Shown: positions 1 through 64,000 of the stretch, one piece after another | Numbering within the stretch: position 1 is the stretch's first letter | Layout: the number at the start of each line of letters is the position of its first letter | Source: Candidatus Woesebacteria bacterium RIFCSPHIGHO2_01_FULL_39_32 | GTDB taxonomy: Bacteria; Patescibacteriota; Microgenomatia; UBA8517 | DNA: 64,000 nt | NCBI GenBank assembly: GCA_001792345.1 | Contig: MGGJ01000012.1 | Location: forward strand, 6,091-70,090 | Direction: 5' to 3' | The notes under the pieces: model-generated | Told to the model about the DNA's origin: nothing | Database searches by the model: none | What the model saw: only the letters and a program-made list of their open reading frames with translations | Translations under genes and position numbers: made by a program

Positions 1-458
1 TTATTGTTCCCGAGGGTATTAAGCCCGTAGAGCGCGCTCCAACTGCAAGACCTAGAATCCGTCAACTTACGCCTGATGCTGGTACAGTGGTTGCTTCAGG
101 GGCTTTTGTCTGGCCTACAAGCGGGCAAATTTCTCAAGGATTTGCTTGGTATCACAAAGGAGTAGATATCGCTAATAGATCGGCCCCTGATATTTTAGCT
201 GCAGATTCCGGAACGGTTGTGGTTGCAGGTTGGCCAGATAACTATGGATACGGCAATAGGGTTATCATAGATCATGGAAACGGTTACAAAACCTTGTACG
301 GACATTTATCAAAGATTTATGTAGTTTCAGGACAAACCGTATCTCGTGGTTCGGCTATCGGTAAGATGGGTTCAACTGGTCGTTCAACTGGAAATCACCT
401 TCACTTTGAAGTTGTTAAAAATGGAACCTACATTAGTCCTCTAACAGTCCTTCGATAA
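1..458 (+). CDS. M23/LytM-family metallopeptidase (5'-partial; frame open from window start)
   Basis: Frame 3 is open from nt 3 with no upstream stop, so the gene starts outside the window. Motifs HGNGYKTLYGHLS and GSTGRSTGNHLHFEV (the HxH motif) are typical of M23 peptidases. Confidence 0.8.
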   Translation, partial: IVPEGIKPVERAPTARPRIRQLTPDAGTVVASGAFVWPTSGQISQGFAWYHKGVDIANRSAPDILAADSGTVVVAGWPDNYGYGNRVIIDHGNGYKTLYGHLSKIYVVSGQTVSRGSAIGKMGSTGRSTGNHLHFEVVKNGTYISPLTVLR

Positions 459-535
459 ATTCTACTTAAAACTTTTCTTTGAAATTTAGATATCATTCGA
501 CATATACGATATACTTCATACTAAATACAAATTTC

Positions 536-606
536 GGGCCGTTAGTACAGTGGTAATATACACCCTTCGCATGGGTGAGACATCGGTTCGATTCCGATAC
601 GGTCCA
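536..606 (+). tRNA. tRNA-Ala (anticodon CGC)
   Basis: Cloverleaf: acceptor GGGCCGT/ACGGTCC with the G3:U70 wobble pair (the Ala identity element). Anticodon stem CACCC/GGGTG with loop TTCGCAT gives anticodon CGC. T-arm GGTTCGATTCC. CCA is not encoded. Confidence 0.75.
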
Positions 607-634
607 CACGTCAGAAATCGACTTTTCCGCTTCA

Positions 635-652
635 TTCCGATTTTCATCGGAA
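635..652 (+). terminator. Hairpin downstream of tRNA (TTCCGAT-tttc-ATCGGAA) followed by a T-containing stretch; possible tRNA transcript terminator
   Basis: 7-bp perfect inverted repeat with 4-nt loop, read directly from the sequence. Confidence 0.25.
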
Positions 653-776
653 TTTCGCTCATCAGTCGTTTCTTCCTCTCAAAATTGCAAAGCGATTTTG
701 TAATAATACGTAATTCATAATATTTAATGATATATAAAGATATAATTTGTAATTCTTATTGATATTTAGGTAGTAT

Positions 777-1316
777 TCAGGGAACTGGGGAAAGAATTGT
801 TTGAGAGGATCTCCAAAATAAAAAGATAATAATACTTAAAATTGCTACAACAATTATTGTAATGATTATCAGCTTCGTTTTTTTGTCAATTTCTAATTTT
901 TGAGCTTCTCTAACTGGAGGAACTTGAGTTGGTTGATTTGCTGGTTGTAATATACTTGTTTCTAAAGCCATACTATCTCTCGCGACTCTTACCACAGGTG
1001 TTTCAGGAATATTTATTTCGCGAACCGGTCTATCTATTATTTTAAAATTCTCTTTTCTATCAATGAGTGAAATTTCTGATGGTTCTTGGAGTATCTTTTC
1101 TTCTATCTTTCTAATTCTAGGATGTGTTTCGGAAGCTCGTTCATATTTTCTTCCAAAAACAGAATCCAGATCATTCTTCTTAAAATATCTATGACCTCCC
1201 GGAGAGCGATAGGATTCAAGTTTTCTTTTTTTCTCCCATCGCCTCAAAGTATCTATTGAAACTCCTAGATATTCAGATGCTTGACCTATTGTCATTAAGT
1301 CGAGTTTGTCTGGCAT
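777..1316 (-). CDS. Membrane-anchored DNA-binding protein: N-terminal excisionase/MerR-like HTH (HTH_17-like), linker, C-terminal TM helix
   Basis: N-terminus MTIGQASEYLGVSIDTLRRWEKKRKLESYRSPGGHRYF is an excisionase-family HTH. C-terminus KLIIITIIVVAILSIIIFLFW is a TM helix. It is a paralog of the N-terminus of the 2526-aa giant protein (47714..55294). Confidence 0.6.
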   Translation of the reverse strand: MPDKLDLMTIGQASEYLGVSIDTLRRWEKKRKLESYRSPGGHRYFKKNDLDSVFGRKYERASETHPRIRKIEEKILQEPSEISLIDRKENFKIIDRPVREINIPETPVVRVARDSMALETSILQPANQPTQVPPVREAQKLEIDKKTKLIIITIIVVAILSIIIFLFWRSSQTILSPVP

Positions 1317-1375
1317 ATAAATATGGCAAGAATACCTTATTTTGCATATATTTGTAAAGATTTAGCGAACGAAAT

Positions 1376-1666
1376 TTGGTACAATTAAATAAATTTATGA
1401 GAGGAAATAAACACACAATCCTTCACAGGGTGGTTATGATTTCCTACACTGTGTTATTTAATGTCATCGAAATGATTATCTGTTTATTTATAACTTTCTT
1501 AGGATTTTATTTTTACAAATCAACTAATTATCCTTTTAGACTAATATTTGCAATTCCCTTTATCTTTTTAGGATTAGGAATTGCAATTCACAGCATTATA
1601 AATGTTTACCTTGTCATCTTTTCACAAAAGTATAATAGTGGAATTTGTATTTTCTGCCGAGATTAA
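1376..1666 (+). CDS. Small hypothetical membrane protein (2 predicted TM)
   Basis: ORF with two hydrophobic segments, divergent from the HTH gene. No recognisable domain. Confidence 0.3.
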   Translation: MVQLNKFMRGNKHTILHRVVMISYTVLFNVIEMIICLFITFLGFYFYKSTNYPFRLIFAIPFIFLGLGIAIHSIINVYLVIFSQKYNSGICIFCRD

Positions 1667-2081
1667 GGTATAATTCTTCACTTTTAAAATTGATCTATTT
1701 TGTGCTATTGACTACTTTATTTTCATCGATTAAAAAGTAGTTGACTCCTTGCGACTGCCCCGTAAGAGAATGAGTTGATACTGCCCAAATTACTGATATG
1801 TTATTGTGGGCAATATTTACATTAGGATTCCTCTTTGGGGTTTTTCTGGCACTTTCCGTTTTTCTAAAAAAGGACATAGTTGAAGGAAGCTATAATGAGA
1901 AGTTTGTATCATTGAAATCCGAATCGACCGATCCCTGGTTTATCCATAAGAATTTGATTAGAGTAAATACCATCGCAAGAAAAGTCTCGAGAACTGACAG
2001 ACCGGGTACATTAATTGCGGAAACTCCGGATATCAAACCCGCTCTTGGTGTTTCTACATAAATTGAGATACAATTTTTAGA

Positions 2082-3890
2082 ATGTATCCGAGTCAAACTT
2101 CGTTGATTCCTGTTATAGTTTCTTTATCTAAATTCTTTATAGAAAATGGTTTTACATCAATACATAGGTGGTATCCATATTGGTATTTAGGCGTACCTTT
2201 TAGGTATTTAACCGGACCTGTTGTACCGCTATCAGTTTATCTATTAGATAGTGTTTTTACTCATACCTCACTATTTACAATAATTATTTATCTAACTCTT
2301 GCTAGTTTGTTAACCGGAATTGTAGGTTGGGCGATTTTAATTAACAAAATAAATAAAGGAAGGATGTTAGGTTTTGTTTTTGCTTTAATTTATGCAATAA
2401 TGCCGTGGAAATATTTTCAGGCATTTTACCTGGACGAGGCTTCATTTGTAATCGCAAGAAATTTTCTTCCCTTTTGTTTAATTTTAGTGTGGAATTTGTT
2501 GGGACGGAATAAAGCTAAAGAATTTATTTTTGCTTCCTTTAGTATTTCATTTTTGTTTCTAATTAACACAAGCATACTACCAATATTGATTGTCGGTTTA
2601 GTAACCGTCACTCTCGCAAAAAGTTTTGAAAAAAGTAGGATAAAGGGTTTGTTAGTTCAGCTTAAACTTCTGTCTTTTCTGGTCGTATCAAGCTTATTAT
2701 TAGTTACTTTCGTTTGGTATACGCCGAATTATTGGTGGACGATTTTAACCAACCCATCATTGGGTGGAAACCCGGTATATAGAGTAATCTATCAGCTTTT
2801 CAACTCACTCAGATTCGCTTTACCAATTTTTGTTGCTGTTTTTGTAGTCTACTTCAATTATAAATTTAAAGAAAAATTGAAAATATTTACATTAGTTTGG
2901 CTGGCTGTTTTTATCTTTTTGACAGTTTATAGAATGCTTCAGGATATTGATTTTTGGATGGATTGGACTAGCTGGTTTTTTGAAATAGAAATCGGTGTTA
3001 CATTAATTTTATCAATTTCGATTTATCCCATATTGAAAAGATTTATTTATAGGAATTTCAAATTAATTAAGGAGTCACAAATAGCAGATGATAAGACTAG
3101 CAATTTATCAATGAGACTTAATAAGTACTACCTACTTCTTATTTTAATTTTTTTACTTCCCTTTTACTTTGTTTGGCGGATTCACAAACTAGTGGGGACA
3201 CAAGAAGTATTTACAAATAAACCTCCTGAAATTATCAAAAGCGTCGAAAAGCTTTCCGAACTTGCGGGCGGTGAAAGAGTATTTATTTCGGGGTCAGGAG
3301 TTTTTTGGGCGAACTCTCTATATAATTTGAATCAGGTGCGGGGTGGGGTGGATAAGGTAAGCATCCACCCACTTTGGCAGCATGGTGCATATCAAATAAG
3401 AGAAGGAAATGACTCAGAACTTACCCGCTTATGGTTAAAAAGTTTGGGAGTAGAGTGGGTTTTGGTACACGGTGGAAGGTCTTCCGACTATTTTAAAGAT
3501 TTTAGTAATTTAGACAAATGGGATAAAGTGGGAGAGATGGCATGGGAAGGAAACGGGGATAGAATTTATAAAATAGTGGATTCAGGTTTGGTTTGGGGAG
3601 GTAATATTACTTTGAATCAATTACCTATAGCCCCACAGAGAGGGGATGATCTTAATGGACTTCAGCAATATATTCGTTTATTGGAGGAGAAATTACCTTA
3701 TGAATACAGTAATGCAAGAATTGAAATAGCAGATGTTTCAGATTTTGAGTTTATAATTGTACTTATCACCTTTGACAAAGGTTGGGAAGCATTTAACGAA
3801 AAAGGAAATAAATTGAATGTATTAAGAGATTCCTTCGGACACATGATAGTTGAAACGCTTAATTCTCAGAAGATATTCCTTCACTATTAA
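2082..3890 (+). CDS. Polytopic membrane protein with C-terminal soluble domain; putative GT-C-type glycosyltransferase
   Basis: About 12 hydrophobic segments in the first ~400 aa, then a hydrophilic ~200-aa domain. The N-terminal region resembles that of 9508..10827. Confidence 0.55.
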   Translation: MYPSQTSLIPVIVSLSKFFIENGFTSIHRWYPYWYLGVPFRYLTGPVVPLSVYLLDSVFTHTSLFTIIIYLTLASLLTGIVGWAILINKINKGRMLGFVFALIYAIMPWKYFQAFYLDEASFVIARNFLPFCLILVWNLLGRNKAKEFIFASFSISFLFLINTSILPILIVGLVTVTLAKSFEKSRIKGLLVQLKLLSFLVVSSLLLVTFVWYTPNYWWTILTNPSLGGNPVYRVIYQLFNSLRFALPIFVAVFVVYFNYKFKEKLKIFTLVWLAVFIFLTVYRMLQDIDFWMDWTSWFFEIEIGVTLILSISIYPILKRFIYRNFKLIKESQIADDKTSNLSMRLNKYYLLLILIFLLPFYFVWRIHKLVGTQEVFTNKPPEIIKSVEKLSELAGGERVFISGSGVFWANSLYNLNQVRGGVDKVSIHPLWQHGAYQIREGNDSELTRLWLKSLGVEWVLVHGGRSSDYFKDFSNLDKWDKVGEMAWEGNGDRIYKIVDSGLVWGGNITLNQLPIAPQRGDDLNGLQQYIRLLEEKLPYEYSNARIEIADVSDFEFIIVLITFDKGWEAFNEKGNKLNVLRDSFGHMIVETLNSQKIFLHY

Positions 3891-4239
3891 CTTCTACCTT
3901 TTTTCAGAACGTTTGCTGAACGATTTAGCCTTCAATAAGATATCAATAAAAAGTCTGAGTAACTTATAATATAGGACGTACTCCGAAAAAATATAAAGAC
4001 AATTCCATTAAATTAGAACAATTATTTTATCCTAAATTAATCTCTATTATTCGGACACATATTCAAAGTATAGAACATTAGTCACATTATAAAGGATGCA
4101 ATAATCCTCTTACTATGTAATCATTTATAAAGTTATCAAAATACACTTCGATAGCTAGCGAGGGGGGTGGAAGAATTATAAATTTTTATTTTTTCTTATC
4201 GTCTTTTTTAGATTAAGGCTAAGATAATACAAAACACCA

Positions 4240-4270
4240 TTGACAAACGTTACCCATTTAATGTTAACAT
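4240..4270 (+). promoter_or_regulatory. Candidate sigma70-like promoter (TTGACA ... TAACAT) ~85 bp upstream of the 1529-aa fusion gene
   Basis: TTGACA at 4240-4245 and an AT-rich -10-like hexamer 17-19 nt downstream. Read by eye. Confidence 0.2.
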
Positions 4271-4352
4271 TAATAGCTGAAGCTATTTTTAAGCACATGA
4301 GTAAATAATTATGTAAACAGCTGTTTAAATCTATTTTTAATTAAACCTGCCC

Positions 4353-7300
4353 ATGAAGACAAAGTTAACTTCGGATAAAAGGTATGAATTAATTCAAAAA
4401 GCACTAAAGGGTGAACCTCTAAAATTGCTTTGCCAGGAATACGGTATTTCCACAGCTTTATTTAACAGATTGCTTCGGCGTTACGAACAATATGGTAAGA
4501 AAGGTTTGATTGCAGGGAAACCCGGAAGAAAAAGAAAATCAAGAGTTCCGAAGAAGATAGAATTCAGACCGCTTTCTCCGCATGAACGCTTACGAATTGT
4601 CGAAAACATTATAAATGAAGGCGAATCAGTTTCGGATGTTGCACGACAATATCAAACTTCAAGAAATACTATCTATAAATGGTTGAAAAGATACCGAGAA
4701 AGCAATAAAGAGAAAATATCGGCATTTGAGGACAAAATCCCCGAAGTTAGAAGATATTACCGCCAGTCTCCCGCCCTTTATCAGGATGCTGTTCTTTCTT
4801 TAGTCGCCAAACATCCCGAATTCGGCGTCAGAAAAATTGTATCTAATTTACCTCAAATAGGAGCTAAGCCGATTCTGGGTCACCATGGAGTTCAAAATAT
4901 TTTAAGAAGACAAGACCTTTCGACATATGAGCAAAGACTGGTTTACTCCCAAGCTAAAGAAACACCCGTAATCCGTGGAATTTCAGATTTGCTTACTTAT
5001 GTTGCGAGATTCTTTGCACTTCCATACGAGAGCAGAAGAAAAGTAATTCAAATCTTTTACACTTTTGCTTTTTCGGCGATTACAACAATTTTTATTTTAG
5101 GTTTAGGGAATTATATAGCCACTTCTTTTTCGAAGATTCCAGACGTAAATCCGATCGGTTACTTCTTTGCCACAATAGCTCTAGTCATGGGAGGATTATT
5201 CTTCCTTTACTCAATGAAGTATTTTCTGACTCTTGCTCTTGTTCTTTCGTATTCACAGACAGAGGCAAAAGGTGAAAGACAAGATCTAGGAGGTAAAAGA
5301 AATGGTTTTCTCTCCTGGATATTAGGATTAGGTAATGGAAACAATAATGGGATTTATCCAAACGCAAGATTGAGTCTGGAGAATGGAAAATCAGGTGTCA
5401 GCGGTCTTGAACCCAATCTTTCCCACATTAAACTAGATAGATACCCCTTCATATCAGTCCACATACCCTTATACAACGAAAAATATGTAGCCGAGCGTGT
5501 AGCCAAAGCAGTAACCAACTTTGAGTACGGATCAACCCACTCACCGCAAGACTATGAAGTAATCCTCTGTGACGATTCTACCGATGAAACAACGGCAATT
5601 ATCAGAAACTATATGGCAAAGCATCTTGCCAAAGGAGAACACTTACATACTATTGTTAACAAAGAAGAAGGTTGGGAACTAAGTAAAGTAGAGGTAAGAG
5701 CTGGAGTAACATTAAAACATTTACACCGTACTACAAGACAAGGTTTCAAGGGTGGCGCATTAAAACTGGCTCTTACCCTCTGTGACCCCCGTACAGAATT
5801 TGTAAGTATCTTTGACGCAGACTTTGTTCCATATCCGGATACCTTGGAGCTATTCCTAAAGTATTTCAAAGCAACAGCAGGAACCCTCGACTTCGCTCAG
5901 GACAAGGTGGCACTGAGGCAATCTAACATAGCGGCAGTCCAGGGATACCAATGGCACGTATTAAATAAATCCGAAAACTGGATCACAAGGGGAGTAAGAA
6001 GTGAATATGCAGGAAGCTATGTAATTGAGAGGAGTGGTCAGGAAATATACGGAGGTTTAAAACATATTTCAGGTGCAGTCTACCTTATCAGAAAAGACGT
6101 TTTAGATGAAGTAGGCTGGGAAACATCAATAACCGAAGATTATGAATTAACACTAAAACTATACGAGAAAGGTTACAAAGTAGTCTACACTCCTTATATC
6201 CAAGCACCGGCTGAGTGTGTCTCAACCCTTAAAAGACTCATCAGACAAAGAATGAGATGGGCAGAAGGCCACAGCCATAATGTGAGGAAGATGTTTGGTA
6301 GGTTAATGTTTGGACGTTGGGAAGAGATTGGTACTAATAATCCGGCCTTTGCAAATGATCGAATTACTAATTACTCTAATTATTCTAAACAAGCACCAAG
6401 CACCAATGACAAAATTGGAAAATTGGGTATTGGGAATTCTTTAGATCAATTAGAAATTAGAAATTTACAAAAGAAGTTCATTCCCTCTCCTCTTACTCTT
6501 TCTGAAAAACTAGAATTTGCCTACAATGCTCCTTACTACCTCCAAGCCTTCTTCTTCCTTATTGGTACCATCTCTTGGTTAATATCAGAAACTATATTCA
6601 AAACATCTCTACCATTCTGGAGTCAGCTTTGGGGATGGAGCCTAGTATTAACTAACATGCTAGCTTTACCTTTAATGAACTCAGTGGGCTTATTTTTGGA
6701 AGAGAGCGAGGAAAAAGACTATGGAGGCATATTATCATTTATTGTCCTATCCTACATTGTCGTACCCTTCCAAGCCTATGCATCAGTAAAAGGTTTTCTT
6801 GAACACGAAGAAGGAACATGGTTTAGAACTCCTAAAACAGGAAGGATTACAGACATCTTCACAAGAGGACGCTTCTACAGATTCATTTCTGGAATACTTC
6901 CAAGGCGTGCAGAACAAGTTGTCAACAGCCAGTTGTCAGTAGCCACTAACTATATTTCTTTAGCTACAGCAAATAACAGATTTGATAAAGGCGACATGAT
7001 AAGTAGTAATAAAACTAAGATCAGATGGGTTGGAAAAGTAACATTTGTTTTTTCTTTAATAGCAACCCTAATTACATATCAGACTGTGATTCTTGATTAC
7101 CAAGGAAGGTTGGAAGGACCTGCCAATATTTTAAATGGTAGACAAGCTAGTTTGTCAAGCAGCAAGAAAGTTTTTTCAAGTGCGGAAAATCCAAGATTCA
7201 CTCTGAGCTTAAAGAATAAAAAAGTGAAGAGTACATCAATATTTAGGAGATCTACAATCTATGCTGCACAGAAAGACAGCATAGATGTCGATGTATATTA

Positions 7301-8942
7301 TTTGGATCGAAGGGCTGATCTGCCGGTTGAAATTAAACGCAAAGATGACAATATTTATGATATTGAGATAGGAAATAAAGACAATCTTTCCCCTGGTGTT
7401 TACAACCTTGTTGTAAAAGGTACAACATTGGGTGATGAATTTGAAGTCGAAAAGAAATTTAGTTGGGGTGTTCTGGCATTTAACACTACTAAAAGTGTAT
7501 ATGAACCGGGTGAACGGATAAAAATGGGTGTTGGTGTTGTTGATGACGCAGGAAGAACTATATGTGATGCGAAGGTCAACCTGTTTATTACGGTTCCTTC
7601 GGAGGGAAAGACTTATGAACTTTCAACCAATAACGGATTGCTGCGTCAAAGCGGGGAATGTTTGCGGGATAGCATTACAAATAAGGCTGATTATGAGGCA
7701 GAGTTTACGGCCAGGAGTGTTGAGGAAACTTATTCAGTACTACTGGAAGCAGAAAGCTATAATGGTAAAAAATCGGTAGAAGAAAGCATAGTTATTCGTG
7801 ACAACTTACCCTTTATTGTTGAGAGGGTTTCTTATCCGACCAGAATTTACCCACCGGTAAGCTATCCTGTTAAATTAAAAATAGTAGCAAATCAAGATTT
7901 TGAAGGGAGTATTATCGAGAGTTTTCCGAATAGCGAGTTTGTGGTTTATGAAGTAGGGGAAGGCGGAGAAAGAAAAGAAAATAAAATTGTCTGGAAAGTC
8001 AATCTAAGAAAAGGCGAGACTTACGAGTTAGATTACACGCTTGGCTTTCCTATGATATCTCCCGCCTTTTATTTAATCGGGCCTCTAACTTTTGTCGAGA
8101 GCGAAAAGATGATTTTTAGGGAGGAAAAACCTTGGCAAGTGGCGGCTGATTCCATAACGTTTCAGGAACTTGATTCAGGTGTAATCGAAAGCTCTACCGC
8201 GACTATTACGTCCGTGACGACAGCCACCAATTCAACGGCAGTCAACAATCATTTATATTTAGCTGTAGTGACTACAAAAGGTAATAGATCAGTAGATAGT
8301 GTTTCGGGATTGGGTTTAAGCTGGAGCCTAGTTGATAGTCAGTGCGGAGACCGTCAACAGACTAATTTGGCAGTATTTAAAGCTCTCGGAAGCCCTTCGG
8401 GAGATGGTGCGGTTACAGCGAACTTAAACGGTGGTACAGCTTATTCCGGAGGGGCTACCATCGGAGTGTATCGTTATAGTGGCGTAGATATTGCAAGCCC
8501 GATCGGAAATACTGAAAAAGCAAATACGGGTGGTGTTGGGGCGTCGGCAGGAGTTTGTGATACTACAGGAACTGACACGAACAGTTACAGTTTTTCAACC
8601 CTTGATACGTCACAAGCCAACTCCATGGTTTTTTCTGCAGCCTCAAATCGTACTAGAACGCACACCGAAGGGACTAACTACAACGAACGGGGGGATTTTA
8701 GAACCGGAAGTTCAGGAGATTCAGCCGCCCAGGCAGTACAGGATCAAATTTTTGCCAGTCAAACAACAAACCTTACAGTAGACGGGACATGGAGCGGTGT
8801 TGTTGATTGGGCGGTTGTTGCAATCGAGATTAAAACACCCGAAAACTTACTGCTTTTGACCTTGCTTTCGCCGGTTTTGTTCATAAAACTTAAGTCTATA
8901 AAAAAGAGGAAAAAAGGATTGAAAAAATCAAAAAAGGACTAA
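4353..8942 (+). CDS. Multidomain fusion: N-terminal double HTH (transposase/sigma-like), TM, processive family-2 glycosyltransferase (D, DxD, ED, QxxRW), TM bundle, ~700-aa extracellular domain, C-terminal hydrophobic+polybasic sorting-signal-like tail
   Basis: HTH: LLCQEYGISTALFNRLLRRY and SVSDVARQYQTSRNTIYKWLKRY. GT2: VHIPLYNE, ILCDDSTDET, FDADFVPYPD, QRMRWAEGH. C-terminus: IKTPENLLLLTLLSPVLFIKLKSIKKRKKGLKKSKKD. Confidence 0.75.
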   Translation: MKTKLTSDKRYELIQKALKGEPLKLLCQEYGISTALFNRLLRRYEQYGKKGLIAGKPGRKRKSRVPKKIEFRPLSPHERLRIVENIINEGESVSDVARQYQTSRNTIYKWLKRYRESNKEKISAFEDKIPEVRRYYRQSPALYQDAVLSLVAKHPEFGVRKIVSNLPQIGAKPILGHHGVQNILRRQDLSTYEQRLVYSQAKETPVIRGISDLLTYVARFFALPYESRRKVIQIFYTFAFSAITTIFILGLGNYIATSFSKIPDVNPIGYFFATIALVMGGLFFLYSMKYFLTLALVLSYSQTEAKGERQDLGGKRNGFLSWILGLGNGNNNGIYPNARLSLENGKSGVSGLEPNLSHIKLDRYPFISVHIPLYNEKYVAERVAKAVTNFEYGSTHSPQDYEVILCDDSTDETTAIIRNYMAKHLAKGEHLHTIVNKEEGWELSKVEVRAGVTLKHLHRTTRQGFKGGALKLALTLCDPRTEFVSIFDADFVPYPDTLELFLKYFKATAGTLDFAQDKVALRQSNIAAVQGYQWHVLNKSENWITRGVRSEYAGSYVIERSGQEIYGGLKHISGAVYLIRKDVLDEVGWETSITEDYELTLKLYEKGYKVVYTPYIQAPAECVSTLKRLIRQRMRWAEGHSHNVRKMFGRLMFGRWEEIGTNNPAFANDRITNYSNYSKQAPSTNDKIGKLGIGNSLDQLEIRNLQKKFIPSPLTLSEKLEFAYNAPYYLQAFFFLIGTISWLISETIFKTSLPFWSQLWGWSLVLTNMLALPLMNSVGLFLEESEEKDYGGILSFIVLSYIVVPFQAYASVKGFLEHEEGTWFRTPKTGRITDIFTRGRFYRFISGILPRRAEQVVNSQLSVATNYISLATANNRFDKGDMISSNKTKIRWVGKVTFVFSLIATLITYQTVILDYQGRLEGPANILNGRQASLSSSKKVFSSAENPRFTLSLKNKKVKSTSIFRRSTIYAAQKDSIDVDVYYLDRRADLPVEIKRKDDNIYDIEIGNKDNLSPGVYNLVVKGTTLGDEFEVEKKFSWGVLAFNTTKSVYEPGERIKMGVGVVDDAGRTICDAKVNLFITVPSEGKTYELSTNNGLLRQSGECLRDSITNKADYEAEFTARSVEETYSVLLEAESYNGKKSVEESIVIRDNLPFIVERVSYPTRIYPPVSYPVKLKIVANQDFEGSIIESFPNSEFVVYEVGEGGERKENKIVWKVNLRKGETYELDYTLGFPMISPAFYLIGPLTFVESEKMIFREEKPWQVAADSITFQELDSGVIESSTATITSVTTATNSTAVNNHLYLAVVTTKGNRSVDSVSGLGLSWSLVDSQCGDRQQTNLAVFKALGSPSGDGAVTANLNGGTAYSGGATIGVYRYSGVDIASPIGNTEKANTGGVGASAGVCDTTGTDTNSYSFSTLDTSQANSMVFSAASNRTRTHTEGTNYNERGDFRTGSSGDSAAQAVQDQIFASQTTNLTVDGTWSGVVDWAVVAIEIKTPENLLLLTLLSPVLFIKLKSIKKRKKGLKKSKKD

Positions 8943-8943
8943 T

Positions 8944-9486
8944 ATGAGTAGAAAGGACCTTATCAGATCAATCTTAGCAATAGTCGTTATCACTTTATTG
9001 GTAATGCCTCTGGTACTGACCTTTAACGAGATTCTTACAAAGGTCTTTGAGAAATTTACCCTCTATAATTTGCTTGAGAATTTCTGGGTTCCTATTCAAG
9101 TGCGTATCGTTGGTCTTGTGGTTAGATCATTTGATCTTAGTTATATTCCTATCAAGGGGGGAATGATAGTGAACGGTATTGAAATGAAAATGACTTGGAA
9201 TTGTTTGGGCTGGCAGTCCATTCTTCTTTTTTCGATATCGGCAATCCTTGGTTTGTCGGGTTCAAAAGCAACTTTCTTTTCGAAATTTCAAACTTTATTT
9301 CTTGGCCTATTTTTTCTATTTTGGTTGAATATTGCCAGGATAACGACAACTGTACTTTTGGCGGTTTACTCAATGCCTATATTTAGAATTGTATATCATG
9401 ATTTATTTGCAGCGATATTGACAATATTTTTTCTTATTTTCTTTTGGTGGTTTTCTTACTCTTTTCTTTTGACTGAAAAAATCTGA
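8944..9486 (+). CDS. Small polytopic membrane protein, candidate miniature exosortase/archaeosortase-family transpeptidase
   Basis: 180 aa with ~5 TM segments. Cys in TWNCLGWQS, an N-x-x-R motif (LNIARI) and a His (VYHD) recall the exosortase Cys/Arg motifs. It lies 2 nt downstream of a protein ending in a TM+polybasic tail. Confidence 0.45.
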   Translation: MSRKDLIRSILAIVVITLLVMPLVLTFNEILTKVFEKFTLYNLLENFWVPIQVRIVGLVVRSFDLSYIPIKGGMIVNGIEMKMTWNCLGWQSILLFSISAILGLSGSKATFFSKFQTLFLGLFFLFWLNIARITTTVLLAVYSMPIFRIVYHDLFAAILTIFFLIFFWWFSYSFLLTEKI

Positions 9487-9507
9487 TAAATATATAATGT
9501 TATAGAA

Positions 9508-10827
9508 ATGGATGCTGGAATTCCCAAAGAGTCAGAGACAATTGCTTCCAAAAGAAGCAAACGTCTGGCGGAGAAAATTGGACGATCAGGTGTATCAGGC
9601 GTGGTCTTTCGCAGCTGGAAGAACAACCGTTTTACCGAAACATTTGCCGTAGTGATTCTATTAATTGTTAACCTGTATAGTATTTATCCCTTTTTCGGAA
9701 CATCGGCATCAGATGCTTTTTTTTCTGGACCTGTGATTCCAATATTGGCAAAAGCATTTGTGATACTTAGTGGACATTCTTTCTCCAATTCTGTTCAGAT
9801 AATCAATATAGTTTTTTTCTTAGGTTTTCCTATTTCACTTTATCTTTTTATAAGAAGTATCACCGATAGGAAATTAATAAGTGTACTTGCCGTTTCTATT
9901 GCAAGTCTGACTACGTATCCTTTTGCCGAAACCAGAATTTCTACATCACTTTTGGGTGTTGATGCAGCCCATATTGCAAGCCTAACAATTATCCCAATAG
10001 CTTTAATAGGGCTTTTGAATTTTGTAAAGAGGGGGGGAGTGAACAATTTAATGATTGCAGTTGTTTTTGCGGCCTTAGTTGCACTTACTTCACCTTTCGG
10101 ATTTCTGACATATGCAATATTTGCAGGAATAATTTCTTTTTCTGAGCTGTTATTGGGTGGAGGGAGGCTAAAGCTCGCGAGATTTCTTACAATACTAATT
10201 GTATCTGGAGGTTTGACATCCTTTTGGTACAATCCTTCATTTTTCTTTTGGATGATTATTGGACCATTGGGGGAAAACATACGTTTTACAGTATCGAAAT
10301 TATTTCCGATTACTTTTTTTACACTGCCGCTACTTGGTGCTTTTGGCTACTTGATGTTTGACAGGAAACCAACACTTCAACCTCTTTTTATAGCAAGTTT
10401 TTTCAGCATAACCTATGCAATTATTTCTTTGGCGGGAGGTGGTATCTTTCCCTCGCATCCATCAAGGTATGTACCGGAATTCGGAGTATCAATGTCTTTA
10501 ATATTGAGTATCGTGATTGTTAAATTATCGGATTTTATTAAACTGGACGAACGGATCAGTTTAGCAAAGACGACCCGAAGTGTTTTTTCAAACACATTTT
10601 TGGTTCTTGTATTTTTTCTTTTGGGATTTTCTATCGTATCAGAGAGATCAAAATTTGAAATGGAAAAGAAAGACGTTCTTGGTGTTTGGGATGAAGTGGA
10701 GAAGGGGGAAATTTGGGAATCGAGAGAGAAATTCTCGGGAGGACATTCAGTTTGGGGATATAGTGTTACCGGATTGACTATTATTGGTTTAGGAGTTTTA
10801 GTCAGAAATTCTAAGAAGAGAATGTGA
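9508..10827 (+). CDS. Polytopic membrane protein (about 11 TM), putative GT-C-like glycosyltransferase
   Basis: Hydrophobicity pattern. The N-terminal region is similar to 2082..3890 (YPFFGTSASDAFFSGPVIP vs YLGVPFRYLTGPVVP). Confidence 0.55.
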   Translation: MDAGIPKESETIASKRSKRLAEKIGRSGVSGVVFRSWKNNRFTETFAVVILLIVNLYSIYPFFGTSASDAFFSGPVIPILAKAFVILSGHSFSNSVQIINIVFFLGFPISLYLFIRSITDRKLISVLAVSIASLTTYPFAETRISTSLLGVDAAHIASLTIIPIALIGLLNFVKRGGVNNLMIAVVFAALVALTSPFGFLTYAIFAGIISFSELLLGGGRLKLARFLTILIVSGGLTSFWYNPSFFFWMIIGPLGENIRFTVSKLFPITFFTLPLLGAFGYLMFDRKPTLQPLFIASFFSITYAIISLAGGGIFPSHPSRYVPEFGVSMSLILSIVIVKLSDFIKLDERISLAKTTRSVFSNTFLVLVFFLLGFSIVSERSKFEMEKKDVLGVWDEVEKGEIWESREKFSGGHSVWGYSVTGLTIIGLGVLVRNSKKRM

Positions 10828-10909
10828 AGTAATCTTGATATTATTAATTGCTTTTTTGTTTCTATCCTCGGATACTCAATAACCTTGGCAAGTATTTTGG
10901 GGTTGGGGA

Positions 10910-12088
10910 TTGTTACAGGGGTTCAAAAATCGGAACATAAGAATTATAATGTGGAAGGTAAAGAACGCAAATATGACTAGCGATTACAAAAAGCACCTGT
11001 ATGCATTAGTCTTGGCTGGTGGTCCTGGGAAAAGGCTGTGGCCGCTGTCAACAGAAAAGACTCCTAAGCAATTCTTGAGGCTTTTTGCCGGTAAAACACT
11101 CTTTGAATTGACAATTGACAGGGTTCGAAAATTATTGCCATGGAAGAGAATATATGTAGGCATAGTTGGCAATAAATATAAAGAAATAATTCTTGGTCTT
11201 TGCCCGAGGTTACCACCTGCTAACATCATTGTCGAGCCTGAAGGACGTGATAGCGGACCCGCACACGGTCTGGGAGCTTTGTATATACGAAAGAAAGACC
11301 CCGATGCAGTAATAGTTAATGCAGCAGCTGATCAAATAATTGACCCCGAGAAAAATTATCTTAAAGCTATGAGTGTCGCCGCTGAATATGCATATGGATC
11401 AAAGATGCTGATTGCTGTGGGAGTGGTACCTTCTTATGCTCATACCGGAGTTGGCTACATTCACAAAGGCAAAAAACTTTCAAGAATTAGTAAAACGGAT
11501 ATATTTAATATTGATAACTTTACTGAAAAGCCAAGGTCAAGAATCGCCAGAGATTATATTAACTCAGGGAAACATTTTTGGAATGCTAACAATTATGTCT
11601 GGAGAGCAGATGTATATCTATCTGCGCTTAGAAAACACGCAAAAAATATTTACAAATGGTTAGAACTAATTGACAGAGCACTAGGCACAAACAATGAAAA
11701 AACAGCTTTAAAAAAATATTTTCCGAAGGTGCCTAAAATTTCTATAGATTATGCAATATCTGAAAAGGCGAAAAATTTTGCCATGATTATCGGGGAGTAC
11801 TATTGGAGTGATGTTAGCAACTGGCAAGAGGTATGGAACAATCTAGAAAAAGATAAAGCAAAAAATGCCGTCTATTCATTTACACACCCGAAAAACTTAA
11901 CTATTCTTCTGTCTGCTAAGGATAATTTGGTTGTAAGCGCGGGAGTGGATGTTGTTGTAACCAAAGTAAAAGGATTGGTTATTGTTGCATCCCAAAAAGG
12001 AGTGTTGATTACCAAAAAGGAATATTCCCAGGATGTTAAGACTGCAGTCTCACTTTTGATGGATAAAAAAGCCACATTGGGAAATTGA
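10910..12088 (+). CDS. Sugar-1-phosphate nucleotidyltransferase, mannose-1-phosphate guanylyltransferase-like
   Basis: LVLAGGPGKRLWPLS (the GGxGxRLxPLS motif of ManC/CpsB-type NTP transferases). The true start is probably the internal Met near 10976. Confidence 0.75.
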   Translation: MLQGFKNRNIRIIMWKVKNANMTSDYKKHLYALVLAGGPGKRLWPLSTEKTPKQFLRLFAGKTLFELTIDRVRKLLPWKRIYVGIVGNKYKEIILGLCPRLPPANIIVEPEGRDSGPAHGLGALYIRKKDPDAVIVNAAADQIIDPEKNYLKAMSVAAEYAYGSKMLIAVGVVPSYAHTGVGYIHKGKKLSRISKTDIFNIDNFTEKPRSRIARDYINSGKHFWNANNYVWRADVYLSALRKHAKNIYKWLELIDRALGTNNEKTALKKYFPKVPKISIDYAISEKAKNFAMIIGEYYWSDVSNWQEVWNNLEKDKAKNAVYSFTHPKNLTILLSAKDNLVVSAGVDVVVTKVKGLVIVASQKGVLITKKEYSQDVKTAVSLLMDKKATLGN

Positions 12089-12133
12089 CGATATGCTATA
12101 GTTAATTTTCAATACGAAGGCAATTCACGAAAT

Positions 12134-13003
12134 ATGAAGAATTTTAAAAAAGTTTCTGCACCCGTGCGAGTTGATATATCAGCATGTTGGCCTGATTGTG
12201 ATCCTTATAGGCAGGATTATGGAGGATTTTTACTAAACGCAGCCATCAAACAGCGAGTTTATACCAGGAGGCTAAATGGCGACTTTGTTTGTTCAGTGAG
12301 GGAAGTTCCTACAAATAGTGGACTTGGAGTGTCTGCTGCGATAAGAACTACCTTTATGATTGCGTCTAATCCTGCAATTTTAGACAAGTTCTCACTCACC
12401 GACAAGATATTTAAAGTTTATACATTTGAGAATCAAGTTCTCCATCATCGAGCGGGTTTGCAGGATCAGGCAGCCGCTTTGGAAGGAGGAGTTAACCTTT
12501 GGGAGTTCAGAAAAGATAACAAGGTTAATAAATATCCGATAGAGCGAAAACGGACTAAACATTTAGAAAAAAGACTGGTTATTATTTATACAGGGCAAAA
12601 ACATGAATCTGTAGATATGCATAACATTGTCTTTTCACCTAAAAACTATAAAAAAATTATTCCTGCAATAAAGCAAATGAGCAAAGTGGCAAAGCTAATG
12701 GCAGGGCAAATTGATAATCAGGTTGCGATGACTGATTTGATAAATGAATCCAGAGAATTGCATAGAAAACCGTTTTCGGGTGTTGTAACAAACACAATGA
12801 AAGTACTGGCAAGTAGACTAAAGGGAGGTTACTTAGCATGGAAAGCAACGGGTGCTGGTGGTGGCGGGAGCATGCTTTTCTATACTCCTGACACAAAAGC
12901 CTTGATAAAGTTTTTTAATAAGATTCGAAGGCAAAAAAATCTTCCAAAAGAGTCCAAAATATTTCCTGTTAAGTTCGACTACAAAGGACTTATTGTTAAA
13001 TAG
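12134..13003 (+). CDS. GHMP-family sugar kinase
   Basis: GHMP motif 2 PTNSGLGVSAAI and motif 3 KATGAGGGGSMLFY. It is adjacent to the nucleotidyltransferase, suggesting a kinase-plus-pyrophosphorylase NDP-sugar salvage pair. Confidence 0.65.
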   Translation: MKNFKKVSAPVRVDISACWPDCDPYRQDYGGFLLNAAIKQRVYTRRLNGDFVCSVREVPTNSGLGVSAAIRTTFMIASNPAILDKFSLTDKIFKVYTFENQVLHHRAGLQDQAAALEGGVNLWEFRKDNKVNKYPIERKRTKHLEKRLVIIYTGQKHESVDMHNIVFSPKNYKKIIPAIKQMSKVAKLMAGQIDNQVAMTDLINESRELHRKPFSGVVTNTMKVLASRLKGGYLAWKATGAGGGGSMLFYTPDTKALIKFFNKIRRQKNLPKESKIFPVKFDYKGLIVK

Positions 13004-13103
13004 GCTTTAACTTAAAGTACTTGGCGATTAATAATTACCACTTATCTAATTTTAATTCATATTGCAAATACAAATGGTTTAGAATAGAGTAGTTGGCGAA
13101 AAG

Positions 13104-14363
13104 ATGAAATCTAAAAATCAAAAACCAAAGATAGGGTTTTTCCATTGCTCTTTTGTTTACTCTGGAGGAGGAGAAAGGATTGCATTGGAGGGAGTGTTGG
13201 GGCTTCGTAAACGAGGGTATGAAGTAGATTTATATGCTCCAGCTATTGATTGGGAAAAGTGTTACCCATCGCTATTAAAAAAAGCCAGGCCAAGACCAAT
13301 TCTTTTTTCCTTTCCTCGCTTCATTCCCTTTAGTGATGCAATGGATATGGGTTTTTCTTCGTTTCTTGCTCCACTTCTTTTTTCTAAGTTTAGAAGATAT
13401 GATGTTTTTATTGGTGAAAATCAACCAGGAGTTTGGCTTGCTTGGGTATATGCGAAACTTCTAAGAAAGCCTTATGTGATTTATTTGAATCAGCCAAACA
13501 GGATGATATACCCGCGTTCAATTGATGTAAGTACTGGTTGGAGGGCTAATAAAAATTTTGTACTTTTGCAAAAGCTTATACGCCCAGTCAAACCCCTAGT
13601 TTGGTATCTTGATAAGGTGTCGACTAGAGAAGCTAATTTTCTGACAGTCAACGGTAATTACATTGGGAACGTAATTTCAACAATTTACGGCAAAGAGTTT
13701 TTAGAGTGTCCAGCTGGATGCGATCCTTTTCCTCACGGAAAGTTAAGGTTAAGTAAGGATAAATACTATAAAGGAATTATCAAAGTAAATGGGCATACTA
13801 TCGAAAAGCCATATATTCTCCTTACTAATCGTCATTACCTTCAAAAGCGTTTCGACTATGCGATTTCGGCAATGCCTTATGTCTTAAAGAAATTTCCTAA
13901 AGTAAAGCTTGTAATAACAGGTGCATTTACGGATGTGACTTCCCAGTGGCAAAACTTGGCCAAAAAGTTAAAAGTAGAAGGAAATGTTATCTGGCTTGGG
14001 GAGGTAGATGATAAGTACATGGGAGAGCTTTACGAAAATGCTGCAGTTTATGTTTATACCGCTCCGAATGAGGACTATGGAATGGGAGTTGTGGAGGCAG
14101 AAGAATTTGGTGTACCGGTAGTGGCTTGGAAGAGGGGTGGACCAACAGTAACGATTGAAGATAAAGAAACAGGTTTCCTAGCAAAACCTTACGAGGTTAA
14201 AGATTATGCAGATAAAATCATTTGGCTTCTTGAGAATCAGGAAAAAAGGATTGAGATGGGAAAAGCTGCGCATGAGCATGTCCAGAAAAACTTCACCTGG
14301 AAGCACCATATAGATGTATTGGAAGGTGCAATACTTGATGCTCTCGCAGACAAAAGGCTTTGA
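13104..14363 (+). CDS. Glycosyltransferase family 4 (GT-B, retaining)
   Basis: N-terminus FHCSFVYSGGGERIALE. C-terminal E-X7-E region YTAPNEDYGMGVVEAEEFGVPVVAW. Paralog of 33797..35044. Confidence 0.8.
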   Translation: MKSKNQKPKIGFFHCSFVYSGGGERIALEGVLGLRKRGYEVDLYAPAIDWEKCYPSLLKKARPRPILFSFPRFIPFSDAMDMGFSSFLAPLLFSKFRRYDVFIGENQPGVWLAWVYAKLLRKPYVIYLNQPNRMIYPRSIDVSTGWRANKNFVLLQKLIRPVKPLVWYLDKVSTREANFLTVNGNYIGNVISTIYGKEFLECPAGCDPFPHGKLRLSKDKYYKGIIKVNGHTIEKPYILLTNRHYLQKRFDYAISAMPYVLKKFPKVKLVITGAFTDVTSQWQNLAKKLKVEGNVIWLGEVDDKYMGELYENAAVYVYTAPNEDYGMGVVEAEEFGVPVVAWKRGGPTVTIEDKETGFLAKPYEVKDYADKIIWLLENQEKRIEMGKAAHEHVQKNFTWKHHIDVLEGAILDALADKRL

Positions 14364-14379
14364 AGCAATTATATTTGCA

Positions 14380-15087
14380 ATGTACCGCTCACAAATCAAT
14401 CACACTATAAAAGACGCAATTAAGTTTTTTGAAAGTAGGAATTTTCCACTTCCGCCGTTTGCATACTGGACAATCTCTGATTGGAAAAAAGAAAAAAGAT
14501 CCTGTCAGGAAATTTTTACTGCAAGACTAGGTTGGGATGTAACTGATTTCGGGTCAGGGGACTTTGAGAAAACAGGCAGGATAATTTTTACTTTAAGAAA
14601 CGGCAAAAAGGGATCAAGTGAATATCCCAAACCCTATGCCCAGAAATTAATGTACTTAAAAGAGGAGCAAAAATCAGCAATTCATTATCACCGGATTAAG
14701 ATGGAAGATGCAATTAATGTAGGAGGAGGAATAATTATATATCGCTTTTGGAAGCAAGATCGAAACGCTCATCTTTCTGGCGCTAAATTGACAGTTTCTG
14801 TCGACGGATGCAAAGTAACCTTAAAGGCCGGACAGAGATTATCTTTAGCTCCCGGGGAATCGGTATGTACCGTGCCCGGAATGTATCATCAATTTTATGC
14901 AAAAAAAGGATCGGGACCTGTGATGTCAATGGAGGTATCGGGTGTTTGCGATGACGAGAATGATAATTTCTGGCTAGAAAAGGCTAGTCGATTTCCGGAA
15001 ATTATAGAAGACGAACCAAGGCAGTTTTATCTCTGCAGCGAATACAATAAATTATTTGGCTTTTGGAGAATAAAGAAAAAAGAGTAG
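14380..15087 (+). CDS. Cupin-fold sugar (phospho)isomerase, D-lyxose/mannose isomerase-like
   Basis: Cupin motifs HYHRIKMEDAINVGGG and PGESVCTVPGMYHQF. The ORF track begins at 14314, overlapping the upstream GT4. The first Met after the GT4 stop is at 14380. Confidence 0.5.
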   Translation: MYRSQINHTIKDAIKFFESRNFPLPPFAYWTISDWKKEKRSCQEIFTARLGWDVTDFGSGDFEKTGRIIFTLRNGKKGSSEYPKPYAQKLMYLKEEQKSAIHYHRIKMEDAINVGGGIIIYRFWKQDRNAHLSGAKLTVSVDGCKVTLKAGQRLSLAPGESVCTVPGMYHQFYAKKGSGPVMSMEVSGVCDDENDNFWLEKASRFPEIIEDEPRQFYLCSEYNKLFGFWRIKKKE

Positions 15088-15197
15088 AGATGGGGGAGAA
15101 AGCTCACGAATTTGCTCAAGATAACTTCAGCTGGAAACATCACGTGGATGTACTTGAAAAAGCAATGTTGAATGCTATAGAAGGTAAAAGATTATAA
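15088..15197 (+). pseudogene. Orphan 3' relic (36 codons) of a GT4 gene
   Basis: Translates to EMGEKAHEFAQDNFSWKHHVDVLEKAMLNAIEGKRL*, clearly homologous to the C-terminus of 13104..14363 (EMGKAAHEHVQKNFTWKHHIDVLEGAILDALADKRL*). No upstream ORF body. Confidence 0.45.
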
Positions 15198-15737
15198 TAC
15201 TTCATTTAAGGCAAGAGGCAAACTTTTCAGATATTTAAAAGCCGCTTTCATTGATATTCCGGTCTGATATCCAGTTTTTTTGGGAGACGGTATTTCTTTT
15301 TCCGAAATCCATATGAAATTACTTGCCTGCTTTTTTGGTTTTGGAGTACCTGTTAATTTAATGAGATAGATTGGGGTAAGTGCATCTTTTGTGGGGTCAT
15401 ATCCATGACTATTATCCACTGCTTTTTCACTATGATAATAGCGCTGTAAAAAAAAGGGATGGAACTCGTCACAGGCTATAAACTCAAATGAAGTTAGACC
15501 AAGATCGTCTTCCAGATGACGCTTCATAGCTTGGATTATTGTTTCACCCTTTCTTACTATTCCGCCTACAATTGCATACTTGTCTTTTTCAGGTCCTGTT
15601 TTCCTAATAACTATTCCAATCTCATATTTTTTTGCAACTTTTCTAACAGCGATCATATCAACGCAAGGTAAAGGGATATTCTCCACAATTATTTTGAATA
15701 TGTCATCTTTTATATACTTGCTCTTAAGGACCGGCAT
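15192..15737 (-). CDS. Nudix-family hydrolase (degenerate Nudix box), possibly NDP-sugar hydrolase
   Basis: GGIVRKGETIIQAMKRHLEDDLGL approximates G-x5-E-x7-R-E-U-x-E-E-x-G-U, with the second Glu replaced by His and the third and fourth by Asp. Confidence 0.5.
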   Translation of the reverse strand: MPVLKSKYIKDDIFKIIVENIPLPCVDMIAVRKVAKKYEIGIVIRKTGPEKDKYAIVGGIVRKGETIIQAMKRHLEDDLGLTSFEFIACDEFHPFFLQRYYHSEKAVDNSHGYDPTKDALTPIYLIKLTGTPKPKKQASNFIWISEKEIPSPKKTGYQTGISMKAAFKYLKSLPLALNEVL

Positions 15738-15880
15738 AGGTTATGTATAAATGTAACATTCATATTTCAGTCAGTAAATAATCAGGTAAAAATTAGTGAA
15801 ATTCTATCTTGGTATACAATCCAGTCAAGATTACTTAGAGTCAATTACTTATATATGAAATTTTTGATATAGTTTATTGT

Positions 15881-17569
15881 ATGCTTGGAAAAATTTTTGA
15901 CAGGGTACTGCAGGAAGATGAGGAGTATGAAATGCACAGGGTCGAAAAGGAGGCTGGACCTAAAAAGGATCGTAGCAGTACTAATTCTATATTGTGGATA
16001 TATACAATACCGGTTATAGTTTTTCTTCTGGCTCTCTTGCCGAGGCTTGTATATCTATTTTACTTCACGGACCCATTTAAAGTTGGGCCAAACTGGTATG
16101 GAGACGTCTATCACCATTGGCAGATCGCGATTTTGTCCAAAGACGTTGGCTTCAAGCAAGGTTTTTTAAGGCTTTGGGATTTTAAAGGACTGGAGTACTA
16201 CTGGGGTTTACTCCACCCGCTTGTTGTAATAATTGGTTTTGTGATTTCGGGTTCGACGAGCATTCTTGTTCCCCGGATGATATCGGTACTTTTTGGGTCA
16301 CTATCTGTCGTTTTAGTTTACTTAATCATTTACAGACATTTTAATATCTACTCGGCTATTTTATCGGCCGCTTTTGCCTCGCTTTTGCCGGTAAGTCTAT
16401 TTTCGGACACTTTAGGAATGCAAGAACCTTTGGGATTTTTTTTCCTTCTTTTGGGAATATACATATGGCCTAAATATGCATTTTGGACTGGATTTGTCTG
16501 GATGCTTGCGGGGATGGAGCGAAGTGAATACTGGCTTTTCGGTATCGGTTTGGTAATCTCAGTTTTGCTCAAGGGAAAGAACTCGCAGGCAAAAATATTT
16601 TTAGTTGTTGGCTATATTATTCCTTTTGTACTTTATATGAAATATCTACTTGATTATACTGGTAATCCAATATATCCCATTTATCACAATTTTTTAGCTA
16701 CAGTGGTTGGAAAATGGTTCATCAAAGAAGGAGTAATATTATCGACTAAGGTACAACTAATAAAAACAATCTCTCAAATAATATCAGTAGCGTCGATTGT
16801 AAGCGGTTTGGCGATACTCTTAAAAAGACCAAGGGGTTATTTATTTTTCTTAGTTGGTTTGGCAAGTATATCACACTTATCTTTTGTCTTCGGATTTGGC
16901 TCCTACCTTTATGGATATCCAGAAGATGGCATCGTGACCGTTATCGATCGAAATTTTGTAGATAGGTTGGTGGTGTGGCCGTACATATTTATAGCAAGTA
17001 TGTTATCGATTTTACTTCTTTATTTCTTGCCTAGATTTCTTCCCAAAGTACTCAGACGCGCAGTGATGGTCTTGGGCTCTTTGGTTTTGGCGGTTCTACT
17101 ACTACTTTCTCAAATCTCGTGGTTATCCATAAATTATCATTACTCCCGAGCGATGGGTCCGCTTGAAGGCGACGAAGTATTTGCCGGTACAATTGCAAAA
17201 CATTATAAAGGACAGGGTAATATCCTTCTCCCCGAGGGTCGAGCAACTCTGACATACTACTTAATTGACAAGGAAAAAATACCAGCTGAGCGTTTGATTT
17301 CTCAGCTTTACAACCCCTTTTATTACTATGAAGGGGGAGACGATCCTTTTCAAAACTGGGGTGAATTTAGACTTGAGATTTTCAAATGGCTTATTAAAAC
17401 TGACGCAGAACTGGCAGTTTTGACAGGTAATTTTGCTCCGTCAGAGAATTCCGACAATTTCGTAAAAGCAGTTCTAAGGGAGGAGAAATACTTTGAATTA
17501 CTGGAAGACAATAGAGGTACCAGAGTATATAGGGTGAAGTTAGATGAGATCGAACAAATTGTTAATTAA
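15881..17569 (+). CDS. Polytopic membrane protein (about 12 TM) with C-terminal soluble domain; putative GT-C-like glycosyltransferase
   Basis: Hydrophobicity pattern only. No specific motif recognised. Confidence 0.55.
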   Translation: MLGKIFDRVLQEDEEYEMHRVEKEAGPKKDRSSTNSILWIYTIPVIVFLLALLPRLVYLFYFTDPFKVGPNWYGDVYHHWQIAILSKDVGFKQGFLRLWDFKGLEYYWGLLHPLVVIIGFVISGSTSILVPRMISVLFGSLSVVLVYLIIYRHFNIYSAILSAAFASLLPVSLFSDTLGMQEPLGFFFLLLGIYIWPKYAFWTGFVWMLAGMERSEYWLFGIGLVISVLLKGKNSQAKIFLVVGYIIPFVLYMKYLLDYTGNPIYPIYHNFLATVVGKWFIKEGVILSTKVQLIKTISQIISVASIVSGLAILLKRPRGYLFFLVGLASISHLSFVFGFGSYLYGYPEDGIVTVIDRNFVDRLVVWPYIFIASMLSILLLYFLPRFLPKVLRRAVMVLGSLVLAVLLLLSQISWLSINYHYSRAMGPLEGDEVFAGTIAKHYKGQGNILLPEGRATLTYYLIDKEKIPAERLISQLYNPFYYYEGGDDPFQNWGEFRLEIFKWLIKTDAELAVLTGNFAPSENSDNFVKAVLREEKYFELLEDNRGTRVYRVKLDEIEQIVN

Positions 17570-18701
17570 ATTTTCGGTTATATTTATAGGCGCGTTCTTG
17601 GGTCTTTTTATTTTAGAAGTATCTTTGCATTTTTACACAATAAAAGACCTCTGGGGGTTATCGAGAATCGCCATGGGTGAGCGTTTGACAGATTGCCAGG
17701 TTAAAGATGCACGACTTCATCATAAATTGATACGGAGCTGTGTTGGAGTTCTAAAGGCAAAAGAGTACGAGACAGAAATTGCAACAAACAGTTTCGGATT
17801 TCGGGACGACGATATACGTGCCAAAGACAGCAAAATTTTCCGTGTACTTATCGTGGGTGACTCGTTTGCCGAAGGCTGGGGTGTTGAGATAACAGAGAGG
17901 TTTGACACGATTGCCGAAAAGATTCTGGATGACGCCATGGGAGGGGATAAAGTTGACATAATCAACACCGGTACCAGGAGCTACTCCCCAATTCTGGAAC
18001 TGGAATTTTTAAAAGAAAATGTCGGCAAGTTAAAACCGGATCTTGTCATTGCCTTTTTTGATCTTTCTGATTTACACGACGACTACTATTACGGAGGTTG
18101 GAAGAGATATTTTAGAATGAAAGAAGATTTGGGTTTCGGTACGGATACTTTTGTCGAAGTTTGGCCACCTCCCGAACCACCGCTGACTACATTTTTGCTA
18201 AAATCCAGATTATTTCAGGTTGTGCATTCAGAAGTAGGTACCGAAATACTAAATAGGAGAAAGAAATTGACGAGAACCAATTTATCCTGGGATATAAGCC
18301 TATTTGCGAAAGCAAATGATTGGGAAAATTTCGATAAGTCTTGGAACTTAAATATCGCTAACTTGAATTTAATAGGAGATTTTCTTAAGACAAAAAGTAT
18401 CGACTATGCCGTTACTGTAGTTCCTCGGGGCAACTACATTGACGCCAAAGAATGGGATAGCGGGAGAGAAGCACTTGGGATTGAGAGACAAAAGTTATAT
18501 GAACCAAGACCGATCGACACCATAATGGAAGAATTGGGTAAAAGTGGTATTGCTACACTAGAGCTTTATAACCCCTTACGCCAAAGTAATGTTTTTCCGC
18601 TTTATTATCCCTTTGATGGCCATTGGACTATCGATGGGCATAAAATTGTAGGCGATGAACTTGCCCGGTTTTTAGCCAACAAAATTGACGGCAATGACTA
18701 A
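17544..18701 (+). CDS. Membrane-anchored SGNH/GDSL-family hydrolase or O-acyltransferase (AlgX/AlgJ-like)
   Basis: N-terminal TM. GDS motif RVLIVGDSFAEGWG. Distal DGHW block. Confidence 0.6.
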   Translation: MRSNKLLIKFSVIFIGAFLGLFILEVSLHFYTIKDLWGLSRIAMGERLTDCQVKDARLHHKLIRSCVGVLKAKEYETEIATNSFGFRDDDIRAKDSKIFRVLIVGDSFAEGWGVEITERFDTIAEKILDDAMGGDKVDIINTGTRSYSPILELEFLKENVGKLKPDLVIAFFDLSDLHDDYYYGGWKRYFRMKEDLGFGTDTFVEVWPPPEPPLTTFLLKSRLFQVVHSEVGTEILNRRKKLTRTNLSWDISLFAKANDWENFDKSWNLNIANLNLIGDFLKTKSIDYAVTVVPRGNYIDAKEWDSGREALGIERQKLYEPRPIDTIMEELGKSGIATLELYNPLRQSNVFPLYYPFDGHWTIDGHKIVGDELARFLANKIDGND

Positions 18702-19479
18702 TTTTGACTATGAAGAAAAAGTTTGGGGAGGTAATGAGGTGCGGCTCGTACCGACCTACCTCTCATACTTACGGCTCAAATACACACTTTCCGATTTAGC
18801 TAAGGTTAAGGGAAGGATCTTAGATGCCGGGTGCGGTGGTGGAGGTTTTGCTAAGGCTATAAGTATGTACCGGCCGGATTTAGCAGTGTATGGAGTAGAC
18901 ATTTCCCGAAAAGCGGTTAGCCATGCAAAAGGCAGTAATAAGGGTGTTGCCTTTAAGGTCGGTGACGTCTACGCGCTGCCATTTGCCGACAACTTTTTTG
19001 ATGCGGTGATCGTAGAGGATGTCTTCGAGCACCTGCAAAAGCCTTACGAAGCTCTCGATGAACTTTCTCGGGTAGTTAAACATGGTGGAATTTTGAGCGC
19101 ATTTATACCCCTAGAAGGTTCGGTATTTTCTCTCCATTATTGGTTTTCTAAATTGGGCTGGAAAAGTAAGCGAGAATTGGCCGGCCACATTCAAGGCTTT
19201 AAGGAAAAAGATGTCAACTTAAAGATTAAAGAAAAAGGCTTTAAGCTTGAGAAAAAGCGATACGGTGCGCATTTACTTGGCCAAATAGTAGACGTAGGTT
19301 TTTTTACGGTTGTGGATCTTGTCGGCAGACGATTAGAAACTGGAATTGAACAGCACCTGGAGAATAAAAAAGTATTAACGTTTTTTAAAAATACAATAAC
19401 AAGATTGACAAACTTTGAATCTCAAATTTTGTACTTTGTTCCGGGCGCGGGTATTCATATTAAAGCGGTTAAGAAATGA
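18685..19479 (+). CDS. Class I SAM-dependent methyltransferase
   Basis: Motif I ILDAGCGGGGFAKA. Post-I acidic LAVYGVDIS. Motif VKHGGILSAFIP. Confidence 0.75.
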   Translation: MTAMTNFDYEEKVWGGNEVRLVPTYLSYLRLKYTLSDLAKVKGRILDAGCGGGGFAKAISMYRPDLAVYGVDISRKAVSHAKGSNKGVAFKVGDVYALPFADNFFDAVIVEDVFEHLQKPYEALDELSRVVKHGGILSAFIPLEGSVFSLHYWFSKLGWKSKRELAGHIQGFKEKDVNLKIKEKGFKLEKKRYGAHLLGQIVDVGFFTVVDLVGRRLETGIEQHLENKKVLTFFKNTITRLTNFESQILYFVPGAGIHIKAVKK

Positions 19480-19526
19480 ACCTCCGTGGGCTAAGAACCC
19501 ACGGATTTCAAGGAGTTTGAATAAAC

Positions 19527-20360
19527 TCAGTTTGCTGTATCTATTTTTTTGAAAAGCGCTACATAGTAAAACACCAATCCACAATAAATGCTTGTGAAGA
19601 TTCCCTGTTTTAAGTAATAAAATTGTGCTTTTCGTAGGAATTTAGTAAGCCCCAAGAGTGTGTGATAAGCCATGCTACCTAGAATTCCAAGAACGATAGG
19701 GTGGTCAACTCTTATTTTGTCTTTTAAATCTAACACAATTTCTTCGCAGTTCCATTTCGGAATTTTCTCCAATCCTTTGGTCAACTGCCAAGCATGAATC
19801 TTGGTGTATTTGCCATATTTCCAGCCAAAAGATTTTAGTTCAAGGTATTCATAATTCGGCTTGTGGATTACCCTGTAGTTTGATTTTTTAACTACAACAT
19901 CCTTATTCAAAGGCACTGGGTCGTGATGTCTAAGTCCGAAATAAACTATTTTGGATTTTTTAAATAAAGCTCTTTTGTAGGGTCCGATATAGTGTCTATT
20001 TTTGTAAAAACCTGGCCAGGAAAAATCGTAAATGTCCACTTTGGTGTTTATTAGCTTCCCCAAATTGTTACGCAAGCCCTCAGACAAATACTCATCGGCA
20101 TCAATTTGCAGTATCCAATCATTTTTAGCTTTTTTGTAAGTTAAAGGCCGGTGGGGTTCGCATATTCCGACGTGTTTTCTGACGTAAATTTTGGCTTTGT
20201 ACTTTGTTGCAATTTGAAGCGATTTATCTTTACACGGGCCGTCGTGGACGATGATGATCTCGTCGACCAGATCTGCTAAAGATTCTAGGGCCCGTTCCAA
20301 AACAGCCTCTTCGTTGTAAATTACCATAACGGCAGATATAGGGAGTTTATGAATTACCAT
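19527..20360 (-). CDS. Glycosyltransferase family 2
   Basis: SAVMVIYNEEAVLERALESL ... IIIVHDGPCKD ... QIDADEY (DxD). Confidence 0.75.
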   Translation of the reverse strand: MVIHKLPISAVMVIYNEEAVLERALESLADLVDEIIIVHDGPCKDKSLQIATKYKAKIYVRKHVGICEPHRPLTYKKAKNDWILQIDADEYLSEGLRNNLGKLINTKVDIYDFSWPGFYKNRHYIGPYKRALFKKSKIVYFGLRHHDPVPLNKDVVVKKSNYRVIHKPNYEYLELKSFGWKYGKYTKIHAWQLTKGLEKIPKWNCEEIVLDLKDKIRVDHPIVLGILGSMAYHTLLGLTKFLRKAQFYYLKQGIFTSIYCGLVFYYVALFKKIDTAN

Positions 20361-20386
20361 TTTGCGCTATACTTTCAATTAATTAT

Positions 20387-20896
20387 ATGAGGTTTCTCAT
20401 AGTTCAGCCATGGATAAGTTATAGAGGGGCAGAGACGGTTTCGGTGAAGCTTTGCGGAGCTTTAAACAAACTCGGTCATCCTTCAAAAATTGCCTGCCTT
20501 TTTTTGGATGAGGGCAGGCTACCCGAAGGCTCTCGGAGAGTTGAATTTATTCTTCCTTCAAGATTTTGGCAGATTCTGTTTAGGAAGTTTAAACTTGCAT
20601 TGTTTATTTTAGGTACACCGGTACTTTTTATTCTTGTTTTAAAAAATGTCAAAAATTTTGACGTCCTTAATCCGCACAACCCGCCCTCTTTGTGGGTATG
20701 CGTTGTCTCAGCCAGGTTGTTTGGGAAAAAGGTCGTCTGGTCGGTACACAACCTGTTTGATTGGAGATTTCTGAATGGTCTAGATGAATTTCTTGTCCGC
20801 AAAACGAATGCCATTGTGACTCCCACAAAAATGCTTGCGAAAGAGGTTAAAAGCCGCTACGGCTTGAAAGCGAAGGTGATCTACAATGCGATCTAG
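20387..20896 (+). CDS. GT4 N-terminal (acceptor-binding) domain only; split glycosyltransferase or frameshifted gene
   Basis: 169 aa resembling a Glyco_trans_4 N-domain, ending VIYNAI*. Overlaps by 11 nt, in the +1 frame, the start of a protein that begins with a GT4 C-domain. Confidence 0.5.
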   Translation: MRFLIVQPWISYRGAETVSVKLCGALNKLGHPSKIACLFLDEGRLPEGSRRVEFILPSRFWQILFRKFKLALFILGTPVLFILVLKNVKNFDVLNPHNPPSLWVCVVSARLFGKKVVWSVHNLFDWRFLNGLDEFLVRKTNAIVTPTKMLAKEVKSRYGLKAKVIYNAI

Positions 20897-22214
20897 AAAA
20901 TCTTTGAAATTGCTGCAGGTTGGTACTTTGAATCCTCAAAAAAATCCGCGCGTTTCGCTTGCGGTGTTGGAACGATTAAGGGCAAAAGGCATTGATACAA
21001 AATTGACATTTGTAGGAGATGGGCCGGAAAGGGTTGGTCTTGAAAAAAAATGCAGAAGATTGAATTTAGAAAGCTACGCCGTTTTTACCGGTTATGTCGA
21101 AAACAAAGATTTGGGCCACTATTATAAAAAGTGTGATTTAGTCTTGATGCCGGGAACCAGAGAGACGTTCTCCACCGTCCCTCTTGAAGCGCTGATTTAC
21201 GCGAAGCCTTCTATAATTTCTGACGACTCGGGGTTAACGGAAGTTTTGTCGGAATACTGCATGTTTGTTAAACCAACAGTGGGTAATGTTTACCGAAAAA
21301 TACTGGATTTTATAAAGAATGGGAAGAAGTATGAGCTGAGAGGTCAAAAGGGAAGAGTATGGATCAAAAAAAATTTGACGTGGGAGCGCTACGCTAAAGA
21401 TTTTTTGTCTACATTAGAAGAGGAGCAGGTTTTACCAGAAGTTTATAGTAAATCATACTTTGATATACACCACGAACACCCCAGATCCGATTATTTGTAT
21501 TCGGAAAGGAAGAATAGAATAGCAAGGGGAATTGAATATCTGGAGCCAAGACCAAGAGAAAAGATTTTAGACTTGGGCTGCGGCAACGGCGAGGTTAGTC
21601 AAGTAATTTCGGATAGCGGAGCCTTTGTTTGGGGAGTTGATTATAGCATTGAAGCTATTGCCCTGGCCAAAGAGCGCCGAGCAAAAAATGCGGACTTTAG
21701 TGTTTCTGACGCAGAAAGGCTTAGCTTCCGCGACAATTACTTTGACAAAGTAATCTGTTTGGATGTATTTGAGCACATTTACCCTCACAAGCTCGAGAAG
21801 GTATTGTTGGAGGTTAAAAGAGTTTTGAAACCAGGGGGCCGTTTTGTGGTGGCAACTTCACCCAATTCTTTTTACCTTGGCCCTTTTATGTCTATTGCCA
21901 AAAAGCTTTTAAAAATAAAGCAGTTTGAGTCGGAAGAATACCACGTAAACGTTTTTAATTACTTTCGCCTTAAAAAACTTTTTAAAGGCTTTAAAGGCAA
22001 AAAGTCCATTACTCTGACAAATGACGGCCATTTCTATTTCTCTTCAAGAATTGCGATGAATTCGAATATTCCAGGTTGGGTAAAGTTTGCCGCTAAATTG
22101 GTCGATTACCTTTTCGAAAATCCAATTTCCGAGAAAATAATACTATTAAGCCCTTTGAAGATTTTCCTGGCACACGACCTTTGGGCAGTGGTAAAATTAA
22201 AAGATAATGGATAA
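20886..22214 (+). CDS. GT4 C-terminal (donor-binding) domain fused to class I SAM methyltransferase
   Basis: LKLLQVGTLNPQKNP ... FVGDGPE ... PLEALIYAKPSIISD (GT4 C-domain). Then ILDLGCGNGEVSQ ... KPGGRFVVA (methyltransferase motifs I and III). Confidence 0.7.
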   Translation: MRSRKSLKLLQVGTLNPQKNPRVSLAVLERLRAKGIDTKLTFVGDGPERVGLEKKCRRLNLESYAVFTGYVENKDLGHYYKKCDLVLMPGTRETFSTVPLEALIYAKPSIISDDSGLTEVLSEYCMFVKPTVGNVYRKILDFIKNGKKYELRGQKGRVWIKKNLTWERYAKDFLSTLEEEQVLPEVYSKSYFDIHHEHPRSDYLYSERKNRIARGIEYLEPRPREKILDLGCGNGEVSQVISDSGAFVWGVDYSIEAIALAKERRAKNADFSVSDAERLSFRDNYFDKVICLDVFEHIYPHKLEKVLLEVKRVLKPGGRFVVATSPNSFYLGPFMSIAKKLLKIKQFESEEYHVNVFNYFRLKKLFKGFKGKKSITLTNDGHFYFSSRIAMNSNIPGWVKFAAKLVDYLFENPISEKIILLSPLKIFLAHDLWAVVKLKDNG

Positions 22215-25200
22215 AGTTTTAAAATTCGTTGTTTTACTTCTCGTAACTTTGTTTACTTTGACACTTTATATTTGGGTTGCTTTTATTGTCGGCTGGGAGT
22301 ATTTAACAAGTATTCAGGGGTCCGACACTTTGGTTTATTTGTCTCACCTTAAAACCTTAGCCGACTACTTTCCGAATTATCCTTTTTGGAACCATCTCGA
22401 AGGCGGTGGTGTGAGCCTAACCGCATCATACCCAATACTTACACACACAGCATTGATAGTTATTTCTCGAATTACCCACTTAAATTTAGTTGAAACCCTC
22501 AAGTTGGTAGGATTTTTGTCTGTACCGTTATTTTCGCTGGGAATTTATTTTTTTGCTCTCACCAGAACCAAAAATATTTTGATTTCCTTTTTGGCAGGCC
22601 TTTTTTATGTCATCTCTCCAATTGCATGGATATTTCTGTTTGAATGGGGCTTTTACGCAGAAAGTGTAGCATCTATCCTTTTTGCCCCTACTATAATCTT
22701 TTTTTGTGCTTTTTTGGACAAGCCCAAAAGAATTTATGTTGTGTTTTCTTCAATCTTTCTTGCCCTTTCGCTCCTTGCTCACGGAACAATCGCAACTGCA
22801 GCAGCAACCTTTATGGTTCTCTACGCTCTTTCCTTGTCTTTCTTTCAAAAGGATAGATTGAAAACTCTATTGGGTTATGGCAAAGCTCTTGTCATCACAA
22901 TATTGTTAGGGATACTTCTGGCCGGGTTTTGGTTTTTCCCTTTCTACAAATATTCAAAGATTGCAGATTCGGGAGGTAATTTGGGTGGGCAGGTTAGGGT
23001 TGACGAATACAAAAGGAACAAAATTAACACACTGGAGGTTTTAAGCTTTAAACCTGAGCTCGATAAATTTGTACCCGCGTATAATTTTAGAAATATATCT
23101 TTCCCAATAACCATCTCCACACTCTTTATTTTGGGCTCTATTTTGGTCTTTTTCTCAAAGAAGAAAGACCAATTAGCCTTTAATATTACGACACTTCTTT
23201 TGCTTTATGCCTCCATCGATGTTTGGGTGACGATTGTCATGAAATTTATTCCGATTCTTGGTGTGTTTGCTTCGTGGAGGTCCTTTATTTATGTACCTAG
23301 AGTTGGCATTCCCATCATTGCCGCGTCGTCCGTCTATTTCCTTTTTTATTATTCACTAACACTGATTAAAAAATACGTTCAAGTGAGACATGTCTTGGCC
23401 ACAATTTTTGGGTTTATCGCGACATTATCAATTCTTTGGATTTACAAAGACCAAGCTTCTTACGGCAAAGAGGTCACCTTGACTTCAAGAAAGCTAGATT
23501 ATAGAGATGTTTGGAAGATGAGAATGGACGATCCGTGTATCGTGGAAAGTATTGCAGGAAGCTATCCTCATTGCAGAAGTAAATTATTTACTAGCACCTT
23601 TAACATACCTGAATTTTTACAGCTGTGTGAAGAGCAAAAAAATCAAACCGGAATTTGTACCGGTAGTTTTTCAGATGCGGAGGTTGTGAACCTAGTCGAA
23701 AATTGTTCTACCTTCTGTGCCGCAAAGTATGACAGCTTAAAAAATCAACTATTTGCTAAGGATTACTACACCGCAAGGCTATCCGAATTTAGGCAGGATT
23801 TAGATTTCAAATCCGGCCCTAAGCATATTTACAAAAACGGCAAAATAGTTGAGAAAAAACCAAGTGAAACAGATGAAATCTTTGATTACCGAGGGTTTTT
23901 TGCAAAGATCCCGGATGACATTTTTGCTAGATATGATCTTTCTGTTGGAGCTGTTGAGTTTTCTAAAGTTAGTCCCTATTTTAAGAACACAACACCCGCT
24001 TTACCCGTTTATATTAATACGGCTTGGTTAATAAATAGGTTTTGGGGTTATCAACTAAGCAACTTCTACGCCGACGATCCAGTGTATCCGGATCATTCGA
24101 CACTTTTAGATATTGCTAAGTGGTATGGTATAAAACATATAGTTTTCGGAGGAAACCAAGATACTGCGCTACCCAGATACGAAAGAGAAGGATTTACAAG
24201 GATTGACGAGCAACCTATTTTAGCGCTAGACAATCCCGAAACCAACATTGCAATAAATAATAAACCTAAAATTCTTGTTATTGGTAATACTTCAAACCCG
24301 GTTGTTTATGACGAAGTTTTCAAAAAGTCAAACCTTGGCATTATAGCGTATGATTCTGCAATGCTTATTAAAGGAACCGAAAATGTTGATGATTACACGA
24401 TAAATGAATTGAAAAGTTATGATTTAATATTTTTATATGGCTATAAATACGAAAGAAAAGAAAAGGCTTGGGAATTATTGGACAATTATCTTAATGGGGG
24501 TGGGAGTATATTTATCGACACTGGTTGGCAATACGTTTCGAAGGACTGGCAGATCGGAAAAACCGCAGAATTTTTCCCGACAGAAAATCTTACCTGGACA
24601 AACTTCGGCAAAGTTGACGACTTCCAAGTTAACTCCGATTTATTTGACAACTCAGACGTAGATACAGCGGGAATTGAACCGCTTATATGGAACGATCTTC
24701 CTTGGGGAGTTTCAAGTGGGGAATTGAGGCAATGGGCCAAACCGATTTTGAGTGTTTCGGATGGCACGTTAGTAGCAGGGGGTTATTATGGACAGGGCAA
24801 AATAGTCTGGTCCGGTATGAATACACTCGGCCATATTAAAAACTATGAGAGCGAAAACCCTGAAGTCAGTTTAATGGAAAATATTATCTTGTGGCTTTTG
24901 GGAGAAGGTAATATTACAAATTTACAAATAGGAACGGATTTCAACGTCCTTATGAATAATCCGGATAAAGTTGAGGTTATACTTAATAAACCAATTGCGG
25001 ATGGCTATGGACTATACTTCAAAGAAAGTTATTTCCCATACTGGAAGGTAAACAATAATTTAATAATCGAATATGCCGGACCTGGGTTCATGTACGTAGA
25101 TCTTTCTGAGATGGGAGAAGGCGACAAATTAATATTTTCAATGGCTGTTATGCCGGAACAAATCATAGGTTATATTGCATCCCTGGGGGGAGTCATTGCT

Positions 25201-25302
25201 TCAGTTTTGTATCTTTTGGGACTTTTAAAATTTAAATTTTTGGAAAGGATAAAGTTTAAAGGGATAAGTTTAGACAGCCGCAATGAAGATATCGACTACT
25301 AG
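22207..25302 (+). CDS. Large (1031 aa) polytopic membrane protein with big extracytoplasmic domain and a terminal TM; YfhO/GT-C-like candidate
   Basis: About 12 N-terminal TM helices, a ~600-aa hydrophilic region, and a final TM IIGYIASLGGVIASVLYLLGLL. The architecture resembles YfhO-type glycosyltransferases. Confidence 0.5.
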   Translation: MDKVLKFVVLLLVTLFTLTLYIWVAFIVGWEYLTSIQGSDTLVYLSHLKTLADYFPNYPFWNHLEGGGVSLTASYPILTHTALIVISRITHLNLVETLKLVGFLSVPLFSLGIYFFALTRTKNILISFLAGLFYVISPIAWIFLFEWGFYAESVASILFAPTIIFFCAFLDKPKRIYVVFSSIFLALSLLAHGTIATAAATFMVLYALSLSFFQKDRLKTLLGYGKALVITILLGILLAGFWFFPFYKYSKIADSGGNLGGQVRVDEYKRNKINTLEVLSFKPELDKFVPAYNFRNISFPITISTLFILGSILVFFSKKKDQLAFNITTLLLLYASIDVWVTIVMKFIPILGVFASWRSFIYVPRVGIPIIAASSVYFLFYYSLTLIKKYVQVRHVLATIFGFIATLSILWIYKDQASYGKEVTLTSRKLDYRDVWKMRMDDPCIVESIAGSYPHCRSKLFTSTFNIPEFLQLCEEQKNQTGICTGSFSDAEVVNLVENCSTFCAAKYDSLKNQLFAKDYYTARLSEFRQDLDFKSGPKHIYKNGKIVEKKPSETDEIFDYRGFFAKIPDDIFARYDLSVGAVEFSKVSPYFKNTTPALPVYINTAWLINRFWGYQLSNFYADDPVYPDHSTLLDIAKWYGIKHIVFGGNQDTALPRYEREGFTRIDEQPILALDNPETNIAINNKPKILVIGNTSNPVVYDEVFKKSNLGIIAYDSAMLIKGTENVDDYTINELKSYDLIFLYGYKYERKEKAWELLDNYLNGGGSIFIDTGWQYVSKDWQIGKTAEFFPTENLTWTNFGKVDDFQVNSDLFDNSDVDTAGIEPLIWNDLPWGVSSGELRQWAKPILSVSDGTLVAGGYYGQGKIVWSGMNTLGHIKNYESENPEVSLMENIILWLLGEGNITNLQIGTDFNVLMNNPDKVEVILNKPIADGYGLYFKESYFPYWKVNNNLIIEYAGPGFMYVDLSEMGEGDKLIFSMAVMPEQIIGYIASLGGVIASVLYLLGLLKFKFLERIKFKGISLDSRNEDIDY

Positions 25303-26377
25303 AAAGATAGGTGTTGTAAGGGGGCTAATGCCCAGGGTTACACAAGCCGAATTTGCTAAGAGTTTCAAACAATTAGAACCAGTATTTATAACCGGAAATG
25401 CAGGTCAGGAGGTTAGAGAATATTGTAAAGAAAATTCCTTGGAACATCGTGATCTTTCTCTACGTAAATCCTTTGGTTTTGACCCGGTCCAGCTGATTTT
25501 AGGCAGAAGAACACACCAAAGTTGGGTAGAACTGGATCGACTACGCGCTGCCTGTTATGATCTAGATTTTTTAGAAACTTATGAACTATACCATTTTTTT
25601 TCTGGACAGGCTGCAGAAGTAGCTGAAGTGATTAAGATTCCACTAATCACAGAAGTTTGGACGTCTTTTTTACATCCTGCTTATTTTATTCCTCCGTATT
25701 CTCACACAGTTAGAAAGGTTTTGAAGAATACGGATCTTTTTATAGCCAGGAGTAAACTTGCCAGGGAAACTTTATTGAGACTCGGGGTTGCCAAGGACAA
25801 AATCAAAATAATTTATCACGGAGTGAATCTAAAAAGGTTTTTTCCGGGTAAAAACCAACAAAAAAGTGAAAAAATCTTTTTGTATGTTGGGGAATTGGAA
25901 AAGTACAAAGGAGTCGAAGTTTTACTAAATGCCTGGAGGATGTATTATATGAACCACAAAACTGATCGGCTTTGGGTAGTTGGTAAGGGTAGTATTAAAC
26001 CGAAAGGACCAGGAGTTAAGAATTTCGGTTACATGAGACACACCGAACTTCCAAGAATTTATAGAATGGCCAACGTATTTGTATCACCAAGTATTAACCG
26101 GTATCTGGGTCCGATAAAGTGGTGGGAGGAGTTTTTTAGCTATACCTTAATGGAAGCAATGGCATCGGGACTTTCCATAATTGGGTCAGACAGCGGGGGA
26201 ATACCAGAAGAAATTGGCAACAAAAATATTGTCGTCAAAAAAGGCAGTGTCGAAGATTTAGTAAAAGCAATGGAAAATATACAAATTATTAACTCGAATC
26301 GTGAAAGAGCAAAAATTTTTTTTAATCTTTCTAAAAATACCCGCCTTTTGGAAAATAGCATCCTCCGTAGATTATGA
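25283..26377 (+). CDS. Glycosyltransferase family 4
   Basis: C-domain FLYVGELEKYKG ... EEFFSYTLMEAMASGLSIIGSDSGGIPEEI. Confidence 0.65.
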   Translation: MKISTTRKIGVVRGLMPRVTQAEFAKSFKQLEPVFITGNAGQEVREYCKENSLEHRDLSLRKSFGFDPVQLILGRRTHQSWVELDRLRAACYDLDFLETYELYHFFSGQAAEVAEVIKIPLITEVWTSFLHPAYFIPPYSHTVRKVLKNTDLFIARSKLARETLLRLGVAKDKIKIIYHGVNLKRFFPGKNQQKSEKIFLYVGELEKYKGVEVLLNAWRMYYMNHKTDRLWVVGKGSIKPKGPGVKNFGYMRHTELPRIYRMANVFVSPSINRYLGPIKWWEEFFSYTLMEAMASGLSIIGSDSGGIPEEIGNKNIVVKKGSVEDLVKAMENIQIINSNRERAKIFFNLSKNTRLLENSILRRL

Positions 26378-26462
26378 ATCTGCGGTTTTACACCCGAGTT
26401 AGGATGATATATCAGGTTCAATTCCTCCACGAATTAAAATTCGTGGTTTCCTTGAAACTACT

Positions 26463-27209
26463 ATGAAATTTCCCAAATATCCCGATCAAAAATATAACAT
26501 CAGGTACTTTCATTTTCTATATGCCTCATCAGCCTTAAAAGAAAGGGAGGGAAAAGTGCTTGACGTTGGATGCGGCAACGGTGAAATTACTTCAGCTTTG
26601 TTAAGGGTAAATAAAAAGCTAATTATAAAAGGGTGCGATAACAATAGAACGGCAAAGCCCCCTTTTCCGATTGTTTATGCCGACGTTCATAAACTGCCCT
26701 TCAAAAATAGTCACTTTGAGAGTGTGTTGATGTTTGACGTTTTAGAGCATATCAAAGAGCCTAAAAAAGTAATTGCTGAGATATCTAGGGTTTTAAAAAG
26801 GGGTAGTATGTTTCATCTTGTTGTTCCCTGCGAAGCAGATTTGACGACAATTGACGGTTGGCTAAAGTTAGCCTTTAAAGTCAATTTAAAAGCGAAACCC
26901 ATAGGTCATATTAACCAGTTTAAACACAAAGAAATTCTTGATTTATTAAAAGCAAGTGATTTTGAGATTGGGTCGGTTTACTATAGCTATCATTTTTTGT
27001 ACCAATTATTAAGTTTTATGTACTTTTTTTATCTTTACCTATTTAACTCGGGAGTTTATGTGGCAGTTGGAAGGACAAAAAGTGGACTTAAGTCAAAAGT
27101 TGGAAAGAAGATAATGCTTTTGGGTCTTGTTTTGGTTTATTGCGAATCAAAACTATTAAAGAATTTCAAAGGCCAAACCGCCCACATTACTTGCTTTTTG
27201 AGGAAATGA
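26463..27209 (+). CDS. Class I SAM-dependent methyltransferase
   Basis: VLDVGCGNGEIT ... FDVLEHI ... KRGSMFHLVVP. Confidence 0.7.
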   Translation: MKFPKYPDQKYNIRYFHFLYASSALKEREGKVLDVGCGNGEITSALLRVNKKLIIKGCDNNRTAKPPFPIVYADVHKLPFKNSHFESVLMFDVLEHIKEPKKVIAEISRVLKRGSMFHLVVPCEADLTTIDGWLKLAFKVNLKAKPIGHINQFKHKEILDLLKASDFEIGSVYYSYHFLYQLLSFMYFFYLYLFNSGVYVAVGRTKSGLKSKVGKKIMLLGLVLVYCESKLLKNFKGQTAHITCFLRK

Positions 27210-27954
27210 CGTGCATATAAAGACCCGGAATTTTATTTGGAATAAGAAATGATTCAAGATTAATTAGGAAATTTAGCAAGTATTTTATTGGTTTTAATTT
27301 ACTGTCAGAGGGTTGATATTCTTGAGGTCTATTTAGCATTTTGAGTAGCCTAAGATATACACCTGATATTAATTGACAGAATATAAAGCCTGAAAAATAA
27401 TATCTTTTGATGTCAAATCCCGAAGATTCTAGTAGTTTCAGTAGAGTCTTTTGGTCAAATCTTTGCAGATGCCCGTGGTACTTCCTGGAAAGTGTGGCAT
27501 CTTGGAAAAAAACAAATTTGGCTCCCTCGATTGGAGTAACTGAAAAAAGGAGACCATCCGGTTTTAATACACGTCTTACTTCGTTTAAAGCGTTTTGTGG
27601 CTTTCCAAGGTGTTCTAGGGTGCAGTTTACTATGACCCCGTCGAAGAAAGCGTTTGTAAATGGAAGTTTATAGGCCGAAGCTCGTCTGAAATTTATGCCT
27701 TTGTAATTTGCCTTAGCCTGGCTAATCGCATTTTTTGATATGTCCACTGCGTAGACCTTTAATCTTGGGCAATTCTTTTTGAGTATTTCTCCTGTATAGT
27801 ACCCGGCACCGCAACCTAGGTCGCAAACCTTACTTTTAGCAGTAAGCTCTTTTATTTCTTTAGGCAAAAGCCCAACGACGCCGCCTTTTAATAATCTGAT
27901 GTGTCCTTTTTGCCTTCTGCTATAAATTTTCTTTTCATAATCAAAGAGTTTCAT
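27187..27954 (-). CDS. Class I SAM-dependent methyltransferase
   Basis: VCDLGCGAGYYT ... AVDIS ... LKPDGLLFSVTP. Confidence 0.7.
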   Translation of the reverse strand: MKLFDYEKKIYSRRQKGHIRLLKGGVVGLLPKEIKELTAKSKVCDLGCGAGYYTGEILKKNCPRLKVYAVDISKNAISQAKANYKGINFRRASAYKLPFTNAFFDGVIVNCTLEHLGKPQNALNEVRRVLKPDGLLFSVTPIEGAKFVFFQDATLSRKYHGHLQRFDQKTLLKLLESSGFDIKRYYFSGFIFCQLISGVYLRLLKMLNRPQEYQPSDSKLKPIKYLLNFLINLESFLIPNKIPGLYMHVISSKSK

Positions 27955-27968
27955 TGATTATTTTTACT

Positions 27969-28982
27969 TCAAAAAAATACACTTAACAATTCTATTAATT
28001 TTTTCCGTAGATAAAAGCGAAAGGGGGTAGGGGTAGGCGAGGGTTCCGGTGGTATCGGGGTTGGAAGAGGGGTCGGTTGTAATGTGGGGGTAGGTGATTG
28101 TTTGTAAACTCTGAATGTATCGCTATAATCAGTACAGGTCCCAATTAGTTCGTCGTCAGAAGGAACTGAGTTATCAATCTTCGCTACGGCAAAATCAGAC
28201 CATTGGATCCCAGAAGAACCATTAACGCTAAGCGTGTAAGATACGTTGCCTGTAATTGACCACCCTTCTTTAGGAACCAATCGTACCATATATGTACCTT
28301 TAGGAATTTGCCTTATGTGCCATGTTCCGTCTACAGGATTGGAACAAAGATAGGGTTCTTCTCCGTTGGGTAAACAATCGCTGATTACTCCCATGTCGGT
28401 ACAACCTTGCCAGAATAGGGAATTGTCTATTTTACCGTTTTTATTTAAATCTAAATAAACCTGCCATCTGCCCAGAAGGGGTTCATTCAGTTGTGAAATA
28501 CCGTCGAGGTTTTGGTCATAAGTTACATGGCCATGGATTTCGGCTAGGCGGTTGCCGAAACTGACTTTCTCGATTTCTTGACCAAGTAGGAAATAACGTG
28601 TTTCGGTTTCATCAACAACCGCTTCGTAGGATGTGTTGCTATTTGGTTCATTTACAAACCAACCGGCTTTTTTTTGAGTTTCACTCAATTTCTCACCAAT
28701 TGTGTAAGTTCCAGGTGCAACTTCGGACCATTCCACTTTGCCGTTTTCATCCGATAATTTACACACTTCTAAAACCTCTCCTTTTTTCTCTAAACAAATG
28801 TTCCAGCCCTCCATTCCATAATCTTGCTGGTCGAAAACCCCGTTGCCTTTGTGTTCGTTGTAAGCAAATGCTTTAATAAGTCCGGGTTTTTCGCTGTCTG
28901 CCGAGGTTGTAGAGTAATTGGTGGTCAATAAAGCCAATAGAATAAATATACAGATTTTCGATTTTAGTAATTTATAATACAT
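27969..28982 (-). CDS. Secreted hypothetical protein with signal peptide and C-terminal Pro/Thr-rich linker
   Basis: N-terminus MYYKLLKSKICIFILLALLTTNYSTTSA (signal peptide). C-terminus PTPTLQPTPLPTPIPPEPSPTPTP. Confidence 0.45.
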   Translation of the reverse strand: MYYKLLKSKICIFILLALLTTNYSTTSADSEKPGLIKAFAYNEHKGNGVFDQQDYGMEGWNICLEKKGEVLEVCKLSDENGKVEWSEVAPGTYTIGEKLSETQKKAGWFVNEPNSNTSYEAVVDETETRYFLLGQEIEKVSFGNRLAEIHGHVTYDQNLDGISQLNEPLLGRWQVYLDLNKNGKIDNSLFWQGCTDMGVISDCLPNGEEPYLCSNPVDGTWHIRQIPKGTYMVRLVPKEGWSITGNVSYTLSVNGSSGIQWSDFAVAKIDNSVPSDDELIGTCTDYSDTFRVYKQSPTPTLQPTPLPTPIPPEPSPTPTPFRFYLRKKLIELLSVFF

Positions 28983-29092
28983 AAATATATTATAGCTATT
29001 TAAAAAATATATGATTATCTTACTTTTGACAACTACTTTATGTTACAGTTTTCATAGCTTTGATAATCTCAATGTTTATACACAAATAACGT

Positions 29093-30547
29093 ATGAATAA
29101 GTCTAAATTGGTTATTTTCGGAATAGACGGTGCAAGCTGGAACATGCTTGATAAAGTGATTGCGAAAGGTGTGATGCCGAACTTAAAAATGCTTATTAAA
29201 AAACACGCCAAGGGAACTTTGGTAAGCAGTACTCCGCCGGCAACATTTCCTGCTTGGATTGATTTTTTAACTGGTGTAAACCCGGGAAGACACGGTGTAT
29301 CGGGTTTGGTTAAACCAGGAAAGAAAATGGGTCAAATAATACCTTTATCGGGAATAGATAAAAAAACCACCGACTTTCCTAATAAATTGGACAAAGCGGG
29401 AATTTCTGGGATTTATGTAAATTTGCCGGGATTATTTCCACTAAATCTTAAACGCGGAAGGGCTCTGGCCTCTTTTTTGTGGCCGGGGAAAATAAATTAT
29501 TATCCTGCCGACCTTGTTGAAGATCTACCTGGGCTATTGGAGTACAAGGTATTCCCGGATTTTTTATCCTCATCTCTTGGTGTAAAAAATTTAATCAAAG
29601 AGTACCTGAAAATAGAAAGAACAAGATTTGAGCTTGCAATCAAACTTTTCGAAAAAAGAAATTGGCAAGTCTTTTTTTATATGGTGTCTGCATATGATTG
29701 GGTCTTTCATAAAATTAAAGACAAAACGTTGGATGAGGCTTTGGCACAACCAAATATTAAAGAGTTTTTTGAGGAGCTTGATAAACAACTCGGCTGGTTT
29801 GTTAAGGGATCGGTGGCGGCAAATTTTATTTTGTTATCCGATCATGGAGAAAAAAAGTATTATTGGAAATTTTATATCAATAAGTGGCTTATCGACCATA
29901 ATTATCTCAGGCTTAAACATGTTTGGTACAAAAATATACGGGATTTACCTATGCAGATAAAAATATTCAATACACAGATTCTTGAGAGCAATTCACCTTT
30001 TGCATGGTTGGTCAAACTTTTCCAAAGATATCCTATTTTGTACGCTATTATGGGAGCAATGGTGCGTCGAATGCATGTATATCTTCCGAAAATATTTTTT
30101 AATATAGGTATAGGGGGGTGGGGTAAAGAAATAATTCATAATAAAAGTAAGGCATATTATTATGGTGGGATAAAATTTAAAGGCAAGTATGAAGATAAAA
30201 TAATTCTTGCCGATAAATTAAGAGATCTTTGCATACCCGATACAAATTTAAAGGTATTTTCTGCTGTTCACCTCCGCGAGGAAATTTACTCAGGGAGAAA
30301 TATTAAAACATGCTCTGATATAATTTTAGTCTACGGCAACTGCATTTGCGACTCGGCACTTTGGACGCCTCAGGTTTTTTTAAGAAGTACCAGTTATGAT
30401 CATAGCAGGCATGGAATTATTGTGATGTTTGGACCACAGATTAAGCGTGTTATAAGAAAAGCTAAGATAGTTGACATTGCTCCGACGGTGCTCAAGTTAT
30501 TTAAATTAAAATTTCCTCAAAAAATCGATGGCAAAAGCTTAATTTAA
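29093..30547 (+). CDS. Alkaline-phosphatase superfamily enzyme (type I phosphodiesterase/nucleotide pyrophosphatase-like)
   Basis: VIFGIDGASWNML and TPPATFPAWIDFLTGVNPGRHGV are typical of the AP/ENPP/sulfatase superfamily. Confidence 0.6.
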   Translation: MNKSKLVIFGIDGASWNMLDKVIAKGVMPNLKMLIKKHAKGTLVSSTPPATFPAWIDFLTGVNPGRHGVSGLVKPGKKMGQIIPLSGIDKKTTDFPNKLDKAGISGIYVNLPGLFPLNLKRGRALASFLWPGKINYYPADLVEDLPGLLEYKVFPDFLSSSLGVKNLIKEYLKIERTRFELAIKLFEKRNWQVFFYMVSAYDWVFHKIKDKTLDEALAQPNIKEFFEELDKQLGWFVKGSVAANFILLSDHGEKKYYWKFYINKWLIDHNYLRLKHVWYKNIRDLPMQIKIFNTQILESNSPFAWLVKLFQRYPILYAIMGAMVRRMHVYLPKIFFNIGIGGWGKEIIHNKSKAYYYGGIKFKGKYEDKIILADKLRDLCIPDTNLKVFSAVHLREEIYSGRNIKTCSDIILVYGNCICDSALWTPQVFLRSTSYDHSRHGIIVMFGPQIKRVIRKAKIVDIAPTVLKLFKLKFPQKIDGKSLI

Positions 30548-30566
30548 GTGTAATAATAAATTTTTA

Positions 30567-31172
30567 ATGTCGCACGAGGGGAAGGTTAAAAAAAGTATAG
30601 CAATAATTAGTGAAGCCTTTGATTCATATGATCATAAGTCGATAGCAGTAGCGTGGTCTGGTCATAAAGATTCTACCGTCGTGGTGCATATGGTTCGAAA
30701 AGTCTTTAAAGACGTTCCTGTATTGGCTTTTCACAATGATACTGGTGATGAATTTCCAGAAGTACTGGAATTTATCGATAGAGTGTCAAAAGAATGGGAG
30801 ATCACCGTTTTGAGAATTAAATCAAAGAGTAAAATTAGAGCAATTGAAGAAGGGGTTTCCAAATACGGTATTAAGGCATATATATCTGCTATCCGAAGAG
30901 ATGAACACATAAGTCGCAAGGTTGAAAGATATTTTTCTGAGAGAAGAACTCACATGCGGGTTCATCCGATACTGGATTTTAGCGAAGAAGATATATGGCG
31001 GTATATTAAAGACCACAATGTACCGTATGTTTCGTTGTACGATCGGGGTTACAGATCATTGGATATGAAAGGCAATACTCAAGAAGTCTTAAAGCGTGGT
31101 TCGGAGCGAAGCGGAAGAGACAAAACTAAGGAATTAGTAATGGCACGCCTCAGGAGTTTAGGCTATTGGTGA
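30567..31172 (+). CDS. PAPS-reductase-family PP-loop protein
   Basis: AVAWSGHKDSTVVVHMV is an SGGKDS-type PP-loop. The size (201 aa) fits CysH-like proteins. Confidence 0.5.
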   Translation: MSHEGKVKKSIAIISEAFDSYDHKSIAVAWSGHKDSTVVVHMVRKVFKDVPVLAFHNDTGDEFPEVLEFIDRVSKEWEITVLRIKSKSKIRAIEEGVSKYGIKAYISAIRRDEHISRKVERYFSERRTHMRVHPILDFSEEDIWRYIKDHNVPYVSLYDRGYRSLDMKGNTQEVLKRGSERSGRDKTKELVMARLRSLGYW

Positions 31173-32509
31173 TTAGACTTTTTAAATTTAAAAAGTAGTC
31201 TTCCGAGAGGAAGGTACTTTTTGGATACACTTTTGATATTATTTGTGATAGTAAGGGATTGAATTTCTTTAAAATTAGTAAGATGGTCGTTTCCCGAACC
31301 TAGATAGGCAAAATCCATAATAATATACTTTTTGGCAACTCTCACGGCCTCGTTAAAAAATTTTTCCCTTTTTGCGGCATTAGTTATATGCCAAAAGACC
31401 CGCATAGCAATAACGGAATCGAAGCTGTTATTTTTAAATGGAAGTTGTTCAGATTTAACCAATAAAGGAGTGGGGAGGTTGTTATTTTTTGCAATTTTTT
31501 TTTGGTATACTGCTAGCATTTCTTTGGAAATATCAGTCGGAGTGACAGTATATCCTTTTTTAACCAGCACCGAAGTTATCCTTCCCGATCCCGCTCCTAA
31601 CTCTAAGATTTTTCCATCGGATTTTCCGAGAAGTGTTAAAAGTGCATTAATTTCTATTTTGTGTTTTAATCGTCCATAAATTGTTTTTTGCTCGGCGTCA
31701 TAGGTTTTTGCGGTTCGCGAATCTTGGTAGATACGATCAGGTTCAATCTTGGGATTAAGACTACCTAACCAGAAAGCCAACTGATCCACGGTTTTTAAAA
31801 GAACCAAACAAAAGAAAATTAACGGATTTTGAATGATTTTATTAGAGTTTTTAGAATAATTAGCGAGCCTTGGTAATATTTGGGTTTGAGGTATATTTTG
31901 GTAGTAGCCGATGAAAGCAGGATAGGATCTTCCTTTATTGTAACGTCTATGTAGTATTTCAAAAAAATTAGTTGGTTCGTGTACCGGTGTTAATGGATTT
32001 ATAAGTCGCAGGATATTGGCTTTTTGGGTTTTTAATTTAAGAGAAAGCGACCAATCGTCGAGTAGGTCAACTCTTTCGTCAAATCCTCCTATTTTTTCGA
32101 AAAGATTTTTGGAGATAACTTGGGGAGCTGAGAGTTCGATGTCATTTAAAGTGATGTCACGTTCAAGTTTTCTGGCTCTTTGCCAAATCGTATTTGTAGG
32201 TTTAATAGTCTCGTGGAGGATAATTGCGTCAGCGCCATTTTTGGTTATCAGCTTCTTACACTTACGAAGAATGCTTGATGGTAGTAAATAGTCAATATCT
32301 ATATGGACCAGAAAATCACCCTTTGCCTTTTTTGCTCCGTAGTTGCGTGACTGCGATTTGGACAAAAAAGTGTTTCTTTCCTCTATCAATATTACCTCAA
32401 ATCGCTTATAGTCTTGTTTATTAACCGCTTCAAGACATTTATTAAGTGTAATACGATTGGTGTTTCTTGAAACTGGTATTATTAGTGAGAAGTAGGGCGG
32501 GTTTTTCAT
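31163..32509 (-). CDS. Bifunctional GT2 glycosyltransferase (N-terminal) and class I SAM methyltransferase (C-terminal)
   Basis: GT2: FSLIIPVSRN ... VILIEE ... HIDIDY. Methyltransferase: ILELGAGSGRITSVL ... FDSVIAMRVFWHI. Confidence 0.7.
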   Translation of the reverse strand: MKNPPYFSLIIPVSRNTNRITLNKCLEAVNKQDYKRFEVILIEERNTFLSKSQSRNYGAKKAKGDFLVHIDIDYLLPSSILRKCKKLITKNGADAIILHETIKPTNTIWQRARKLERDITLNDIELSAPQVISKNLFEKIGGFDERVDLLDDWSLSLKLKTQKANILRLINPLTPVHEPTNFFEILHRRYNKGRSYPAFIGYYQNIPQTQILPRLANYSKNSNKIIQNPLIFFCLVLLKTVDQLAFWLGSLNPKIEPDRIYQDSRTAKTYDAEQKTIYGRLKHKIEINALLTLLGKSDGKILELGAGSGRITSVLVKKGYTVTPTDISKEMLAVYQKKIAKNNNLPTPLLVKSEQLPFKNNSFDSVIAMRVFWHITNAAKREKFFNEAVRVAKKYIIMDFAYLGSGNDHLTNFKEIQSLTITNNIKSVSKKYLPLGRLLFKFKKSNHQ

Positions 32510-32532
32510 ACCTAGTAGAGTATAACAGCTAA

Positions 32533-33804
32533 ATGGATAAATTCATTATTACAACAAGTTGGGATGACGGATCGGTGGAGGATCTGCGACTTGCCCAGTT
32601 ATTGGCTAAATACGAAATTCCTGCAACTTTTTATGTACCGATCAGGGGTAAAAATTGGAAGGTTATGGAAGATCGACAGATTAGGGAACTTTCCAGTGAG
32701 TTTGAAATAGGAGGGCATACTTTGAATCACATTAACTTGTGTAGTGTTTCTTCTAAGGTTGCGGAGAAGGAAGTAAGACGCGGGAAGGAAAAGCTTGAGC
32801 AGGTTATTGGCAAGAAGATAACCAGTTTTGCATACCCATTTGGTGCAACCAATAAGATTATTAAGCAGCTAGTAGGTTTTGCCGACTTTAACTTTGCGAG
32901 GACAATAAGGCTTTTTGAAACCTATGTTTTTGACAAATTATCTGCCGGTACAACAATGCATGCATATAACAATCATCCTCTAATGAGAGTAGTAATGGGA
33001 AGAGGTAGATTTTGGGGTGTGGGTAGCATACGTAAGTTTTTCAATTCCTGGGACGTTGTATGCAAAGACTATTTGGATTTTTGTATGGAAAATGGTGGGA
33101 TCTTCCATCTCTGGGGACATTCTTGGGAGATTGAAAAGCATGATAACTGGAGCCGGCTGGAAAGAATTTTTAAATACATAAACGAAACTACTCCCAAAAA
33201 TTTGCGGTGTACAAACCGTGAGGTAGTTAGTTTGCTTGAGGCAAAAAAGGAAAATTATTACGCAAATCTTGATCCACGAAAATATGCACAAGATTTAGGT
33301 TTTTTAAACGAATTTACTAAGAACTATGACAGAAAAGGTATGAGAGTACTCGATATAGGCTGCGGTAGGGGAGATGCGGCAGAGTATTATAAGAAAGCCA
33401 GCTACATGGGTATAGATACTTCGCAAAAATTTATCACATATGCTCAAAAAAACTACAGGGGTGATTCTTTATGTGAAGACTATAGAAAAATTCCAGCGGA
33501 AAAATTTTCCAAAAAGTTTGACCTGATTCTTATTTTAGGACTTTTCGAGGATCATACAAATCCGGTTGGCGAAGTTGCGAATATATGTAAAAAATTTGGT
33601 AGAAAAGGTACGAAAGTTTTATTTACCTTACATAATGCGAAAAGTCTTAGATTTAAATTGACAAAGGCAGTTCAATCATTTTCGGGTAGGTTGAAATTTC
33701 CTCATACTTCATTTACAAAAGAAGTACTCCAAAATCATTTCAAAAATATTCAAGTAGAAGACAAGGGTCCCTTTTTACTGGCCAGAACAACTTGCTGTGA
33801 CTAA
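32533..33804 (+). CDS. Bifunctional polysaccharide deacetylase (CE4/NodB-like, N-terminal) and class I SAM methyltransferase (C-terminal)
   Basis: CE4: TTSWDDGSVED and GGHTLNHINL. Methyltransferase: VLDIGCGRGDAAEYY. Confidence 0.65.
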   Translation: MDKFIITTSWDDGSVEDLRLAQLLAKYEIPATFYVPIRGKNWKVMEDRQIRELSSEFEIGGHTLNHINLCSVSSKVAEKEVRRGKEKLEQVIGKKITSFAYPFGATNKIIKQLVGFADFNFARTIRLFETYVFDKLSAGTTMHAYNNHPLMRVVMGRGRFWGVGSIRKFFNSWDVVCKDYLDFCMENGGIFHLWGHSWEIEKHDNWSRLERIFKYINETTPKNLRCTNREVVSLLEAKKENYYANLDPRKYAQDLGFLNEFTKNYDRKGMRVLDIGCGRGDAAEYYKKASYMGIDTSQKFITYAQKNYRGDSLCEDYRKIPAEKFSKKFDLILILGLFEDHTNPVGEVANICKKFGRKGTKVLFTLHNAKSLRFKLTKAVQSFSGRLKFPHTSFTKEVLQNHFKNIQVEDKGPFLLARTTCCD

Positions 33805-35044
33805 AAAGCAACTGAAAATTGCAATATTTCACTTAGCCTTTATCTACTCCGGTGGCGGGGAGAAGTTGGTATTACAACAAGCGGGCGGTCTGAGTAAGTT
33901 AGGACACCATGTTGAAATTTTTACCCCCGTTGTCAATGAAAAAAAGTGCTTTCCAGACCTCACCGGCAAATATAATATTAAGACTTTTCTTCCACAAATT
34001 CCCTTTATAGTGCCTGAGCATGAATCTTTTCAGATACTTTTAACATGTGTTTTAGCTCCGTTTATTGCTTACAGATTTAAGGATTTCGATATAATATTTG
34101 CTGCAAACCAGCCGTCACCTTGGATTGCGTGGTGGGTAAAAAAAATTGTTAAAGTACCTTATGTATCTTACCTTGCCCAGCCTACAAGGTTTTTACACCC
34201 TCGAAAAATAGATAACGAAACGGGATTATATTTTTCCAAAAAGGCATCGGATTCACTAACGGCACTACTAATGGATAAATTTAAAAATTTAATTTCGTGG
34301 GCGGACTCTAAAAGCATATCAGGATCTGACTTGGTTCTGGCGAATGGCGACTACGTCAAAAAACTTCTCGATTCGGTTTATAAGATAAATTCGGTTTCTT
34401 GCCCGGCAGGAGCAAACCCGAGCCATAAAGTCATAAGTTACGCCTCACGATTAAGAGGTAAACTAAAACTTGGTAAAAAAACCGTCAGTAAACCTTATAT
34501 TCTAATAACAAATCGTCATTTTGCTCAAAAAAGATTTGAATACGGCATATTCGCGCTATCTTTTGTATTGCAAAAGCATCCTGATTACATTTTGGTAATT
34601 ACTGGTCAAGAGACCGACTATACTAATGAGATAAAACTCCTTGTAAGGAGACTCAACCTGAAAGGTAAGGTCGAATTTCTAGGGTATGTCAATGAACGCC
34701 ATATCAATATGTTATATAAAAACAGCGCGCTTTATTTATACACGGCACCAGAAGAAGATTTTGGAATGGGTGTAGTTGAAGCGTTGGTGGAGGGTTCACC
34801 GGTTGTAACATGGGACAATGCCGGCCCAGGGAAAATTGTGCAAAACGGCAAGGATGGATTTCTGGCAAAGCCCTTTGAAGCCTCGGATTTTTCCGAGAAA
34901 GTCTTAAAAATTGTCAGGAGTAAGAAGTTAGCTCAAAGTCTTTCTGCAAATGCCTATAACTTTGGAAAGCAAAAATATACACTGGATAAACATTATAAAG
35001 ATTTGGAAACGCACTTAATTTCGATAACTTGTAATAAGTATTGA
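33797..35044 (+). CDS. Glycosyltransferase family 4, paralog of 13104..14363
   Basis: KIAIFHLAFIYSGGGEKLVLQQAGGLSKLGHHVEIFTP aligns with the N-terminus of 13104..14363. C-domain YTAPEEDFGMGVVEALVEGSPVVTW. Confidence 0.8.
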   Translation: MTKKQLKIAIFHLAFIYSGGGEKLVLQQAGGLSKLGHHVEIFTPVVNEKKCFPDLTGKYNIKTFLPQIPFIVPEHESFQILLTCVLAPFIAYRFKDFDIIFAANQPSPWIAWWVKKIVKVPYVSYLAQPTRFLHPRKIDNETGLYFSKKASDSLTALLMDKFKNLISWADSKSISGSDLVLANGDYVKKLLDSVYKINSVSCPAGANPSHKVISYASRLRGKLKLGKKTVSKPYILITNRHFAQKRFEYGIFALSFVLQKHPDYILVITGQETDYTNEIKLLVRRLNLKGKVEFLGYVNERHINMLYKNSALYLYTAPEEDFGMGVVEALVEGSPVVTWDNAGPGKIVQNGKDGFLAKPFEASDFSEKVLKIVRSKKLAQSLSANAYNFGKQKYTLDKHYKDLETHLISITCNKY

Positions 35045-36015
35045 TGAAACGGATTATTACGATTTTTATATCGGTAGCAATTTTTGTCTGCCTTTTGTTT
35101 TATATCGTTGATATTGGAAAGATCCCGGTGATACTCCAAAAGGTAAACTGGTATTTGGTTGTCGTCGCAAGCATCTTAGGATTAGCTACATCAATACTGG
35201 GACCCTTTCGTTTAAAAGAGCTCCTTCGAATCATTGGTGGTGAAGTGGACAAACTTTATATATGGAATCTCGCGAATATTGGAGCACTTTTATCGTTGAT
35301 TTTTCCACTATCCGCTGGGGGTTTCGCGATGTCATATTTTCTCAAAAAAAAGATTAACACTACTTATAAAAAGACATTTTTTATTGTCTTTGTAGATGCT
35401 TTTTTTTCGCTCCCATTACTTTTAGCTCTAGGAGTTATTGCGTGCGTTTATTTTTTCAATAAGAATCTATTAACCATAGAAATAATGGCAAAAAACATGT
35501 TTCTTATAACGGTCCTAGCAATTTTTGGAATACTAGTTATTTTCCTTCAAAAAAGAGATTTTATTAACAGAATCAGAGAATTACTAGCGAAAGCAGTAAC
35601 ACTTCTATCGAATTCTAAAGGAAGTTTTGACAAACCTATTCTAATCACTTTGCTTTTGTTTGTAGTAGGTAATTTACAAATGTACCTCTATTTTATAGCT
35701 TTTGGTTTGAACCTATCGATACTAGACTTTATTTTGGCTGAGTCCTTATTGAGTTTGTTGGGGACGCTTCCTTCTGTGATTCCGATGAAGATAGGCCAGT
35801 ATGAAACTTTCGGAGTTTTGACACTGCCGTATCTACTCAATGTTGATGAAACAATCATATTTAGTGTTTTATTACTTCAAAGAAGTCTGTCTATAGTAAT
35901 TGTTTTAATTCTTGGATTGATTTCTTTGAATTCGCTTAATTTTAATTGGGAATTATTTAGAAAAATCCCCGTATACAGAAACTCGGGGACGACATCTAAA
36001 AAAGAGGATAGATAA
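35041..36015 (+). CDS. Polytopic membrane protein, flippase-like (lysyl-PG synthase TM-region-like/UPF0104)
   Basis: About 8 TM segments. Its position downstream of a glycosyltransferase is typical of this family. Confidence 0.4.
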   Translation: MMKRIITIFISVAIFVCLLFYIVDIGKIPVILQKVNWYLVVVASILGLATSILGPFRLKELLRIIGGEVDKLYIWNLANIGALLSLIFPLSAGGFAMSYFLKKKINTTYKKTFFIVFVDAFFSLPLLLALGVIACVYFFNKNLLTIEIMAKNMFLITVLAIFGILVIFLQKRDFINRIRELLAKAVTLLSNSKGSFDKPILITLLLFVVGNLQMYLYFIAFGLNLSILDFILAESLLSLLGTLPSVIPMKIGQYETFGVLTLPYLLNVDETIIFSVLLLQRSLSIVIVLILGLISLNSLNFNWELFRKIPVYRNSGTTSKKEDR

Positions 36016-36174
36016 AGTGAACAAAACTTGTTCCTTGGGCAAAGATTAAGAAAAGTCCAAAAACCACGAGTACCAAAACCATAGGAATCATCCACCAGAG
36101 TTTTTGAGACCAAAGAAAGGCTATTAACTCTCCAATAAGACCCAATTTTATTTTGAAGTTTTTGATGTAGTTCA

Positions 36175-37953
36175 TTATTTGGTTTGTTTTTCGACAACAA
36201 AGTTTTCCATAACCAGAATATCAAGTCCGGATCTGATAAAAGTAGAATACGCGTCCTCTGGGGAATTTACAATAGGCTCGCCTCGCAAGTTAAACGAGGT
36301 ATTCATGAGTACCGGTACGCCAGTTAACTTCCCAAACTCTTTTACTAAAGCATAATAGCGCGGGTGGTTTTTTGAGTCGATTGTTTGAATCCTTGATGTA
36401 CTCATGTGGGAAACGGCGGGGATGGCGTTAGCTTTTTCTTTTTTAGTGGGTATTACAATTATCATAAATTTTGCAGGTCCGCTTTTGGGATCATCAATTT
36501 CAAAGTACTCTTGTGCCTTCTCTTGGAGAGTAACGGGTGCAAAAGGTCTATAGGGTTCCCTGAACTTTATTTTTGCATTGACAATGTCCTTCATTTTGCT
36601 TTTTCGGGGATCCGCCAAAATACTCCTGTGTCCCAGAGCACGCGGACCCCACTCAAACCTACCTTGGAACCACCCGACCACTTTTTGTTGATTTAATTTT
36701 TTCGCAATATCTTTAATGAGTTTTTCATTACTTTTGTATTCTTTGTAAGCAATACCGTTATAAGTTAAATACTTTTTAATTACTTTTCTTGTAAAGTCTT
36801 TACCAAAAAAAGCGTGACTAAAATGATATCTTTTTTTGTTATTTAGTATATTATGATGTAGATATAGTGCTGCTCCCAATGCTCCGCCGGAATCACCCGC
36901 AGCAGGTTGTATAAATAAATTCTTAAACGGTGTTTGAGTAACTATTTTGCCATTTGCAACCGAATTTAAAGCAACTCCACCTGCCATGCAAAGGTTAGTT
37001 AGCTTAGTTTCCTTGGCCAAAAAGTTGCACATAGTTAAAATTACCTCTTCTGTTACCTTTTGAATCGAAGCTGCAAGATCTGCATAGCGTTGGTTTAGTT
37101 CCATTTGTTTTTTATAGTCCTTGGGTTTATCTCCCCAAAATCTAGGATAACCCGTTTGTTGTGTAAAAAAAAGTGACTTTGGGTCACGGGCCCGCCCGAA
37201 CAATTTAGTGAATTTAGAATTGTAGGAATCAGTTGGAGAAGAATGGAAGGTGAAATAGTCTAGATTTAGTTTTATAGAACCATCGGGGTTTAGCGTTAAA
37301 AGTTTTTTTACTTTATCTATAAAACGTGGTGTACCGTAAGGTGCCATGCCCATGACTTTGTACTCGCCTTCGTTGACCTCGAATCCCAAAAATGCCGTAA
37401 AAACAGAGTAGAGGAGGCCCAATGAATGGGGAAACCTCAACTCTTTGAGTATTTCTATCTTATTTCTAAATCCTACGCCAAAGGTTGCGACCGACCATTC
37501 TCCGACTCCATCGAGGGTTAAAATTGCAGATTCCTTGAAGGGAGATGGATAAAAACATGAGGCCGCATGTGATATATGGTGGTCCGAAAAAAGTATCTTT
37601 GTGGGATCGACTGAAATTTTTTTAGCTATTTCACCTTTAATCCAAATCTTTTTTGTAAGCCAGTCTTTCATGCTTTCGACAAAAAAAGCCCTAGACTGAG
37701 GGAAGGTAGATAGTGTTTGAGTCAATATCCTTTCAAATTTTACAAAAGGTTTTTCGTAGAATATCACCCAATCTAAATTATTAGGTTTCAGGTTAGCAAT
37801 TTGTAGACAGAAGTCTATGGCTTTTTCGGGAAAACCCGAATCGTGTTTGATTCTTGAAAATCGTTCTTCTTCGGCCGCTGCGATAACTTTACCGTTATTT
37901 AAAAGTACGGCAGCTGAGTCGTGATAGTAAAATGATAATCCAAGTATTTTCAT
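36175..37953 (-). CDS. Carbamoyltransferase (NodU/CmcH family O-carbamoyltransferase)
   Basis: N-terminus MKILGLSFYYHDSAAVLLNNGKVIAAAEEERFSRIKHD, with the Kae1/YrdC-like fold typical of NodU/CmcH. 592 aa. Confidence 0.8.
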   Translation of the reverse strand: MKILGLSFYYHDSAAVLLNNGKVIAAAEEERFSRIKHDSGFPEKAIDFCLQIANLKPNNLDWVIFYEKPFVKFERILTQTLSTFPQSRAFFVESMKDWLTKKIWIKGEIAKKISVDPTKILFSDHHISHAASCFYPSPFKESAILTLDGVGEWSVATFGVGFRNKIEILKELRFPHSLGLLYSVFTAFLGFEVNEGEYKVMGMAPYGTPRFIDKVKKLLTLNPDGSIKLNLDYFTFHSSPTDSYNSKFTKLFGRARDPKSLFFTQQTGYPRFWGDKPKDYKKQMELNQRYADLAASIQKVTEEVILTMCNFLAKETKLTNLCMAGGVALNSVANGKIVTQTPFKNLFIQPAAGDSGGALGAALYLHHNILNNKKRYHFSHAFFGKDFTRKVIKKYLTYNGIAYKEYKSNEKLIKDIAKKLNQQKVVGWFQGRFEWGPRALGHRSILADPRKSKMKDIVNAKIKFREPYRPFAPVTLQEKAQEYFEIDDPKSGPAKFMIIVIPTKKEKANAIPAVSHMSTSRIQTIDSKNHPRYYALVKEFGKLTGVPVLMNTSFNLRGEPIVNSPEDAYSTFIRSGLDILVMENFVVEKQTK

Positions 37954-38177
37954 TAATACTGATTTTTGAGACCTTTAAGGTTAGCTACATTTTTGTTTGA
38001 TTTACTAAACCAGAAACTTTCCTTGTGGGATTTTAAGTTGAAAGGATCGTATAAGATTTTGGATATTACAGCATAAGGGCCGATTAATAAAAAATAAAGA
38101 AAGCTAAGAATTACATTTGCCTCGCGATCCAAAAGAACATTGCTAATCCTTCTCCAACGGTTCCAGAGAGTTTTCAT
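37953..38177 (-). CDS. Small hypothetical membrane protein
   Basis: 74-aa ORF with one TM, abutting the carbamoyltransferase stop. Confidence 0.3.
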   Translation of the reverse strand: MKTLWNRWRRISNVLLDREANVILSFLYFLLIGPYAVISKILYDPFNLKSHKESFWFSKSNKNVANLKGLKNQY

Positions 38178-38228
38178 ATTGTCTAATTTTATGCGAGAAC
38201 ATTTTTATAAACAATTAGAAAATTTATT

Positions 38229-38265
38229 CTCTTTTAGAAGAGAAACCCTGCGCTTAAGCGCAGGG
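38229..38265. promoter_or_regulatory. Two adjacent perfect palindromes in a divergent intergenic region (TCTCTT-ttag-AAGAGA and CCCTGCGC-ttaa-GCGCAGGG); candidate operator or structured element
   Basis: Read directly. The GC-rich 8-bp-arm palindrome stands out in an AT-rich intergenic region. Confidence 0.3.
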
Positions 38266-38330
38266 AGAATGTCATAAACCGGGAAGTTAATACTCCATTG
38301 ACTCGGGATTAGTTAAAGATTAATCTAAAA

Positions 38331-39491
38331 TTGATGAGCGAAAGTCTGAACAGTTTACTTAAAAGACTCAACTTTAAACTTTTAAATCATATTATTTTGA
38401 TTTCAGTAGCTTCCTTTACTTCTATATCGGGAGTAATATTTTTGCGAGCAAATCAAAACACCATAAATTCACTAAATGAACAAACCCTGCATCGCGAGCA
38501 GGTAATAGTTCGAGCCGGAGCTAAATCAATCGAGATGTTTTTAGAACTACTTAGCTTTCAAATTATAGGTACAGCAACAAGAAAAAGTATAGTGGAAAGA
38601 GACGAAACTGTGGATGAAGTATTAAATGCCTTTATGGATAGATGGGGTAAGACTGCCGTTTCCGGAGTGTTATTAACCGACAAAAACGGTATTGTAACTC
38701 ACCACAGATCTGAAACCAATATAAAAGATTTGGGGAATGATATATCTGATAGGTCGTATTTTAAGTGGGCTCGAGTTACCAACGAACAAATTGTTTTTAT
38801 CAGCGAACCGATTGTATCCAAAGTTGGAATATCCAAGGGGAAGTTTGTTGTAACTCTGACATCACCGATTTATTCTAGCAACGAATTCGATGGTGTTATA
38901 ACCGTAGCAGTTGTATTGTCCGATCTGGCAGAAACTTATCTTGAACCACTTAAATTATCACAAACCTCGATAATTTTTTTACTAGATGGCAAAGGGAGAG
39001 TTATTCACAGCCCCTATGCACAGTTAACTGGTTTAAATATTTATGATTATTTAAATGACCATTCGTATGATGGCAGCAGTGAAGTTATGAGTGGTTTTAA
39101 AAATGCAGAGATAAGCGGGGATGAAGGTAAGATGAATGTTGTTCTAGCTAATGATAATACAGGAGAACTTATGAGATTTCTGATTGCCTATGCGCCAGTA
39201 AGACCGATGCTAGGAAATTATTGGGTGCTGGTATTAGGTACACCGCAGGAAGAGGCTCTTAAATTTTTCTGGCCATTCAAAGGAAATCAGTCTCTTGGTT
39301 TAGTATTTGGTATTACAAGTATTATAAGTATCTCATTGCTAAGTTTACTTACGGTACGGATTGCCAGGCGTGATGCTTATCTGGACGGATTTGTGGACGG
39401 CAGGGAATTAATAGGTAGTAATATCCGCTCCTACAAGATGGTTTCTAAAATTTCAAATACTCGAAAGAAGCACAAATCTGCTTCCGAGTGA
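38331..39491 (+). CDS. Cache-like extracytoplasmic sensor domain flanked by two TM helices, no recognisable output domain
   Basis: N-terminal TM, about 300-aa periplasmic region containing the Cache-type DRSYFKWA motif, second TM, and a ~45-aa basic tail. Confidence 0.45.
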   Translation: MMSESLNSLLKRLNFKLLNHIILISVASFTSISGVIFLRANQNTINSLNEQTLHREQVIVRAGAKSIEMFLELLSFQIIGTATRKSIVERDETVDEVLNAFMDRWGKTAVSGVLLTDKNGIVTHHRSETNIKDLGNDISDRSYFKWARVTNEQIVFISEPIVSKVGISKGKFVVTLTSPIYSSNEFDGVITVAVVLSDLAETYLEPLKLSQTSIIFLLDGKGRVIHSPYAQLTGLNIYDYLNDHSYDGSSEVMSGFKNAEISGDEGKMNVVLANDNTGELMRFLIAYAPVRPMLGNYWVLVLGTPQEEALKFFWPFKGNQSLGLVFGITSIISISLLSLLTVRIARRDAYLDGFVDGRELIGSNIRSYKMVSKISNTRKKHKSASE

Positions 39492-39580
39492 AGCTTTCTC
39501 GAGCACGGAGGATCGAGGCATCTTTTTTAAAGATACTCCTTCGGAGAAGGCTTCTAGCCTAAGTTCATTCATCCCCGAGT

Positions 39581-39958
39581 GTGGAGACTCGTGGAATTCT
39601 GAAACTAGTCTTAAATGAAATGATTGATAATAAAGTGCACTTTGAAGAAAAAGGACAGAACGCTGAGGGGATTATAAGACTTGTTCTGAAGGGCTTGCTT
39701 CCTGTGGTTTTGGTCTTTAGTGGATTAGCATTGCTTTATTTGAATCTGTCAGGGTGGAGTATTATATTGGGTTTACCTATGCTCGTAATCGGTAGTGTAT
39801 TTATTATCTATACATATGATGATATTTTCCAGAAAAGAATCGAACCAATTCGTGGTGCACTCACCAACTGCATAGTATGTGGTAAACCTACCCCAATTAT
39901 TGCGGGAGTCGATAAAGGCAAAACAGTGTGTCATAAGTGTCAGGAATTGGGGCGTTAA
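39581..39958 (+). CDS. Small membrane protein with C-terminal CxxC...CxxC zinc ribbon
   Basis: Two TM segments. NCIVCGKP ... CHKCQELG. Confidence 0.4.
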   Translation: METRGILKLVLNEMIDNKVHFEEKGQNAEGIIRLVLKGLLPVVLVFSGLALLYLNLSGWSIILGLPMLVIGSVFIIYTYDDIFQKRIEPIRGALTNCIVCGKPTPIIAGVDKGKTVCHKCQELGR

Positions 39959-42066
39959 GGCAGTTGCGTGGGAGTGGGACTTTGATCGGCTTCTTGATTA
40001 ACTTCGTTTTCCTCAATGGTTGTTGGGGTAGGCGTGATTACAGCTTCGGGTGGTTCTGATCCTTCCGGTAATTCTACGGGTGGTTCTAAACTTGGACCTT
40101 GTTCGCCTTGGGGAGGAGTCAATTCCTGTCCTTTGGCTGCAGCTTCTTGTTTCTTAGCCTGCAAATCTTCAAGAGCTTTTCTTGCAACCTCATAGTCGGG
40201 AGTATTTGGATCAAGAAGACTCACAGCAAGACTCATTTCGGATAGAGCTCTGTCAAGTTTCCCGGCATCCCTCAGCGCAAAAGATAAATTATAATGGGCA
40301 TTTGCATGATTTTGTTTGGATGCAACTGCTGATTCAAAGACTCTTACTGCACCATCATAATCTCTCAGAGTGTAATGGACACCACCCAAGGCAATTCTCA
40401 TGTTGGGGTTAAAAGGATCGAGTGCAACTGCTTGTCTATACGCTTGAAGGGTAAAATTGTCTGCTCCTTGAGCCAAGGGCATAATAGCTCGGTAAACCTG
40501 CGCCAATACTTCCCAGTTACCTGAACGGAGTGGGTTTAACGCAACTGTAGCTTTAGCCTCATTTATGGCTTGTTGGATTAGAAGTGTTATATTTTGGCGG
40601 TCCTGGTCAGTTATTTGGGTTGGTTGTTGCCCTTCGACTCCCTCCGGTCGCTCTGGGCCTGCGGCTTTCTGAGCTATTGCATTAGCTAGAGCTAAGTTTA
40701 TTCTGGCGAAAGTTGCATGGTAACGATCAACTGCTGGATTACCTCTAATAGCTTCCCGCATAGTATCATAAGTTTTGTTGGCGTTATTTGCTGCCAAATA
40801 GTCGAGTGCTTTTTTGAATTTATATTCCGCTGCTAAAACCCTTGATGCTCGATAACCGAAAAGGAGAGTTATAATAATTATCGGAACCGTAACCAGGAGT
40901 GCCGGGAATCGTGAGGCAACTATTTGAGTTGATACTCCTTGAACCTCGGTTCCTTGTGTTGTTAAGGATAGTGTTGTGTGGCGAGTTTTAGTGTTCAGCG
41001 CCAAAAGTACAAACAGAAGTACGATCAAAAGAATTGTGGCCGGTGCTAATAGTAATATGACTGCCAAAGTCAAGAGTGATACAAGGGAAGAACTGGCAGC
41101 AAAACCCCAATTAACCAATCTTTTTTCCTTGAAATCTTTTTTGGCCGTGCGATATAAAGTTAGAAAAAGAAGTACGATTCCAGCAAGGGCTAACATACCG
41201 GCTTCTGTTAGGGAAGTTAAATAGAAGCTTCTTGCAGTAGCGAATTTGACTGCCCAAAGATCGGTAAGGTTATAAGAAAGTGGTCGAAAACGGTTGAAAG
41301 CTGTAATATAATTTCCCGGTCCTACCCCAAAGATAGGGGATTCCTTAAGAGCATCAACTGCTATAAACCACGAAACTCCATAACTTGGAAATCTAGGGGA
41401 GCTGGTTCTACCCGGCAGAAGATTAAAAATTGATACTCCAAGTGCAAAAACTATAATTGCAATAGAGACCCCAAAAAAGATTTTTCTTGAGGAAATTTTT
41501 TCCGACAGTAGATGGCCGATAGCTATTGGAAGGACTACTCCAAGAAAAATTGCAGAAGGTAAATATCCTCCTTCCGGAGTAAAACCTGTTATTTTTAAAT
41601 AAGCTGGAAGCTGAGGTATTTTTGCGAAAACACCACTAAATGCTAAGAGTGTTAGTACTGAAAAAACTGATGCTGAACCGAAAAGAGTCATCGACAGATT
41701 TGTTTTTTCGTTTTCTTTGAGTTGGTTAATCAAAAAGTAGATAAGTACTCCTCCTACTACTGCTGTAGCAGTACCAGGAAGAAGAAAGGCTTCCATTTTA
41801 TTCGGAGTTCTTACTATTGCAGAAAGAAGAAAGGCGATAGCGATAAGTAGTACCGGGAAATCAAAGTTGCCAACCGAAAAATCAAGTTTCCCTGAAAAGA
41901 TTATTCTTAGCGACCTCGTTAGGAGTAAAAGCGCGACACCAAAAGATAGCACAGCAAGTTTTGAAACAACAAAGGGGTTGGGCGATATTGGAAGAACCGT
42001 AATAGGGAATAGGAATATTACCGCATATAATATGTACTTTTCTATTTGGGTTAGTAGTTTATCCAT
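39955..42066 (-). CDS. O-antigen ligase/polymerase-family membrane protein with C-terminal TPR repeats and Pro/Glu-rich tail
   Basis: About 12 TM. Wzy_C-like block ARSFYLTSLTEAGMLALAGIVLL. The C-terminal half has TPR-like repeats (AHYNLSFALRDAGKLDRAL etc.). Confidence 0.6.
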   Translation of the reverse strand: MDKLLTQIEKYILYAVIFLFPITVLPISPNPFVVSKLAVLSFGVALLLLTRSLRIIFSGKLDFSVGNFDFPVLLIAIAFLLSAIVRTPNKMEAFLLPGTATAVVGGVLIYFLINQLKENEKTNLSMTLFGSASVFSVLTLLAFSGVFAKIPQLPAYLKITGFTPEGGYLPSAIFLGVVLPIAIGHLLSEKISSRKIFFGVSIAIIVFALGVSIFNLLPGRTSSPRFPSYGVSWFIAVDALKESPIFGVGPGNYITAFNRFRPLSYNLTDLWAVKFATARSFYLTSLTEAGMLALAGIVLLFLTLYRTAKKDFKEKRLVNWGFAASSSLVSLLTLAVILLLAPATILLIVLLFVLLALNTKTRHTTLSLTTQGTEVQGVSTQIVASRFPALLVTVPIIIITLLFGYRASRVLAAEYKFKKALDYLAANNANKTYDTMREAIRGNPAVDRYHATFARINLALANAIAQKAAGPERPEGVEGQQPTQITDQDRQNITLLIQQAINEAKATVALNPLRSGNWEVLAQVYRAIMPLAQGADNFTLQAYRQAVALDPFNPNMRIALGGVHYTLRDYDGAVRVFESAVASKQNHANAHYNLSFALRDAGKLDRALSEMSLAVSLLDPNTPDYEVARKALEDLQAKKQEAAAKGQELTPPQGEQGPSLEPPVELPEGSEPPEAVITPTPTTIEENEVNQEADQSPTPTQLP

Positions 42067-42251
42067 GTTCTTAACTATATTTCTCTTTGGAAATACTTGT
42101 CAAGCCTCAATTTATATATATCAATAGTAAACTTTATATATAAAAGTATATTATTTAACTACTTAAGTTAGTAAAAAGATTACTTTTTACTACAATTATC
42201 AATCTCCAAATAATAATTTCCAAACAATCTACAATTTTCAAGCATCAAACC

Positions 42252-42623
42252 TTAAACGGATTTATTAATGATGGCGGATAAAATATTTCTTAACTCTTCG
42301 GATTCTTTTAATAGATCGTTAGCAATTTTTGTTTTATCGGGATTGGCTTCAATTATAAGTTCAAGCCAATAAATTGTTTCCTTGCTCTCTTTTCTAGCAA
42401 TTCTTAACTTGTGAATAAAATCTTTTTTTCCGAGTGAGTCGTTTGCTTCTCTATAGTTTGCACCAATGCTAGTTGAAGACCTTACTAACTGATTAATTAA
42501 ATTAAAATTAATAGTATTTTTGGGTAAGCCTTTACAAAAACGAATCCCATTTTTTGAAAATTCCAATGTTCTTTCTTCTAAATCATATTTTTTGTTTGAT
42601 GTTTGGGTATTGTTATTTGTCAT
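42252..42623 (-). CDS. Four-helix-bundle protein (23S rRNA intervening-sequence protein family)
   Basis: NQLVRSSTSIGANYREAN ... FIHKLRIARKESKETIYWLELI matches the family signature. Confidence 0.75.
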   Translation of the reverse strand: MTNNNTQTSNKKYDLEERTLEFSKNGIRFCKGLPKNTINFNLINQLVRSSTSIGANYREANDSLGKKDFIHKLRIARKESKETIYWLELIIEANPDKTKIANDLLKESEELRNILSAIINKSV

Positions 42624-42655
42624 TTGTTTGTTTCTTGAAATTTGGAATTTGCTTG

Positions 42656-45600
42656 TTAAGGGCTTCCTTCATTTGGTCCGAAGCGGAGTGCTCCTTCGTT
42701 GTAGACATTTCTTACCTGTTGGGCAGAAAGATCATAGTTGAAAATCTTGACATCGTCTATTTGACCATTGAAGTCATTATTTAAATAGCCACCAGCGCCT
42801 GCGTTCCCAAAGGATAGATCATCATTATTGACCATAGATGCGGTAGTGGGATCGGTTTGGTATCTGACACGTAGACCATCAATGTAAAGAGTGACAACAT
42901 CTTCTAAAACATCTCTTACTCCAACAATCAGATGCCAATTACCGTCGTTAACAGTTGACGTTCCACAAAGAGTCCGGGCAGCACCATCGTTCATGAGTAT
43001 ACAGGGTTGTTCGGAGGTATTTACCTCGAGATTAAAAGGATAGACCCCGATACCAGCAGCTTTGGCCACAATTGTACCGGAGTTAGTAGTATAGTTGGTC
43101 GTGGTTTTGAACCAGGCACTGACCGAATAGCTATGAGTTGTTTCTCCCAAATCGATTCCCGATCCTTCGGTAATTCTGACATTGTCGTCGGTTCCGTCAA
43201 AAGTAAGCCCAGTGTTACGTTTTCCGGTAGTCCAAGTGGTATTGCCGTTAAATGTTTGTGAATGGTAAGCGTTTCCACTTGAATCATTAGTGGTTGAGCC
43301 GGTATTTTCATCCATTTTCCACCATCCTTGTGGAGCACCGCGATTATATTCCCAAGAGATCTGAGGTTGAGTGCGGGCGTAGTTATAAATTCGAACATCA
43401 TCCAATTTGCCGCCTAAGTAATTGGTTGGTGTTGGATGTCTGGCCAGGTCGATTGAGTTGAGAGTATCGATATCGATAGTGCCTGATATAGTCAGAGTAT
43501 CTGTCTGTAATACGCCATCCACGTACATTTTGAGGATGCTGCCGTCATAAGTTCCCGCGACATGATGCCAACCGGAGGTAGCTGCAGTATTAGACGCAAT
43601 TACCCGAACCGTTGACTCTGTCCCATCTAGCCTGATTTGGAACACATATTTGTTATCAGAATTTCGCTTTCTTAATAAGGTAGTGCCCGCGTTTGAAGAA
43701 TTCATCCGATTGTAAAATTCGTGAGAGACACCATCCCCTGGATTATTCAGATCAACCCAAGCTTCAATGGTTATATATTGAGTGTTAAGAGAAGACGGTG
43801 TGCCTAGGGATATATAGTCGTCAGATCCATCAAAATCTAACGCACTTCCAAACTTACCGGGTACCCAATCACTATTGGTCATACTGCCATTCATTGTTCC
43901 GATGTTACTGTTACCCGAAGAATCATTAACATCGGTTGTGCCGGTATTTTCGTCAAATTTATAATGAGCGATAGGTGCAGTGCAAGCTGAACTTTGTCCG
44001 GGAGTACAATACTCGTTTGATGATGACCAGGTTGCATTACTGCTTGAGTCTGTTGATGTTGCTCCCCAAACAGCACTTGAGCTTTGGTTATATAGAACTC
44101 TTACTTGATCGGAAGTTAATGCTGAGCGGAATATTTGAACCTCGTCAATATCACCAATAAATTCATCCGTTCCTCCGGCTGATGCATCTTGTGCACCAAC
44201 AACTATAACGTCTGAATTTGATAAGTCTCCGGTAGCTGCTAAATTGGCATCGAAGCCAACTAATTGGCCATCGATGAATAACTCGATTTTTGAAGTACCT
44301 GTTTTGACGGCAACAGCGTGATGCCAGGTATTGTCATAGTAGTCCGTTGTGTTGCCGGCTGTATCTGCGGGTGTCCAAGTGCCGTCTGAATCAATTCCGA
44401 AAGTAATATAACCATTGGTTTGGGTTGCATATATGGCATAGCCGGTTCCGGTTTCTTTATCGATAAGGTACTCATTACCGGCTGAGGGATTAGTTGTACT
44501 GTCTGATTTAAACCAAAGACTTATTGAAAAATCCTGAGAAGCCGTAAAGTCAAAATCGGAATCATCCGCTCTTGACAACCATACATTTCCATTACCGTCC
44601 CAAGCTTTCCCATACTTACCTGAGTTGGTCCACCTTTGAGTAAGTTGGGTTAAACTATTTGTATTTCCGGATGAATCGTTGACGGTTGTACCATATCCTT
44701 CGTCAAATTTCCAATGGGCTACGGCACTGCCAACGGGGGACCCAGGAGCCGGGTGCCCGGCATTCATGTCTTCGATGATTTGGGCAGAGGTGCGAGCGTA
44801 ACGATATACCAGTACGTTGTCCACTTGACCAATAATACCGTTAGAATTATCGCTTATATGGAATGCCGTAGCATTGGAGTGATCGCCCGTATGGGTTTGA
44901 TTTGTTACTTTGTCAAACACCCCGTCGATATAATGGGAAATAGTTGGAGTAGCAGCACTTCCATTATAAACGCATGTGACGAAATGCCAATTGCCATCCG
45001 CGATGGTAGCATTACTGCCGAAGGTATCGGTTCCTGCAGCACTATCAGAAAGATCGCAACCTAACTTCCCTGTTGAAGTGAAACGCATCCGGTATCCGGG
45101 TGTGGTCCCTGCTAAATCTTTCCAAATAATAAGTTGGCTTGTAGCTGCATTGTCTGATTTTACCCAAGCTTCTAAAGTAAAATCGTCAGTACCGGCAAAA
45201 TCTAAAGACCCGTCTCCCGGATCGGGAACATTGACATAACTTGTCGCAATTGTAGAAAGTCCGCTGCCGATTTTCCCTGGTGCCCAGACAGGCCCGCCCG
45301 TGAGAGTACCGGTATTATCTTTTTCTCCGGAATCATTAGCGGCAGTTCCTGTGTTTTCGTCCAGCTTCCAATAACTAACAGGTCCCTGAGCCCAGTTATA
45401 GAGTCTCTCGACTTCCACGGGTTGCAAGACGCGGTTGTAGACTCTGACTTCATCCATCGTCCCATCAAAGTAGTTGCTTCCCTGCCTTCCAATATAGATT
45501 TGATTTGCAGTAATTGCTTGACTTGAAGAAACCGTAACGAGTTGCCAGGTATCCTGGGCGATTGTGCTTGATTCAACTCCGTTTACGTAAATCTTAGGAT

Positions 45601-46741
45601 TTGTGAAACCGGTTGCGGAGAGTATACCTGATGAAGAAGTCACATGTGCACCGCTATGTAAGCTAAGGTAATAGTTTGTAGTGCTATCGGGGTTTACCCA
45701 GAAAGAAACGGATTTGGCGCCCTGAATAGTGGTTGCGGTTGAAAAGTATTGGGTTGATGCAGGAACGTGCTCAGAGCCTCTGCCAAATTTTGCCCCCACA
45801 AAAGTAGTTGTACCGTTATTAGTTAAAGTGATTCCATTTCCGGACGAATCGGTTGCATTGCCGCTAGTTTCATCTAATTTCCAATAACCAACAAGGCCAT
45901 CAGAGAGGTAGGATTGATCAGGTCCGAATGAGGCGGAGGTTCCCCTAGAGGGAGTTTCACCGACATAGTCTGCTTTGATTTCTGTTGCTGTTCTTGCGGT
46001 TCTTAATACTTTAACTTCATCAATAAATCCACTCCATCCGTCGCTCGCAGCGTTATATATACCTATGTAGAAATTATCATCATTTGAGGCATCTGTTCCT
46101 GCCAAAGATGCATCAGTTCCTACCGATATAGCATTTATATATAGTGTAATTGAGGAAGTACCATTTTTAACTGCAGCAAGATGATGCCACTTGTTATCAT
46201 CGTAGGCAGAAGCACTTGTAACTGAATCGGACGGGAATGAAGTATTATTATTATCAATTCCAAATACAATTTGACCCGATGAGTTCATTGTTATTTTGTA
46301 GCCACCATCAGCACCTGTTGCCTCCTCTTTTGAGATCAAAGTTCTGGTACCGCTTGTAATATCAGGAGTTCTGAACCACAGTTCGACAGTTACGGTGTCA
46401 CTTGCTGCCATATCGAGGCTTGCACTATCGGAGTAGGAAACATAATCTCCTGTTCCGTCAAAATAAAGACATTTGCCAAATTTACAAAGATCTTCTGTTT
46501 TCCAAACGGCATTGGTTATTGTTCCTGCGGTTACGGTTGAGTTGGTATCGCTGGCTGAGGCTCCATAGCCTTCGTCAAAGCCAATATAAATATCTGCAGC
46601 TTGAACTTCCTTGACAGGGAAGAAGAAAAGCCTGAGGGAAGTTAATAGGACCAATATGACTAATAAGACGGATAATGCCTTGCGGCGGCGGGTGGCGGTA
46701 AGCCAGCGTATAAGTCTTATATGTCGTATGCGACTTATCAT
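42656..46741 (-). CDS. Giant (1361 aa) secreted/surface protein of tandem LamG/concanavalin-A-like lectin domains
   Basis: N-terminal signal-anchor. At least six repeats ending in a LamG-type block (DEVKVLRTA, DEVRVYNRVL, DNVLVYRYA, DEVQIFRSAL, DDVRIYNYA, DDVKIFNY), each preceded by a Gly/Thr/Ser/Asn-rich jelly-roll-like region. Confidence 0.7.
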   Translation of the reverse strand: MISRIRHIRLIRWLTATRRRKALSVLLVILVLLTSLRLFFFPVKEVQAADIYIGFDEGYGASASDTNSTVTAGTITNAVWKTEDLCKFGKCLYFDGTGDYVSYSDSASLDMAASDTVTVELWFRTPDITSGTRTLISKEEATGADGGYKITMNSSGQIVFGIDNNNTSFPSDSVTSASAYDDNKWHHLAAVKNGTSSITLYINAISVGTDASLAGTDASNDDNFYIGIYNAASDGWSGFIDEVKVLRTARTATEIKADYVGETPSRGTSASFGPDQSYLSDGLVGYWKLDETSGNATDSSGNGITLTNNGTTTFVGAKFGRGSEHVPASTQYFSTATTIQGAKSVSFWVNPDSTTNYYLSLHSGAHVTSSSGILSATGFTNPKIYVNGVESSTIAQDTWQLVTVSSSQAITANQIYIGRQGSNYFDGTMDEVRVYNRVLQPVEVERLYNWAQGPVSYWKLDENTGTAANDSGEKDNTGTLTGGPVWAPGKIGSGLSTIATSYVNVPDPGDGSLDFAGTDDFTLEAWVKSDNAATSQLIIWKDLAGTTPGYRMRFTSTGKLGCDLSDSAAGTDTFGSNATIADGNWHFVTCVYNGSAATPTISHYIDGVFDKVTNQTHTGDHSNATAFHISDNSNGIIGQVDNVLVYRYARTSAQIIEDMNAGHPAPGSPVGSAVAHWKFDEGYGTTVNDSSGNTNSLTQLTQRWTNSGKYGKAWDGNGNVWLSRADDSDFDFTASQDFSISLWFKSDSTTNPSAGNEYLIDKETGTGYAIYATQTNGYITFGIDSDGTWTPADTAGNTTDYYDNTWHHAVAVKTGTSKIELFIDGQLVGFDANLAATGDLSNSDVIVVGAQDASAGGTDEFIGDIDEVQIFRSALTSDQVRVLYNQSSSAVWGATSTDSSSNATWSSSNEYCTPGQSSACTAPIAHYKFDENTGTTDVNDSSGNSNIGTMNGSMTNSDWVPGKFGSALDFDGSDDYISLGTPSSLNTQYITIEAWVDLNNPGDGVSHEFYNRMNSSNAGTTLLRKRNSDNKYVFQIRLDGTESTVRVIASNTAATSGWHHVAGTYDGSILKMYVDGVLQTDTLTISGTIDIDTLNSIDLARHPTPTNYLGGKLDDVRIYNYARTQPQISWEYNRGAPQGWWKMDENTGSTTNDSSGNAYHSQTFNGNTTWTTGKRNTGLTFDGTDDNVRITEGSGIDLGETTHSYSVSAWFKTTTNYTTNSGTIVAKAAGIGVYPFNLEVNTSEQPCILMNDGAARTLCGTSTVNDGNWHLIVGVRDVLEDVVTLYIDGLRVRYQTDPTTASMVNNDDLSFGNAGAGGYLNNDFNGQIDDVKIFNYDLSAQQVRNVYNEGALRFGPNEGSP

Positions 46742-47304
46742 TTTTTCGCCTCCTTTCGAGAGTTATAGAGTCGCTCGGTGAAGCCACCCTTCTCAAGGAA
46801 ATCCTTTTCGAGTGTACGCAAGAGTTGGTCGAGAAGGAAGTTTTCTTGATGGATGAGACAGATAAGCGTATTGACGGCAGTCTCCGGATCTTCGCTTTCG
46901 ATATAGGTCTTATAAGTCATATACGACTTATGGGACATATAAGCGATCCTTCGGATAGCGATGACTCGTGGGTTATCTTTCCCCCAGATTCGGAGTCCTC
47001 TCTGGCGCAGAAAATCCTCGAAGTCTTCGAGTAGTTCCCCATAGCTCCCTCGAGCACTTCCTACCAATTTGAGTTCGAGTTTCTTTGAGGTGCCCGAGTT
47101 TAGACTACCTTCTGCAATGCATTGTTTTCCGCTTCTGGCAGCGCCATTCATCTGGCTAACAAGTTTCAGATCTTTTATCCACTTTCTGCAAAAGTACTCC
47201 GTACCGTCAGAAATAATGACAGCTGTTTTGTAAGCTTCCAGGTTCTTATACCCTCCGTGAGGAGGAATGAGTTTTGTATTTGTCGTATAAGTCTTATATG
47301 TCAT
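46738..47304 (-). CDS. Four-helix-bundle-like protein (second copy), with internal MTYKTYT repeat peptide
   Basis: SGKQCIAEGSLNSGTSKKLELKLVGSARGSYGELLEDFEDFL resembles the NIAEG...GS..E core of the four-helix-bundle family. Confidence 0.45.
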   Translation of the reverse strand: MTYKTYTTNTKLIPPHGGYKNLEAYKTAVIISDGTEYFCRKWIKDLKLVSQMNGAARSGKQCIAEGSLNSGTSKKLELKLVGSARGSYGELLEDFEDFLRQRGLRIWGKDNPRVIAIRRIAYMSHKSYMTYKTYIESEDPETAVNTLICLIHQENFLLDQLLRTLEKDFLEKGGFTERLYNSRKEAKK

Positions 47305-47340
47305 ATTTGTCTCACAATGCGAAGCAGTGCCAAGCTCCGC

Positions 47341-47706
47341 TTATCTTTTAAGTATTGCACTCATTGTGCTTTGAATAACGTCGTCAACTTTAATTGTCGC
47401 AGCATTCACTGTTGTGAATGTATTTTCTGGACTTCGCAAAAGCTGTAAGCCCAATGTGCCAATTACCACAATTGCGGAAACTAAGAGGAAGACACGGGTC
47501 GTATTTAGAAGGAGACTTTTTCTTCCTTCGAGTTCTCCCGTCATCCAGGCAAGTTTTATTGCGTCCAAAAGGCAGCCTTCTTGTCTTGTGAGTCCTTGCT
47601 TGCCAAGGTTTGGAAAACCATTAGGAAGGTTTTCCCAGTTGGGATTTGAAAAATTAAAGTTGCGAATAAATTTCTTGGTATAAGTCTTATAAGTCATATA
47701 CGACAT
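47341..47706 (-). CDS. Hypothetical single-TM protein beginning MSYMTYKTYT
   Basis: ORF with central TM (VFLLVSAIVVIGTLGL). The start overlaps a repeat copy. Confidence 0.3.
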   Translation of the reverse strand: MSYMTYKTYTKKFIRNFNFSNPNWENLPNGFPNLGKQGLTRQEGCLLDAIKLAWMTGELEGRKSLLLNTTRVFLLVSAIVVIGTLGLQLLRSPENTFTTVNAATIKVDDVIQSTMSAILKR

Positions 47707-47713
47707 ATTTGTT

Positions 47714-50700
47714 TTACCGCGATGCGGTAAGATCCACTATCCACCAGTTGAAAGTCACGTCAGTTACTGTTGGTAAGTCAAAGCCGACTACAATCTCTCC
47801 ATCTTTCTGCTCTTTTATATAAAGCACGTTATTCTGAGTTGGGGAAGTGGGAGTAACAAACACCAAAGAATTTGATTTAACGTTTGGATTTTTTATTGTT
47901 ACAACACTTGATCTGGAAGGAACTTTGGCGATGCCCGCTGAGGCCTCACTATGATAGATCATATCAGACAATATAGCGGAGGAAGTTGCATTTGGATCAT
48001 CTTTTATTGTAAGTCTATCGGTGGTTACTCCTTTAAACTCTGCAGAACCAGTAGCTGAGACTGATGCGACCTCGTCACCTAAGCTATTTGTTACACTCAA
48101 TAACTTTCCGAAATTTGTCAAATTCTCACTGTCGGCATCAAGCCTTAAACTCTTTGCAGAAAGTGTACCGCCGATTGTGACATCTCCTGCAATTTGTATA
48201 TTTCCAAGTGTGTCAATCTGGACTAAACCTGCCATTAAGTAAAGAGGTTGTGAAGCAGAAGATTGTATTGATAGGGGAGCATTTATGGTGTCAATATTGG
48301 TAGCAAGTAGCTGGTAGCTAGTATCTAGGGAAGATTGAATTACTAAATCAGAACCAACTACTATAGAATGCGTAACTGAGAGAGAATCAATTGCGGCTGT
48401 ATTGGTAACATAAAGATTTTCCAGCGCGAGCTCATTTAGGGATGCACTACCTGTTGCTGATGTCGGCCAACTTTGAGATTCCGCAAGAAGAGTTTGATTT
48501 GCTTCTACTTCGGCTAAAAGTCCTTCAATTTCTTCTCGAGTTAGGGAGTTTTGAGAGACAACCTCGTCAGCAATTACTTTTCCAACTCGTAGTTCGCCTG
48601 CGATTGAGGCCTCATTTGTTTTCAGACTATCGCTTGCTAACTTTCCCGAGAAAGTTGCGCTTCGGGCGCTAATATCACCCTCAGTGTAAACATTTCCGAT
48701 TTCATCTACCGAAGCAACCGTTTTTCCACTAGAGTTTTTGAGAAGTAACTTTCCAAACGATGGTTGATTTGGATCACCAATTTGAATTGCAATATCTTTT
48801 TCTCCATCCAAAGGTTTTATTTCTTTAGTTAGTACTTGGGGAGAAACCAAACCTACTTTTACCAGCATTCTGTCAACTGTACCTTGGAAGGCGGTAAATC
48901 CATCAGTAATTATTTTTGTAAGACCGGAGAGTTTATCAATTAAATTTCCATCTTTGTCAATAAGCTTTTGGTAGCCTTCATTTTGCATATCCTCAGCAAG
49001 TTTTATATCTCCGGAATCAGTGAGAGTCCCTAGTGGTTCAAACCAAGAGTTATTAATAAATACAGTTATTAAATCTTTTCCTGATCCTGGGCTCCATGGT
49101 TCAAGGGCCTGACCTATGACTCTTCCATTACTTTGGGATTTCATTGCAAGGCCAGGTTCCGGACTTGTTGTTAAATAATCCCCAGGAATAATTGGACCAG
49201 AATTTTGAGAGATTTTAACCGGTACGCGACCTGCAAGAGCAATGGGGTATCCTGGGGCCTCTCCAAGTACAATTCCGGGATTAGTTGATACAACTCCAAC
49301 AACTCTTGATTCATAGGCTGAAGCGCTTTTTATGACGTGTTCGGGATTTTCAGGATCAACTTTGACTACCTCTCCAGGTGAAAGAGACTGGATGCTGGGG
49401 AAAAACTCAGCAATATCAACCCCATCGGTATTGTCGCTGTTGTTTGCTGAGGCATCCATCCATCCGAGTAAATTCCAGTTTGTACCGTCGTATATTAAAA
49501 ATAACTGGTCTCCTGTGGCAAAGGCAGTAATGTCGGTCGTTCCACAATTTATATTTGAAGAAGTACAGTCAAGGTCAAAATTTGCAGCAGTGGATATCTC
49601 TATATATATAATTTGCCCCGCTGTACCATTTGTGAAGTTTGTAACTAATCTATTGGTACTATTGTTTTCCAAGAAGTGTGACCCTCCCGCGACAGATGGG
49701 GTAACACTATCGCCAAGTGTTTGTTGTGAATCCAGCGCAAAAGCACCTTGGACTATCATTTGACCCGTTGCGGGAAGGTCAAAGACTATGTCACCCGAAT
49801 TGTAAGTTTTAAGTGTAAGGTTATTACTTTCAAAAGATTCACCGGCACGAACGGTCAAAGGACCGTAGCTGTCAATTGTTGATGCGGTTTGATTAGTAAA
49901 AATTAAATCATATGCTATTGAGACATCTCCTGCGGCTGTGAATTCGTGGGGGAGCGCGGAGGTTATTTTGGCTGTATCAACGCTGAAAAGCTCAGATGAA
50001 TTATCGTAAAGCGCAAAAAGATTTCCGGTTAGGTCTCCATATTGACCAATGTTTACTTTGACCAAATCACCGCTTGCCGTTGCCCATGTTGTTGGAGACC
50101 AGTCAAAAAGTCCCAAGTTTCCTGAGGTTAACGAAGTAGCCGTTGAATTAACTTTAAGAAGCGATCCGGTTGTCCAGGTATTAGAACTTCCCGTATTAAG
50201 ATTAAGCAGTGTACCTGTCGTTAAAGTGGAGGATGTTATACCAAATACATCGCCTGTTGTTGTTACATCAGAAGTTATATCGGCAACTCCACCTGCGGCG
50301 GTTTCAATTCCATAAGCTTGGAAGCTTGCAGAAGCGGTTGCTGTTCCACCGACCAATAAGTCCCATGTGGAGTTTCCAGGAGAAAGCATAACACTGCTTC
50401 CCAATTGCCAGTAATTTGTTCCACTACCCGTATCGTCCGTTCCACAGTCCCATTCAAAATTTGTGTTATCCCATTCTAAAATACCTCCTGCTGCACATCC
50501 TCGAATTAGGGTTAGCTCACCATTTCCGTCGAATTCCAATCCTGATGTAGATGAAGTTGTTGAACCGTCGGCAGCAGTTGTATCAAGGTCGACTTGTAAT
50601 ACGTTGGACGCTACCTCCAGACCACTTCCATTGAAGTCGTTAATGCTATCACCGGATATTACAATAAAATTATCACCCAAACTAATGCCATTGAAAAGTT

Positions 50701-53700
50701 CTGGGTCTGATACGTTTATTGCAGTGGTTGAAGTGTCGGTCGCAGTCGCGGTAATTTCTAAATAATTAGAAATTGTGTTGCCAGTGGTTTCAAGATTTGC
50801 GAGATAAATAAGATTTTCTGTAAGTCCGTTAGCAGCATCGTCAAAATTGTAAACAGTAATACCCTTTTGAGTTCCTCCCGAGCTTGCATTAGTCAATTTA
50901 ACGTTGATCATCTCAACACTATTTGATCCAGTTATGGTATTGGTAATTGCTAGATTTTCTGTCTCGGTTAAGGTAAGCGTTACGTCGTCGTTGAAAGTCG
51001 CACCGCCGGTAAAAGAAAAGTCACTATCAGAGTTATCGTCTGTTGTAAAAGTAAACTGAGTCGCACTAGCAGATCCAAGTGATAAAGCTCTTGCTCCTGC
51101 TGTGCCGATATTTATATTTTGAGCAATAGCATCATTACCTATTGAAATTACTCCGGCAGATGAATTAAGTTCCAATACTCCCGTAGCATCAACTAGTAGT
51201 GTATCTGCTGAAGAGAGAATTAAATCTCCCGCTGAACCTGTTACTGCAATAGTTAGATCTTCCGCATCGGCGTCTGCAGCAACAGAAATATTGCTTGCTC
51301 CCGTTGCTCCTGTTACGTCAATCGATAAGGATGTTAATGCATCAAGAGTAAAGCCTCCAGCTGTTGCATCAAGATTAAGAGCTGACGCTCCGGTTCCTGC
51401 TGAAGACATTGCAATTTCTTGTGCTCCACCTCCTGCTGCTGACAGAGTAAGACTTTGCCCAGAGCCTGTAACTGTGAAGTTAGAAGCGGAAGTTGCATCA
51501 AGTGATATAGCAACGGCATCGGCAGTTATTGAAGTTACGTCGGCACTTCCTAATGCAATTGCTCCTGCACCAGTTGGGTCTATTGTTAATGTTTCCGCAT
51601 CTGATGTTGTGATTAACGCTGATGCATCGTTGTATCCCAGTGTCAAATCAGCAGCTTGAATGAGTCCATTCCTTGTTAAATTAAATACAGTAGTTCCCGA
51701 AGCACTAGCTGAGAGGATATTCTGGTTGGTTCCGGTGTCGTTGAATATTGCCAGAGCCCTGCCTGCACGGGTTCCTGTTACAGTGAATAATCCATGAATA
51801 GCAGATTCGGTAACGGTTCCGATGCCAACTCCCAAAAGAGTAGCACCATTATTCGGGTAGAGGAGGCTATTGGCTTCTGTCCATTTGCTTTCACCCGAGC
51901 CGCCTGTTGTTATCCAGCCGCAGTTTGCCTGGTCTTTGTCACACAAAAGTCTGTCGCCCCAGAAAAGGTCTTCGCCGGCAGTTCCACCTGCTGCTGCAAC
52001 CCCGAGGAGATTAAAGGCATTGGCGTCATTATTTAAGCCTATGGTAGTCCCATATACATCCAGTACATCACCATCTGCAATGATTACATTGCCGCCAGTT
52101 GGATTAAAAGTCAGATCTGTTGTTCCGCCCGTTGTTATTGACCCGACGCCCACAAAATCCAATGAATTAATATCAAGGATGGTTCCTTCAATTGAAATAT
52201 TACCCAAGTTCCCATCGTCATTAATAGTTATTGCACCCGTTGTACCACTTACATCAAATTCGGTTGTATCAACTGCAAATGAATCGCCGCCGTCGCCGAA
52301 GATCATTGCACCACCTGGTGTTAAAGTAAATGCTCCAGTAGTAGTAAATGTTGTACTTGCACCGTCAAAGGCTATATTGGTATCGGCAATTGTTACATCG
52401 CCATTGCTGTCAAGTGCACCGTCAAGATATGTTGTCCCGTCGACCTCCAATGAATCTGTAATGTAAAGATCAGATCCGTCTCCGATTGCAGCACCACCTG
52501 CATCTCCTGTTCCTATGGTATTGTATGCATTGCCATCAGGAGAAGAGTCACCAAAAGAAAACACGCCGTCTGCCGAAAGATTGCCGCTTCTGTCTAAATT
52601 CATGACAGTAGTTCCCGAAGCACTAGCTGAGAGGATATTTTGATCAGTACCAGTATCATCTAATACGACAAGAGCTTTTCCACCCTCCGTTCCAGTTACT
52701 GTAAGATTGCCAATAGAGTCGCCCGCTGTTGTTGAACCAACAAGTACATTGTATGTAGCAGCATCAGGGTATATTACAGAACCTGAAAGGGTCCAGACGT
52801 CGGATCCACTTCCTGCTGAACACACCACTACATTATTACTTCCGTCTATACAAAGACCGTTGCCCGTCGAAGAGGATAAACCGGATATTACAAAGGTGCT
52901 ATCAGCATCTGTTGTAAATGTAATATCTGCAGTCGATTGGGGAGAGAAACTTATAGAAGAATCATCCGAAAAAGTAGCAAAAGGAGTCCCGGTGTCTTGC
53001 AAAACAAAATCTCCTGTACCATCCAGGTCAAAGGTAAAGTTATTGGCCCCTAGGTTAACTTCTGTGGCAGCATCTAAATCAAGTGTATCCTGGAATTCTG
53101 TAAAGTCGAGAATATCGTCCGCAACCGAGATATTTATTTCGTTAGTAGGAGATGCGGTAAGAGTAAAATCGGTACTGAAATCTAGAGTGTCTACATTTGT
53201 ACCGATAGGTGTATCATTAGTTTCGACGTTTATTATTGCGCTAGTTGCTCCTGTGTCGTTGCTACATTCCCACAAATCAGTAGTCTCATTCCATTTAAGA
53301 ATTTGTCCTGTTGCACAACCCTGAAGTAAAGTTAAGCCCGAGGATAAGACCTCAAGTCCTGACGAAGATGAGGTTGTGGATGAAAGCGCATCAGTTGCTG
53401 ATGTTAAATCTATAGTTAATAATCCCGATGAAACTTGTAATCCATTACCTGAAAAGTCGGAGATTGCTTCGGAGTTAACAGTTATACTTCCGGCAAGGGT
53501 TAGATTTCCTGAATTATCGACAGTTAAAAGATCGGTTCCAGTTGAGTTTTCAAAGACCACTAGGTTTGTGCTCTGAGTAGAATTTCCTTGAACTAGAAGC
53601 TGGATTTCATTTGCATCACCGTCAACTGCCAACTTTCCAAGTTCAGTTGTACCTCCAACGGTAACACTGTCGGTCGTATTTGTTAAGTAAACAAAACCTG

Positions 53701-55294
53701 TATCTTGTGTCCATTTTGAAGCACCGGAACCGATTGCGGCATCTAAATCATCCAAAACGTCCTGTACATTTGAAGAGCTGGAATTTGCAAACTCATCAAA
53801 GGTTCCGACTAGTGATGCCCCGGAGTTAGTTGGTCCCGTCCCGGTATCATTAAGTCCAATTGTACCAATAGTTAAATCCTGACCAGAGGCGATTGTTACC
53901 CCGCCTGAATCTGTTGTTAAAGAATCTAAAGTTAGATTCCCAGTTGAAACATCAAAGAAAAATGGCGCAGTAGAATCTGTTCCACCAAAAGCTAAATCGT
54001 CTGTTGTAGAAGTTAAATAGGTGATAGCTCCTCCATCTGTCCAGAGGTTGGTCCCACCAGTTTGATCTACTGCCCAGGTAAAACCGCTGGTTGACGAATT
54101 GTAAGTTAATACATATGCATTAGTAGGGGAGTTTGATACATTTAGATCTACTTCTTTGATTGTATCGTCTATTATTTCTGAAGACTCTATGGAAGTTCCG
54201 AGGGTGGTTTGCAAACTACCTGAAGAAACCTGTAGACCAGTTCCGGTTAAGTCATTTACGGAATCGCTTCCTACAACAAGGGAGCCGTCTAACTCCAGGT
54301 CGCCAGTAACAAAAAGATCATCTCCTAATAGGTCAATGGTGCTTTGTGTTCCAGTACCTATTTTTACCCCGCCACCACCAGGATCAATTGTCAAATCATC
54401 TCCCGAGGAAAGTGTGTTACCAGATAGATTTAATGTTCCTGCAATGTCGTTCGTATTTCCATTTACATCGATTGAGTTTTCTATAGTAGTAGTTCCGGAT
54501 GTTGCTCCGATTGTGATGTCAGTTGCAGCACCCCCAATATTAAGTGTACTTACACCTGAATTGACAAAATTAAAGTCAGTTGAAGTACTGGTGATATCAC
54601 CTCCGTTTGCGTCTATGTTTCCCAAAAAGCTCGCGTCTTCTTGAAATTCGCTTTCTATAAAAACTTTGAATGAAATATTTTGGAAGGAAGTTGCGGCGAG
54701 AACCACAGCCTCCTTATCTTGTATCTCTTCTTTCAACTGGTCAATTCCACTCTTTTCGGTTTTTTCTGAAGGTAAAAATAAAGAGATTCTTTCTTTAATA
54801 CTGTTAACAGGTTCAGGAAGTTTAATATTTGTGTTCGAGATTACTTTGGTCAGAGGATTCAAAAGCAAAAGAATTAATCCAAAAGTTGTAAAAGTCAAAA
54901 ATATTTTTTTAGAGGATTTCGGTATCGATTTGTAAATAGGGGAAAGGCTGAAGCTTTCCTTTTGGGTATTTGTCTCTAGAGTTTTAGGGGTCAAAGTTTC
55001 TGTTGACTCTGGTGGTATTTTTATCTCCGCATCCAACGGAAAAAGGCGCGAATAATCTAAGGCAGACTTTCTTTTTAGAGAATTCTTTTTAAATTCTTTT
55101 AGATAGGGAAGTAGGTAACGTCGGTGACCACCTGATGTTCTTATTGCTGACAACCTTCCACTTTTCTCCCATCGTCTAAGGGTCTTTCCTGATACCGAAA
55201 GGTATTCAGAAGCTTGTTTTATGGTTAGAAGATTTTGGGCAGACATTTTATATTTTATTTGGGTATTTAAATTTTGGACATGGATATTGGACAA
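47714..55294 (-). CDS. Giant (2526 aa) surface protein: cytoplasmic excisionase/MerR-like HTH, TM anchor, then ~2350-aa Gly/Thr/Ser/Asp-rich repetitive extracellular region (beta-helix/fibre-like)
   Basis: N-terminus LTIKQASEYLSVSGKTLRRWEKSGRLSAIRTSGGHRRYL (HTH). TM FLTFTTFGLILLLLNPL. Long low-complexity repeats (TGTG..., GGT..., LTLD...). An alternative start at the internal Met (55246) aligns with paralog 777..1316. Confidence 0.7.
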   Translation of the reverse strand: MSNIHVQNLNTQIKYKMSAQNLLTIKQASEYLSVSGKTLRRWEKSGRLSAIRTSGGHRRYLLPYLKEFKKNSLKRKSALDYSRLFPLDAEIKIPPESTETLTPKTLETNTQKESFSLSPIYKSIPKSSKKIFLTFTTFGLILLLLNPLTKVISNTNIKLPEPVNSIKERISLFLPSEKTEKSGIDQLKEEIQDKEAVVLAATSFQNISFKVFIESEFQEDASFLGNIDANGGDITSTSTDFNFVNSGVSTLNIGGAATDITIGATSGTTTIENSIDVNGNTNDIAGTLNLSGNTLSSGDDLTIDPGGGGVKIGTGTQSTIDLLGDDLFVTGDLELDGSLVVGSDSVNDLTGTGLQVSSGSLQTTLGTSIESSEIIDDTIKEVDLNVSNSPTNAYVLTYNSSTSGFTWAVDQTGGTNLWTDGGAITYLTSTTDDLAFGGTDSTAPFFFDVSTGNLTLDSLTTDSGGVTIASGQDLTIGTIGLNDTGTGPTNSGASLVGTFDEFANSSSSNVQDVLDDLDAAIGSGASKWTQDTGFVYLTNTTDSVTVGGTTELGKLAVDGDANEIQLLVQGNSTQSTNLVVFENSTGTDLLTVDNSGNLTLAGSITVNSEAISDFSGNGLQVSSGLLTIDLTSATDALSSTTSSSSGLEVLSSGLTLLQGCATGQILKWNETTDLWECSNDTGATSAIINVETNDTPIGTNVDTLDFSTDFTLTASPTNEINISVADDILDFTEFQDTLDLDAATEVNLGANNFTFDLDGTGDFVLQDTGTPFATFSDDSSISFSPQSTADITFTTDADSTFVISGLSSSTGNGLCIDGSNNVVVCSAGSGSDVWTLSGSVIYPDAATYNVLVGSTTAGDSIGNLTVTGTEGGKALVVLDDTGTDQNILSASASGTTVMNLDRSGNLSADGVFSFGDSSPDGNAYNTIGTGDAGGAAIGDGSDLYITDSLEVDGTTYLDGALDSNGDVTIADTNIAFDGASTTFTTTGAFTLTPGGAMIFGDGGDSFAVDTTEFDVSGTTGAITINDDGNLGNISIEGTILDINSLDFVGVGSITTGGTTDLTFNPTGGNVIIADGDVLDVYGTTIGLNNDANAFNLLGVAAAGGTAGEDLFWGDRLLCDKDQANCGWITTGGSGESKWTEANSLLYPNNGATLLGVGIGTVTESAIHGLFTVTGTRAGRALAIFNDTGTNQNILSASASGTTVFNLTRNGLIQAADLTLGYNDASALITTSDAETLTIDPTGAGAIALGSADVTSITADAVAISLDATSASNFTVTGSGQSLTLSAAGGGAQEIAMSSAGTGASALNLDATAGGFTLDALTSLSIDVTGATGASNISVAADADAEDLTIAVTGSAGDLILSSADTLLVDATGVLELNSSAGVISIGNDAIAQNINIGTAGARALSLGSASATQFTFTTDDNSDSDFSFTGGATFNDDVTLTLTETENLAITNTITGSNSVEMINVKLTNASSGGTQKGITVYNFDDAANGLTENLIYLANLETTGNTISNYLEITATATDTSTTAINVSDPELFNGISLGDNFIVISGDSINDFNGSGLEVASNVLQVDLDTTAADGSTTSSTSGLEFDGNGELTLIRGCAAGGILEWDNTNFEWDCGTDDTGSGTNYWQLGSSVMLSPGNSTWDLLVGGTATASASFQAYGIETAAGGVADITSDVTTTGDVFGITSSTLTTGTLLNLNTGSSNTWTTGSLLKVNSTATSLTSGNLGLFDWSPTTWATASGDLVKVNIGQYGDLTGNLFALYDNSSELFSVDTAKITSALPHEFTAAGDVSIAYDLIFTNQTASTIDSYGPLTVRAGESFESNNLTLKTYNSGDIVFDLPATGQMIVQGAFALDSQQTLGDSVTPSVAGGSHFLENNSTNRLVTNFTNGTAGQIIYIEISTAANFDLDCTSSNINCGTTDITAFATGDQLFLIYDGTNWNLLGWMDASANNSDNTDGVDIAEFFPSIQSLSPGEVVKVDPENPEHVIKSASAYESRVVGVVSTNPGIVLGEAPGYPIALAGRVPVKISQNSGPIIPGDYLTTSPEPGLAMKSQSNGRVIGQALEPWSPGSGKDLITVFINNSWFEPLGTLTDSGDIKLAEDMQNEGYQKLIDKDGNLIDKLSGLTKIITDGFTAFQGTVDRMLVKVGLVSPQVLTKEIKPLDGEKDIAIQIGDPNQPSFGKLLLKNSSGKTVASVDEIGNVYTEGDISARSATFSGKLASDSLKTNEASIAGELRVGKVIADEVVSQNSLTREEIEGLLAEVEANQTLLAESQSWPTSATGSASLNELALENLYVTNTAAIDSLSVTHSIVVGSDLVIQSSLDTSYQLLATNIDTINAPLSIQSSASQPLYLMAGLVQIDTLGNIQIAGDVTIGGTLSAKSLRLDADSENLTNFGKLLSVTNSLGDEVASVSATGSAEFKGVTTDRLTIKDDPNATSSAILSDMIYHSEASAGIAKVPSRSSVVTIKNPNVKSNSLVFVTPTSPTQNNVLYIKEQKDGEIVVGFDLPTVTDVTFNWWIVDLTASR

Positions 55295-55310
55295 TTAGAT
55301 TCAAAATGGG

Positions 55311-55347
55311 TATATTCATTACCACACATTTAGGGTTACTTTGTCAA
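55311..55347 (-). promoter_or_regulatory. Candidate promoter of the giant gene (minus-strand TTGACA-N17-TGGTAATGA)
   Basis: Reverse complement of 55311-55347 reads cTTGACAaagtaaccctaaatgtgTGGTAATGA. Confidence 0.25.
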
Positions 55348-55830
55348 GTAGATTTTTTCTTTTATATATAGTTGTCAGAGAACCAGAATACTCAGAAAAC
55401 TAGGAGAACTTAGGGAATCAGAAATCCAGGTGACCAGAAAGCCTGAAACCTGTAATTGTAGGGTTTATTTAGTTTCGGATACTCCAGTATTCTAAGTTAT
55501 CTGGTACCCCGTTTTATTAGAATCTAAGAATTTAGCTTCAGACCTCTACAATTAGGTATAAAAAGCAAACACTTAATATTTCCGTAAAATAAACGCAAGC
55601 AAATTGGAGAACGAAAAAAAAGAATATATTATTATTTTGCGGTAAAAAGCGGAGAATATAGTAAGTAAATTTTTACTATGCTTTTAATTGCGGAGATTAT
55701 TTAGGAAATCTTTTAAAATATAAACAAATCTATGTAATCTTATATCAATAAATTTAATGGACAATAATTCTGTTTGAGTTAAAACAATATTTTATATCAT
55801 CGGTTTGTATTTTTTAAAAAAACAAACCTA

Positions 55831-55859
55831 TTGATTTTTAGAATTTATATCTCTAGTAT
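55831..55859 (+). promoter_or_regulatory. Candidate promoter TTGATT-N17-TAGTAT upstream of 55907 gene/atp cluster
   Basis: Hexamers with 17-nt spacing, ~45 nt upstream of the start codon. Confidence 0.3.
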
Positions 55860-55906
55860 AAAAAGTAATAATATTCACTTTTTTAGATTAAACTTATGAT
55901 CGTAAT

Positions 55907-56674
55907 ATGAAGCTCAGAACCTGTCTTTTATTATCTTTATTTATTTTACTCTTTTCAGTTAAATTATCTTCTGCACAGATAACATCTTCCGGAATAGCCG
56001 TATCCACTCCTGTGACTGATCCTGATGCACAAGACGGTGACATTATTTGTACGTATCAATCTGGAAATGCGCGATGCAATAAGGAGTACGATACTGCAAT
56101 TTATGGTGTAATTAGTGATAGTCCTGCGGCTGCAATTGAAGATGAAGATTTGCAAAATTCAAGACTAGTAATTTCATCAGGAGTGTCTACGGTTAGAGTT
56201 TCAAGTGCAAATGGAGACATATCTGAAGGTGATTTTATTACAACTTCTCAGCGTTCCGGGATTGGGGTGAAGGCTGATAGAAATGGGTACGTTTTGGGAA
56301 TGGCCTTGGAAAACTATGAGTCGGGGGACACGAATGCTATAGGTAGGATACAGGTGATGGTGAATATACATCCTACAGGTTCTCTTACAGGTTCTCGCGG
56401 AAACCTTTTACAATTTATACGCGAGGGTCTCGCTGTTCCAGTATTCGATCCGGTTGAGTCTTTAAGATATATCTTGGCTGTTGCAATTGTACTCATATCA
56501 TTCACTTTGGGAATGATATATTTCGGGCGAGCCTCAAGAGCGGGTATTGAAGCAATCGGTAGGAACCCTCTAGCTAAAAAAGTGATACAGTTAACAGTAT
56601 TTTTAAATATTACGTTAACAATTGTTATAGTAATGGTGGGGTTAGGTCTTGCCTACCTTATTCTAATTTTCTAA
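55907..56674 (+). CDS. Chimeric protein: signal peptide, ~185-aa extracytoplasmic domain, C-terminal two-helix hairpin resembling F/V-ATPase subunit c but lacking the carboxylate
   Basis: The C-terminal 70 aa (ILAVAIVLISFTLGMIYFGRASRAGIEAIGRNPLAKKVIQLTVFLNITLTIVIVMVGLGLAYLILIF) align with c-subunit features: a Gly-containing TM1, the R-N/Q-P polar loop, and VGLGL in TM2. The Asp/Glu position in TM2 is occupied by Leu/Thr. Confidence 0.55.
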   Translation: MKLRTCLLLSLFILLFSVKLSSAQITSSGIAVSTPVTDPDAQDGDIICTYQSGNARCNKEYDTAIYGVISDSPAAAIEDEDLQNSRLVISSGVSTVRVSSANGDISEGDFITTSQRSGIGVKADRNGYVLGMALENYESGDTNAIGRIQVMVNIHPTGSLTGSRGNLLQFIREGLAVPVFDPVESLRYILAVAIVLISFTLGMIYFGRASRAGIEAIGRNPLAKKVIQLTVFLNITLTIVIVMVGLGLAYLILIF

Positions 56675-56677
56675 ATT

Positions 56678-58417
56678 ATGTTCAACCTGCCCTTTCTTGG
56701 CAAAAAGAAAAATACAATTAAACCAACGGTCCTTGTGGTTTTGGATGGGTTTGGTATTGCACCTCCTTCCGCGGGAAATGCAATTACACTTGCAAAAACT
56801 CCCAACTGGGAGAGATTAATCAAAAACTATCCTCATGGTGAATTGATAGCATCAGGCGAATCAGTTGGTTTGCCTGCAAATGAGGTAGGCAACACCGAAG
56901 TAGGCCACTTAACACTTGGTGCAGGACGCGTTATCCTACAGGATCTTAAACGCATTAACGTTGCAATAGAAAAAGGTTCTTTTTTTGAAAACAAAGCGTT
57001 CTTATCTGCAGCGGCTCATGTTAAACAAAATAACTCTAAACTTCACATAATGGGTTTGGCAAGTAGTGGTAATGTTCATTCCTCCTTGGGACACTTGTAT
57101 TCACTTTTACAATTTTGTAAGAAAGAGGAAATTCGGGAGGTTTACCTTCATGTCTTTACTGACGGAAGAGATGCTCCTCCCAAGGAAGCTGTAGAAATTA
57201 TACTAGAGCTCGAACATCATCTGAGCCTTCTTAAATTAGGAAAAATTGCCTCTATATCGGGGCGTTATTATGCTATGGATCGGGATAGACGTTGGGATAG
57301 AACGGCCAGAACCTATAAAGCATTAGTGGAAGGAGCCGCTATACAAACCTTTTCCGCTTCCGACGCAATAAAAGGAGCCTACTTGCGTGGACAAACCGAT
57401 GAGTTTATCGAGCCAACGATTATCGCTGACAAGAGTGGACCCTTGGGTCTTATTAGCGATAAAGATGCAGTTATCTTTTTTAATTATAGAATTGATCGAC
57501 CTAGGCAGCTTACCATGGCATTTACATTGCCTAATTTTGAAAACCTTAAGGCTTTTGATTTTGGCTACAACCCCGAAACAAGTAGAGAGGAAGGTAAAGT
57601 AGAATTTGGTACAACATTCACCAGAGGTAAGGTAGTCCAAAATCTTTTTTTTGTAACTATGACACAATATCACCAAAATATTCCGGTTTCAGCTGTGGCC
57701 TTTGCTCCAGAAACTGTGAATTTGCCTTTAGGTAAAGTTCTTTCGGATTTGGGACTTAAGCAGCTGCATATGGCCGAGAGCGAGAAAGAGCGTTTTGTAA
57801 CTTATTATTTTAATGGTTTGCAGGAAAATGCATTTTCTGGCGAAGAAGAAGCTGTTGTATCTTCTCCCAAAGTTGATACTTACGATAAGAAGCCCGAAAT
57901 GTCTTTGCCTAAATTAGTAAAAGAATTCAGAAAGCGCATCAGACGCGATGCTTTCCATTTTGTTGTTATTAATTTTGCAAATCCGGATATGGTTGCTCAC
58001 ACCGGAAATTTGCAAGCAAGTATACTTGCGATTGAATCAGTTGACAGATATTTAGACGAGCTAGTCCGGGAAGTTTTAGAGGTTGACGGATTCATAGTAA
58101 TTACAGCTGACCACGGAAACGCGGAAGAATTGCTTACATTTCCTACCGCAACCTATTTTTATACTTCTTCAGCCGGAACAGTGAATACAGACCACTCCAA
58201 TAATCCTGTCCCGATCCTTATCGTTGGAAAAAATATGCCAACCAACTTTATTTTAGGAAGAGGTGGTTTAGCAGACGTTTCGCCTACAATTTTGGCATTG
58301 ATGGGAATTGCAAAGCCGGATGAAATGACAGGAAGGAACCTCTTAGAGGGTAAATCACTTGTCCGGCTGTCAGAAACAGAAATACAGAGAACAGATAAAC
58401 CTGTAACTGAAAACTGA
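56678..58417 (+). CDS. gpmI: 2,3-bisphosphoglycerate-independent phosphoglycerate mutase
   Basis: LVVLDGFGIAPPSAGNAI, HVFTDGRDAPP, ITADHGNAEEL: iPGM hallmark blocks. Confidence 0.88.
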   Translation: MFNLPFLGKKKNTIKPTVLVVLDGFGIAPPSAGNAITLAKTPNWERLIKNYPHGELIASGESVGLPANEVGNTEVGHLTLGAGRVILQDLKRINVAIEKGSFFENKAFLSAAAHVKQNNSKLHIMGLASSGNVHSSLGHLYSLLQFCKKEEIREVYLHVFTDGRDAPPKEAVEIILELEHHLSLLKLGKIASISGRYYAMDRDRRWDRTARTYKALVEGAAIQTFSASDAIKGAYLRGQTDEFIEPTIIADKSGPLGLISDKDAVIFFNYRIDRPRQLTMAFTLPNFENLKAFDFGYNPETSREEGKVEFGTTFTRGKVVQNLFFVTMTQYHQNIPVSAVAFAPETVNLPLGKVLSDLGLKQLHMAESEKERFVTYYFNGLQENAFSGEEEAVVSSPKVDTYDKKPEMSLPKLVKEFRKRIRRDAFHFVVINFANPDMVAHTGNLQASILAIESVDRYLDELVREVLEVDGFIVITADHGNAEELLTFPTATYFYTSSAGTVNTDHSNNPVPILIVGKNMPTNFILGRGGLADVSPTILALMGIAKPDEMTGRNLLEGKSLVRLSETEIQRTDKPVTEN

Positions 58418-58446
58418 ACACAGAAAACGGATAACTGAAAATTACT

Positions 58447-59139
58447 ATGATTATAGAGCAAACAAGTTTTTACATAATTATCTTAATAGCAATTGCTCTA
58501 ATTATTCTTCTAATTGGAGTAGTTTTAGCCTACCTTCGTATGGTTGGGAAATATCTTGATTTGAAAGAGGTTGGAACTGAAGGTGTTGATCCCCAAACTA
58601 TCATACGTCAGGCTCAAGAAAAAGCACAAAGAATTCTGGAGAATGCGCAGTATGATGCAAGAGAAACTATCTCAAAAGCCGGAAACTTCCTTGATATTAA
58701 TCAGAATTTGGTAGCAAAAGAGCTGCAAAGAGCGAGCCAAATCTATGCAAAAAAATATGAGCAAATTTTACTTGTAACTCAAGATAACATAATCAAAACG
58801 ATACAAACTATACCAGAAGATTCAAAGAAAGTCTTACTTTCTGAGATTAGTGCAATTCGGACGTTACTTTCTGGACAGGTTCAAAAAGCCGCTGATGAAG
58901 CCAAGAATCTGGTTACCGATGCTTATAAAAAGGCTGAGATGGAAGTTGAAAATTATAAAAACGTAAGAATGCGAGAAATTGATGAGTCGATTGTAATGAT
59001 TCTTAAAGAAGTAGCAAGGAAGGTTCTAGCAAAAGAGATTAGTCAAGAAGAGCACGAAAAGTTGGTTTTAAAGGCCTTAGAAGAAGCAAAAAGACAAGGA
59101 GTGTTTGGCACTAATACTGAGAATAAAAAACAGAACTAA
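58447..59139 (+). CDS. atpF: F-type ATP synthase subunit b-like (N-terminal TM plus long coiled-coil)
   Basis: Single TM IIILIAIALIILLIGVVLAYL followed by ~190 aa of charged helical sequence. It sits directly upstream of the delta subunit. Confidence 0.5.
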   Translation: MIIEQTSFYIIILIAIALIILLIGVVLAYLRMVGKYLDLKEVGTEGVDPQTIIRQAQEKAQRILENAQYDARETISKAGNFLDINQNLVAKELQRASQIYAKKYEQILLVTQDNIIKTIQTIPEDSKKVLLSEISAIRTLLSGQVQKAADEAKNLVTDAYKKAEMEVENYKNVRMREIDESIVMILKEVARKVLAKEISQEEHEKLVLKALEEAKRQGVFGTNTENKKQN

Positions 59140-59228
59140 ATTTCTAATTATTCTAATTGCTCTAATTTCTAACTAAAACCCAAGTACCAATTTCTCAAAA
59201 ATTAGGTTAATTAGATCAATTTATTACC

Positions 59229-59702
59229 ATGTTTGATCAGATTCTATCCAAAATTCGAACAGTAGATGATCAGGAAAAAATCTTAGAAGAGATTGATGTT
59301 TTACTTTCCAGTCTTTATCAAGATAAGGGTCTAGGATTTGAGTCAACTTTGAAAACTTCCGCCCGAGCTTGGTTATATCCGCTTTTACGAGAGGAATTTT
59401 CAAAAGAAGGTGCTAACAGACGAAATTTACTTCTTAATTTGAAGCAAAAAATAGAGGGCCTTTCCAAAGTATATATAACACTTGCGTTTGAACCCTCAGA
59501 AGACGCTTTAAATCGATTTGGTGGCGTTATAAGAACCTCCGTAAGAGAGGATGTAATTATTAGTGTGGCATATGATCCACACCTTATCGGTGGAGTTCAG
59601 ATTATATATAACGGAGAGTTTCGAGACTTCTCATTCAAGAGGATTTTTGAAAAAGAGTTTGAAAATACTCGTGAACAAATATTAAAGTCAATCAAAAACT
59701 AA
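59229..59702 (+). CDS. atpH: F-type ATP synthase subunit delta (OSCP)
   Basis: Operon position between b and alpha. C-terminal GGVIRTSV...DPHLIGGVQIIYNGEFRDFSFKRIF is OSCP-like. Its stop overlaps the atpA start (TAATG). Confidence 0.65.
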   Translation: MFDQILSKIRTVDDQEKILEEIDVLLSSLYQDKGLGFESTLKTSARAWLYPLLREEFSKEGANRRNLLLNLKQKIEGLSKVYITLAFEPSEDALNRFGGVIRTSVREDVIISVAYDPHLIGGVQIIYNGEFRDFSFKRIFEKEFENTREQILKSIKN

Positions 59703-61159
59703 TGAAAGATTTTAACTATTATCTTGATAGTTTAGGAGAAATCGGCTTCGTTGAAGAGCTAATGCATTCACTTATCTATGCATCCGGTCTTCCGCGTGTT
59801 CATCCTGGAGAGTTGGTTCTTTTTGAATCAGGAGATTTAGGACAAGTTTTTTCTCTGACACCTGAGAAAATTGAAGTTTTATTATTGACAAGGGCAAATT
59901 TAAAAGTAGGCAGCAAGCTCGTTAGAACAGATACTAGGATGCAAATCCCAGTTGGAGTCGGTCTTCTTGGGCGGGTTATAGATCCCTTGGGCAATCCACT
60001 TGATGGGGCAAAGCTGACAGATACTGAAGATGTGAGAACTGTTGACATAGCGCCTCCAAAAATTGTCGAAAGAGTTGAAGTTCAAAAGCCTCTTATTACG
60101 GGAGTCACCTTAGTTGATCTGGTTGTTCCTTTAGGATGCGGCCAACGCGAGCTTGTTATAGGTGATAGAAAAACTGGAAAAACAGATTTTTTGCTCCAAA
60201 GTATGGTAACTCAGGCAAAGCTAGGAAGCATTTGCATCTATGCACAGATAGGACAAAAGCAATTTGATATTAAAAAGATGTCTGAATTTTTTGCTGAAAC
60301 GGGTATAAAGAAGAATACAGTTCTTGTTGCTTCCAGCTCATCTGACCCTGCAGGTGTAGTATTTCAGACCCCTTATACGGCGATGACCATTGCAGAATAT
60401 TTTAGAGACAAGGGATTAGATGTGCTACTCATACTTGATGATATGACGACTCATGCCAGAAACTACCGTGAGATTTCACTTTTAGCAAAACGTTTTCCTG
60501 GGCGTGCGTCATATCCTGGAGACATTTTTTATGTTCATGCACGTCTTATTGAACGGGCTGGGAACTTTAAAAAGGGATCTATTACCGCATTACCTGTTGC
60601 GGAGTCAATCTTGGGCGATCTGTCTGGATATATTCAAACAAATTTAATGGCAATGACCGACGGCCATATATTTTTCGATATAGAGCTTTATAACCAAGGA
60701 AAAAGACCTTCCGTGAATCCTTTTTTGTCGGTTACTAGAGTTGGTCATCAAACCCAAACAGATCTTCAAAGGGATCTTTCTCGAGAGCTTTCTAGTTTTT
60801 TGGTTACTTACGAGAAAATGAAGCAATTTATGCATTTCGGTGCTGAAGTAGGAGAGACTGCCAAAAAGATTTTGGCACTTGGAAATAAAGTCGACTCATT
60901 TTTTAACCAAAGTCCTACAGCCTCAATTCCACTTGAAATAAATATGATTATCTTAGGAGGACTCTGGGCGGGAGTTTGGAGTGAGACAAAAGAAGCTGAT
61001 TTACGTCGTCAGATGGAAAGATTGGTTTTGGCTTATAACACTGAAGGCTCATTTAAGAAGCAGGTTGATGATTTGATAACGCAGTCAAAAAGTTTTTCTG
61101 ACCTTGTGAACTTTATAAGACGCAATAACGAGTTTCTGACATCAAAAATCACAGGTTAG
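59702..61159 (+). CDS. atpA: F-type ATP synthase subunit alpha
   Basis: Walker A GDRKTGKT. Alpha-type N-terminal barrel. 485 aa. Confidence 0.9.
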   Translation: MKDFNYYLDSLGEIGFVEELMHSLIYASGLPRVHPGELVLFESGDLGQVFSLTPEKIEVLLLTRANLKVGSKLVRTDTRMQIPVGVGLLGRVIDPLGNPLDGAKLTDTEDVRTVDIAPPKIVERVEVQKPLITGVTLVDLVVPLGCGQRELVIGDRKTGKTDFLLQSMVTQAKLGSICIYAQIGQKQFDIKKMSEFFAETGIKKNTVLVASSSSDPAGVVFQTPYTAMTIAEYFRDKGLDVLLILDDMTTHARNYREISLLAKRFPGRASYPGDIFYVHARLIERAGNFKKGSITALPVAESILGDLSGYIQTNLMAMTDGHIFFDIELYNQGKRPSVNPFLSVTRVGHQTQTDLQRDLSRELSSFLVTYEKMKQFMHFGAEVGETAKKILALGNKVDSFFNQSPTASIPLEINMIILGGLWAGVWSETKEADLRRQMERLVLAYNTEGSFKKQVDDLITQSKSFSDLVNFIRRNNEFLTSKITG

Positions 61160-61178
61160 TTTTTTCTAGACTAAAGGT

Positions 61179-63755
<2,577 letters not shown>

Positions 63756-63960
63756 ATTTTTGCATATATATATAAATATCTTATAAAATTTAAATATAAA
63801 ATAATGTTTTCATAATAAATATTTGCGGTTAATTTATATAATTCCGAGAGCCTACTAGAGAATTTTAATATATAAAAAGTAATTTAAAACAGAAATTTAA
63901 GATTGCAAATTTAACAACTACAGGATATTCTATAGTAAATTCATCAGTCCGCTTGTCTGA

Positions 63961-63986
63961 CTGCTAAGACTTAGCAGCTCTTTTTT
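63961..63986 (+). terminator. Rho-independent terminator candidate (CTGCTA-agact-TAGCAG followed by CTCTTTTTT)
   Basis: Stem-loop followed by a T-run, ~200 nt downstream of atpC, in an otherwise AT-rich non-coding tail. Confidence 0.45.
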
Positions 63987-64000
63987 AATCCGTTTTTTTG

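What the first reader, a model, noticed from the sequence alone, without database searches (positions are those of the whole stretch)
777..1316. Membrane-tethered excisionase/MerR-like HTH proteins: a 179-aa HTH-linker-TM protein next to tRNA-Ala and the same module at the N-terminus of the 2526-aa surface giant
The two N-termini are clearly paralogous (MTIGQASEYLGVSIDTLRRWEKKRKLESYRSPGGHRYF vs LTIKQASEYLSVSGKTLRRWEKSGRLSAIRTSGGHRRYL). In both proteins the HTH is predicted cytoplasmic and is followed by a single TM helix. The small protein then ends after 12 residues. The giant continues for ~2350 extracellular residues (N-terminal module at about 54845-55294). Topologically this resembles ToxR/CadC-type membrane one-component regulators, but with an excisionase-type HTH and, in one case, a fibre-like ectodomain. 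It suggests either transmembrane signalling from the cell surface directly to DNA, or DNA or nucleoid tethering of a surface appendage.
Basis: partly seen in the sequence, partly recalled or inferred. Interest (0 to 1): 0.7.

Follow-up and report, generated by a model that had tools for sequence, protein, structure and literature searches.

The report
Membrane-anchored DNA-binding heads on surface proteins
In this ultra-small (CPR/Woesebacteria-like) bacterium, a small tail-anchored membrane protein and a 2,500-residue surface giant each start with a BldC/MerR-type DNA-binding domain facing the cytoplasm, and each type has its own short DNA motif in its own promoter, which suggests these envelope proteins regulate their own genes directly from the membrane.

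Summary
ORF 777-1316(-) (179 aa) and the giant ORF 47714-55246(-) (2,510 aa from the likely ATG) both begin with a MerR/HTH_17 winged helix-turn-helix above Pfam cut-offs, followed by a linker and one TM helix. The closest structures are BldC and RacA, and BldC's DNA-contact residues are invariant.

Neither protein is a one-off. The small protein belongs to a tail-anchored family of at least 222 clusters, nearly all ending in an extracytoplasmic "…SP(I/V)P". HTH-TM-giant is a recurrent Microgenomates design (more than 60 relatives). Orthologous giants with the same C-terminal module carry an integrase "SAM-like" DNA-binding head instead.

Two HTH subtypes each have their own promoter motif:
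- Subtype I (small family; Daviesbacteria-type giants): AATCTATGYA, about 63-fold enriched upstream. It occurs upstream of 11/34 small genes against 3/268 controls.
- Subtype II (the window's giant): TGTCCAA/TTGGACA, present upstream of 34/38 such giants. It is rare or absent upstream of the other classes.

The window carries both: box I in the small gene's promoter spacer, and two box II copies in the giant's leader.

Best reading: membrane-integrated, self-regulating transcription factors, so the locus is also tethered to the membrane. This is computational only. The direction of regulation and any signalling are inferred. The excisionase-at-tRNA reading is rejected.

The parts
777..1316 (-). 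Small tail-anchored HTH protein (179 aa), subtype-I head
   Evidence: ORF. Pfam and NCBIfam hits. Family of 249 hits / 222 clusters at E<=1e-30.
1158..1298 (-). Winged HTH domain of the small protein (residues 7-53)
   Evidence: AF2 pLDDT about 95. Foldseek best matches are BldC 6AMA/6AMK (TM about 0.8), then RacA. T23, R25, R26, W27, H42 and R43 are invariant or nearly so in 111 sequences.
804..884 (-). Single TM helix of the small protein (residues 145-171; hydrophobic core 149-168)
   Evidence: Kyte-Doolittle scan. AF2 helix with pLDDT >90. 117/120 homologues have exactly one C-terminal TM.
780..803 (-). Extracytoplasmic C-terminal tail ending ...SSQTILSPVP
   Evidence: 90/111 family members end exactly at [ST]P[IVL]P. 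Its function is unknown.
1329..1358 (-). Candidate promoter of the small gene, TTTACA-N18-TATTCT, with box I (AATATATGCA, 1343-1352) filling the start of the spacer
   Evidence: Promoter scan. PWM trained on giant promoters scores 14.7 bits, rank 5 of 34 small genes; 11/34 small genes against 3/268 controls, p=2e-9.
536..607 (+). tRNA-Ala(CGC), a conserved convergent neighbour and not an integration scar
   Evidence: ARAGORN and Rfam. Same arrangement in 12/18 related loci.
87..458 (+). M23 peptidoglycan peptidase, a conserved neighbour of the small gene
   Evidence: NCBIfam hits. Homologue within 10 kb in 14 small-family loci.
2082..9486 (+). Conserved envelope cassette: 8-TM protein (2082-3890), HTH_28/HTH_23-fused processive GT2 synthase (4353-8942) and exosortase/archaeosortase-family protein (8944-9486)
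   Evidence: Pfam, NCBIfam and TM counts. The cassette recurs next to small tail-anchored HTH genes.
47714..55246 (-). HTH-TM giant (2,510 aa from the ATG; the ORF listing gives a TTG at 55294), subtype-II head
   Evidence: ORF. 110 relatives of 1,390-4,280 aa, about 65 with the same head and TM. Start-codon argument.
55091..55231 (-). Winged HTH of the giant (KTLRRW...GGHRRY, the BldC contact set)
   Evidence: Pfam and NCBIfam. Contact-residue mapping.
54851..54904 (-). Single TM helix (signal anchor) of the giant
   Evidence: The only hydrophobic window in 2,526 aa. TM at a median of about 90 aa after the HTH in 58 giants.
47714..49477 (-). Conserved C-terminal module of the giant (orf255-like beta domain ... 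FNWWIV end)
   Evidence: Shared by HTH-, SAM- and split-SAM-headed giants. AF2 is confident only for residues 20-147 and 510-582 of the segment. Weak phage-fibre and decoration-protein fold hits.
55274..55295 (-). Two direct copies of box II ((A/T)TGTCCAA) in the giant's leader, 13 nt apart
   Evidence: The only adjacent pair among 8 copies in 64 kb. Box II lies upstream of 34/38 subtype-II giants, 6.1/kb against 0.20/kb elsewhere.
55315..55347 (-). Candidate promoter of the giant: TTGACA (55342-55347) ... TGtGGTAATGAA (55315-55326)
   Evidence: Matches the consensus layout cTTGACA-N-TGTCTTAATAAA seen in related loci. It was not flagged by the generic promoter scan. Coordinates.
55907..56674 (+). 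Divergent 255-aa partner: signal peptide, a beta domain homologous to giant residues ~1989-2094 (TTG numbering), and two C-terminal TM helices
   Evidence: BLASTP E=3e-10. Homologue near giants in 22 loci. Identical synteny in L093-L095.
55727..55736 (+). Exact box I copy (AATCTATGTA) in the giant/orf255 intergenic region, facing orf255
   Evidence: Not conserved in L093-L095, so it may be chance.

Best explanation
Both proteins are single-pass, N-in membrane proteins. Their cytoplasmic BldC/MerR-type winged HTH is a sequence-specific DNA-binding head that recognises a short box in the promoter or leader of its own gene. There are two specificity subtypes. Subtype I (recognition helix SIDTLRRWEK) comprises the small tail-anchored protein and the Daviesbacteria-type giants, and pairs with AATCTATGYA. 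This box is typically arranged as 10-bp direct repeats filling the -35/-10 spacer. Subtype II (SxKTLRRWE...GGHRRY) comprises the window's giant, and pairs with TTGGACAT/ATGTCCAA boxes just downstream of the -10. Because the head stays attached to the membrane-inserted protein, the amount of protein in the envelope is read out directly at its own promoter. The box positions, in the spacer or at the transcription start, suggest negative feedback. Binding necessarily draws the locus to the membrane. What is shown: the domain identities, the architecture and its recurrence, conservation of the DNA-contact residues, head-swapping, and co-variation between subtype and box. What is inferred: that the heads bind these boxes, the sign of regulation, and the N-in topology. 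The topology rests on the positive-inside rule, on homology to a signal-peptide-bearing paralogue, and on the absence of any N-terminal signal peptide.
For: Fold and family. BldC contact residues (K26, T27, T29, R30, W31, K33, H46-R48; PMC5859096) map to columns that are invariant in 111 small proteins. KTLRRW and GGHRR are each present in 44 of the 54 giants whose HTH motifs could be extracted. Architecture recurrence: 117/120 small homologues are tail-anchored; about 65/110 giant relatives are HTH-TM-giant; 38 small and about 30 large in genome loci; 41/83 in metagenome loci. Head swapping: orthologous giants sharing the ~565-aa C-terminal module carry Phage_int_SAM_1 heads before the TM instead, so a second, unrelated DNA-binding fold fills the same position. 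Box I: 57 of 99 exact sites in 2.3 Mb lie within 250 nt upstream of HTH genes (expected 0.9). The promoter TTGACA-AATCTATGYA-AATCTATG-TACGAT is conserved. With a PWM trained on giants only, 11/34 small genes against 3/268 controls score >=10 bits, p=2e-9. Box II: found by an unbiased k-mer search (24/40 and 21/40 against a shuffle maximum of 14). It is upstream of 34/38 subtype-II giants, against 2/13 subtype-I giants, 0/4 SAM giants and 2/22 TM-less proteins; box I occurs 0 times upstream of subtype-II giants. Box presence tracks the D/K difference at the position of base-contacting BldC Lys26. Window: box I in the small promoter spacer; two box II copies in the giant's leader. Topology.
Against: There is no binding or expression data. 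The boxes could be bound by another factor, or could be promoter or 5'-leader RNA elements that co-evolve with the genes for other reasons (box II often forms an inverted pair that could fold in RNA). Only about a third of small-family promoters have a clear box I, and the window's copy has one mismatch. Total box counts in the 64-kb window are not above chance; only their locations are telling. The giant's promoter was not called by the generic scan. The K/R bias around the giants' TM is modest (+1.9 against +0.9), and no dedicated topology predictor was available. The NCBIfam BldC model scores below its cut-off. The 13-14-nt spacing of box II differs from BldC's 9-bp repeats.
Confidence: 0.55

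Rival explanations
1. Regulated-release signalling (Notch/RseA/CadC-like). The membrane-bound head is inactive or only partly active. Shedding of, or damage to, the ectodomain, or for the small protein recognition of its conserved extracytoplasmic ...SP(I/V)P C-terminus, triggers intramembrane proteolysis that frees the HTH to act on the boxes.
For: Long disordered linkers. A strictly conserved extracytoplasmic C-terminus in 90/111 small proteins. Conserved juxtamembrane motifs in some giants (LY..LH.DQKK before the TM in 17/58; VLAAT about 33 aa after it in 39/58). Proteolytic activation is documented for CadC (PMC11484849, seen). This reading is compatible with the box evidence.
Against: No site-2 protease, rhomboid or PDZ-protease linkage was found or systematically sought. 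Short tail-anchored relatives that end at the TM without any tail sit in the same gene cassette. ToxR and CadC show that release is not required for membrane-bound factors to find DNA (PMC6320335, PMC7888679).
Confidence: 0.15
2. The role is mainly architectural: a RacA-like chromosome-to-membrane anchor, or mechanical anchoring of a surface fibre to the nucleoid, with gene regulation incidental.
For: RacA is among the closest structures. Two unrelated DNA-binding folds are interchangeable at the same position, as expected if 'hold on to DNA' is what matters. A third HTH class heads the GT2 synthase in the same window.
Against: The boxes are subtype-specific and concentrated in the genes' own promoters rather than dispersed or origin-proximal. 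A single locus-specific site is a poor general anchor.
Confidence: 0.12
3. The boxes are not the heads' binding sites. They are lineage-specific promoter or leader elements (RNA hairpins, or sites for another regulator), and the HTH does something else, for example a RodZ-like protein-protein contact or simply a folded, basic topogenic domain.
For: RodZ is a precedent for an HTH-TM protein whose HTH binds protein (from my own knowledge; not retrieved here). Box II often occurs as an inverted pair in the transcribed leader. Other motifs (CCGCA/TGCGG) are enriched in giant upstream regions regardless of head type.
Against: BldC's DNA-contact residues are invariant. Box type co-varies with a base-contacting residue across lineages and across the small and giant architectures. 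Boxes also occur upstream of the -35 and as direct repeats, which an RNA hairpin does not explain. SAM-headed orthologues lack both boxes.
Confidence: 0.1
4. The small gene is an excisionase (recombination directionality factor) of a mobile element integrated at tRNA-Ala.
For: TIGR01764 'excise' and PHROG excisionase/transposase hits. The gene is adjacent to a tRNA.
Against: It has a TM anchor. tRNA-Ala(CGC) and M23 are conserved neighbours in 12/18 loci whose proteins are only 35-45% identical. No integrase was seen among the annotated neighbours. The family comprises 222 clusters with a fixed architecture.
Confidence: 0.02

Closest known systems
BldC (Streptomyces; PDB 6AMA/6AMK; PMC5859096)
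   Same: It is the best sequence and fold match. Both have a minimal MerR-type wHTH with no coiled-coil or effector domain. The DNA-contact residues are conserved (fully so in the giant's head). The boxes are short, AT-rich, contain a YpG step and are arranged as direct repeats.
   Different: BldC is a 68-aa soluble protein, whereas here the head is tethered by a 60-200-aa linker and a TM helix to nothing (small protein) or to a ~2,400-aa ectodomain. The NCBIfam BldC model scores below its cut-off. Repeat spacing is 10 bp (box I) or 13-14 bp (box II) rather than 9 bp. Binding is untested.
ToxR / CadC / TcpP membrane-integrated one-component regulators (PMC6320335, PMC7888679)
   Same: N-terminal cytoplasmic DNA-binding domain, a single TM, C-terminus outside. 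These are precedents for DNA binding while membrane-anchored.
   Different: Those use OmpR/PhoB-type wHTH heads and compact periplasmic sensor domains, and regulate other genes. Here the head is MerR/BldC-type, the ectodomain is absent or a giant putative fibre, and the predicted target is the gene's own promoter.
RacA (Bacillus subtilis chromosome anchor; PDB 5I44)
   Same: A MerR-like wHTH used to hold DNA at the membrane. It is the second-best structural match.
   Different: RacA is soluble and reaches the membrane through DivIVA. It binds GC-rich inverted repeats around the origin. It has no TM and no ectodomain.
Classical MerR-family regulators
   Same: The wHTH fold. The operator lies inside an over-long (18-nt) -35/-10 spacer (box I).
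   Different: There is no dimerisation coiled-coil and no effector domain (AF2: disordered after residue 53). The sites are direct repeats rather than a palindrome.
Xis / excisionase family (TIGR01764; Pukovnik Xis 4J2N)
   Same: The domain model is matched above its cut-off. Xis proteins also form head-to-tail arrays on direct repeats.
   Different: There is no mobile-element context, the protein is membrane-anchored, and it is a conserved chromosomal core gene.
RodZ
   Same: The HTH - TM - extracytoplasmic-domain topology in an envelope-biogenesis context.
   Different: RodZ has an XRE-type HTH that binds MreB rather than DNA (from my own knowledge). It is not homologous.

Membership tests
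MerR/HTH_17 superfamily DNA-binding domain (Pfam PF00376, PF12728, PF13411) | The sequence matches the domain models above gathering scores | tested here: met
   both proteins, all three models.
Classical MerR-family transcription regulator | A C-terminal coiled-coil dimerisation helix and an effector-binding domain after the wHTH | tested here: not met
   In the AF2 model the wHTH ends at residue 53, followed by a disordered linker and then the TM. There is no Pfam effector domain.
Classical MerR-family transcription regulator | A palindromic operator within a 19-20-bp -35/-10 spacer | tested here: inconclusive
   Box I lies in an 18-nt spacer but as direct repeats. Box II lies downstream of the -10.
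BldC family | A stand-alone minimal wHTH without coiled-coil; fold match to BldC | tested here: met
   Foldseek top hits are 6AMA/6AMK, target-normalised TM 0.76-0.83, rmsd 1.3-2.1 A. The phmmer best PDB hit is 6AMA. The domain is not stand-alone, however: it is fused to a linker and a TM.
BldC family | The curated NCBIfam model NF033787 at or above its cut-off (77 bits) | tested here: not met
   31.3 bits (small) and 46.7 bits (giant).
BldC family | Conservation of the DNA-contacting residues (K26, T27, R30, W31, K33, H46, R47, R48) | tested here: met
   The giant has all of them. The small family has D at the K26 position and Y at the R48 position, and the rest are invariant.
BldC family | Cooperative head-to-tail binding to direct repeats | not testable with these tools
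   Only indirect evidence: direct-repeat boxes in the genes' own promoters.
Excisionase / recombination directionality factor | The TIGR01764 domain model above its cut-off | tested here: met
   41.2 and 36.1 bits against a cut-off of 28.8.
Excisionase / recombination directionality factor | Encoded in a mobile element with a cognate integrase and att sites | tested here: not met
   Conserved chromosomal synteny including the tRNA. No integrase among the neighbours examined.
ToxR/CadC-type membrane-integrated one-component regulator | N-in topology: cytoplasmic DNA-binding head, one TM, C-terminus outside | tested here: met
   Single TM and K/R bias. The ectodomain is homologous to a signal-peptide-bearing protein. 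This is a prediction only.
ToxR/CadC-type membrane-integrated one-component regulator | An OmpR/PhoB-type winged-helix DNA-binding domain | tested here: not met
   The head is MerR/BldC-type.
ToxR/CadC-type membrane-integrated one-component regulator | An extracytoplasmic sensor domain that controls activity | not testable with these tools
   The small protein has 8-11 residues outside. The giant has about 2,380 residues of unknown function.
RacA-type chromosome anchor | A C-terminal coiled-coil with DivIVA interaction, and many dispersed GC-rich sites | tested here: not met
   NCBIfam RacA models score far below their cut-offs. There is no coiled-coil. The boxes are AT-rich and promoter-local.

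The most novel reading that the evidence does not exclude
Microgenomates (CPR) have a general, undescribed design principle: large envelope proteins carry their own interchangeable cytoplasmic DNA-binding heads. These proteins include giant surface fibres and possibly the HTH-fused GT2 synthase. The heads are two BldC-like HTH subtypes, integrase SAM-like domains and transposase-type HTHs. In this way each surface structure counts itself at its own promoter. Loss or loading of the ectodomain would then be relayed to DNA by proteolytic release, a Notch-like route from surface to genome in cells with very few classical regulators. The small protein, with its invariant extracytoplasmic ...SP(I/V)P end, would be the stub-like, ectodomain-less member of this system.
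Probability: 0.15. Interest if true: 0.9.

Novelty: new variant of a known kind. Interest (0 to 1): 0.75.

Why it matters
CPR/Patescibacteria make up a large share of bacterial diversity, have tiny genomes with few recognisable regulators, and depend on their surfaces for an attached lifestyle. How they control surface proteins is essentially unknown.

If these heads bind the boxes identified here, a structural surface protein and its transcription factor are the same polypeptide. That gives stoichiometric feedback from the envelope to the gene. It would extend membrane-integrated regulators beyond the ToxR family to a BldC-type head and to ectodomains of thousands of residues.

The two box/subtype pairs, the D/K specificity position and the SAM-headed orthologues make this directly testable in vitro without cultivating the organism. 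These proteins are currently auto-annotated as 'MerR family transcriptional regulator' of about 3,900 aa, or as 'excisionase'. Both labels hide the architecture.

Tried and rejected
1. Repeat search restricted to the window's two upstream regions gave only AT-rich noise. A 'TTCTGR' cluster upstream of the giant was not significant.
2. Per-locus hexamer clustering was individually non-significant. Only the recurrence of the same hexamer across loci led to box I.
3. I first assumed box I would be the window giant's operator. This was rejected: the nearest Woesebacteria giants (L093-L095) lack it. The explanation is the two HTH subtypes.
4. The exact box I at 55727-55736 as a conserved orf255 operator: not conserved in L093-L095, and PWM scores of that size occur in some shuffles.
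5. The idea that the ...SP(I/V)P tail is a mirror-image sorting signal for the neighbouring exosortase: no association. Tail-less short relatives sit in the same cassette, and many tailed ones have no exosortase within 10 kb.
6. Excisionase at a tRNA integration site: rejected.
7. Ectodomain identity: no PDB-sequence or PHROG match. The C-terminal model is low-confidence overall, with only weak phage-fibre-like matches.
8. Rfam: nothing but the tRNA in the window, and nothing in four related loci. The 'GCAGACGG' leader motif of the Daviesbacteria loci is absent from the window's leaders.
9. The generic promoter scan did not call the giant's promoter.
10. Eight literature searches and two targeted reads found no description of this architecture. 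The library covers open-access papers only, so absence is not proof.
Full report
OBSERVATION. The window (38.6% GC) encodes a 179-aa protein at 777-1316(-) and a giant ORF at 47714-55294(-). tRNA-Ala(CGC) lies at 536-607(+). Both proteins match Pfam MerR, HTH_17 and MerR_1 above gathering scores and TIGR01764 'excise' above its cut-off. Their N-termini are 49% identical over 63 aa (E=6e-15), and a six-frame phmmer scan finds no third copy in the window. Each has one hydrophobic segment: small residues 149-168, followed by 11 residues; giant residues 131-148 in TTG numbering. The residues before each TM are richer in K/R than those after it.

THE SMALL PROTEIN IS A FAMILY. It has 249 homologues, mostly Woesebacteria and other Patescibacteria of 170-300 aa. 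A profile search of 1.84 billion representatives gives 222 clusters at E<=1e-30. Of 120 homologues, 117 have exactly one TM, near the C-terminus. The family shares a ~55-aa HTH core, a variable proline- and charge-rich linker with 'DRPVR..IP' and 'SILTP' motifs, the TM, and a tail '...SSQxILSP(I/V)P'. Ninety of 111 members end exactly at [ST]P[IVL]P. The AF2 model has a confident winged HTH (residues 7-53, pLDDT about 95), a largely disordered linker and a confident TM helix (residues 145-171). The closest solved structures, by sequence and by fold, are BldC (6AMA/6AMK, TM about 0.8 normalised to the target), RacA (5I44), classical MerR N-domains and Xis. BldC's DNA-contacting residues, taken from PMC5859096, map to T23, R25, R26, W27, K29, H42 and R43. 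These are invariant or nearly so in all 111 sequences.

THE GIANT IS A FAMILY TOO. A search with the giant returns 110 proteins of 1,390-4,280 aa, chiefly Woesebacteria and Microgenomates. About 65 of them have the same HTH at about residue 25 and one TM at about residues 90-190. NCBI auto-names some of them 'MerR family DNA-binding transcriptional regulator'. Complete giants share a C-terminal '...F(N/D)WWIV' end. The ~565-aa C-terminal module of the window's giant also ends giants whose pre-TM head is not an HTH. Those carry one to three Phage_int_SAM_1 domains, above the gathering score for P0162, P0193 and P0216. In a further class the SAM head is split between an upstream 168-aa ORF and the giant's first ~50 residues. 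So orthologous ectodomains carry interchangeable cytoplasmic DNA-binding folds. The ectodomain itself is an orphan by sequence. A model of the C-terminal 587 aa is confident only for two beta domains, and these give weak matches to phage decoration, tailspike and fibre domains. 'Fibre-like' therefore remains plausible but unproven.

TOPOLOGY. No dedicated predictor was available. N-in is supported by four points. There is no N-terminal signal peptide. The head and linker are basic, with a K/R bias across the TM. Giant residues ~1989-2094 (TTG numbering) are homologous (E=3e-10) to the domain that follows a cleavable signal peptide in the neighbouring 255-aa protein, so that part of the giant is extracytoplasmic. 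The ectodomain composition is also typical of secreted proteins.

CONTEXT. The small gene's neighbours are conserved. The convergent tRNA-Ala(CGC) with the M23 peptidase behind it is found in 12/18 loci (tRNA) and 14 loci (M23). A cassette also recurs next to it. It comprises an 8-TM protein, a processive GT2 synthase that itself starts with transposase-type HTH_28/HTH_23 domains, and an exosortase/archaeosortase-family protein (TIGR04178, 28.9 bits against a cut-off of 23). This rules out the excisionase-at-a-tRNA reading. The giant's layout, iPGM <- 255-aa protein <- long intergenic region -> giant -> LamG giant, is reproduced in three Woesebacteria genomes. A homologue of the 255-aa protein lies near giants in 22 loci.

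OPERATORS. Upstream of HTH-giants from Daviesbacteria-type genomes there is a nearly invariant promoter: TTGACA-AATCTATGYA-AATCTATG-TACGAT, followed by a third copy and an inverted copy. Across 2.3 Mb of loci, 57 of 99 exact ATCTATG[CT]A sites lie within 250 nt upstream of an HTH gene on its strand, where 0.9 are expected. A weight matrix trained only on giant promoters finds a hit of >=10 bits upstream of 11/34 small tail-anchored HTH genes, against 3/268 other genes in the same loci (p=2e-9). The window's small gene scores 14.7 bits. Its box, AATATATGCA at 1343-1352, directly follows the -35 of the scan-predicted promoter TTTACA-N18-TATTCT.

SAM-headed giants have no such box (0 in 6 loci). 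Neither do the window's giant or its closest relatives. Comparing the heads explains this. Box-bearing giants have the small-family recognition helix (GVSIDTLRRWEK; subtype I). The window's giant and the Woesebacteria giants have VSxKTLRRWE...GGHRRY (subtype II, the full BldC contact set). The difference lies at the position of BldC's base-contacting Lys26.

A metagenome scan for subtype-II heads gave 80 loci, about half of them HTH-TM-large. An unbiased k-mer count over 40 non-redundant upstream regions returned TGTCCAA (24/40) and its complement TTGGACA (21/40), against a shuffle maximum of 14. Box II occurs upstream of 34/38 subtype-II giants, at 6.1/kb against 0.20/kb in the rest of those loci. 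It occurs upstream of only 2/13 subtype-I giants, 0/4 SAM giants and 2/22 TM-less subtype-II proteins. Box I never occurs upstream of subtype-II giants.

In the window, the only adjacent pair of box II copies (55274-55282 and 55287-55295) lies in the giant's leader. It is downstream of TTGACA (55342-55347) and TGtGGTAATGAA (55315-55326), matching the family layout. The listed TTG start lies inside the box, so the ATG at 55246 is the likely start.

INTERPRETATION. The most economical reading is that these are membrane-integrated transcription factors that bind their own promoters. This makes them BldC-type in the head, ToxR/CadC-like in topology, and unprecedented (to my knowledge and in the searched literature) in being fused to giant surface proteins. 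The position of the boxes, in the spacer or at the transcription start, suggests repression, that is, copy-number feedback from the envelope. Binding also tethers the locus to the membrane. Whether the ectodomain or the conserved ...SPIP tail modulates the head, for instance by proteolytic release, is open. All functional statements are inferences from sequence statistics. No binding, expression or topology experiment exists.

CAVEATS. Only a third of small-family promoters show a clear box I. The window's small-gene box has one mismatch. Box totals in the window are not above chance. The giant's promoter was not flagged by the generic scan. A second, head-independent motif (CCGCA/TGCGG) is enriched in all eight giant upstream regions examined and remains unexplained.

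Noticed in passing
window 4353-8942 (+): A 1,529-aa protein with N-terminal transposase-type HTH domains (HTH_28/HTH_23; IS481-like, residues ~75-208), then TM helices, a processive GT2 synthase domain (PgaC/CelA-like), more TM helices and a C-terminal TM. This is a third class of DNA-binding head on an envelope protein in the same window. Homologues (1,800-2,640 aa) sit next to small HTH-TM genes elsewhere.
   Followed up: partly
window 8944-9486 (+): A 180-aa multi-TM protein that passes the exosortase/archaeosortase signature model TIGR04178 (28.9 bits against a cut-off of 23). It lies immediately after the HTH-GT2 synthase and is conserved in the cassette. Its substrate is unknown, and I found no association with the ...SPIP tail.
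   Followed up: partly
window 55907-56674 (+): A 255-aa protein with a signal peptide, a beta domain shared with the giant, and a C-terminal two-helix hairpin that weakly resembles ATP synthase subunit c (NCBIfam E=0.06, far below the cut-off). It lies just upstream of iPGM and an ATP synthase operon. It is a conserved partner of the giants in 22 loci.
   Followed up: partly
window 55246-55906, and the intergenic regions of L087, L089 and L091-L095: The pentamer CCGCA/TGCGG (often as TTGCGG(T/A)A or TTACCGCAA) is over-represented in all eight giant upstream regions examined, whatever the head type (each P<=0.008 against shuffles). The window copies are at 55638 and 55689. It is a candidate site for another regulator.
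   Followed up: partly
L088 2482-3001; L090 2508-3017: In one class of giants the integrase-SAM head is split. An upstream 168-170-aa ORF ends with the first half of a SAM domain and the giant starts with the second half, in two different organisms. In L090 the ORFs overlap by 17 nt. This could be a programmed frameshift or a two-piece head.
   Followed up: no
L033, L040, L041, L043, L060, L075, L084 and others (upstream of orf255-like genes), and the giants' leaders in L031-L086: A conserved 'GCAGACGG' octamer. It forms the loop of a hairpin followed by a T-run upstream of orf255-like genes, and appears as 'AGGCAGACGGAGCC' just before the giants' start codons. There is no Rfam match, and it is absent from the window's leaders.
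   Followed up: partly
window 55727-55736 (+): An exact subtype-I box (AATCTATGTA) in the giant/orf255 intergenic region, facing orf255 and directly after a -35-like hexamer. It could mean cross-regulation by the small protein, but it is not conserved in L093-L095.
   Followed up: partly
window 42252-42623 (-) and 46738-47304 (-): Two '23S rRNA intervening-sequence protein' four-helix-bundle genes (one strong hit, one weak) flank a 1,361-aa protein with six LamG domains, immediately downstream of the giant. A similar small gene follows giants in L088.
   Followed up: no
P0231 (protein): A 623-aa protein with eight tandem matches to the subtype-I HTH profile. Several giants also carry two tandem HTH heads (L027, L029, L032, L061, L066, L078, L084, L085).
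   Followed up: no
L028, L030, L034-L036, L039, L042, L048, L051: A shorter tail-anchored variant (about 104-136 aa) of the HTH-TM protein ends at the TM with no ...SPIP tail, yet sits in the same cassette (8-TM protein, HTH-GT2 synthase, exosortase).
   Followed up: partly
L057 and L074 (cyanobacterial loci): Soluble ~211-aa cyanobacterial proteins with a closely related HTH have exact box I copies at their own gene start. In L057 there is also one in the -35/-10 spacer of the next gene (TTGACAgctaAATCTATGCAgaaTATAAT). This hints that the head-box pairing predates membrane anchoring.
   Followed up: no

Follow-up and report, generated by a model that had tools for sequence, protein, structure and literature searches.

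A helix-turn-helix–GT2 synthase family with a sorting-signal-like tail and an adjoining exosortase-family gene in Microgenomates

Organization and conservation of the synthase locus

Within the 64,000-nucleotide stretch of Woesebacteria DNA analysed here (the window), an ORF on the forward strand (4353–8942, +) encodes, from an ATG start and with zero internal stop codons, a protein of 1529 amino acids, in which three HTH units, two transmembrane (TM) helices, a GT2 synthase, a membrane domain, an ectodomain, and a VPE-type C-terminal tail follow one another. The next gene (8944–9486, +) starts 2 nt past the synthase stop codon and encodes a polytopic protein of 180 aa, the mini-exosortase described below. 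Two conserved polytopic membrane proteins flank this pair, one of 602 aa (2082–3890, +), with homologues in 31 of the 74 loci retrieved and usually just upstream of the synthase, and one of 439 aa (9508–10827, +), with homologues in 16 loci downstream of synthase–exosortase pairs; neither matched any Pfam or NCBIfam family.

Three NCBI Woesebacteria assemblies contain an identical 1529-aa protein (OGM24024.1, OGM38023.1, and OGM64367.1) on nine contigs, under the label hypothetical protein A2715_02500, Candidatus Woesebacteria, and thus the ORF is independent of any one assembly. A homologue search with the synthase gave 221 matches at E ≤ 1e-5. Among the 120 relatives listed from these matches, 111 carry both the HTH and GT2 Pfam domains, and P0003 and P0014 align in one chain over up to 94–95% of the synthase length. 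Relatives are encoded in 143 stretches of species-representative genomes, from which the 74 loci, mostly of Woesebacteria, Curtissbacteria, Chisholmbacteria, Gottesmanbacteria, and Daviesbacteria, were retrieved. More than 200 database proteins and these 74 loci show this arrangement again, so that its features cannot be ascribed to chance. The synthase belongs to a large family restricted to Microgenomates (CPR), and the single polypeptide proposed from the first, sequence-only reading is borne out.

The fusion might instead have arisen from a frameshift, from an assembly join, or from the remnant of an IS element called together with a GT2 gene. The JGI naming of relatives as “.../transposase” and the uneven GC content across the synthase gene (0.29–0.45) would fit such an origin, but the reading frame is continuous, the identical product comes from separate assemblies, and over 100 independently sampled relatives have the same domain order; neither a transposase catalytic domain nor inverted repeats were found. 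An artefact is ruled out by this conservation, its probability being practically nil.

The GT2 core and its membrane domain

The GT2 (GT-A) catalytic domain (5451–6290, +) was identified by Pfam (Glyco_tranf_2_3 at residues 367–638 and Glyco_trans_2_3 at 523–646), by NCBIfam matches, by a PDB sequence search that returned BcsA, and by fold matches. The full D, DxD, ED, and QxxRW set that had been noted from the sequence is present as CDDSTD (406–411), FDADF (487–491), TEDYE (594–598), and QRMRW (632–636). By hydropathy, hydrophobic segments are located at residues 231–256, 268–298, 764–782, 792–810, and 896–914. The first two form the pair of N-terminal TM helices (residues 231–298; 5043–5246, +), modelled as long helices in the homologue P0005, and the last three agree with the TM helices predicted earlier to follow QRW. 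This post-QRW membrane domain (6555–7094, +) consists of TM/interface helices, seen also in the AF2 model, and holds invariant alignment columns, a conserved WFRTPKTG loop (residues 823–830), which may be equivalent to the gating loop of BcsA/HAS, and the last core TM helix (896–914).

Foldseek was applied to the AF2 model of full-length P0005, which is of moderate quality (pLDDT 66.9, pTM 0.47), and the best matches, each with a probability of 1.00, were BcsA, the hyaluronan synthases of Chlorella and Xenopus, chitin synthases, and plant CesA, in agreement with the likeness to cellulose, chitin, and hyaluronan synthases suggested beforehand. The core is a membrane-integrated GT2 of the processive type.

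The N-terminal HTH module

The cytoplasmic DNA-binding-type module (4365–4922, +) is composed of HTH1 (residues ~5–55), a basic linker KPGRKRKSRVPKK, HTH2 (73–120), and an HTH_32 unit (~106–190) with a near-invariant GHHGVQN motif, HTH1 and HTH2 being an internal repeat of each other. HTH_28 (67 bits, two stretches), HTH_23, HTH_29, HTH_Tnp_1, and HTH_32 (score 34.6, cut-off 33.7) were all matched above the curated Pfam cut-offs, and PAX was matched weakly; in the PDB, matches by sequence were to a tandem-HTH protein, IS5376 IstA, and Pax5. Residues 79–208 were aligned to positions 2–122 of the IS481 transposase profile of NCBIfam, the catalytic (DDE) part being absent. The HTH fold and its likeness to transposases were correctly recognized in the sequence-only reading, but three units over ~190 aa replace the two motifs in ~120 aa counted there, and the suggested likeness to sigma region 4 has no match among the Pfam families shown for the N-terminus.

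The module is included in essentially every family member, and within it conservation is highest in GHHGVQN and in the stretch that runs into TM1. From these profile matches, the N-terminus is a transposase-type HTH DNA-binding fold, and the module probably binds DNA. With its triple HTH and GRKRK linker it resembles the paired domain and Tc1/IS630, which are bipartite DNA binders with consecutive HTH units.

A family-specific promoter element and its candidate binders

Upstream of the synthase gene, a family-specific promoter element (4240–4269, +) is formed by TTGACA, a 19-nt spacer with GTTACCCA and an imperfect dyad, and TAACAT, the -10-like TGTTAACAT extending one base beyond the 30-nt match, to 4270. 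The window has no other match, even when three mismatches are allowed. In 1.11 Mb there are 29 copies of the composite motif, 28 of them directly upstream of GT2-family ORFs, and in the tandem arrays L001 and L002 each gene is preceded by its own copy. A second TGTAAACA/TGTTAACA-like box lies near the start codon (4312–4319, +), a weak recurrence recognized by eye, as was a similar box at L004, L005, L011, L025, L027, L028, L039, L065, L069, and L076. We infer that the element at 4240–4269 may act as an operator, and its dyad is possibly the target of the HTH module.

If so, in line with the one-component system linking polymer synthesis to transcription that the sequence-only reading had suggested, the membrane-tethered HTH would bind at its own promoter and couple expression to how much synthase there is or to the state it is in. 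The near-universal HTH module, the near-exclusive position of the motif before synthase genes, and its separate copies in tandem arrays are consistent with such autoregulation, and two motif classes track two HTH1 sequence classes, GTTACCCA...TGTTAACA being paired with ISRxLFYRW and AGTACCCA...GGTAACA with SRKTxYxW. The two classes are paralogue clades, however, so that shared descent confounds this correlation, and the motif is perhaps no more than a strong promoter whose spacer is conserved. In addition, a gene for a MerR-family HTH protein with a C-terminal TM helix (777–1316, −; Pfam MerR, MerR_1, and HTH_17), a candidate regulator of this promoter, lies nearby, and its homologues are divergent beside the synthase gene in at least ten loci having the 19-nt-spacer promoter. 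A dyad in a 19-nt spacer beside a divergent merR gene is the textbook MerR arrangement. The dyad thus has two candidate binders, the synthase HTH and the MerR-like neighbour, which is an equally good one; autoregulation by the synthase itself is regarded as rather doubtful.

The HTH module may, on the other hand, be a domesticated transposase part that is no longer a transcription factor, the promoter being read by the MerR-like protein or by another factor. It could then serve as a non-specific nucleoid tether, or gate the GT2 site from the cytoplasm as a regulatory or protein-interaction domain, in the place that PilZ takes in BcsA. The lack of a DDE domain, the restriction of IS481 similarity to profile positions 2–122, and the conserved MerR-like neighbours fit this possibility, and GHHGVQN with the segment into TM1 might just as well serve for interactions. 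Yet a run of three HTH units joined by a basic linker is what bipartite DNA binders typically show, and no MerR gene adjoins the short-spacer promoters. We hold domestication to be a serious, though tentative, possibility.

The ectodomain and the C-terminal tail

The ectodomain covers ~580 aa (residues 915–1494), shorter than the ~700 aa estimated at first, and is divided into two modules. Module A (915–1265; 7095–8147, +), common to part of the GT2 family, was modelled by AF2 as all-beta (mean pLDDT 84.8) and consists of tandem MG/Ig-like beta-sandwiches, for which Foldseek matched complement C5, alpha-2-macroglobulin, and the MG domains of TEP1, as well as integrin and the S-layer proteins Sap and SbsB; the match to Pfam MG2 was sub-threshold. 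Module B (1266–1494; 8148–8834, +) is a Gly/Thr/Ser-rich beta domain of ~225 aa that matched no Pfam family and shows 39–55% identity to domains of 16 non-GT2 proteins, the few source names including one Anaerolineae and one InlB B-repeat protein.

The tail (8835–8939, +) is tripartite, with TPEN (1495–1498), a hydrophobic segment (1498–1516; helix LLLLTLLSPVLFI), and a cluster of Lys/Arg, which make up ten of the last 17 residues. This layout is that of the published definition of a sorting signal (motif, TM, and basic cluster), and no known CTERM model, including PEP-CTERM, matched the tail. The family logo is T-[VI]-P-E-[NKIR], helix, and then [KR]x4, with V/I at -1 in 92% of the family and Pro at +11 in 61% and at +14 in 74%; these residues are kept despite unrelated preceding ectodomains. 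Only six of 1354 other ORFs within 1.1 Mb, drawn from sampled loci biased towards synthase neighbourhoods, carry such a tail, and four of the six are pieces of synthase genes. The tail is thus almost confined to the synthase family.

The mini-exosortase and its linkage to the tail

The 180-aa protein matched TIGR04178 (exosortase/archaeosortase family) with 28.9 bits (cut-off 23), as did all 70 of the 70 members of its own family. Neither W85-N-C87-x-G-W-Q-S92 nor H152 varies, and conservation reaches 98–99% at N129 and R132. A triad of Cys, Arg, and His has been proposed for exosortases (bioRxiv 10.1101/2023.06.07.544157). On profile and residues, the product of 8944–9486 is an exosortase/archaeosortase-family protein.

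In 27 loci the distance from the synthase stop to the exosortase start is −130 to +100 nt, and 34 loci have that start no more than 900 nt away. Among 39 plain-tailed relatives, it lies at most 900 nt downstream in 27 and is absent from the available flank in 12, several of which are upstream members of tandem arrays. The tail is also found on proteins without any synthase (P0322, P0354, P0371, and P0391), and P0322, a 702-aa protein with an N-terminal signal anchor and no GT2 domain, is followed by its own mini-exosortase, so that the exosortase is tied to the tail and not to the GT2 domain. When a protein ends in a motif/TM/basic tail and the gene that follows encodes the sorting enzyme, the literature speaks of a “dedicated sorting system.” Given gene adjacency, the near-exclusive tail, and a non-GT2 carrier with its exosortase, the tail is best read as a dedicated exosortase signal, and the CTERM-type sorting tail, earlier a guess, has gained strong support from this conserved pair.

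Alternatively, the last helix could stay in place for good as a membrane anchor or belong to the synthase structure itself, the exosortase-like neighbour doing other work such as processing other proteins or aiding glycan export. In BcsB (PDB 4hg6), a large outside domain is followed by a single C-terminal TM helix packing against BcsA. The topology of the synthase is the same, and the two conserved helix prolines could reflect packing. The LDxLPV subclass retains VPE, carries a conserved cytoplasmic peptide after the helix, and has no adjoining exosortase (0 of 5, versus 32 of 45 for the rest; p = 0.004, post hoc), which suggests that VPE and helix may also be structural in an uncleaved protein; the 12 plain-tailed genes without an adjoining exosortase point in the same direction. 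The MG/Ig-like fold of the ectodomain, however, differs from BcsB, which is absent from the top 50 Foldseek matches, and both the synthase-free carriers and the dedicated-system layout argue against an anchor role, which we consider unlikely.

A possible sorted-synthase cassette

Taken together, we consider it fairly probable that the two genes form a “sorted synthase” cassette, in which an exosortase processes the tail of a synthase. The synthase would be a polytopic membrane protein holding its transposase-derived triple HTH in the cytoplasm, where it probably binds DNA, while the processive-type core would polymerise a nucleotide-sugar into a glycan, extruded most likely through its own membrane domain. 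The C-terminal ~580 aa would stand as a surface-exposed stalk of MG/Ig-like beta-sandwiches with the 225-aa distal domain, ending in the tripartite signal of [VI]-P-E-x, proline-containing helix, and Lys/Arg cluster. The miniature exosortase/archaeosortase-family cysteine protease or transpeptidase, presumably dedicated to this signal, most likely cuts the synthase tail, at VPE on the outer face of the membrane, removing the last helix and basic tail. Judging by ArtA/PGF-CTERM and sortase, the enzyme may then join the ectodomain, at its newly formed C-terminus, to an acceptor, for which a lipid, the wall, or the glycan from the same enzyme are candidates. Against this reading, about five to six core helices would still hold the synthase in the membrane after cleavage.

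No publication on the combination of HTH, GT2 synthase, ectodomain, and sorting tail was found, and their union in a single chain, directly before the gene for the exosortase that most likely cuts the tail, does not seem to have been described. In this giant membrane enzyme of ultra-small (CPR) bacteria, a sugar-polymer synthase shares its polypeptide with DNA-binding domains and a surface domain.

The synthase gene and its relatives

The 1529-aa synthase, consisting of an HTH module, a GT2 core, an ectodomain and a C-terminal tail, is encoded by an uninterrupted open reading frame with an ATG start at 4353..8942 on the forward strand. The identical protein is on record from the same organism as "hypothetical protein A2715_02500" (three NCBI accessions, UniRef100_A0A1F8BJX3, nine contigs), and a search of 5.8 billion proteins with the synthase gave 221 matches at E<=1e-5. 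HTH and GT2 Pfam domains were found together in 111 of 120 relatives among the matches listed, and the alignments of two relatives, P0003 and P0014, span 94-95% of the query. The sequence-only reading had described one fused polypeptide, and this description stands: since the reading frame is uninterrupted, identical copies are deposited and the relatives share the architecture, a frameshift or assembly join within 4353-8942 is ruled out as the origin of the fusion. A scan of one genome per species gave 143 matching stretches, and 74 loci were retrieved, which are labelled in public records as Woesebacteria, Curtissbacteria, Chisholmbacteria, Gottesmanbacteria, Daviesbacteria, "Microgenomates", CPR3 and one Nealsonbacteria. 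Many public bins with a Microgenomates-type locus (L003, L007-L010, L016, L020, L022 and others) are titled "uncultured Gammaproteobacteria", "Bathyarchaeia" or "Nevskiaceae"; these titles are probably wrong labels of third-party bins. The database protein P0363 ends in ...RSEEHTSELQS, which we take to be the translation of an Illumina adapter.

The total length of the relatives ranges from 900 to more than 3600 aa, and the outer part differs greatly between them, with DUF2341, LamG and other domains. Public labels of the family are "hypothetical", "glycosyltransferase" and "cellulose synthase-like/transposase". The window holds one synthase-exosortase cassette, and no paralogue of the synthase was found within its 64 kb; three large open reading frames, at 42656-46741 (minus strand, 1361 aa), 47714-55294 (minus strand, 2526 aa) and 22207-25302 (plus strand, 1031 aa), are not synthase paralogues and carry no VPE tail. 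Tandem arrays of at least two synthase(-exosortase) cassettes with unrelated ectodomains were observed at L001, L002, L008, L010, L013, L017, L022, L023, L032, L037, L045, L049, L053, L068 and L072.

The GT2 core

The complete D, DxD, ED and QxxRW set noted from the sequence alone was located as CDDSTD (residues 406-411), FDADF (487-491), TEDYE (594-598) and QRMRW (632-636), and Pfam GT2 families scored above their cut-offs, as expected for the GT-A domain of processive GT2 synthases. By hydropathy, two TM helices (residues 231-298) precede the GT2 domain and the last core TM helix lies at residues 896-914. Downstream of QRMRW, where TM helices had also been noted, hydrophobic or interface helices are followed by an invariant WFRTPKTG loop (residues 823-830), which occupies the place expected for the gating loop (FxVTxK / WGTR type) and may be its equivalent. 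The AF2 model of P0005, a relative of 1056 aa with 54% identity, gave a pLDDT of 66.9 overall and 80-93 in the HTH and GT2 parts. Its best PDB matches by Foldseek, all with a probability of 1.00, were BcsA of E. coli and Rhodobacter, the hyaluronan synthases of Chlorella and Xenopus, chitin synthases and plant CesA. Hydropathy and this model of moderate confidence thus agree on a membrane domain of flanking TM helices and on the overall synthase fold.

The synthase shares with BcsA, hyaluronan synthase, chitin synthase, NodC and PgaC the GT-A domain with D, DxD, TED and QxxRW, the flanking TM helices and a conserved post-QRW loop, putatively the equivalent of theirs, and members of this group are its best structural matches; it differs from them in the lack of PilZ and in the addition of the N-terminal HTH module, the C-terminal ectodomain and the sorting tail. 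The NCBIfam models CelA (TIGR03030; 63.9 bits vs cut-off 699), PgaC (66.2 vs 422) and NodC (24.5 vs 550) were missed widely, and the synthase is therefore a processive-type GT2 outside the cellulose, PNAG and chitin synthase orthologues. Identification as BcsA or as a BcsA-BcsB fusion was rejected, with CelA far below the cut-off, no PilZ among the Pfam matches of the synthase, and an ectodomain that is not BcsB-like. The 86-aa open reading frame antisense to the GT2 domain (5609-5869, minus strand) is no gene; its "homologues" in 22 loci merely reflect the conservation of the coding region whose reverse frame it is.

The N-terminal HTH module

Five Pfam HTH families exceeded their cut-offs at the N-terminus of the synthase, HTH_28 (67 bits vs 25, two stretches), HTH_23 (57.5 vs 24.6), HTH_29 (54.3 vs 28.1), HTH_Tnp_1 (40.1 vs 24.1) and HTH_32 (34.6 vs 33.7), in agreement with the transposase-like character proposed from the sequence alone. 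Sigma70_r4 appeared neither among the 25 Pfam families listed for the full-length synthase nor among the 25 listed of the 30 that match residues 1-230. Two HTH motifs within about 120 aa had been described; the presence of HTH motifs is upheld, while their number and extent are to be revised. HTH1 (residues ~5-55) and HTH2 (residues 73-120) form an internal repeat connected by the basic linker KPGRKRKSRVPKK, and a third unit, HTH_32 (residues 106-184), includes a near-invariant GHHGVQN motif; the module therefore comprises three units in about 190 aa. The PDB entries closest in sequence are a tandem-HTH protein, the IS5376 IstA transposase and Pax5. Of the 284 positions in the IS481 transposase model NF033577 (NCBIfam), residues 79-208 cover positions 2-122, with a score of 75.6 bits vs a cut-off of 224 and with the catalytic part unmatched, and the synthase is thus not a full-length IS481 transposase equivalog.

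The arrangement of consecutive HTH units with a basic linker is common to the IS481, IS630, IS3 and IS21 transposases and the paired (PAX) domain, but the synthase carries neither the catalytic DDE domain nor the terminal inverted repeats of these transposases and, unlike them, has its HTH module fused to a membrane enzyme, the fusion being conserved across a bacterial class. The order of a cytoplasmic DNA-binding domain, a TM segment and an outside domain is also that of ToxR, CadC and BcrR, but the DNA-binding-type domain of the synthase is neither of the OmpR/wHTH nor of the XRE type, and the "linker" here is a complete glycan synthase. Whether or not transcription is regulated, a transposase-type DNA-binding module retained class-wide on a membrane synthase represents an unusual domestication of a domain.

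The ectodomain

The ectodomain covers residues 915-1494. The AF2 model of residues 950-1529 (pLDDT 84.8, pTM 0.70) is all-beta with one long terminal helix, and its Foldseek matches include the MG domains of complement C5, alpha-2-macroglobulins and TEP1, integrin domains, and the S-layer proteins Sap and SbsB. Two sequence modules were distinguished, of which module A (residues ~950-1265) gives a sub-threshold MG2 match and is common to just a dozen family members. Module B (8148-8834, plus strand; residues 1266-1494) is a Gly/Thr/Ser-rich beta domain of ~225 aa without a Pfam family, and shares 39-55% identity with domains of 16 proteins that lack GT2. Few of these proteins have a source name, the named ones being one from Anaerolineae ("Pvc16 family") and one InlB B-repeat protein; several carry TIG/FlgD-Ig Pfam domains. 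The GC content of the module B region (0.42-0.45) is above that of the rest of the synthase gene, so that module B may have been acquired by transfer. In a minority reading, the ectodomain and the last helix together form a BcsB-like anchor, to which the topology conforms; the modelled ectodomain, however, resembles MG/Ig-like and S-layer sandwiches and not BcsB, which was absent from its top 50 Foldseek matches, and the tail is present also on proteins without a synthase.

The C-terminal tail

The tail of the window protein consists of TPEN followed by LLLLTLLSPVLFI and KLKSIKKRKKGLKKSKKD. Among 131 distinct tails, the consensus was T-[V/I]-P-E-[N/K/I/R], ~18 hydrophobic residues and then four K/R, with Pro in the helix at +11 (61%) and +14 (74%) and a median distance of 33 aa from PE to the C-terminal end. 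The tails are alike across relatives though the preceding domains differ. The tripartite layout of motif, TM segment and basic cluster, which defines prokaryotic C-terminal sorting signals (bioRxiv 10.1101/2023.06.07.544157), is thus present in the synthase tail and, together with an exosortase-family gene 2 nt downstream, supports the sorting-signal-like tail of the sequence-only reading. As a string of residues, the tail is closest in wording to PEP-CTERM (VPEP). An NCBIfam scan of three tails gave no family at E<=10, known CTERM models included, and PEP-CTERM (TIGR02595/PF07589) was likewise not indicated by the Pfam search, with PF07589 absent among the 25 families listed for the whole synthase at E<=1.

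The tail is rare outside the family. Only 6 of 1354 other open reading frames (>=80 aa, 1.1 Mb) end in such a tail, including four that are themselves C-terminal fragments of synthase genes. A 42-position tail profile run against 1.84 billion representative proteins gave 200 matches at E<=1e-3, mostly family members or short fragments. Full-length tail carriers with an N-terminal signal anchor but without GT2 were also found (P0322, P0354, P0371 and P0391). P0371 (DUF2341 and LamG) is encoded just upstream of an HTH-GT2 gene, and P0322 (702 aa) belongs to a synthase locus, its gene overlapping by 4 nt with a downstream mini-exosortase gene of its own (E 7e-62). The tail thus follows very diverse ectodomains and a few non-GT2 proteins, and nearly all carriers share the synthase core. 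At L079 (3743-8693), a synthase gene has apparently lost HTH and GT2, a 754-aa open reading frame starting at ...ATANNQFNNF... before the last core TM helix and being followed by the tail-bearing P0322 and then by an exosortase; this locus may show how stand-alone tail carriers arise.

The mini-exosortase and its linkage to the tail

The next gene (8944-9486, plus strand) has its start 2 nt past the stop codon of the synthase gene. Its product of 180 aa, referred to here as the mini-exosortase, has 4-5 hydrophobic segments and matches A2715_02505 from this organism at 100% identity. It matched TIGR04178 (exosortase/archaeosortase family protein, NCBIfam) with 28.9 bits vs a cut-off of 23. The 136 relatives collected, again from Microgenomates, range from 139 to 225 aa in length, and nearly all have 163 aa or more; TIGR04178 was matched by all 70 tested (best E 7.6e-11), and several gave weak PF09721 matches. 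Databases label this family mostly "hypothetical", and JGI names many members exosortase/archaeosortase. In alignments of 120 and 70 sequences, W85-N-C87-x-G-W-Q-S92 and H152 were invariant, and N129 and R132 were conserved in 98-99%, R132 in 98% of either set. Cys, Arg and His are the proposed catalytic triad of exosortases (bioRxiv 10.1101/2023.06.07.544157), and their conservation in a polytopic membrane protein, together with the TIGR04178 score above cut-off, places the protein in the exosortase family. None of the 70 relatives reached a named Xrt, Art or Crt subfamily, the weak partial matches being to CrtC (36/70), XrtM (29/70) and ArtC (18/70); the window protein itself scored far under the cut-offs of XrtM (10.3 vs 125) and pacearchaeosortase (12.4 vs 80). 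No PDB relative was detected by profile search.

The adjacency of tail and exosortase was surveyed in 74 loci plus the window. A mini-exosortase gene lies between -130 and +100 nt from the stop codon of 27 synthase genes and at 420-880 nt from that of seven others. The genes in the longer gaps encode two related membrane-anchored proteins and three unrelated small open reading frames; a conserved third component of the cassette was rejected, these genes being heterogeneous and without a recognisable link to the cassette. Where the sequence downstream of the synthase gene extends for 700 nt or more, an exosortase within 900 nt, mostly within 25 nt, was found for 27 of the 39 synthases with a plain tail, and some copies without exosortase are upstream members of tandem arrays. 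Between plain and extended tails, the numbers with and without an adjacent exosortase (27/12 vs 5/6) did not differ significantly (p=0.17). For the LDxLPV subclass, which keeps VPE and adds the cytoplasmic extension ...GRFRKxGxNIFQEfGxaWKdLlxKLlGxxeeaLDeLPV, an exosortase was adjacent in none of five genes vs 32 of 45 for the rest (p=0.004, the subclass being defined post hoc). Three of these five genes (L075-L077) are followed by a polytopic/TPR protein, 617 and 622 aa in length where complete, the L075 copy being cut by the contig end at 308 aa. Members of this subclass are P0007, P0017, P0033, P0035, P0041, P0042, P0048, P0080 and others, including the synthases at L016 (10001-13453), L075, L076 and L077.

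In dedicated sorting systems, target and sorting enzyme co-occur as consecutive or nearby genes (bioRxiv 10.1101/2023.06.07.544157). Such co-occurrence was found here for the 27 plain-tailed synthases and for P0322, and since a tail carrier without GT2 has its own exosortase, the enzyme tracks the tail and not the GT2 domain. Judged by gene order, the predicted pair of synthase and mini-exosortase fits the published "dedicated" one-to-one sorting system.

The promoter-like element and the MerR-like neighbor

Upstream of the synthase genes of the window and of L001-L079, a conserved element was identified, TTGACA, N4-6, (G)(T)TACCCA, N5-7, (G)GT(T)AACA(T), in which a -35 box is separated from a -10-like box by a spacer that carries an imperfect dyad (GTTACC...GGTAAC); GTACCCA lies in the spacer, and TGTTAACAT or GGTAACA follows. 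A regular expression search of both strands of 1.11 Mb gave 29 matches, of which 28 are directly upstream of family genes, and in tandem arrays each synthase gene has its own copy. The window copy (4240-4269, plus strand), 84 nt before the synthase start codon, is the sole match within 64 kb even at three mismatches. A generic promoter scan did not outperform shuffled sequence, with 19 promoters found vs 15.2 expected, and missed this element; in the AT-rich 462-nt region upstream of the synthase, no Rfam match was obtained at E<=1, and inverted repeats within that region taken alone were not above chance. At some loci the element ends just 8-22 nt before the start codon, suggesting that the mRNAs have no leader or a very short one. 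At L017, the 612 nt between the MerR and synthase genes (9387-9998) hold three copies of a variant operator-like repeat, GTTAGTATGG-N3-GGTAACA, and L021 and L045 have one copy each.

The long class of the element, with a 19-nt spacer, pairs with the HTH1 type ISRxLFYRW, and the short class, with a 16-17-nt spacer, with the type SRKTxYxW, a correlation confounded by paralogy. The long-class element adjoins a divergent MerR-family gene at 10 or more loci, the MerR-like gene being a conserved neighbor, usually divergent from the first synthase gene of the locus with its 19-nt-spacer promoter (L001, 9297-9704; L002, 891-1301; L007, L009, L010, L016, L069, L075, L076 and L079). The window counterpart (777-1316, minus strand) encodes 179 aa with an HTH of the MerR family and a C-terminal TM helix; most other MerR-like neighbors are ~100 aa. 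Classical MerR-type promoters have a dyad within a 19-nt spacer and a merR-like gene transcribed divergently next to them, and the loci with the long-class element and a divergent MerR-family gene share both features. The element, as a DNA sequence, is compatible with autoregulation by the HTH module of the synthase itself, and the dyad at 4240-4269 is a candidate target of that module, the MerR-like protein being the rival candidate binder. Given the divergent MerR gene and the paralogy-confounded classes, the one-component system suggested from the sequence alone, in which the synthase would regulate itself, is therefore a possible but rather doubtful reading.

The conserved locus

The synthase loci (window 1-20000, L001-L074) share the order M23 peptidase, two small membrane proteins (96 and 87 aa), a 602-aa membrane protein, (MerR), one or more synthase-exosortase cassettes, a 439-aa membrane protein, GT4, a 562-aa membrane protein and methyltransferases. 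No Pfam or NCBIfam family was found for the 602-, 439- and 562-aa membrane proteins; the 562-aa protein matched an archaeal STT3-type model faintly. Downstream, at 10910-15737, several mannose-related genes follow one another, including a mannose-1-phosphate guanylyltransferase-like nucleotidyltransferase with the ManC beta-helix, a GHMP kinase, GT4, a D-lyxose/D-mannose isomerase-like gene, and a Nudix gene with weak similarity to GDP-mannose mannosyl hydrolase. These neighbors hint at GDP-mannose metabolism rather than UDP-glucose.

Comparison with known sorting systems

Taken singly, the GT2 synthase, the transposase-type HTH, the exosortase and the tripartite CTERM signal are all of known kinds, and the closest described systems are PEP-CTERM/XrtA, ArtA/PGF-CTERM and, above all, the Firmicute XrtG system. 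The PEP-CTERM/exosortase system of Gram-negatives (XrtA, EpsH) shares with the synthase tail the order of VPE-x, TM helix and basic cluster at the extreme C-terminus, its motif being typically VPEP, and shares with the mini-exosortase a polytopic exosortase-family enzyme with Cys, Arg and His; its genes are located in a polysaccharide locus (PMC1569441), as is the cassette here. The mini-exosortase, by comparison, is half-size (180 aa vs about 280-500) and reaches no named Xrt equivalog, the PEP-CTERM model is unmatched by the synthase tail, and the genes are consecutive and one-to-one, whereas in PEP-CTERM one enzyme serves dozens of substrates; the proposed substrate is the glycan synthase itself, and the host is a monoderm CPR bacterium.

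The Firmicute XrtG system consists of a Firmicu-CTERM protein, XrtG and two XrtG-associated GT2s, all encoded by separate genes, and is thus similar in having a dedicated monoderm exosortase beside GT2s and a single CTERM substrate (PMC12854382). The GT2 of the synthase is weakly similar to TIGR03111 (NCBIfam, E 3.6e-4), and three of 70 mini-exosortases are weakly similar to XrtG. Here, in contrast, the CTERM protein and the GT2 are one polypeptide, the HTH module and the large ectodomain are without counterpart in XrtG systems, and the scores are far under the equivalog cut-offs (19.5 vs 363.95). In archaeosortase A/PGF-CTERM, an exosortase-family enzyme removes the tripartite signal of a large surface glycoprotein, the Haloferax S-layer glycoprotein, and a lipid anchor replaces the helix; the removal proposed here would be similar, and the synthase ectodomain resembles S-layer and MG-type beta-sandwich arrays. 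The differences are the VPE instead of the PGF motif, the bacterial host, a substrate that stays on a polytopic enzyme, and a lipid acceptor that is hypothetical here. Descriptions of a synthase that is itself an exosortase substrate, of an HTH-synthase fusion, and of any exosortase system in CPR bacteria were sought in the searchable literature, and none was found there.

Proposed mechanism and significance

Positively charged residues are abundant in residues 1-230 and in the last 17 residues of the synthase, and none are present in the TM1-TM2 loop. After membrane insertion, the HTH module and the GT2 domain would accordingly be placed in the cytoplasm and the ectodomain on the cell surface. 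The parts and their genetic linkage are as observed in the loci; for the polymer, the cleavage and the acceptor, we infer the following course. The GT2 core would polymerize a sugar and pass the chain through its own membrane domain, the mini-exosortase would cut at VPE so that the last helix is removed, and the new C-terminus of the ectodomain would, by analogy with ArtA and sortases, be joined to lipid, wall or glycan.

A more far-reaching proposal, which we consider improbable, is that of a self-contained display unit, in which the exosortase would join the ectodomain to the glycan made by the same protein or to its priming lipid, the HTH module would autoregulate, and the arrays would vary the surface. 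The product would then be a covalent protein-glycan coat, proteoglycan or S-layer-like; the transposase-derived HTH would tether the synthase to its own promoter as a membrane-bound autoregulator; and the tandem cassettes with unrelated ectodomains would provide CPR bacteria with a variable, switchable surface for host attachment. If this proposal were true, the long-sought acceptor of a bacterial exosortase would be identified.

Exosortases are widespread, and to our knowledge neither their chemistry nor their acceptor is known for bacteria. With one enzyme of 180 aa and one proposed substrate, a glycan synthase, encoded by two adjacent genes, the pair described here represents a minimal exosortase system, by which cleavage, acceptor and the link to the polysaccharide could become directly testable. 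Most CPR bacteria (Patescibacteria) are episymbionts that have not been cultured, and their genomes are tiny. In them, the synthase family is abundant, often occurs in tandem copies whose outer domains are very different, and is located in a conserved envelope locus, and is therefore a good candidate for the machinery by which these bacteria build and vary their cell surface.

Follow-up and report, generated by a model that had tools for sequence, protein, structure and literature searches.

Exosortase-type sorting systems and the present locus

Exosortases were predicted in 2006 (PMC1569441). In EpsH, which has at least 8 transmembrane (TM) helices (PMC1569441), the motifs Cys-X-Gly, Asn-X-X-Arg and His-X-X-X-Gly sit at the outer ends of three TM helices in a row (Haft 2006, PMC1569441). 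The conserved Cys, Arg and His of the superfamily have been defined (PMC1569441; bioRxiv 10.1101/2023.06.07.544157), and in exosortase-type signals the signature motif abuts the TM helix (bioRxiv 10.1101/2023.06.07.544157). ArtA reportedly works through active-site Cys173 and a thioester intermediate, with an ethanolamine lipid as acceptor (PMC7157517). Experiments support that the C-terminal helix is removed and that a lipid, probably an ethanolamine lipid, becomes covalently attached (PMC7157517). These papers do not settle what the acceptor of exosortases is, nor why the enzymes are linked to polysaccharide loci (PMC1569441; PMC7157517; bioRxiv 10.1101/2023.06.07.544157).

The pair of genes described here lies in a 64-kb window, the whole stretch of DNA that was analysed. 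Many ultra-small (CPR) bacteria have such a pair. It is a reduced, undescribed form of a known protein-sorting system, and its mini-exosortase, as far as sequence can tell, most likely clips the C-terminal tail of the adjoining GT2 synthase. A description of the mini-exosortase subfamily or of its signal was found neither among curated models nor in the searchable literature. Similarly, a literature search returned no paper linking exosortases to CPR/Patescibacteria, and searches of the PDB returned no solved structure of any exosortase-family member. The pair comprises the following features.

4353..8942, forward strand: gene of the predicted substrate, 1529 aa, a continuous ORF
4353..4982, forward strand: N-terminal transposase-type helix-turn-helix (HTH) region, aa 1-210 (Pfam/NCBIfam)
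5430..6302, forward strand: GT2 catalytic domain with processive beta-glycan synthase motifs (Pfam/NCBIfam)
7077..8834, forward strand: predicted extracytoplasmic domain, aa 909-1494 (~590 aa), between TM 890-908 and the tail TM
8835..8846, forward strand: signature motif TPEN, directly abutting the hydrophobic segment
8847..8885, forward strand: hydrophobic tail helix LLLLTLLSPVLFI, 13 aa
8886..8939, forward strand: predicted polybasic cytoplasmic end KLKSIKKRKKGLKKSKKD, poly-Lys
8940-8942, forward strand: stop codon of the 1529-aa ORF
8944..9486, forward strand: 180-aa exosortase-family protein (mini-exosortase; TIGR04178)
9202-9204, forward strand: Cys87, in TWNC87LGW
9328-9330, forward strand: Asn129, in LN129IAR132I
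9337-9339, forward strand: Arg132, in the same motif
9397-9399, forward strand: His152

The PEP-CTERM/exosortase system (EpsH, XrtA) of Gram-negatives resembles this pair in its superfamily (TIGR04178), with Cys-X-Gly, Asn-X-X-Arg and a conserved His at outer TM ends, in its tripartite signal, where a Pro-Glu core sits directly against the helix and a basic cluster follows, and in its association with polysaccharide-synthesis genes. The mini-exosortase differs from EpsH in having about 4 TM helices in 180 aa, against at least 8 TM helices. The motif of the window family is [VI]PE[NK] with a PFLP-type helix rather than PEP, and PEP-CTERM models do not match the tails. Enzyme and target form one-to-one adjacent pairs here, whereas in XrtA/PEP-CTERM one enzyme has many scattered targets; moreover, the target here is the polytopic GT2 synthase itself, not a Sec-exported protein. 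Presumably, the host here is a CPR bacterium with a single membrane, unlike the Gram-negative hosts of PEP-CTERM.

The ArtA/PGF-CTERM system of Haloferax volcanii, with a homologous enzyme and an active-site Cys, is the best mechanistic template for the mini-exosortase. A tripartite signal of ArtA located elsewhere than at the C-terminus has also been reported, and the tail-enzyme fusions described below offer a parallel to it. ArtA differs in its PGF signal, its many substrates, a gene not adjacent to theirs and a length of about 300 aa, and its model (TIGR04125) matched 1 of 46 family members, weakly.

XrtM (TIGR04300, 150 positions) and pacearchaeosortase (NF033505, 167 positions) are likewise compact superfamily members. 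On the window protein the XrtM model scored 10.3 bits (cut-off 125) and the pacearchaeosortase model 12.4 bits (cut-off 80), and among the 46 members they gave 20 and 1 weak matches, respectively. By such profile scores, the mini-exosortase subfamily is different from both. The original prediction had called the 180-aa enzyme much smaller than the classical ~280-500-aa enzymes; small it is, while the 150 and 167 positions of these two NCBIfam models provide a precedent. XrtG and its associated GT2 (TIGR03110/TIGR03111) also present an exosortase-family gene linked to a GT2 gene in bacteria without an outer membrane, but here the GT2 protein itself bears the sorting-type tail. TIGR03111 gave 19.5 bits on the window GT2 domain (cut-off 364), and the XrtG model matched 1 of the 46 enzymes (E = 0.0012).

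The 180-aa exosortase-family protein

The exosortase resemblance that had been proposed for the 180-aa protein was borne out by TIGR04178, which scored 28.9 bits against an NCBI curated cut-off of 23 (E = 1e-6), with residues 83-170 aligned on profile positions 3-91 of 97. All 46 homologues match the same model, with a best E-value of 7.6e-11. Pfam, PF09721 included, gave no match on the 180-aa protein. Cut-offs of the named subfamilies (XrtM, CrtC, ArtC, XrtX, XrtV, XrtG, XrtH, XrtK, XrtS, XrtY, ArtA, ArtE and pacearchaeosortase) were not reached, and over the 46 members these models returned weak matches only (best E-value 9.4e-9). Judged by profile comparison, the 180-aa protein is a member of the exosortase/archaeosortase superfamily and falls outside every named subfamily. 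The automatic annotation of JGI already labels homologues as 'exosortase/archaeosortase family protein'. No second copy turned up in the window: searched by profile, its six-frame translation yielded only 8944..9486.

The exosortase motifs appear in the protein as C87-L-G89, N129-I-A-R132 and H152. That Cys, Arg and His would be the conserved catalytic residues had been anticipated, and the alignment of homologues agrees: C87, G89 and H152 are present in 46/46, and N129 and R132 each in 45/46, though the sequences are only 36-58% identical. The Gly of His-X-X-X-Gly is not retained, and is Ala in the window protein. Hydropathy and AF2 place helices at residues 9-27, 87-105, 115-133 and 149-167, about 4 TM in all. 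The AF2 model (pLDDT 88.8) consists of four long helices and an outer helix/beta-hairpin subdomain, and C87, R132 and H152 sit in it close to where helices 85-104, 111-142 and 145-175 begin or end. In this model each of the three residues would stand where one of three successive TM helices reaches the outer face, as in known exosortases. By the positive-inside rule, the positive charges of the N-terminus and of loop 106-115 fit an active site that faces outward. At about 180 aa and four TM helices, this is the smallest natural version of the exosortase family found in this analysis.

The GT2 synthase and its C-terminal tail

The 1529-aa protein has a predicted layout of a cytoplasmic HTH, 2 TM, a processive GT2 domain, 3 TM, an outer domain and a C-terminal sorting-type tail, with TM segments by hydropathy at aa 231-249, 268-286, 764-782, 792-810, 890-908 and 1498-1516. 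The module at aa ~1/74-910 is kept in the upstream proteins of about 50 of 77 related loci. The HTH region matches HTH_28 (2.9e-16), HTH_23 (1.1e-13), HTH_32 and the IS481 N-terminal region (4.5e-21). An ORF-calling artefact was considered as the source of the HTH-GT2 fusion and rejected, since the in-frame fusion is kept in about 15 divergent homologous ORFs. The ENA gene call for this protein begins later than the ORF 4353..8942.

The GT2 domain matches Glyco_trans_2_3 (1.3e-16), PgaC/IcaA (2.5e-18) and CelA (7.6e-18). Pfam GT2 families exceed their cut-offs on the upstream protein, and the NCBIfam equivalog models PgaC, CelA and NodC are all far under theirs. The motifs are DDS407, DAD488, TED594 and QRMRW632, and Q[RQ]xRW together with [TS]ED is retained in all 34 homologues that cover the domain. 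The protein carries the D, DxD, TED and QxxRW motifs and the flanking TM segments of a processive GT2 synthase of the cellulose, PNAG or chitin-oligosaccharide synthase type. The outer domain is made up of an MG2/Ig-like module A (aa ~933-1270), for which the MG2 match is weak, and an unnamed ~230-aa module B (aa ~1263-1494). A T9SS-tail protein contains three tandem repeats, each ending in VDWAV[IV]GLEIK, to which module B is 41% identical.

The window ORF itself terminates in ...VDWAVVAIEIK-TPEN-LLLLTLLSPVLFI-KLKSIKKRKKGLKKSKKD, and its C-terminus is placed inside the cell because the end is K-rich. Homologous tails have [VI]-P-E-[NKRY], about 15 hydrophobic residues (often PFLP) and then Lys/Arg. 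An alignment of 55 tails was anchored on the PE of the search pattern, which also demands the K/R cluster, so that the shared position of this cluster in homologous tails is imposed by the pattern. The positions free of the pattern are V/I at -1 (V 35, I 12, T 2), N/K at +1 (N 20, K 13, Y 7, R 7), and Pro at +12 and +15, the Pro at +12 being found in the window tail and in 39 of the 55 homologous tails. Of the signal originally predicted, the tripartite layout is retained, while TPEN proved to be a rare variant of the family-wide signature [VI]PE[NKRY]. Neither the window tail nor any of 7 homologous tails matched an NCBIfam sorting-signal model at E <= 10, HMMER filters being harsh on very short queries; the only hits were faint ones (E about 0.1), to the C-terminal ends of two families of PEP-CTERM proteins. 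By TIGR02595 and relatives and the named CTERM models, these 8 tails do not qualify as PEP-CTERM members.

Pairing and fusion across related loci

The comparison set consisted of 77 related loci (855 kb), all from Microgenomates-type CPR genomes and represented by their flanks; 68 were assessable. A same-strand upstream tail protein is present in 61 of these 68, at a median gap of 30 nt from the exosortase-like gene, as had been expected for homologues of the upstream protein, and in the other 7 the exosortase-like gene has no upstream tail protein. All 58 tails detected by regex in the 855 kb share their strand with an exosortase-like gene. In 52 of the 54 cases where the ORF bearing the tail has at least 150 aa, an exosortase-like gene lies downstream in the locus, at a distance of at most 150 nt in 37 of the 52 (median gap 30 nt). 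Within the window, 1 of 47 stop-to-stop ORFs of at least 150 aa, namely 4353..8942, has such a tail. The pairing of tail and enzyme exceeds chance, and the enzyme co-occurs with a cognate tripartite signal (motif abutting the helix, basic cluster), as expected of a member of the superfamily.

The type of target is nearly constant: HTH domain and processive GT2 synthase are followed by an outer domain that varies and by the tail. Enzyme and tail sequences co-diverge (Mantel r = 0.38, reached by 0 of 2000 permutations), a correlation that could come from shared operon ancestry alone. In the window, the predicted succession of a TPEN-TM-polybasic tail and, 2 nt later, the 180-aa ORF was exact in coordinates and sequences; this spacing, together with AAGGA ahead of the ATG, suggests that the two genes are coupled in translation. 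Many genomes contain 2-5 enzyme/target pairs, each paralogue with its own target. Of the dedicated, single-substrate enzyme proposed at the outset, the enzyme beside its putative target recurs in the 61 loci, but a genome is not limited to a single such enzyme and substrate.

Tail and enzyme are also naturally fused in one polypeptide, in both orders. Target-tail-enzyme fusions are P0193, P0211 and P0194, and enzyme-outer domain-tail fusions are P0173, P0182, P0184, P0188, P0205 and P0226. Both types retain the Cys/Arg/His and the tail Glu. In one chained locus (L056), an exosortase domain immediately follows every tail. An AF2 model of a natural enzyme-outer domain-tail fusion (alignment A2, 9 sequences) had a mean pLDDT of 65 and placed the tail, at <50, without confidence.

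Proposed mechanism and alternatives

The 180-aa protein is probably a minimal exosortase-family intramembrane cysteine endopeptidase/transpeptidase, dedicated to the [VI/T]PE[N/K]-helix-polybasic signal of the upstream protein. Direct support comes from family, residues, signal, pairing, fusions and a consistent topology, from which we infer cleavage, its exact site and the acceptor. The 1529-aa protein would insert with HTH and GT2 in the cytoplasm and its ~590-aa outer domain tethered by TM 890-908 on one side and the tail helix on the other, with the Lys-rich end inside the cell. TPEN would then lie at the outer membrane face, the same face as Cys87, Arg132 and His152. Attack by Cys87 in or beside TPEN would remove the tail helix and leave an acyl-enzyme intermediate, which may be resolved by water or by an amine/hydroxyl acceptor, which could be a glycan or, following the proposal for ArtA, the headgroup of a membrane lipid. 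Several points run counter to this. The target is polytopic rather than a Sec-exported soluble protein, and tail removal would leave its outer domain membrane-bound; in addition, the hydrophobic stretch is short (13 aa in the window tail). The missing Gly of His-X-X-X-Gly, the 7 loci that lack an upstream tail protein and the low confidence of the tail in the fusion model also count against it. A rather doubtful extension is that the mini-exosortase does more than trim its target and covalently links the outer domain, by its C-terminus, to the polysaccharide that the same GT2 synthase makes, or to a lipid-linked primer of that polysaccharide. If true, a cell-surface protein-glycan conjugate would be formed, the long-sought acceptor of exosortases revealed and their link to polysaccharide loci explained.

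The C-terminal TM anchor of BcsB packs against the cellulose synthase BcsA. The tail described here might similarly be a structural membrane anchor, with the 180-aa protein as a non-catalytic stoichiometric synthase subunit that binds the helix without cutting it. The target stays membrane-bound via TM 890-908 whether cleaved or not, and the 2-nt gap and natural fusions imply a 1:1 stoichiometry that is unusual for a turnover enzyme. Nevertheless, such an anchor is unlikely, as Cys87 and His152 are invariant, and Arg132 and Asn129 nearly so, in sequences this divergent; the Cys/Arg/His are retained in the fused forms as well, and the strict conservation of [VI]PE at the membrane edge is characteristic of sites that are recognised or cleaved, not of plain anchors.

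It is quite improbable that the 180-aa protein is a general exosortase whose many substrates are scattered, as in XrtA/PEP-CTERM, and whose position beside the synthase is incidental. Three loci (L034, L054 and L075), each with two tail proteins near one enzyme gene, would suit such an enzyme. Yet the window has its single tail among 47 ORFs, essentially every tail in the 855 kb of flanks has an exosortase-like gene close downstream, no unlinked opposite-strand tail was found there, and the several enzyme paralogues of a genome each have their own target. That an ordinary small membrane protein merely happens to stand beside a protein ending in a TM helix is scarcely credible, even with PF09721 not matching the window protein and an NCBIfam score just 6 bits over the cut-off: the TIGR04178 matches of all 46 homologues, together with the conserved pairing and fusions, effectively refute it, and the catalytic motifs are conserved as well.

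The favoured reading, a mini-exosortase acting on its neighbour, physically ties the enzyme to a processive glycan synthase and identifies a predicted, previously unannotated surface-maturation system in Microgenomates-type CPR bacteria. The two-gene module of one enzyme and one target, together with the single-chain fusions, is convenient for reconstitution, product mass spectrometry and structure determination.

Neighbouring genes

Two further membrane proteins are frequent neighbours of the pair.

9508..10827, forward strand: downstream polytopic membrane protein, 439 aa, about 11 TM
2082..3890, forward strand: upstream polytopic membrane protein, 602 aa

The 439-aa protein matched no Pfam or NCBIfam family and the 602-aa protein no Pfam family. 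Homologues of the former occur in 20 of the 77 loci, often directly 3' of the exosortase-like gene, and those of the latter in 33.

The gene pair

The tail and the adjacent 180-aa membrane protein predicted at 8823-9486 were borne out exactly, both in coordinates and in sequence. The last 39 residues of the upstream 1529-aa protein (from nt 8823) read IEIK-TPEN-LLLLTLLSPVLFI-KLKSIKKRKKGLKKSKKD, and a single base separates its stop codon from the ORF of the 180-aa protein, here called the mini-exosortase.

4353..8942, + strand: predicted target gene, 1529 aa, stop codon at 8940-8942
8944..9486, + strand: gene for the 180-aa hydrophobic protein, carrying TWNC87LGW, LN129IAR132I and H152

An AAGGA sequence lies just 5' of the ATG of the mini-exosortase gene, within the 3' end of the target gene, which fits translational coupling of the two genes. 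The window (G+C content, 38.6%) has 47 ORFs of 150 aa or more, of which the target alone bears such a tail, and a single exosortase-like gene. Glycan-synthesis genes are abundant across the window, including those for a GT4 enzyme, a nucleotidyl transferase, a carbamoyltransferase and a PTPS-related membrane protein.

Family membership and predicted topology

Residues 83-170 of the mini-exosortase matched TIGR04178, the NCBIfam exosortase/archaeosortase signature model (28.9 bits, cut-off 23; E = 1e-6). No named NCBIfam subfamily was matched (XrtM, 10.3/125 bits; pacearchaeosortase, 12.4/80 bits), and Pfam gave no match. A search of 5.8 billion proteins returned 136 homologues; almost all of the 120 listed are 176-225 aa long, the named organisms among the matches listed are Woesebacteria and Curtissbacteria, and several were already labelled 'exosortase/archaeosortase family protein' by JGI. 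A hypothetical protein of Candidatus Woesebacteria bacterium RIFCSPHIGHO2_01_FULL_39_32 has exactly the sequence of the mini-exosortase. The family is modest in size: when 1.84 billion cluster representatives were searched exhaustively with a profile, 175 of them matched at E <= 1e-10, and the number rose to 512 at E <= 0.001.

TIGR04178 was also matched by all 46 aligned members, other exosortase models giving weak, sub-threshold scores. W85, N86, C87, G89, W90, Q91, S92 and H152 are invariant in this alignment; 45 of the 46 sequences have N129, and 45 have R132. Both the exosortase resemblance and the conservation of the Cys, Arg and His residues put forward in the original prediction were therefore confirmed. 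C87/G89, N129/R132 and H152 correspond to the motifs of EpsH (Cys-X-Gly, Asn-X-X-Arg and a conserved His), which lie at the outer ends of three consecutive TM helices (PMC1569441); this motif set was restated more recently (bioRxiv 10.1101/2023.06.07.544157). By those membership tests that could be run, the 180-aa protein belongs to the exosortase superfamily, and no named subfamily fits it.

An AlphaFold2 model built on the homologue alignment (mean pLDDT 88.8) contains helices at 3-36, 39-61, 85-104, 111-142 and 145-175 and a three-strand meander at 67-82. Hydropathy indicates four TM segments, with positive charges at the N-terminus and in the loop 106-115. Judged from secondary structure and charge, the simplest topology would place the N-terminus inside, the helix/hairpin subdomain outside and Cys87, Arg132 and His152 near the outer face. 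No solved structure of any relative was found in the PDB by sequence or fold search.

The tail signal across related loci

Seventy-seven loci with mini-exosortase relatives were fetched from one-genome-per-species contigs. Where a title is informative, it points to Woese-, Curtiss-, Gottesman-, Levy-, Chisholm- or Nealsonbacteria, or to the 'Patescibacteria group'. Many other loci, L001, L004, L006 and L007 among them, come from MAGs titled 'uncultured Gammaproteobacteria'; these labels look unreliable, the locus type being otherwise found only in CPR genomes.

A tail was defined as P-[ED]-x followed by 10-20 uncharged residues and a K/R cluster within the last 55 residues, a pattern that matched 58 of 1700 stop-to-stop ORFs in the fetched loci. 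All 58 tails share their strand with the exosortase-like gene, and 54 are upstream of it. ORFs of 150 aa or more account for 54 of the tails; for 52 of these, an exosortase-like domain follows downstream in the locus, at a median gap of 30 nt (<=150 nt in 37 of the 52). Re-inspection of the 24 pattern-negative loci revealed clear tails in eight, missed through longer C-terminal extensions or a VDE variant, and no upstream tail protein in seven; the remaining nine, with the enzyme gene less than 600 nt from a contig end, were left out as unassessable. An upstream tail protein is present in 61 of the 68 assessable loci, so that the tail is indeed conserved in homologues of the upstream protein.

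In 55 aligned tails, the residue before the Pro is V (35) or I (12), a preference not imposed by the pattern, and the Glu is followed by N, K, Y or R, likewise beyond the pattern. Pro recurs, again independently of the pattern, at +12 (39/55) and +15 (36/55), and four to six K/R follow. The rough consensus is V-P-E-N-L-W-L-F-L-G-L-A-P-F-L-P-x-L-L-K-K-L-K-K-R-K, of which the window tail, TPEN...SPVLF...KLKSIKKRKK, is a recognisable yet less common variant. Thus, the predicted three-part layout stood, whereas TPEN is not the typical motif, since V or I precedes the Pro in most tails. No spacer separates the motif from the helix, a feature shared with other signals of the exosortase and archaeosortase type (bioRxiv 10.1101/2023.06.07.544157). 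No curated CTERM model was found to match the window tail or seven homologous tails. Enzyme and tail sequences co-diverge (Mantel r = 0.38, reached by 0 of 2000 permutations), which may stem from shared operon history.

Natural fusions and chained loci

Gene fusions are classical evidence for a functional link, and natural fusions of enzyme and tail point to such a link here. In three relatives, P0193 (946 aa), P0211 (1227 aa) and P0194, a GT2 synthase or outer domain is followed by (I/V)-(E/V)-VPEN, a helix, a basic linker and the exosortase domain. In P0173, P0182, P0184, P0188, P0205 and P0226 (428-474 aa), the exosortase domain comes first, followed by a TM helix, a beta-sandwich of about 200 aa, PG[IM]VV[PSD]E, a helix and a basic end. 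Alignment of nine enzyme-first fusions showed the Cys, Asn, Arg and His and the tail Val and Glu to be invariant and the tail Pro variable. The topology of either order fits an active site and a motif that both face outward. Fused proteins of the enzyme-first kind occur in loci L056 and L078.

L056, 5192..10600: four overlapping genes in a 'daisy chain', with tails VPEK, VSEN and IEEE in order
L078, 5332..6708: P0173, a fused enzyme-outer domain-tail protein standing alone, with no GT2 gene nearby

The L056 chain begins with a GT2-outer domain-tail protein, continues with two enzyme-outer domain-tail proteins and ends with a stand-alone enzyme. Because the genes overlap at their starts and stops, an enzyme domain directly follows every tail. 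The MAG carries the label Bathyarchaeia, which may mean either that the family extends outside CPR bacteria or that the bin was given the wrong label. P0173 may be a self-processing surface protein. Its neighbours encode a DeoC-like aldolase, an alcohol dehydrogenase and an Rce1-like protease.

The predicted target protein

The 1529-aa target is not a typical exported substrate.

4353..4982, + strand: transposase-type (IS481/IS3-like) HTH region, aa 1-210 (HTH_28, HTH_23, HTH_32; IS481 N-terminal region; no DDE domain)
8139..8834, + strand: module B, an unnamed domain of about 230 aa without a Pfam match

After the HTH come two TM helices, a GT2 domain, three TM helices (the last at 890-908) and a region of about 590 aa, which must be extracytoplasmic if the Lys-rich end lies inside the cell. 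The ENA gene call has a later start (1049 aa); the HTH is, however, in frame with a membrane GT2 synthase in about 15 divergent homologues too. It is unusual for a polysaccharide synthase to carry a DNA-binding domain. The GT2 domain carries the motif set of processive synthases (DDS407, DAD488, TED594 and QRMRW632), with Q[RQ]xRW and [TS]ED kept in all 34 homologues covering the domain; its closest likenesses are PgaC/IcaA and CelA, far under their equivalog cut-offs. Tail proteins at about 50 loci retain the HTH-TM-GT2-TM module (aa ~1/74-910), whereas their outer region is variable.

In the target, this outer region comprises module A, MG2/Ig-like and common to other CPR proteins, and module B, which shares 41-50% identity with tandem repeats in T9SS-tail proteins. 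One of these, P0271, has three tandem copies and a T9SS C-terminal sorting domain (PF18962). The copies end in VDWAV[IV]GLEIK, so TPEN comes immediately behind the final strand of a folded domain. Module B is thus one cargo domain found with two C-terminal sorting systems.

Two proteins have a MerR-type HTH (PF00376, HTH_17) at their very N-terminus: a giant protein of 2526 aa (47714..55294, - strand) and a 179-aa protein with a C-terminal TM helix (777..1316, - strand). Together with the HTH-GT2 target, these suggest a recurring theme of cytoplasmic HTH domains on large envelope proteins in this genome. The giant protein adjoins a further surface protein, in a large region of surface-protein and glycan-synthesis genes.

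42656..46741, - strand: 1361-aa protein with six Laminin_G_3 (ConA-like lectin) repeats (E = 7e-122)

Proposed mechanism and alternatives

In the ArtA model, a thioester intermediate is resolved by an amine, e.g. an ethanolamine lipid (PMC7157517). Cleavage of the tail through Cys87 on this model is the best-supported reading. The mini-exosortase would recognise [VI/T]PE[N/K] where the tail helix reaches the outer edge of the membrane, Cys87 would cut at this motif and an amine, for example that of an ethanolamine lipid, would resolve the resulting thioester. Tail cleavage would not release the outer domain, which is tethered by the TM helix at 890-908; the likely consequence is new C-terminal attachment or conformational release rather than secretion. 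The main alternative, in which the 180-aa protein is a non-catalytic partner of a structural membrane anchor, is unlikely given that the catalytic residues are invariant.

A general exosortase role on multiple substrates is disfavoured by the lack of unlinked tails in 855 kb of flanks or the 64-kb window, and by several paralogous pairs per genome (at least 15 genomes supply 2-3 of the 77 loci each) and 2-3 enzyme genes in each of 11 loci. The proposal of a dedicated single-substrate enzyme holds for the one-to-one adjacency but not for one pair per genome. The tight 1:1 gene coupling, like the fusions, suggests that the reaction is stoichiometric, possibly with a single turnover, or that a lasting complex forms.

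Comparison with known systems and conserved neighbours

The enzyme and tail are predicted to work as a pair like those of the PEP-CTERM/exosortase and PGF-CTERM/archaeosortase systems. They differ in the minimal four-helix enzyme, in a signal (VPE[NK]...PFLP) matched by no named CTERM model, in a one-to-one pairing of adjacent or fused partners and in the signal carrier, a processive GT2 synthase. The enzyme is distinct from the named subfamilies, but its small size alone is not new, as short exosortase-family models (XrtM, pacearchaeosortase) exist. The suggested CPR specificity agrees with the sampling so far, in which the system is confined to CPR bacteria of the Microgenomates type, plus a few unplaced MAGs. 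No paper connecting exosortases with CPR bacteria was found in a literature search.

Two further membrane proteins are encoded beside enzyme/target pairs.

2082..3890, + strand: polytopic membrane protein, 602 aa, in 33 of 77 loci
9508..10827, + strand: polytopic membrane protein, 439 aa, in 20 of 77 loci

No Pfam or NCBIfam family was found for either product, and both match one family of about 700 aa in the loci. A near-consensus sigma-70-like site (TTGACT-18-TATAAT, 9469-9498) lies just 5' of the second gene.
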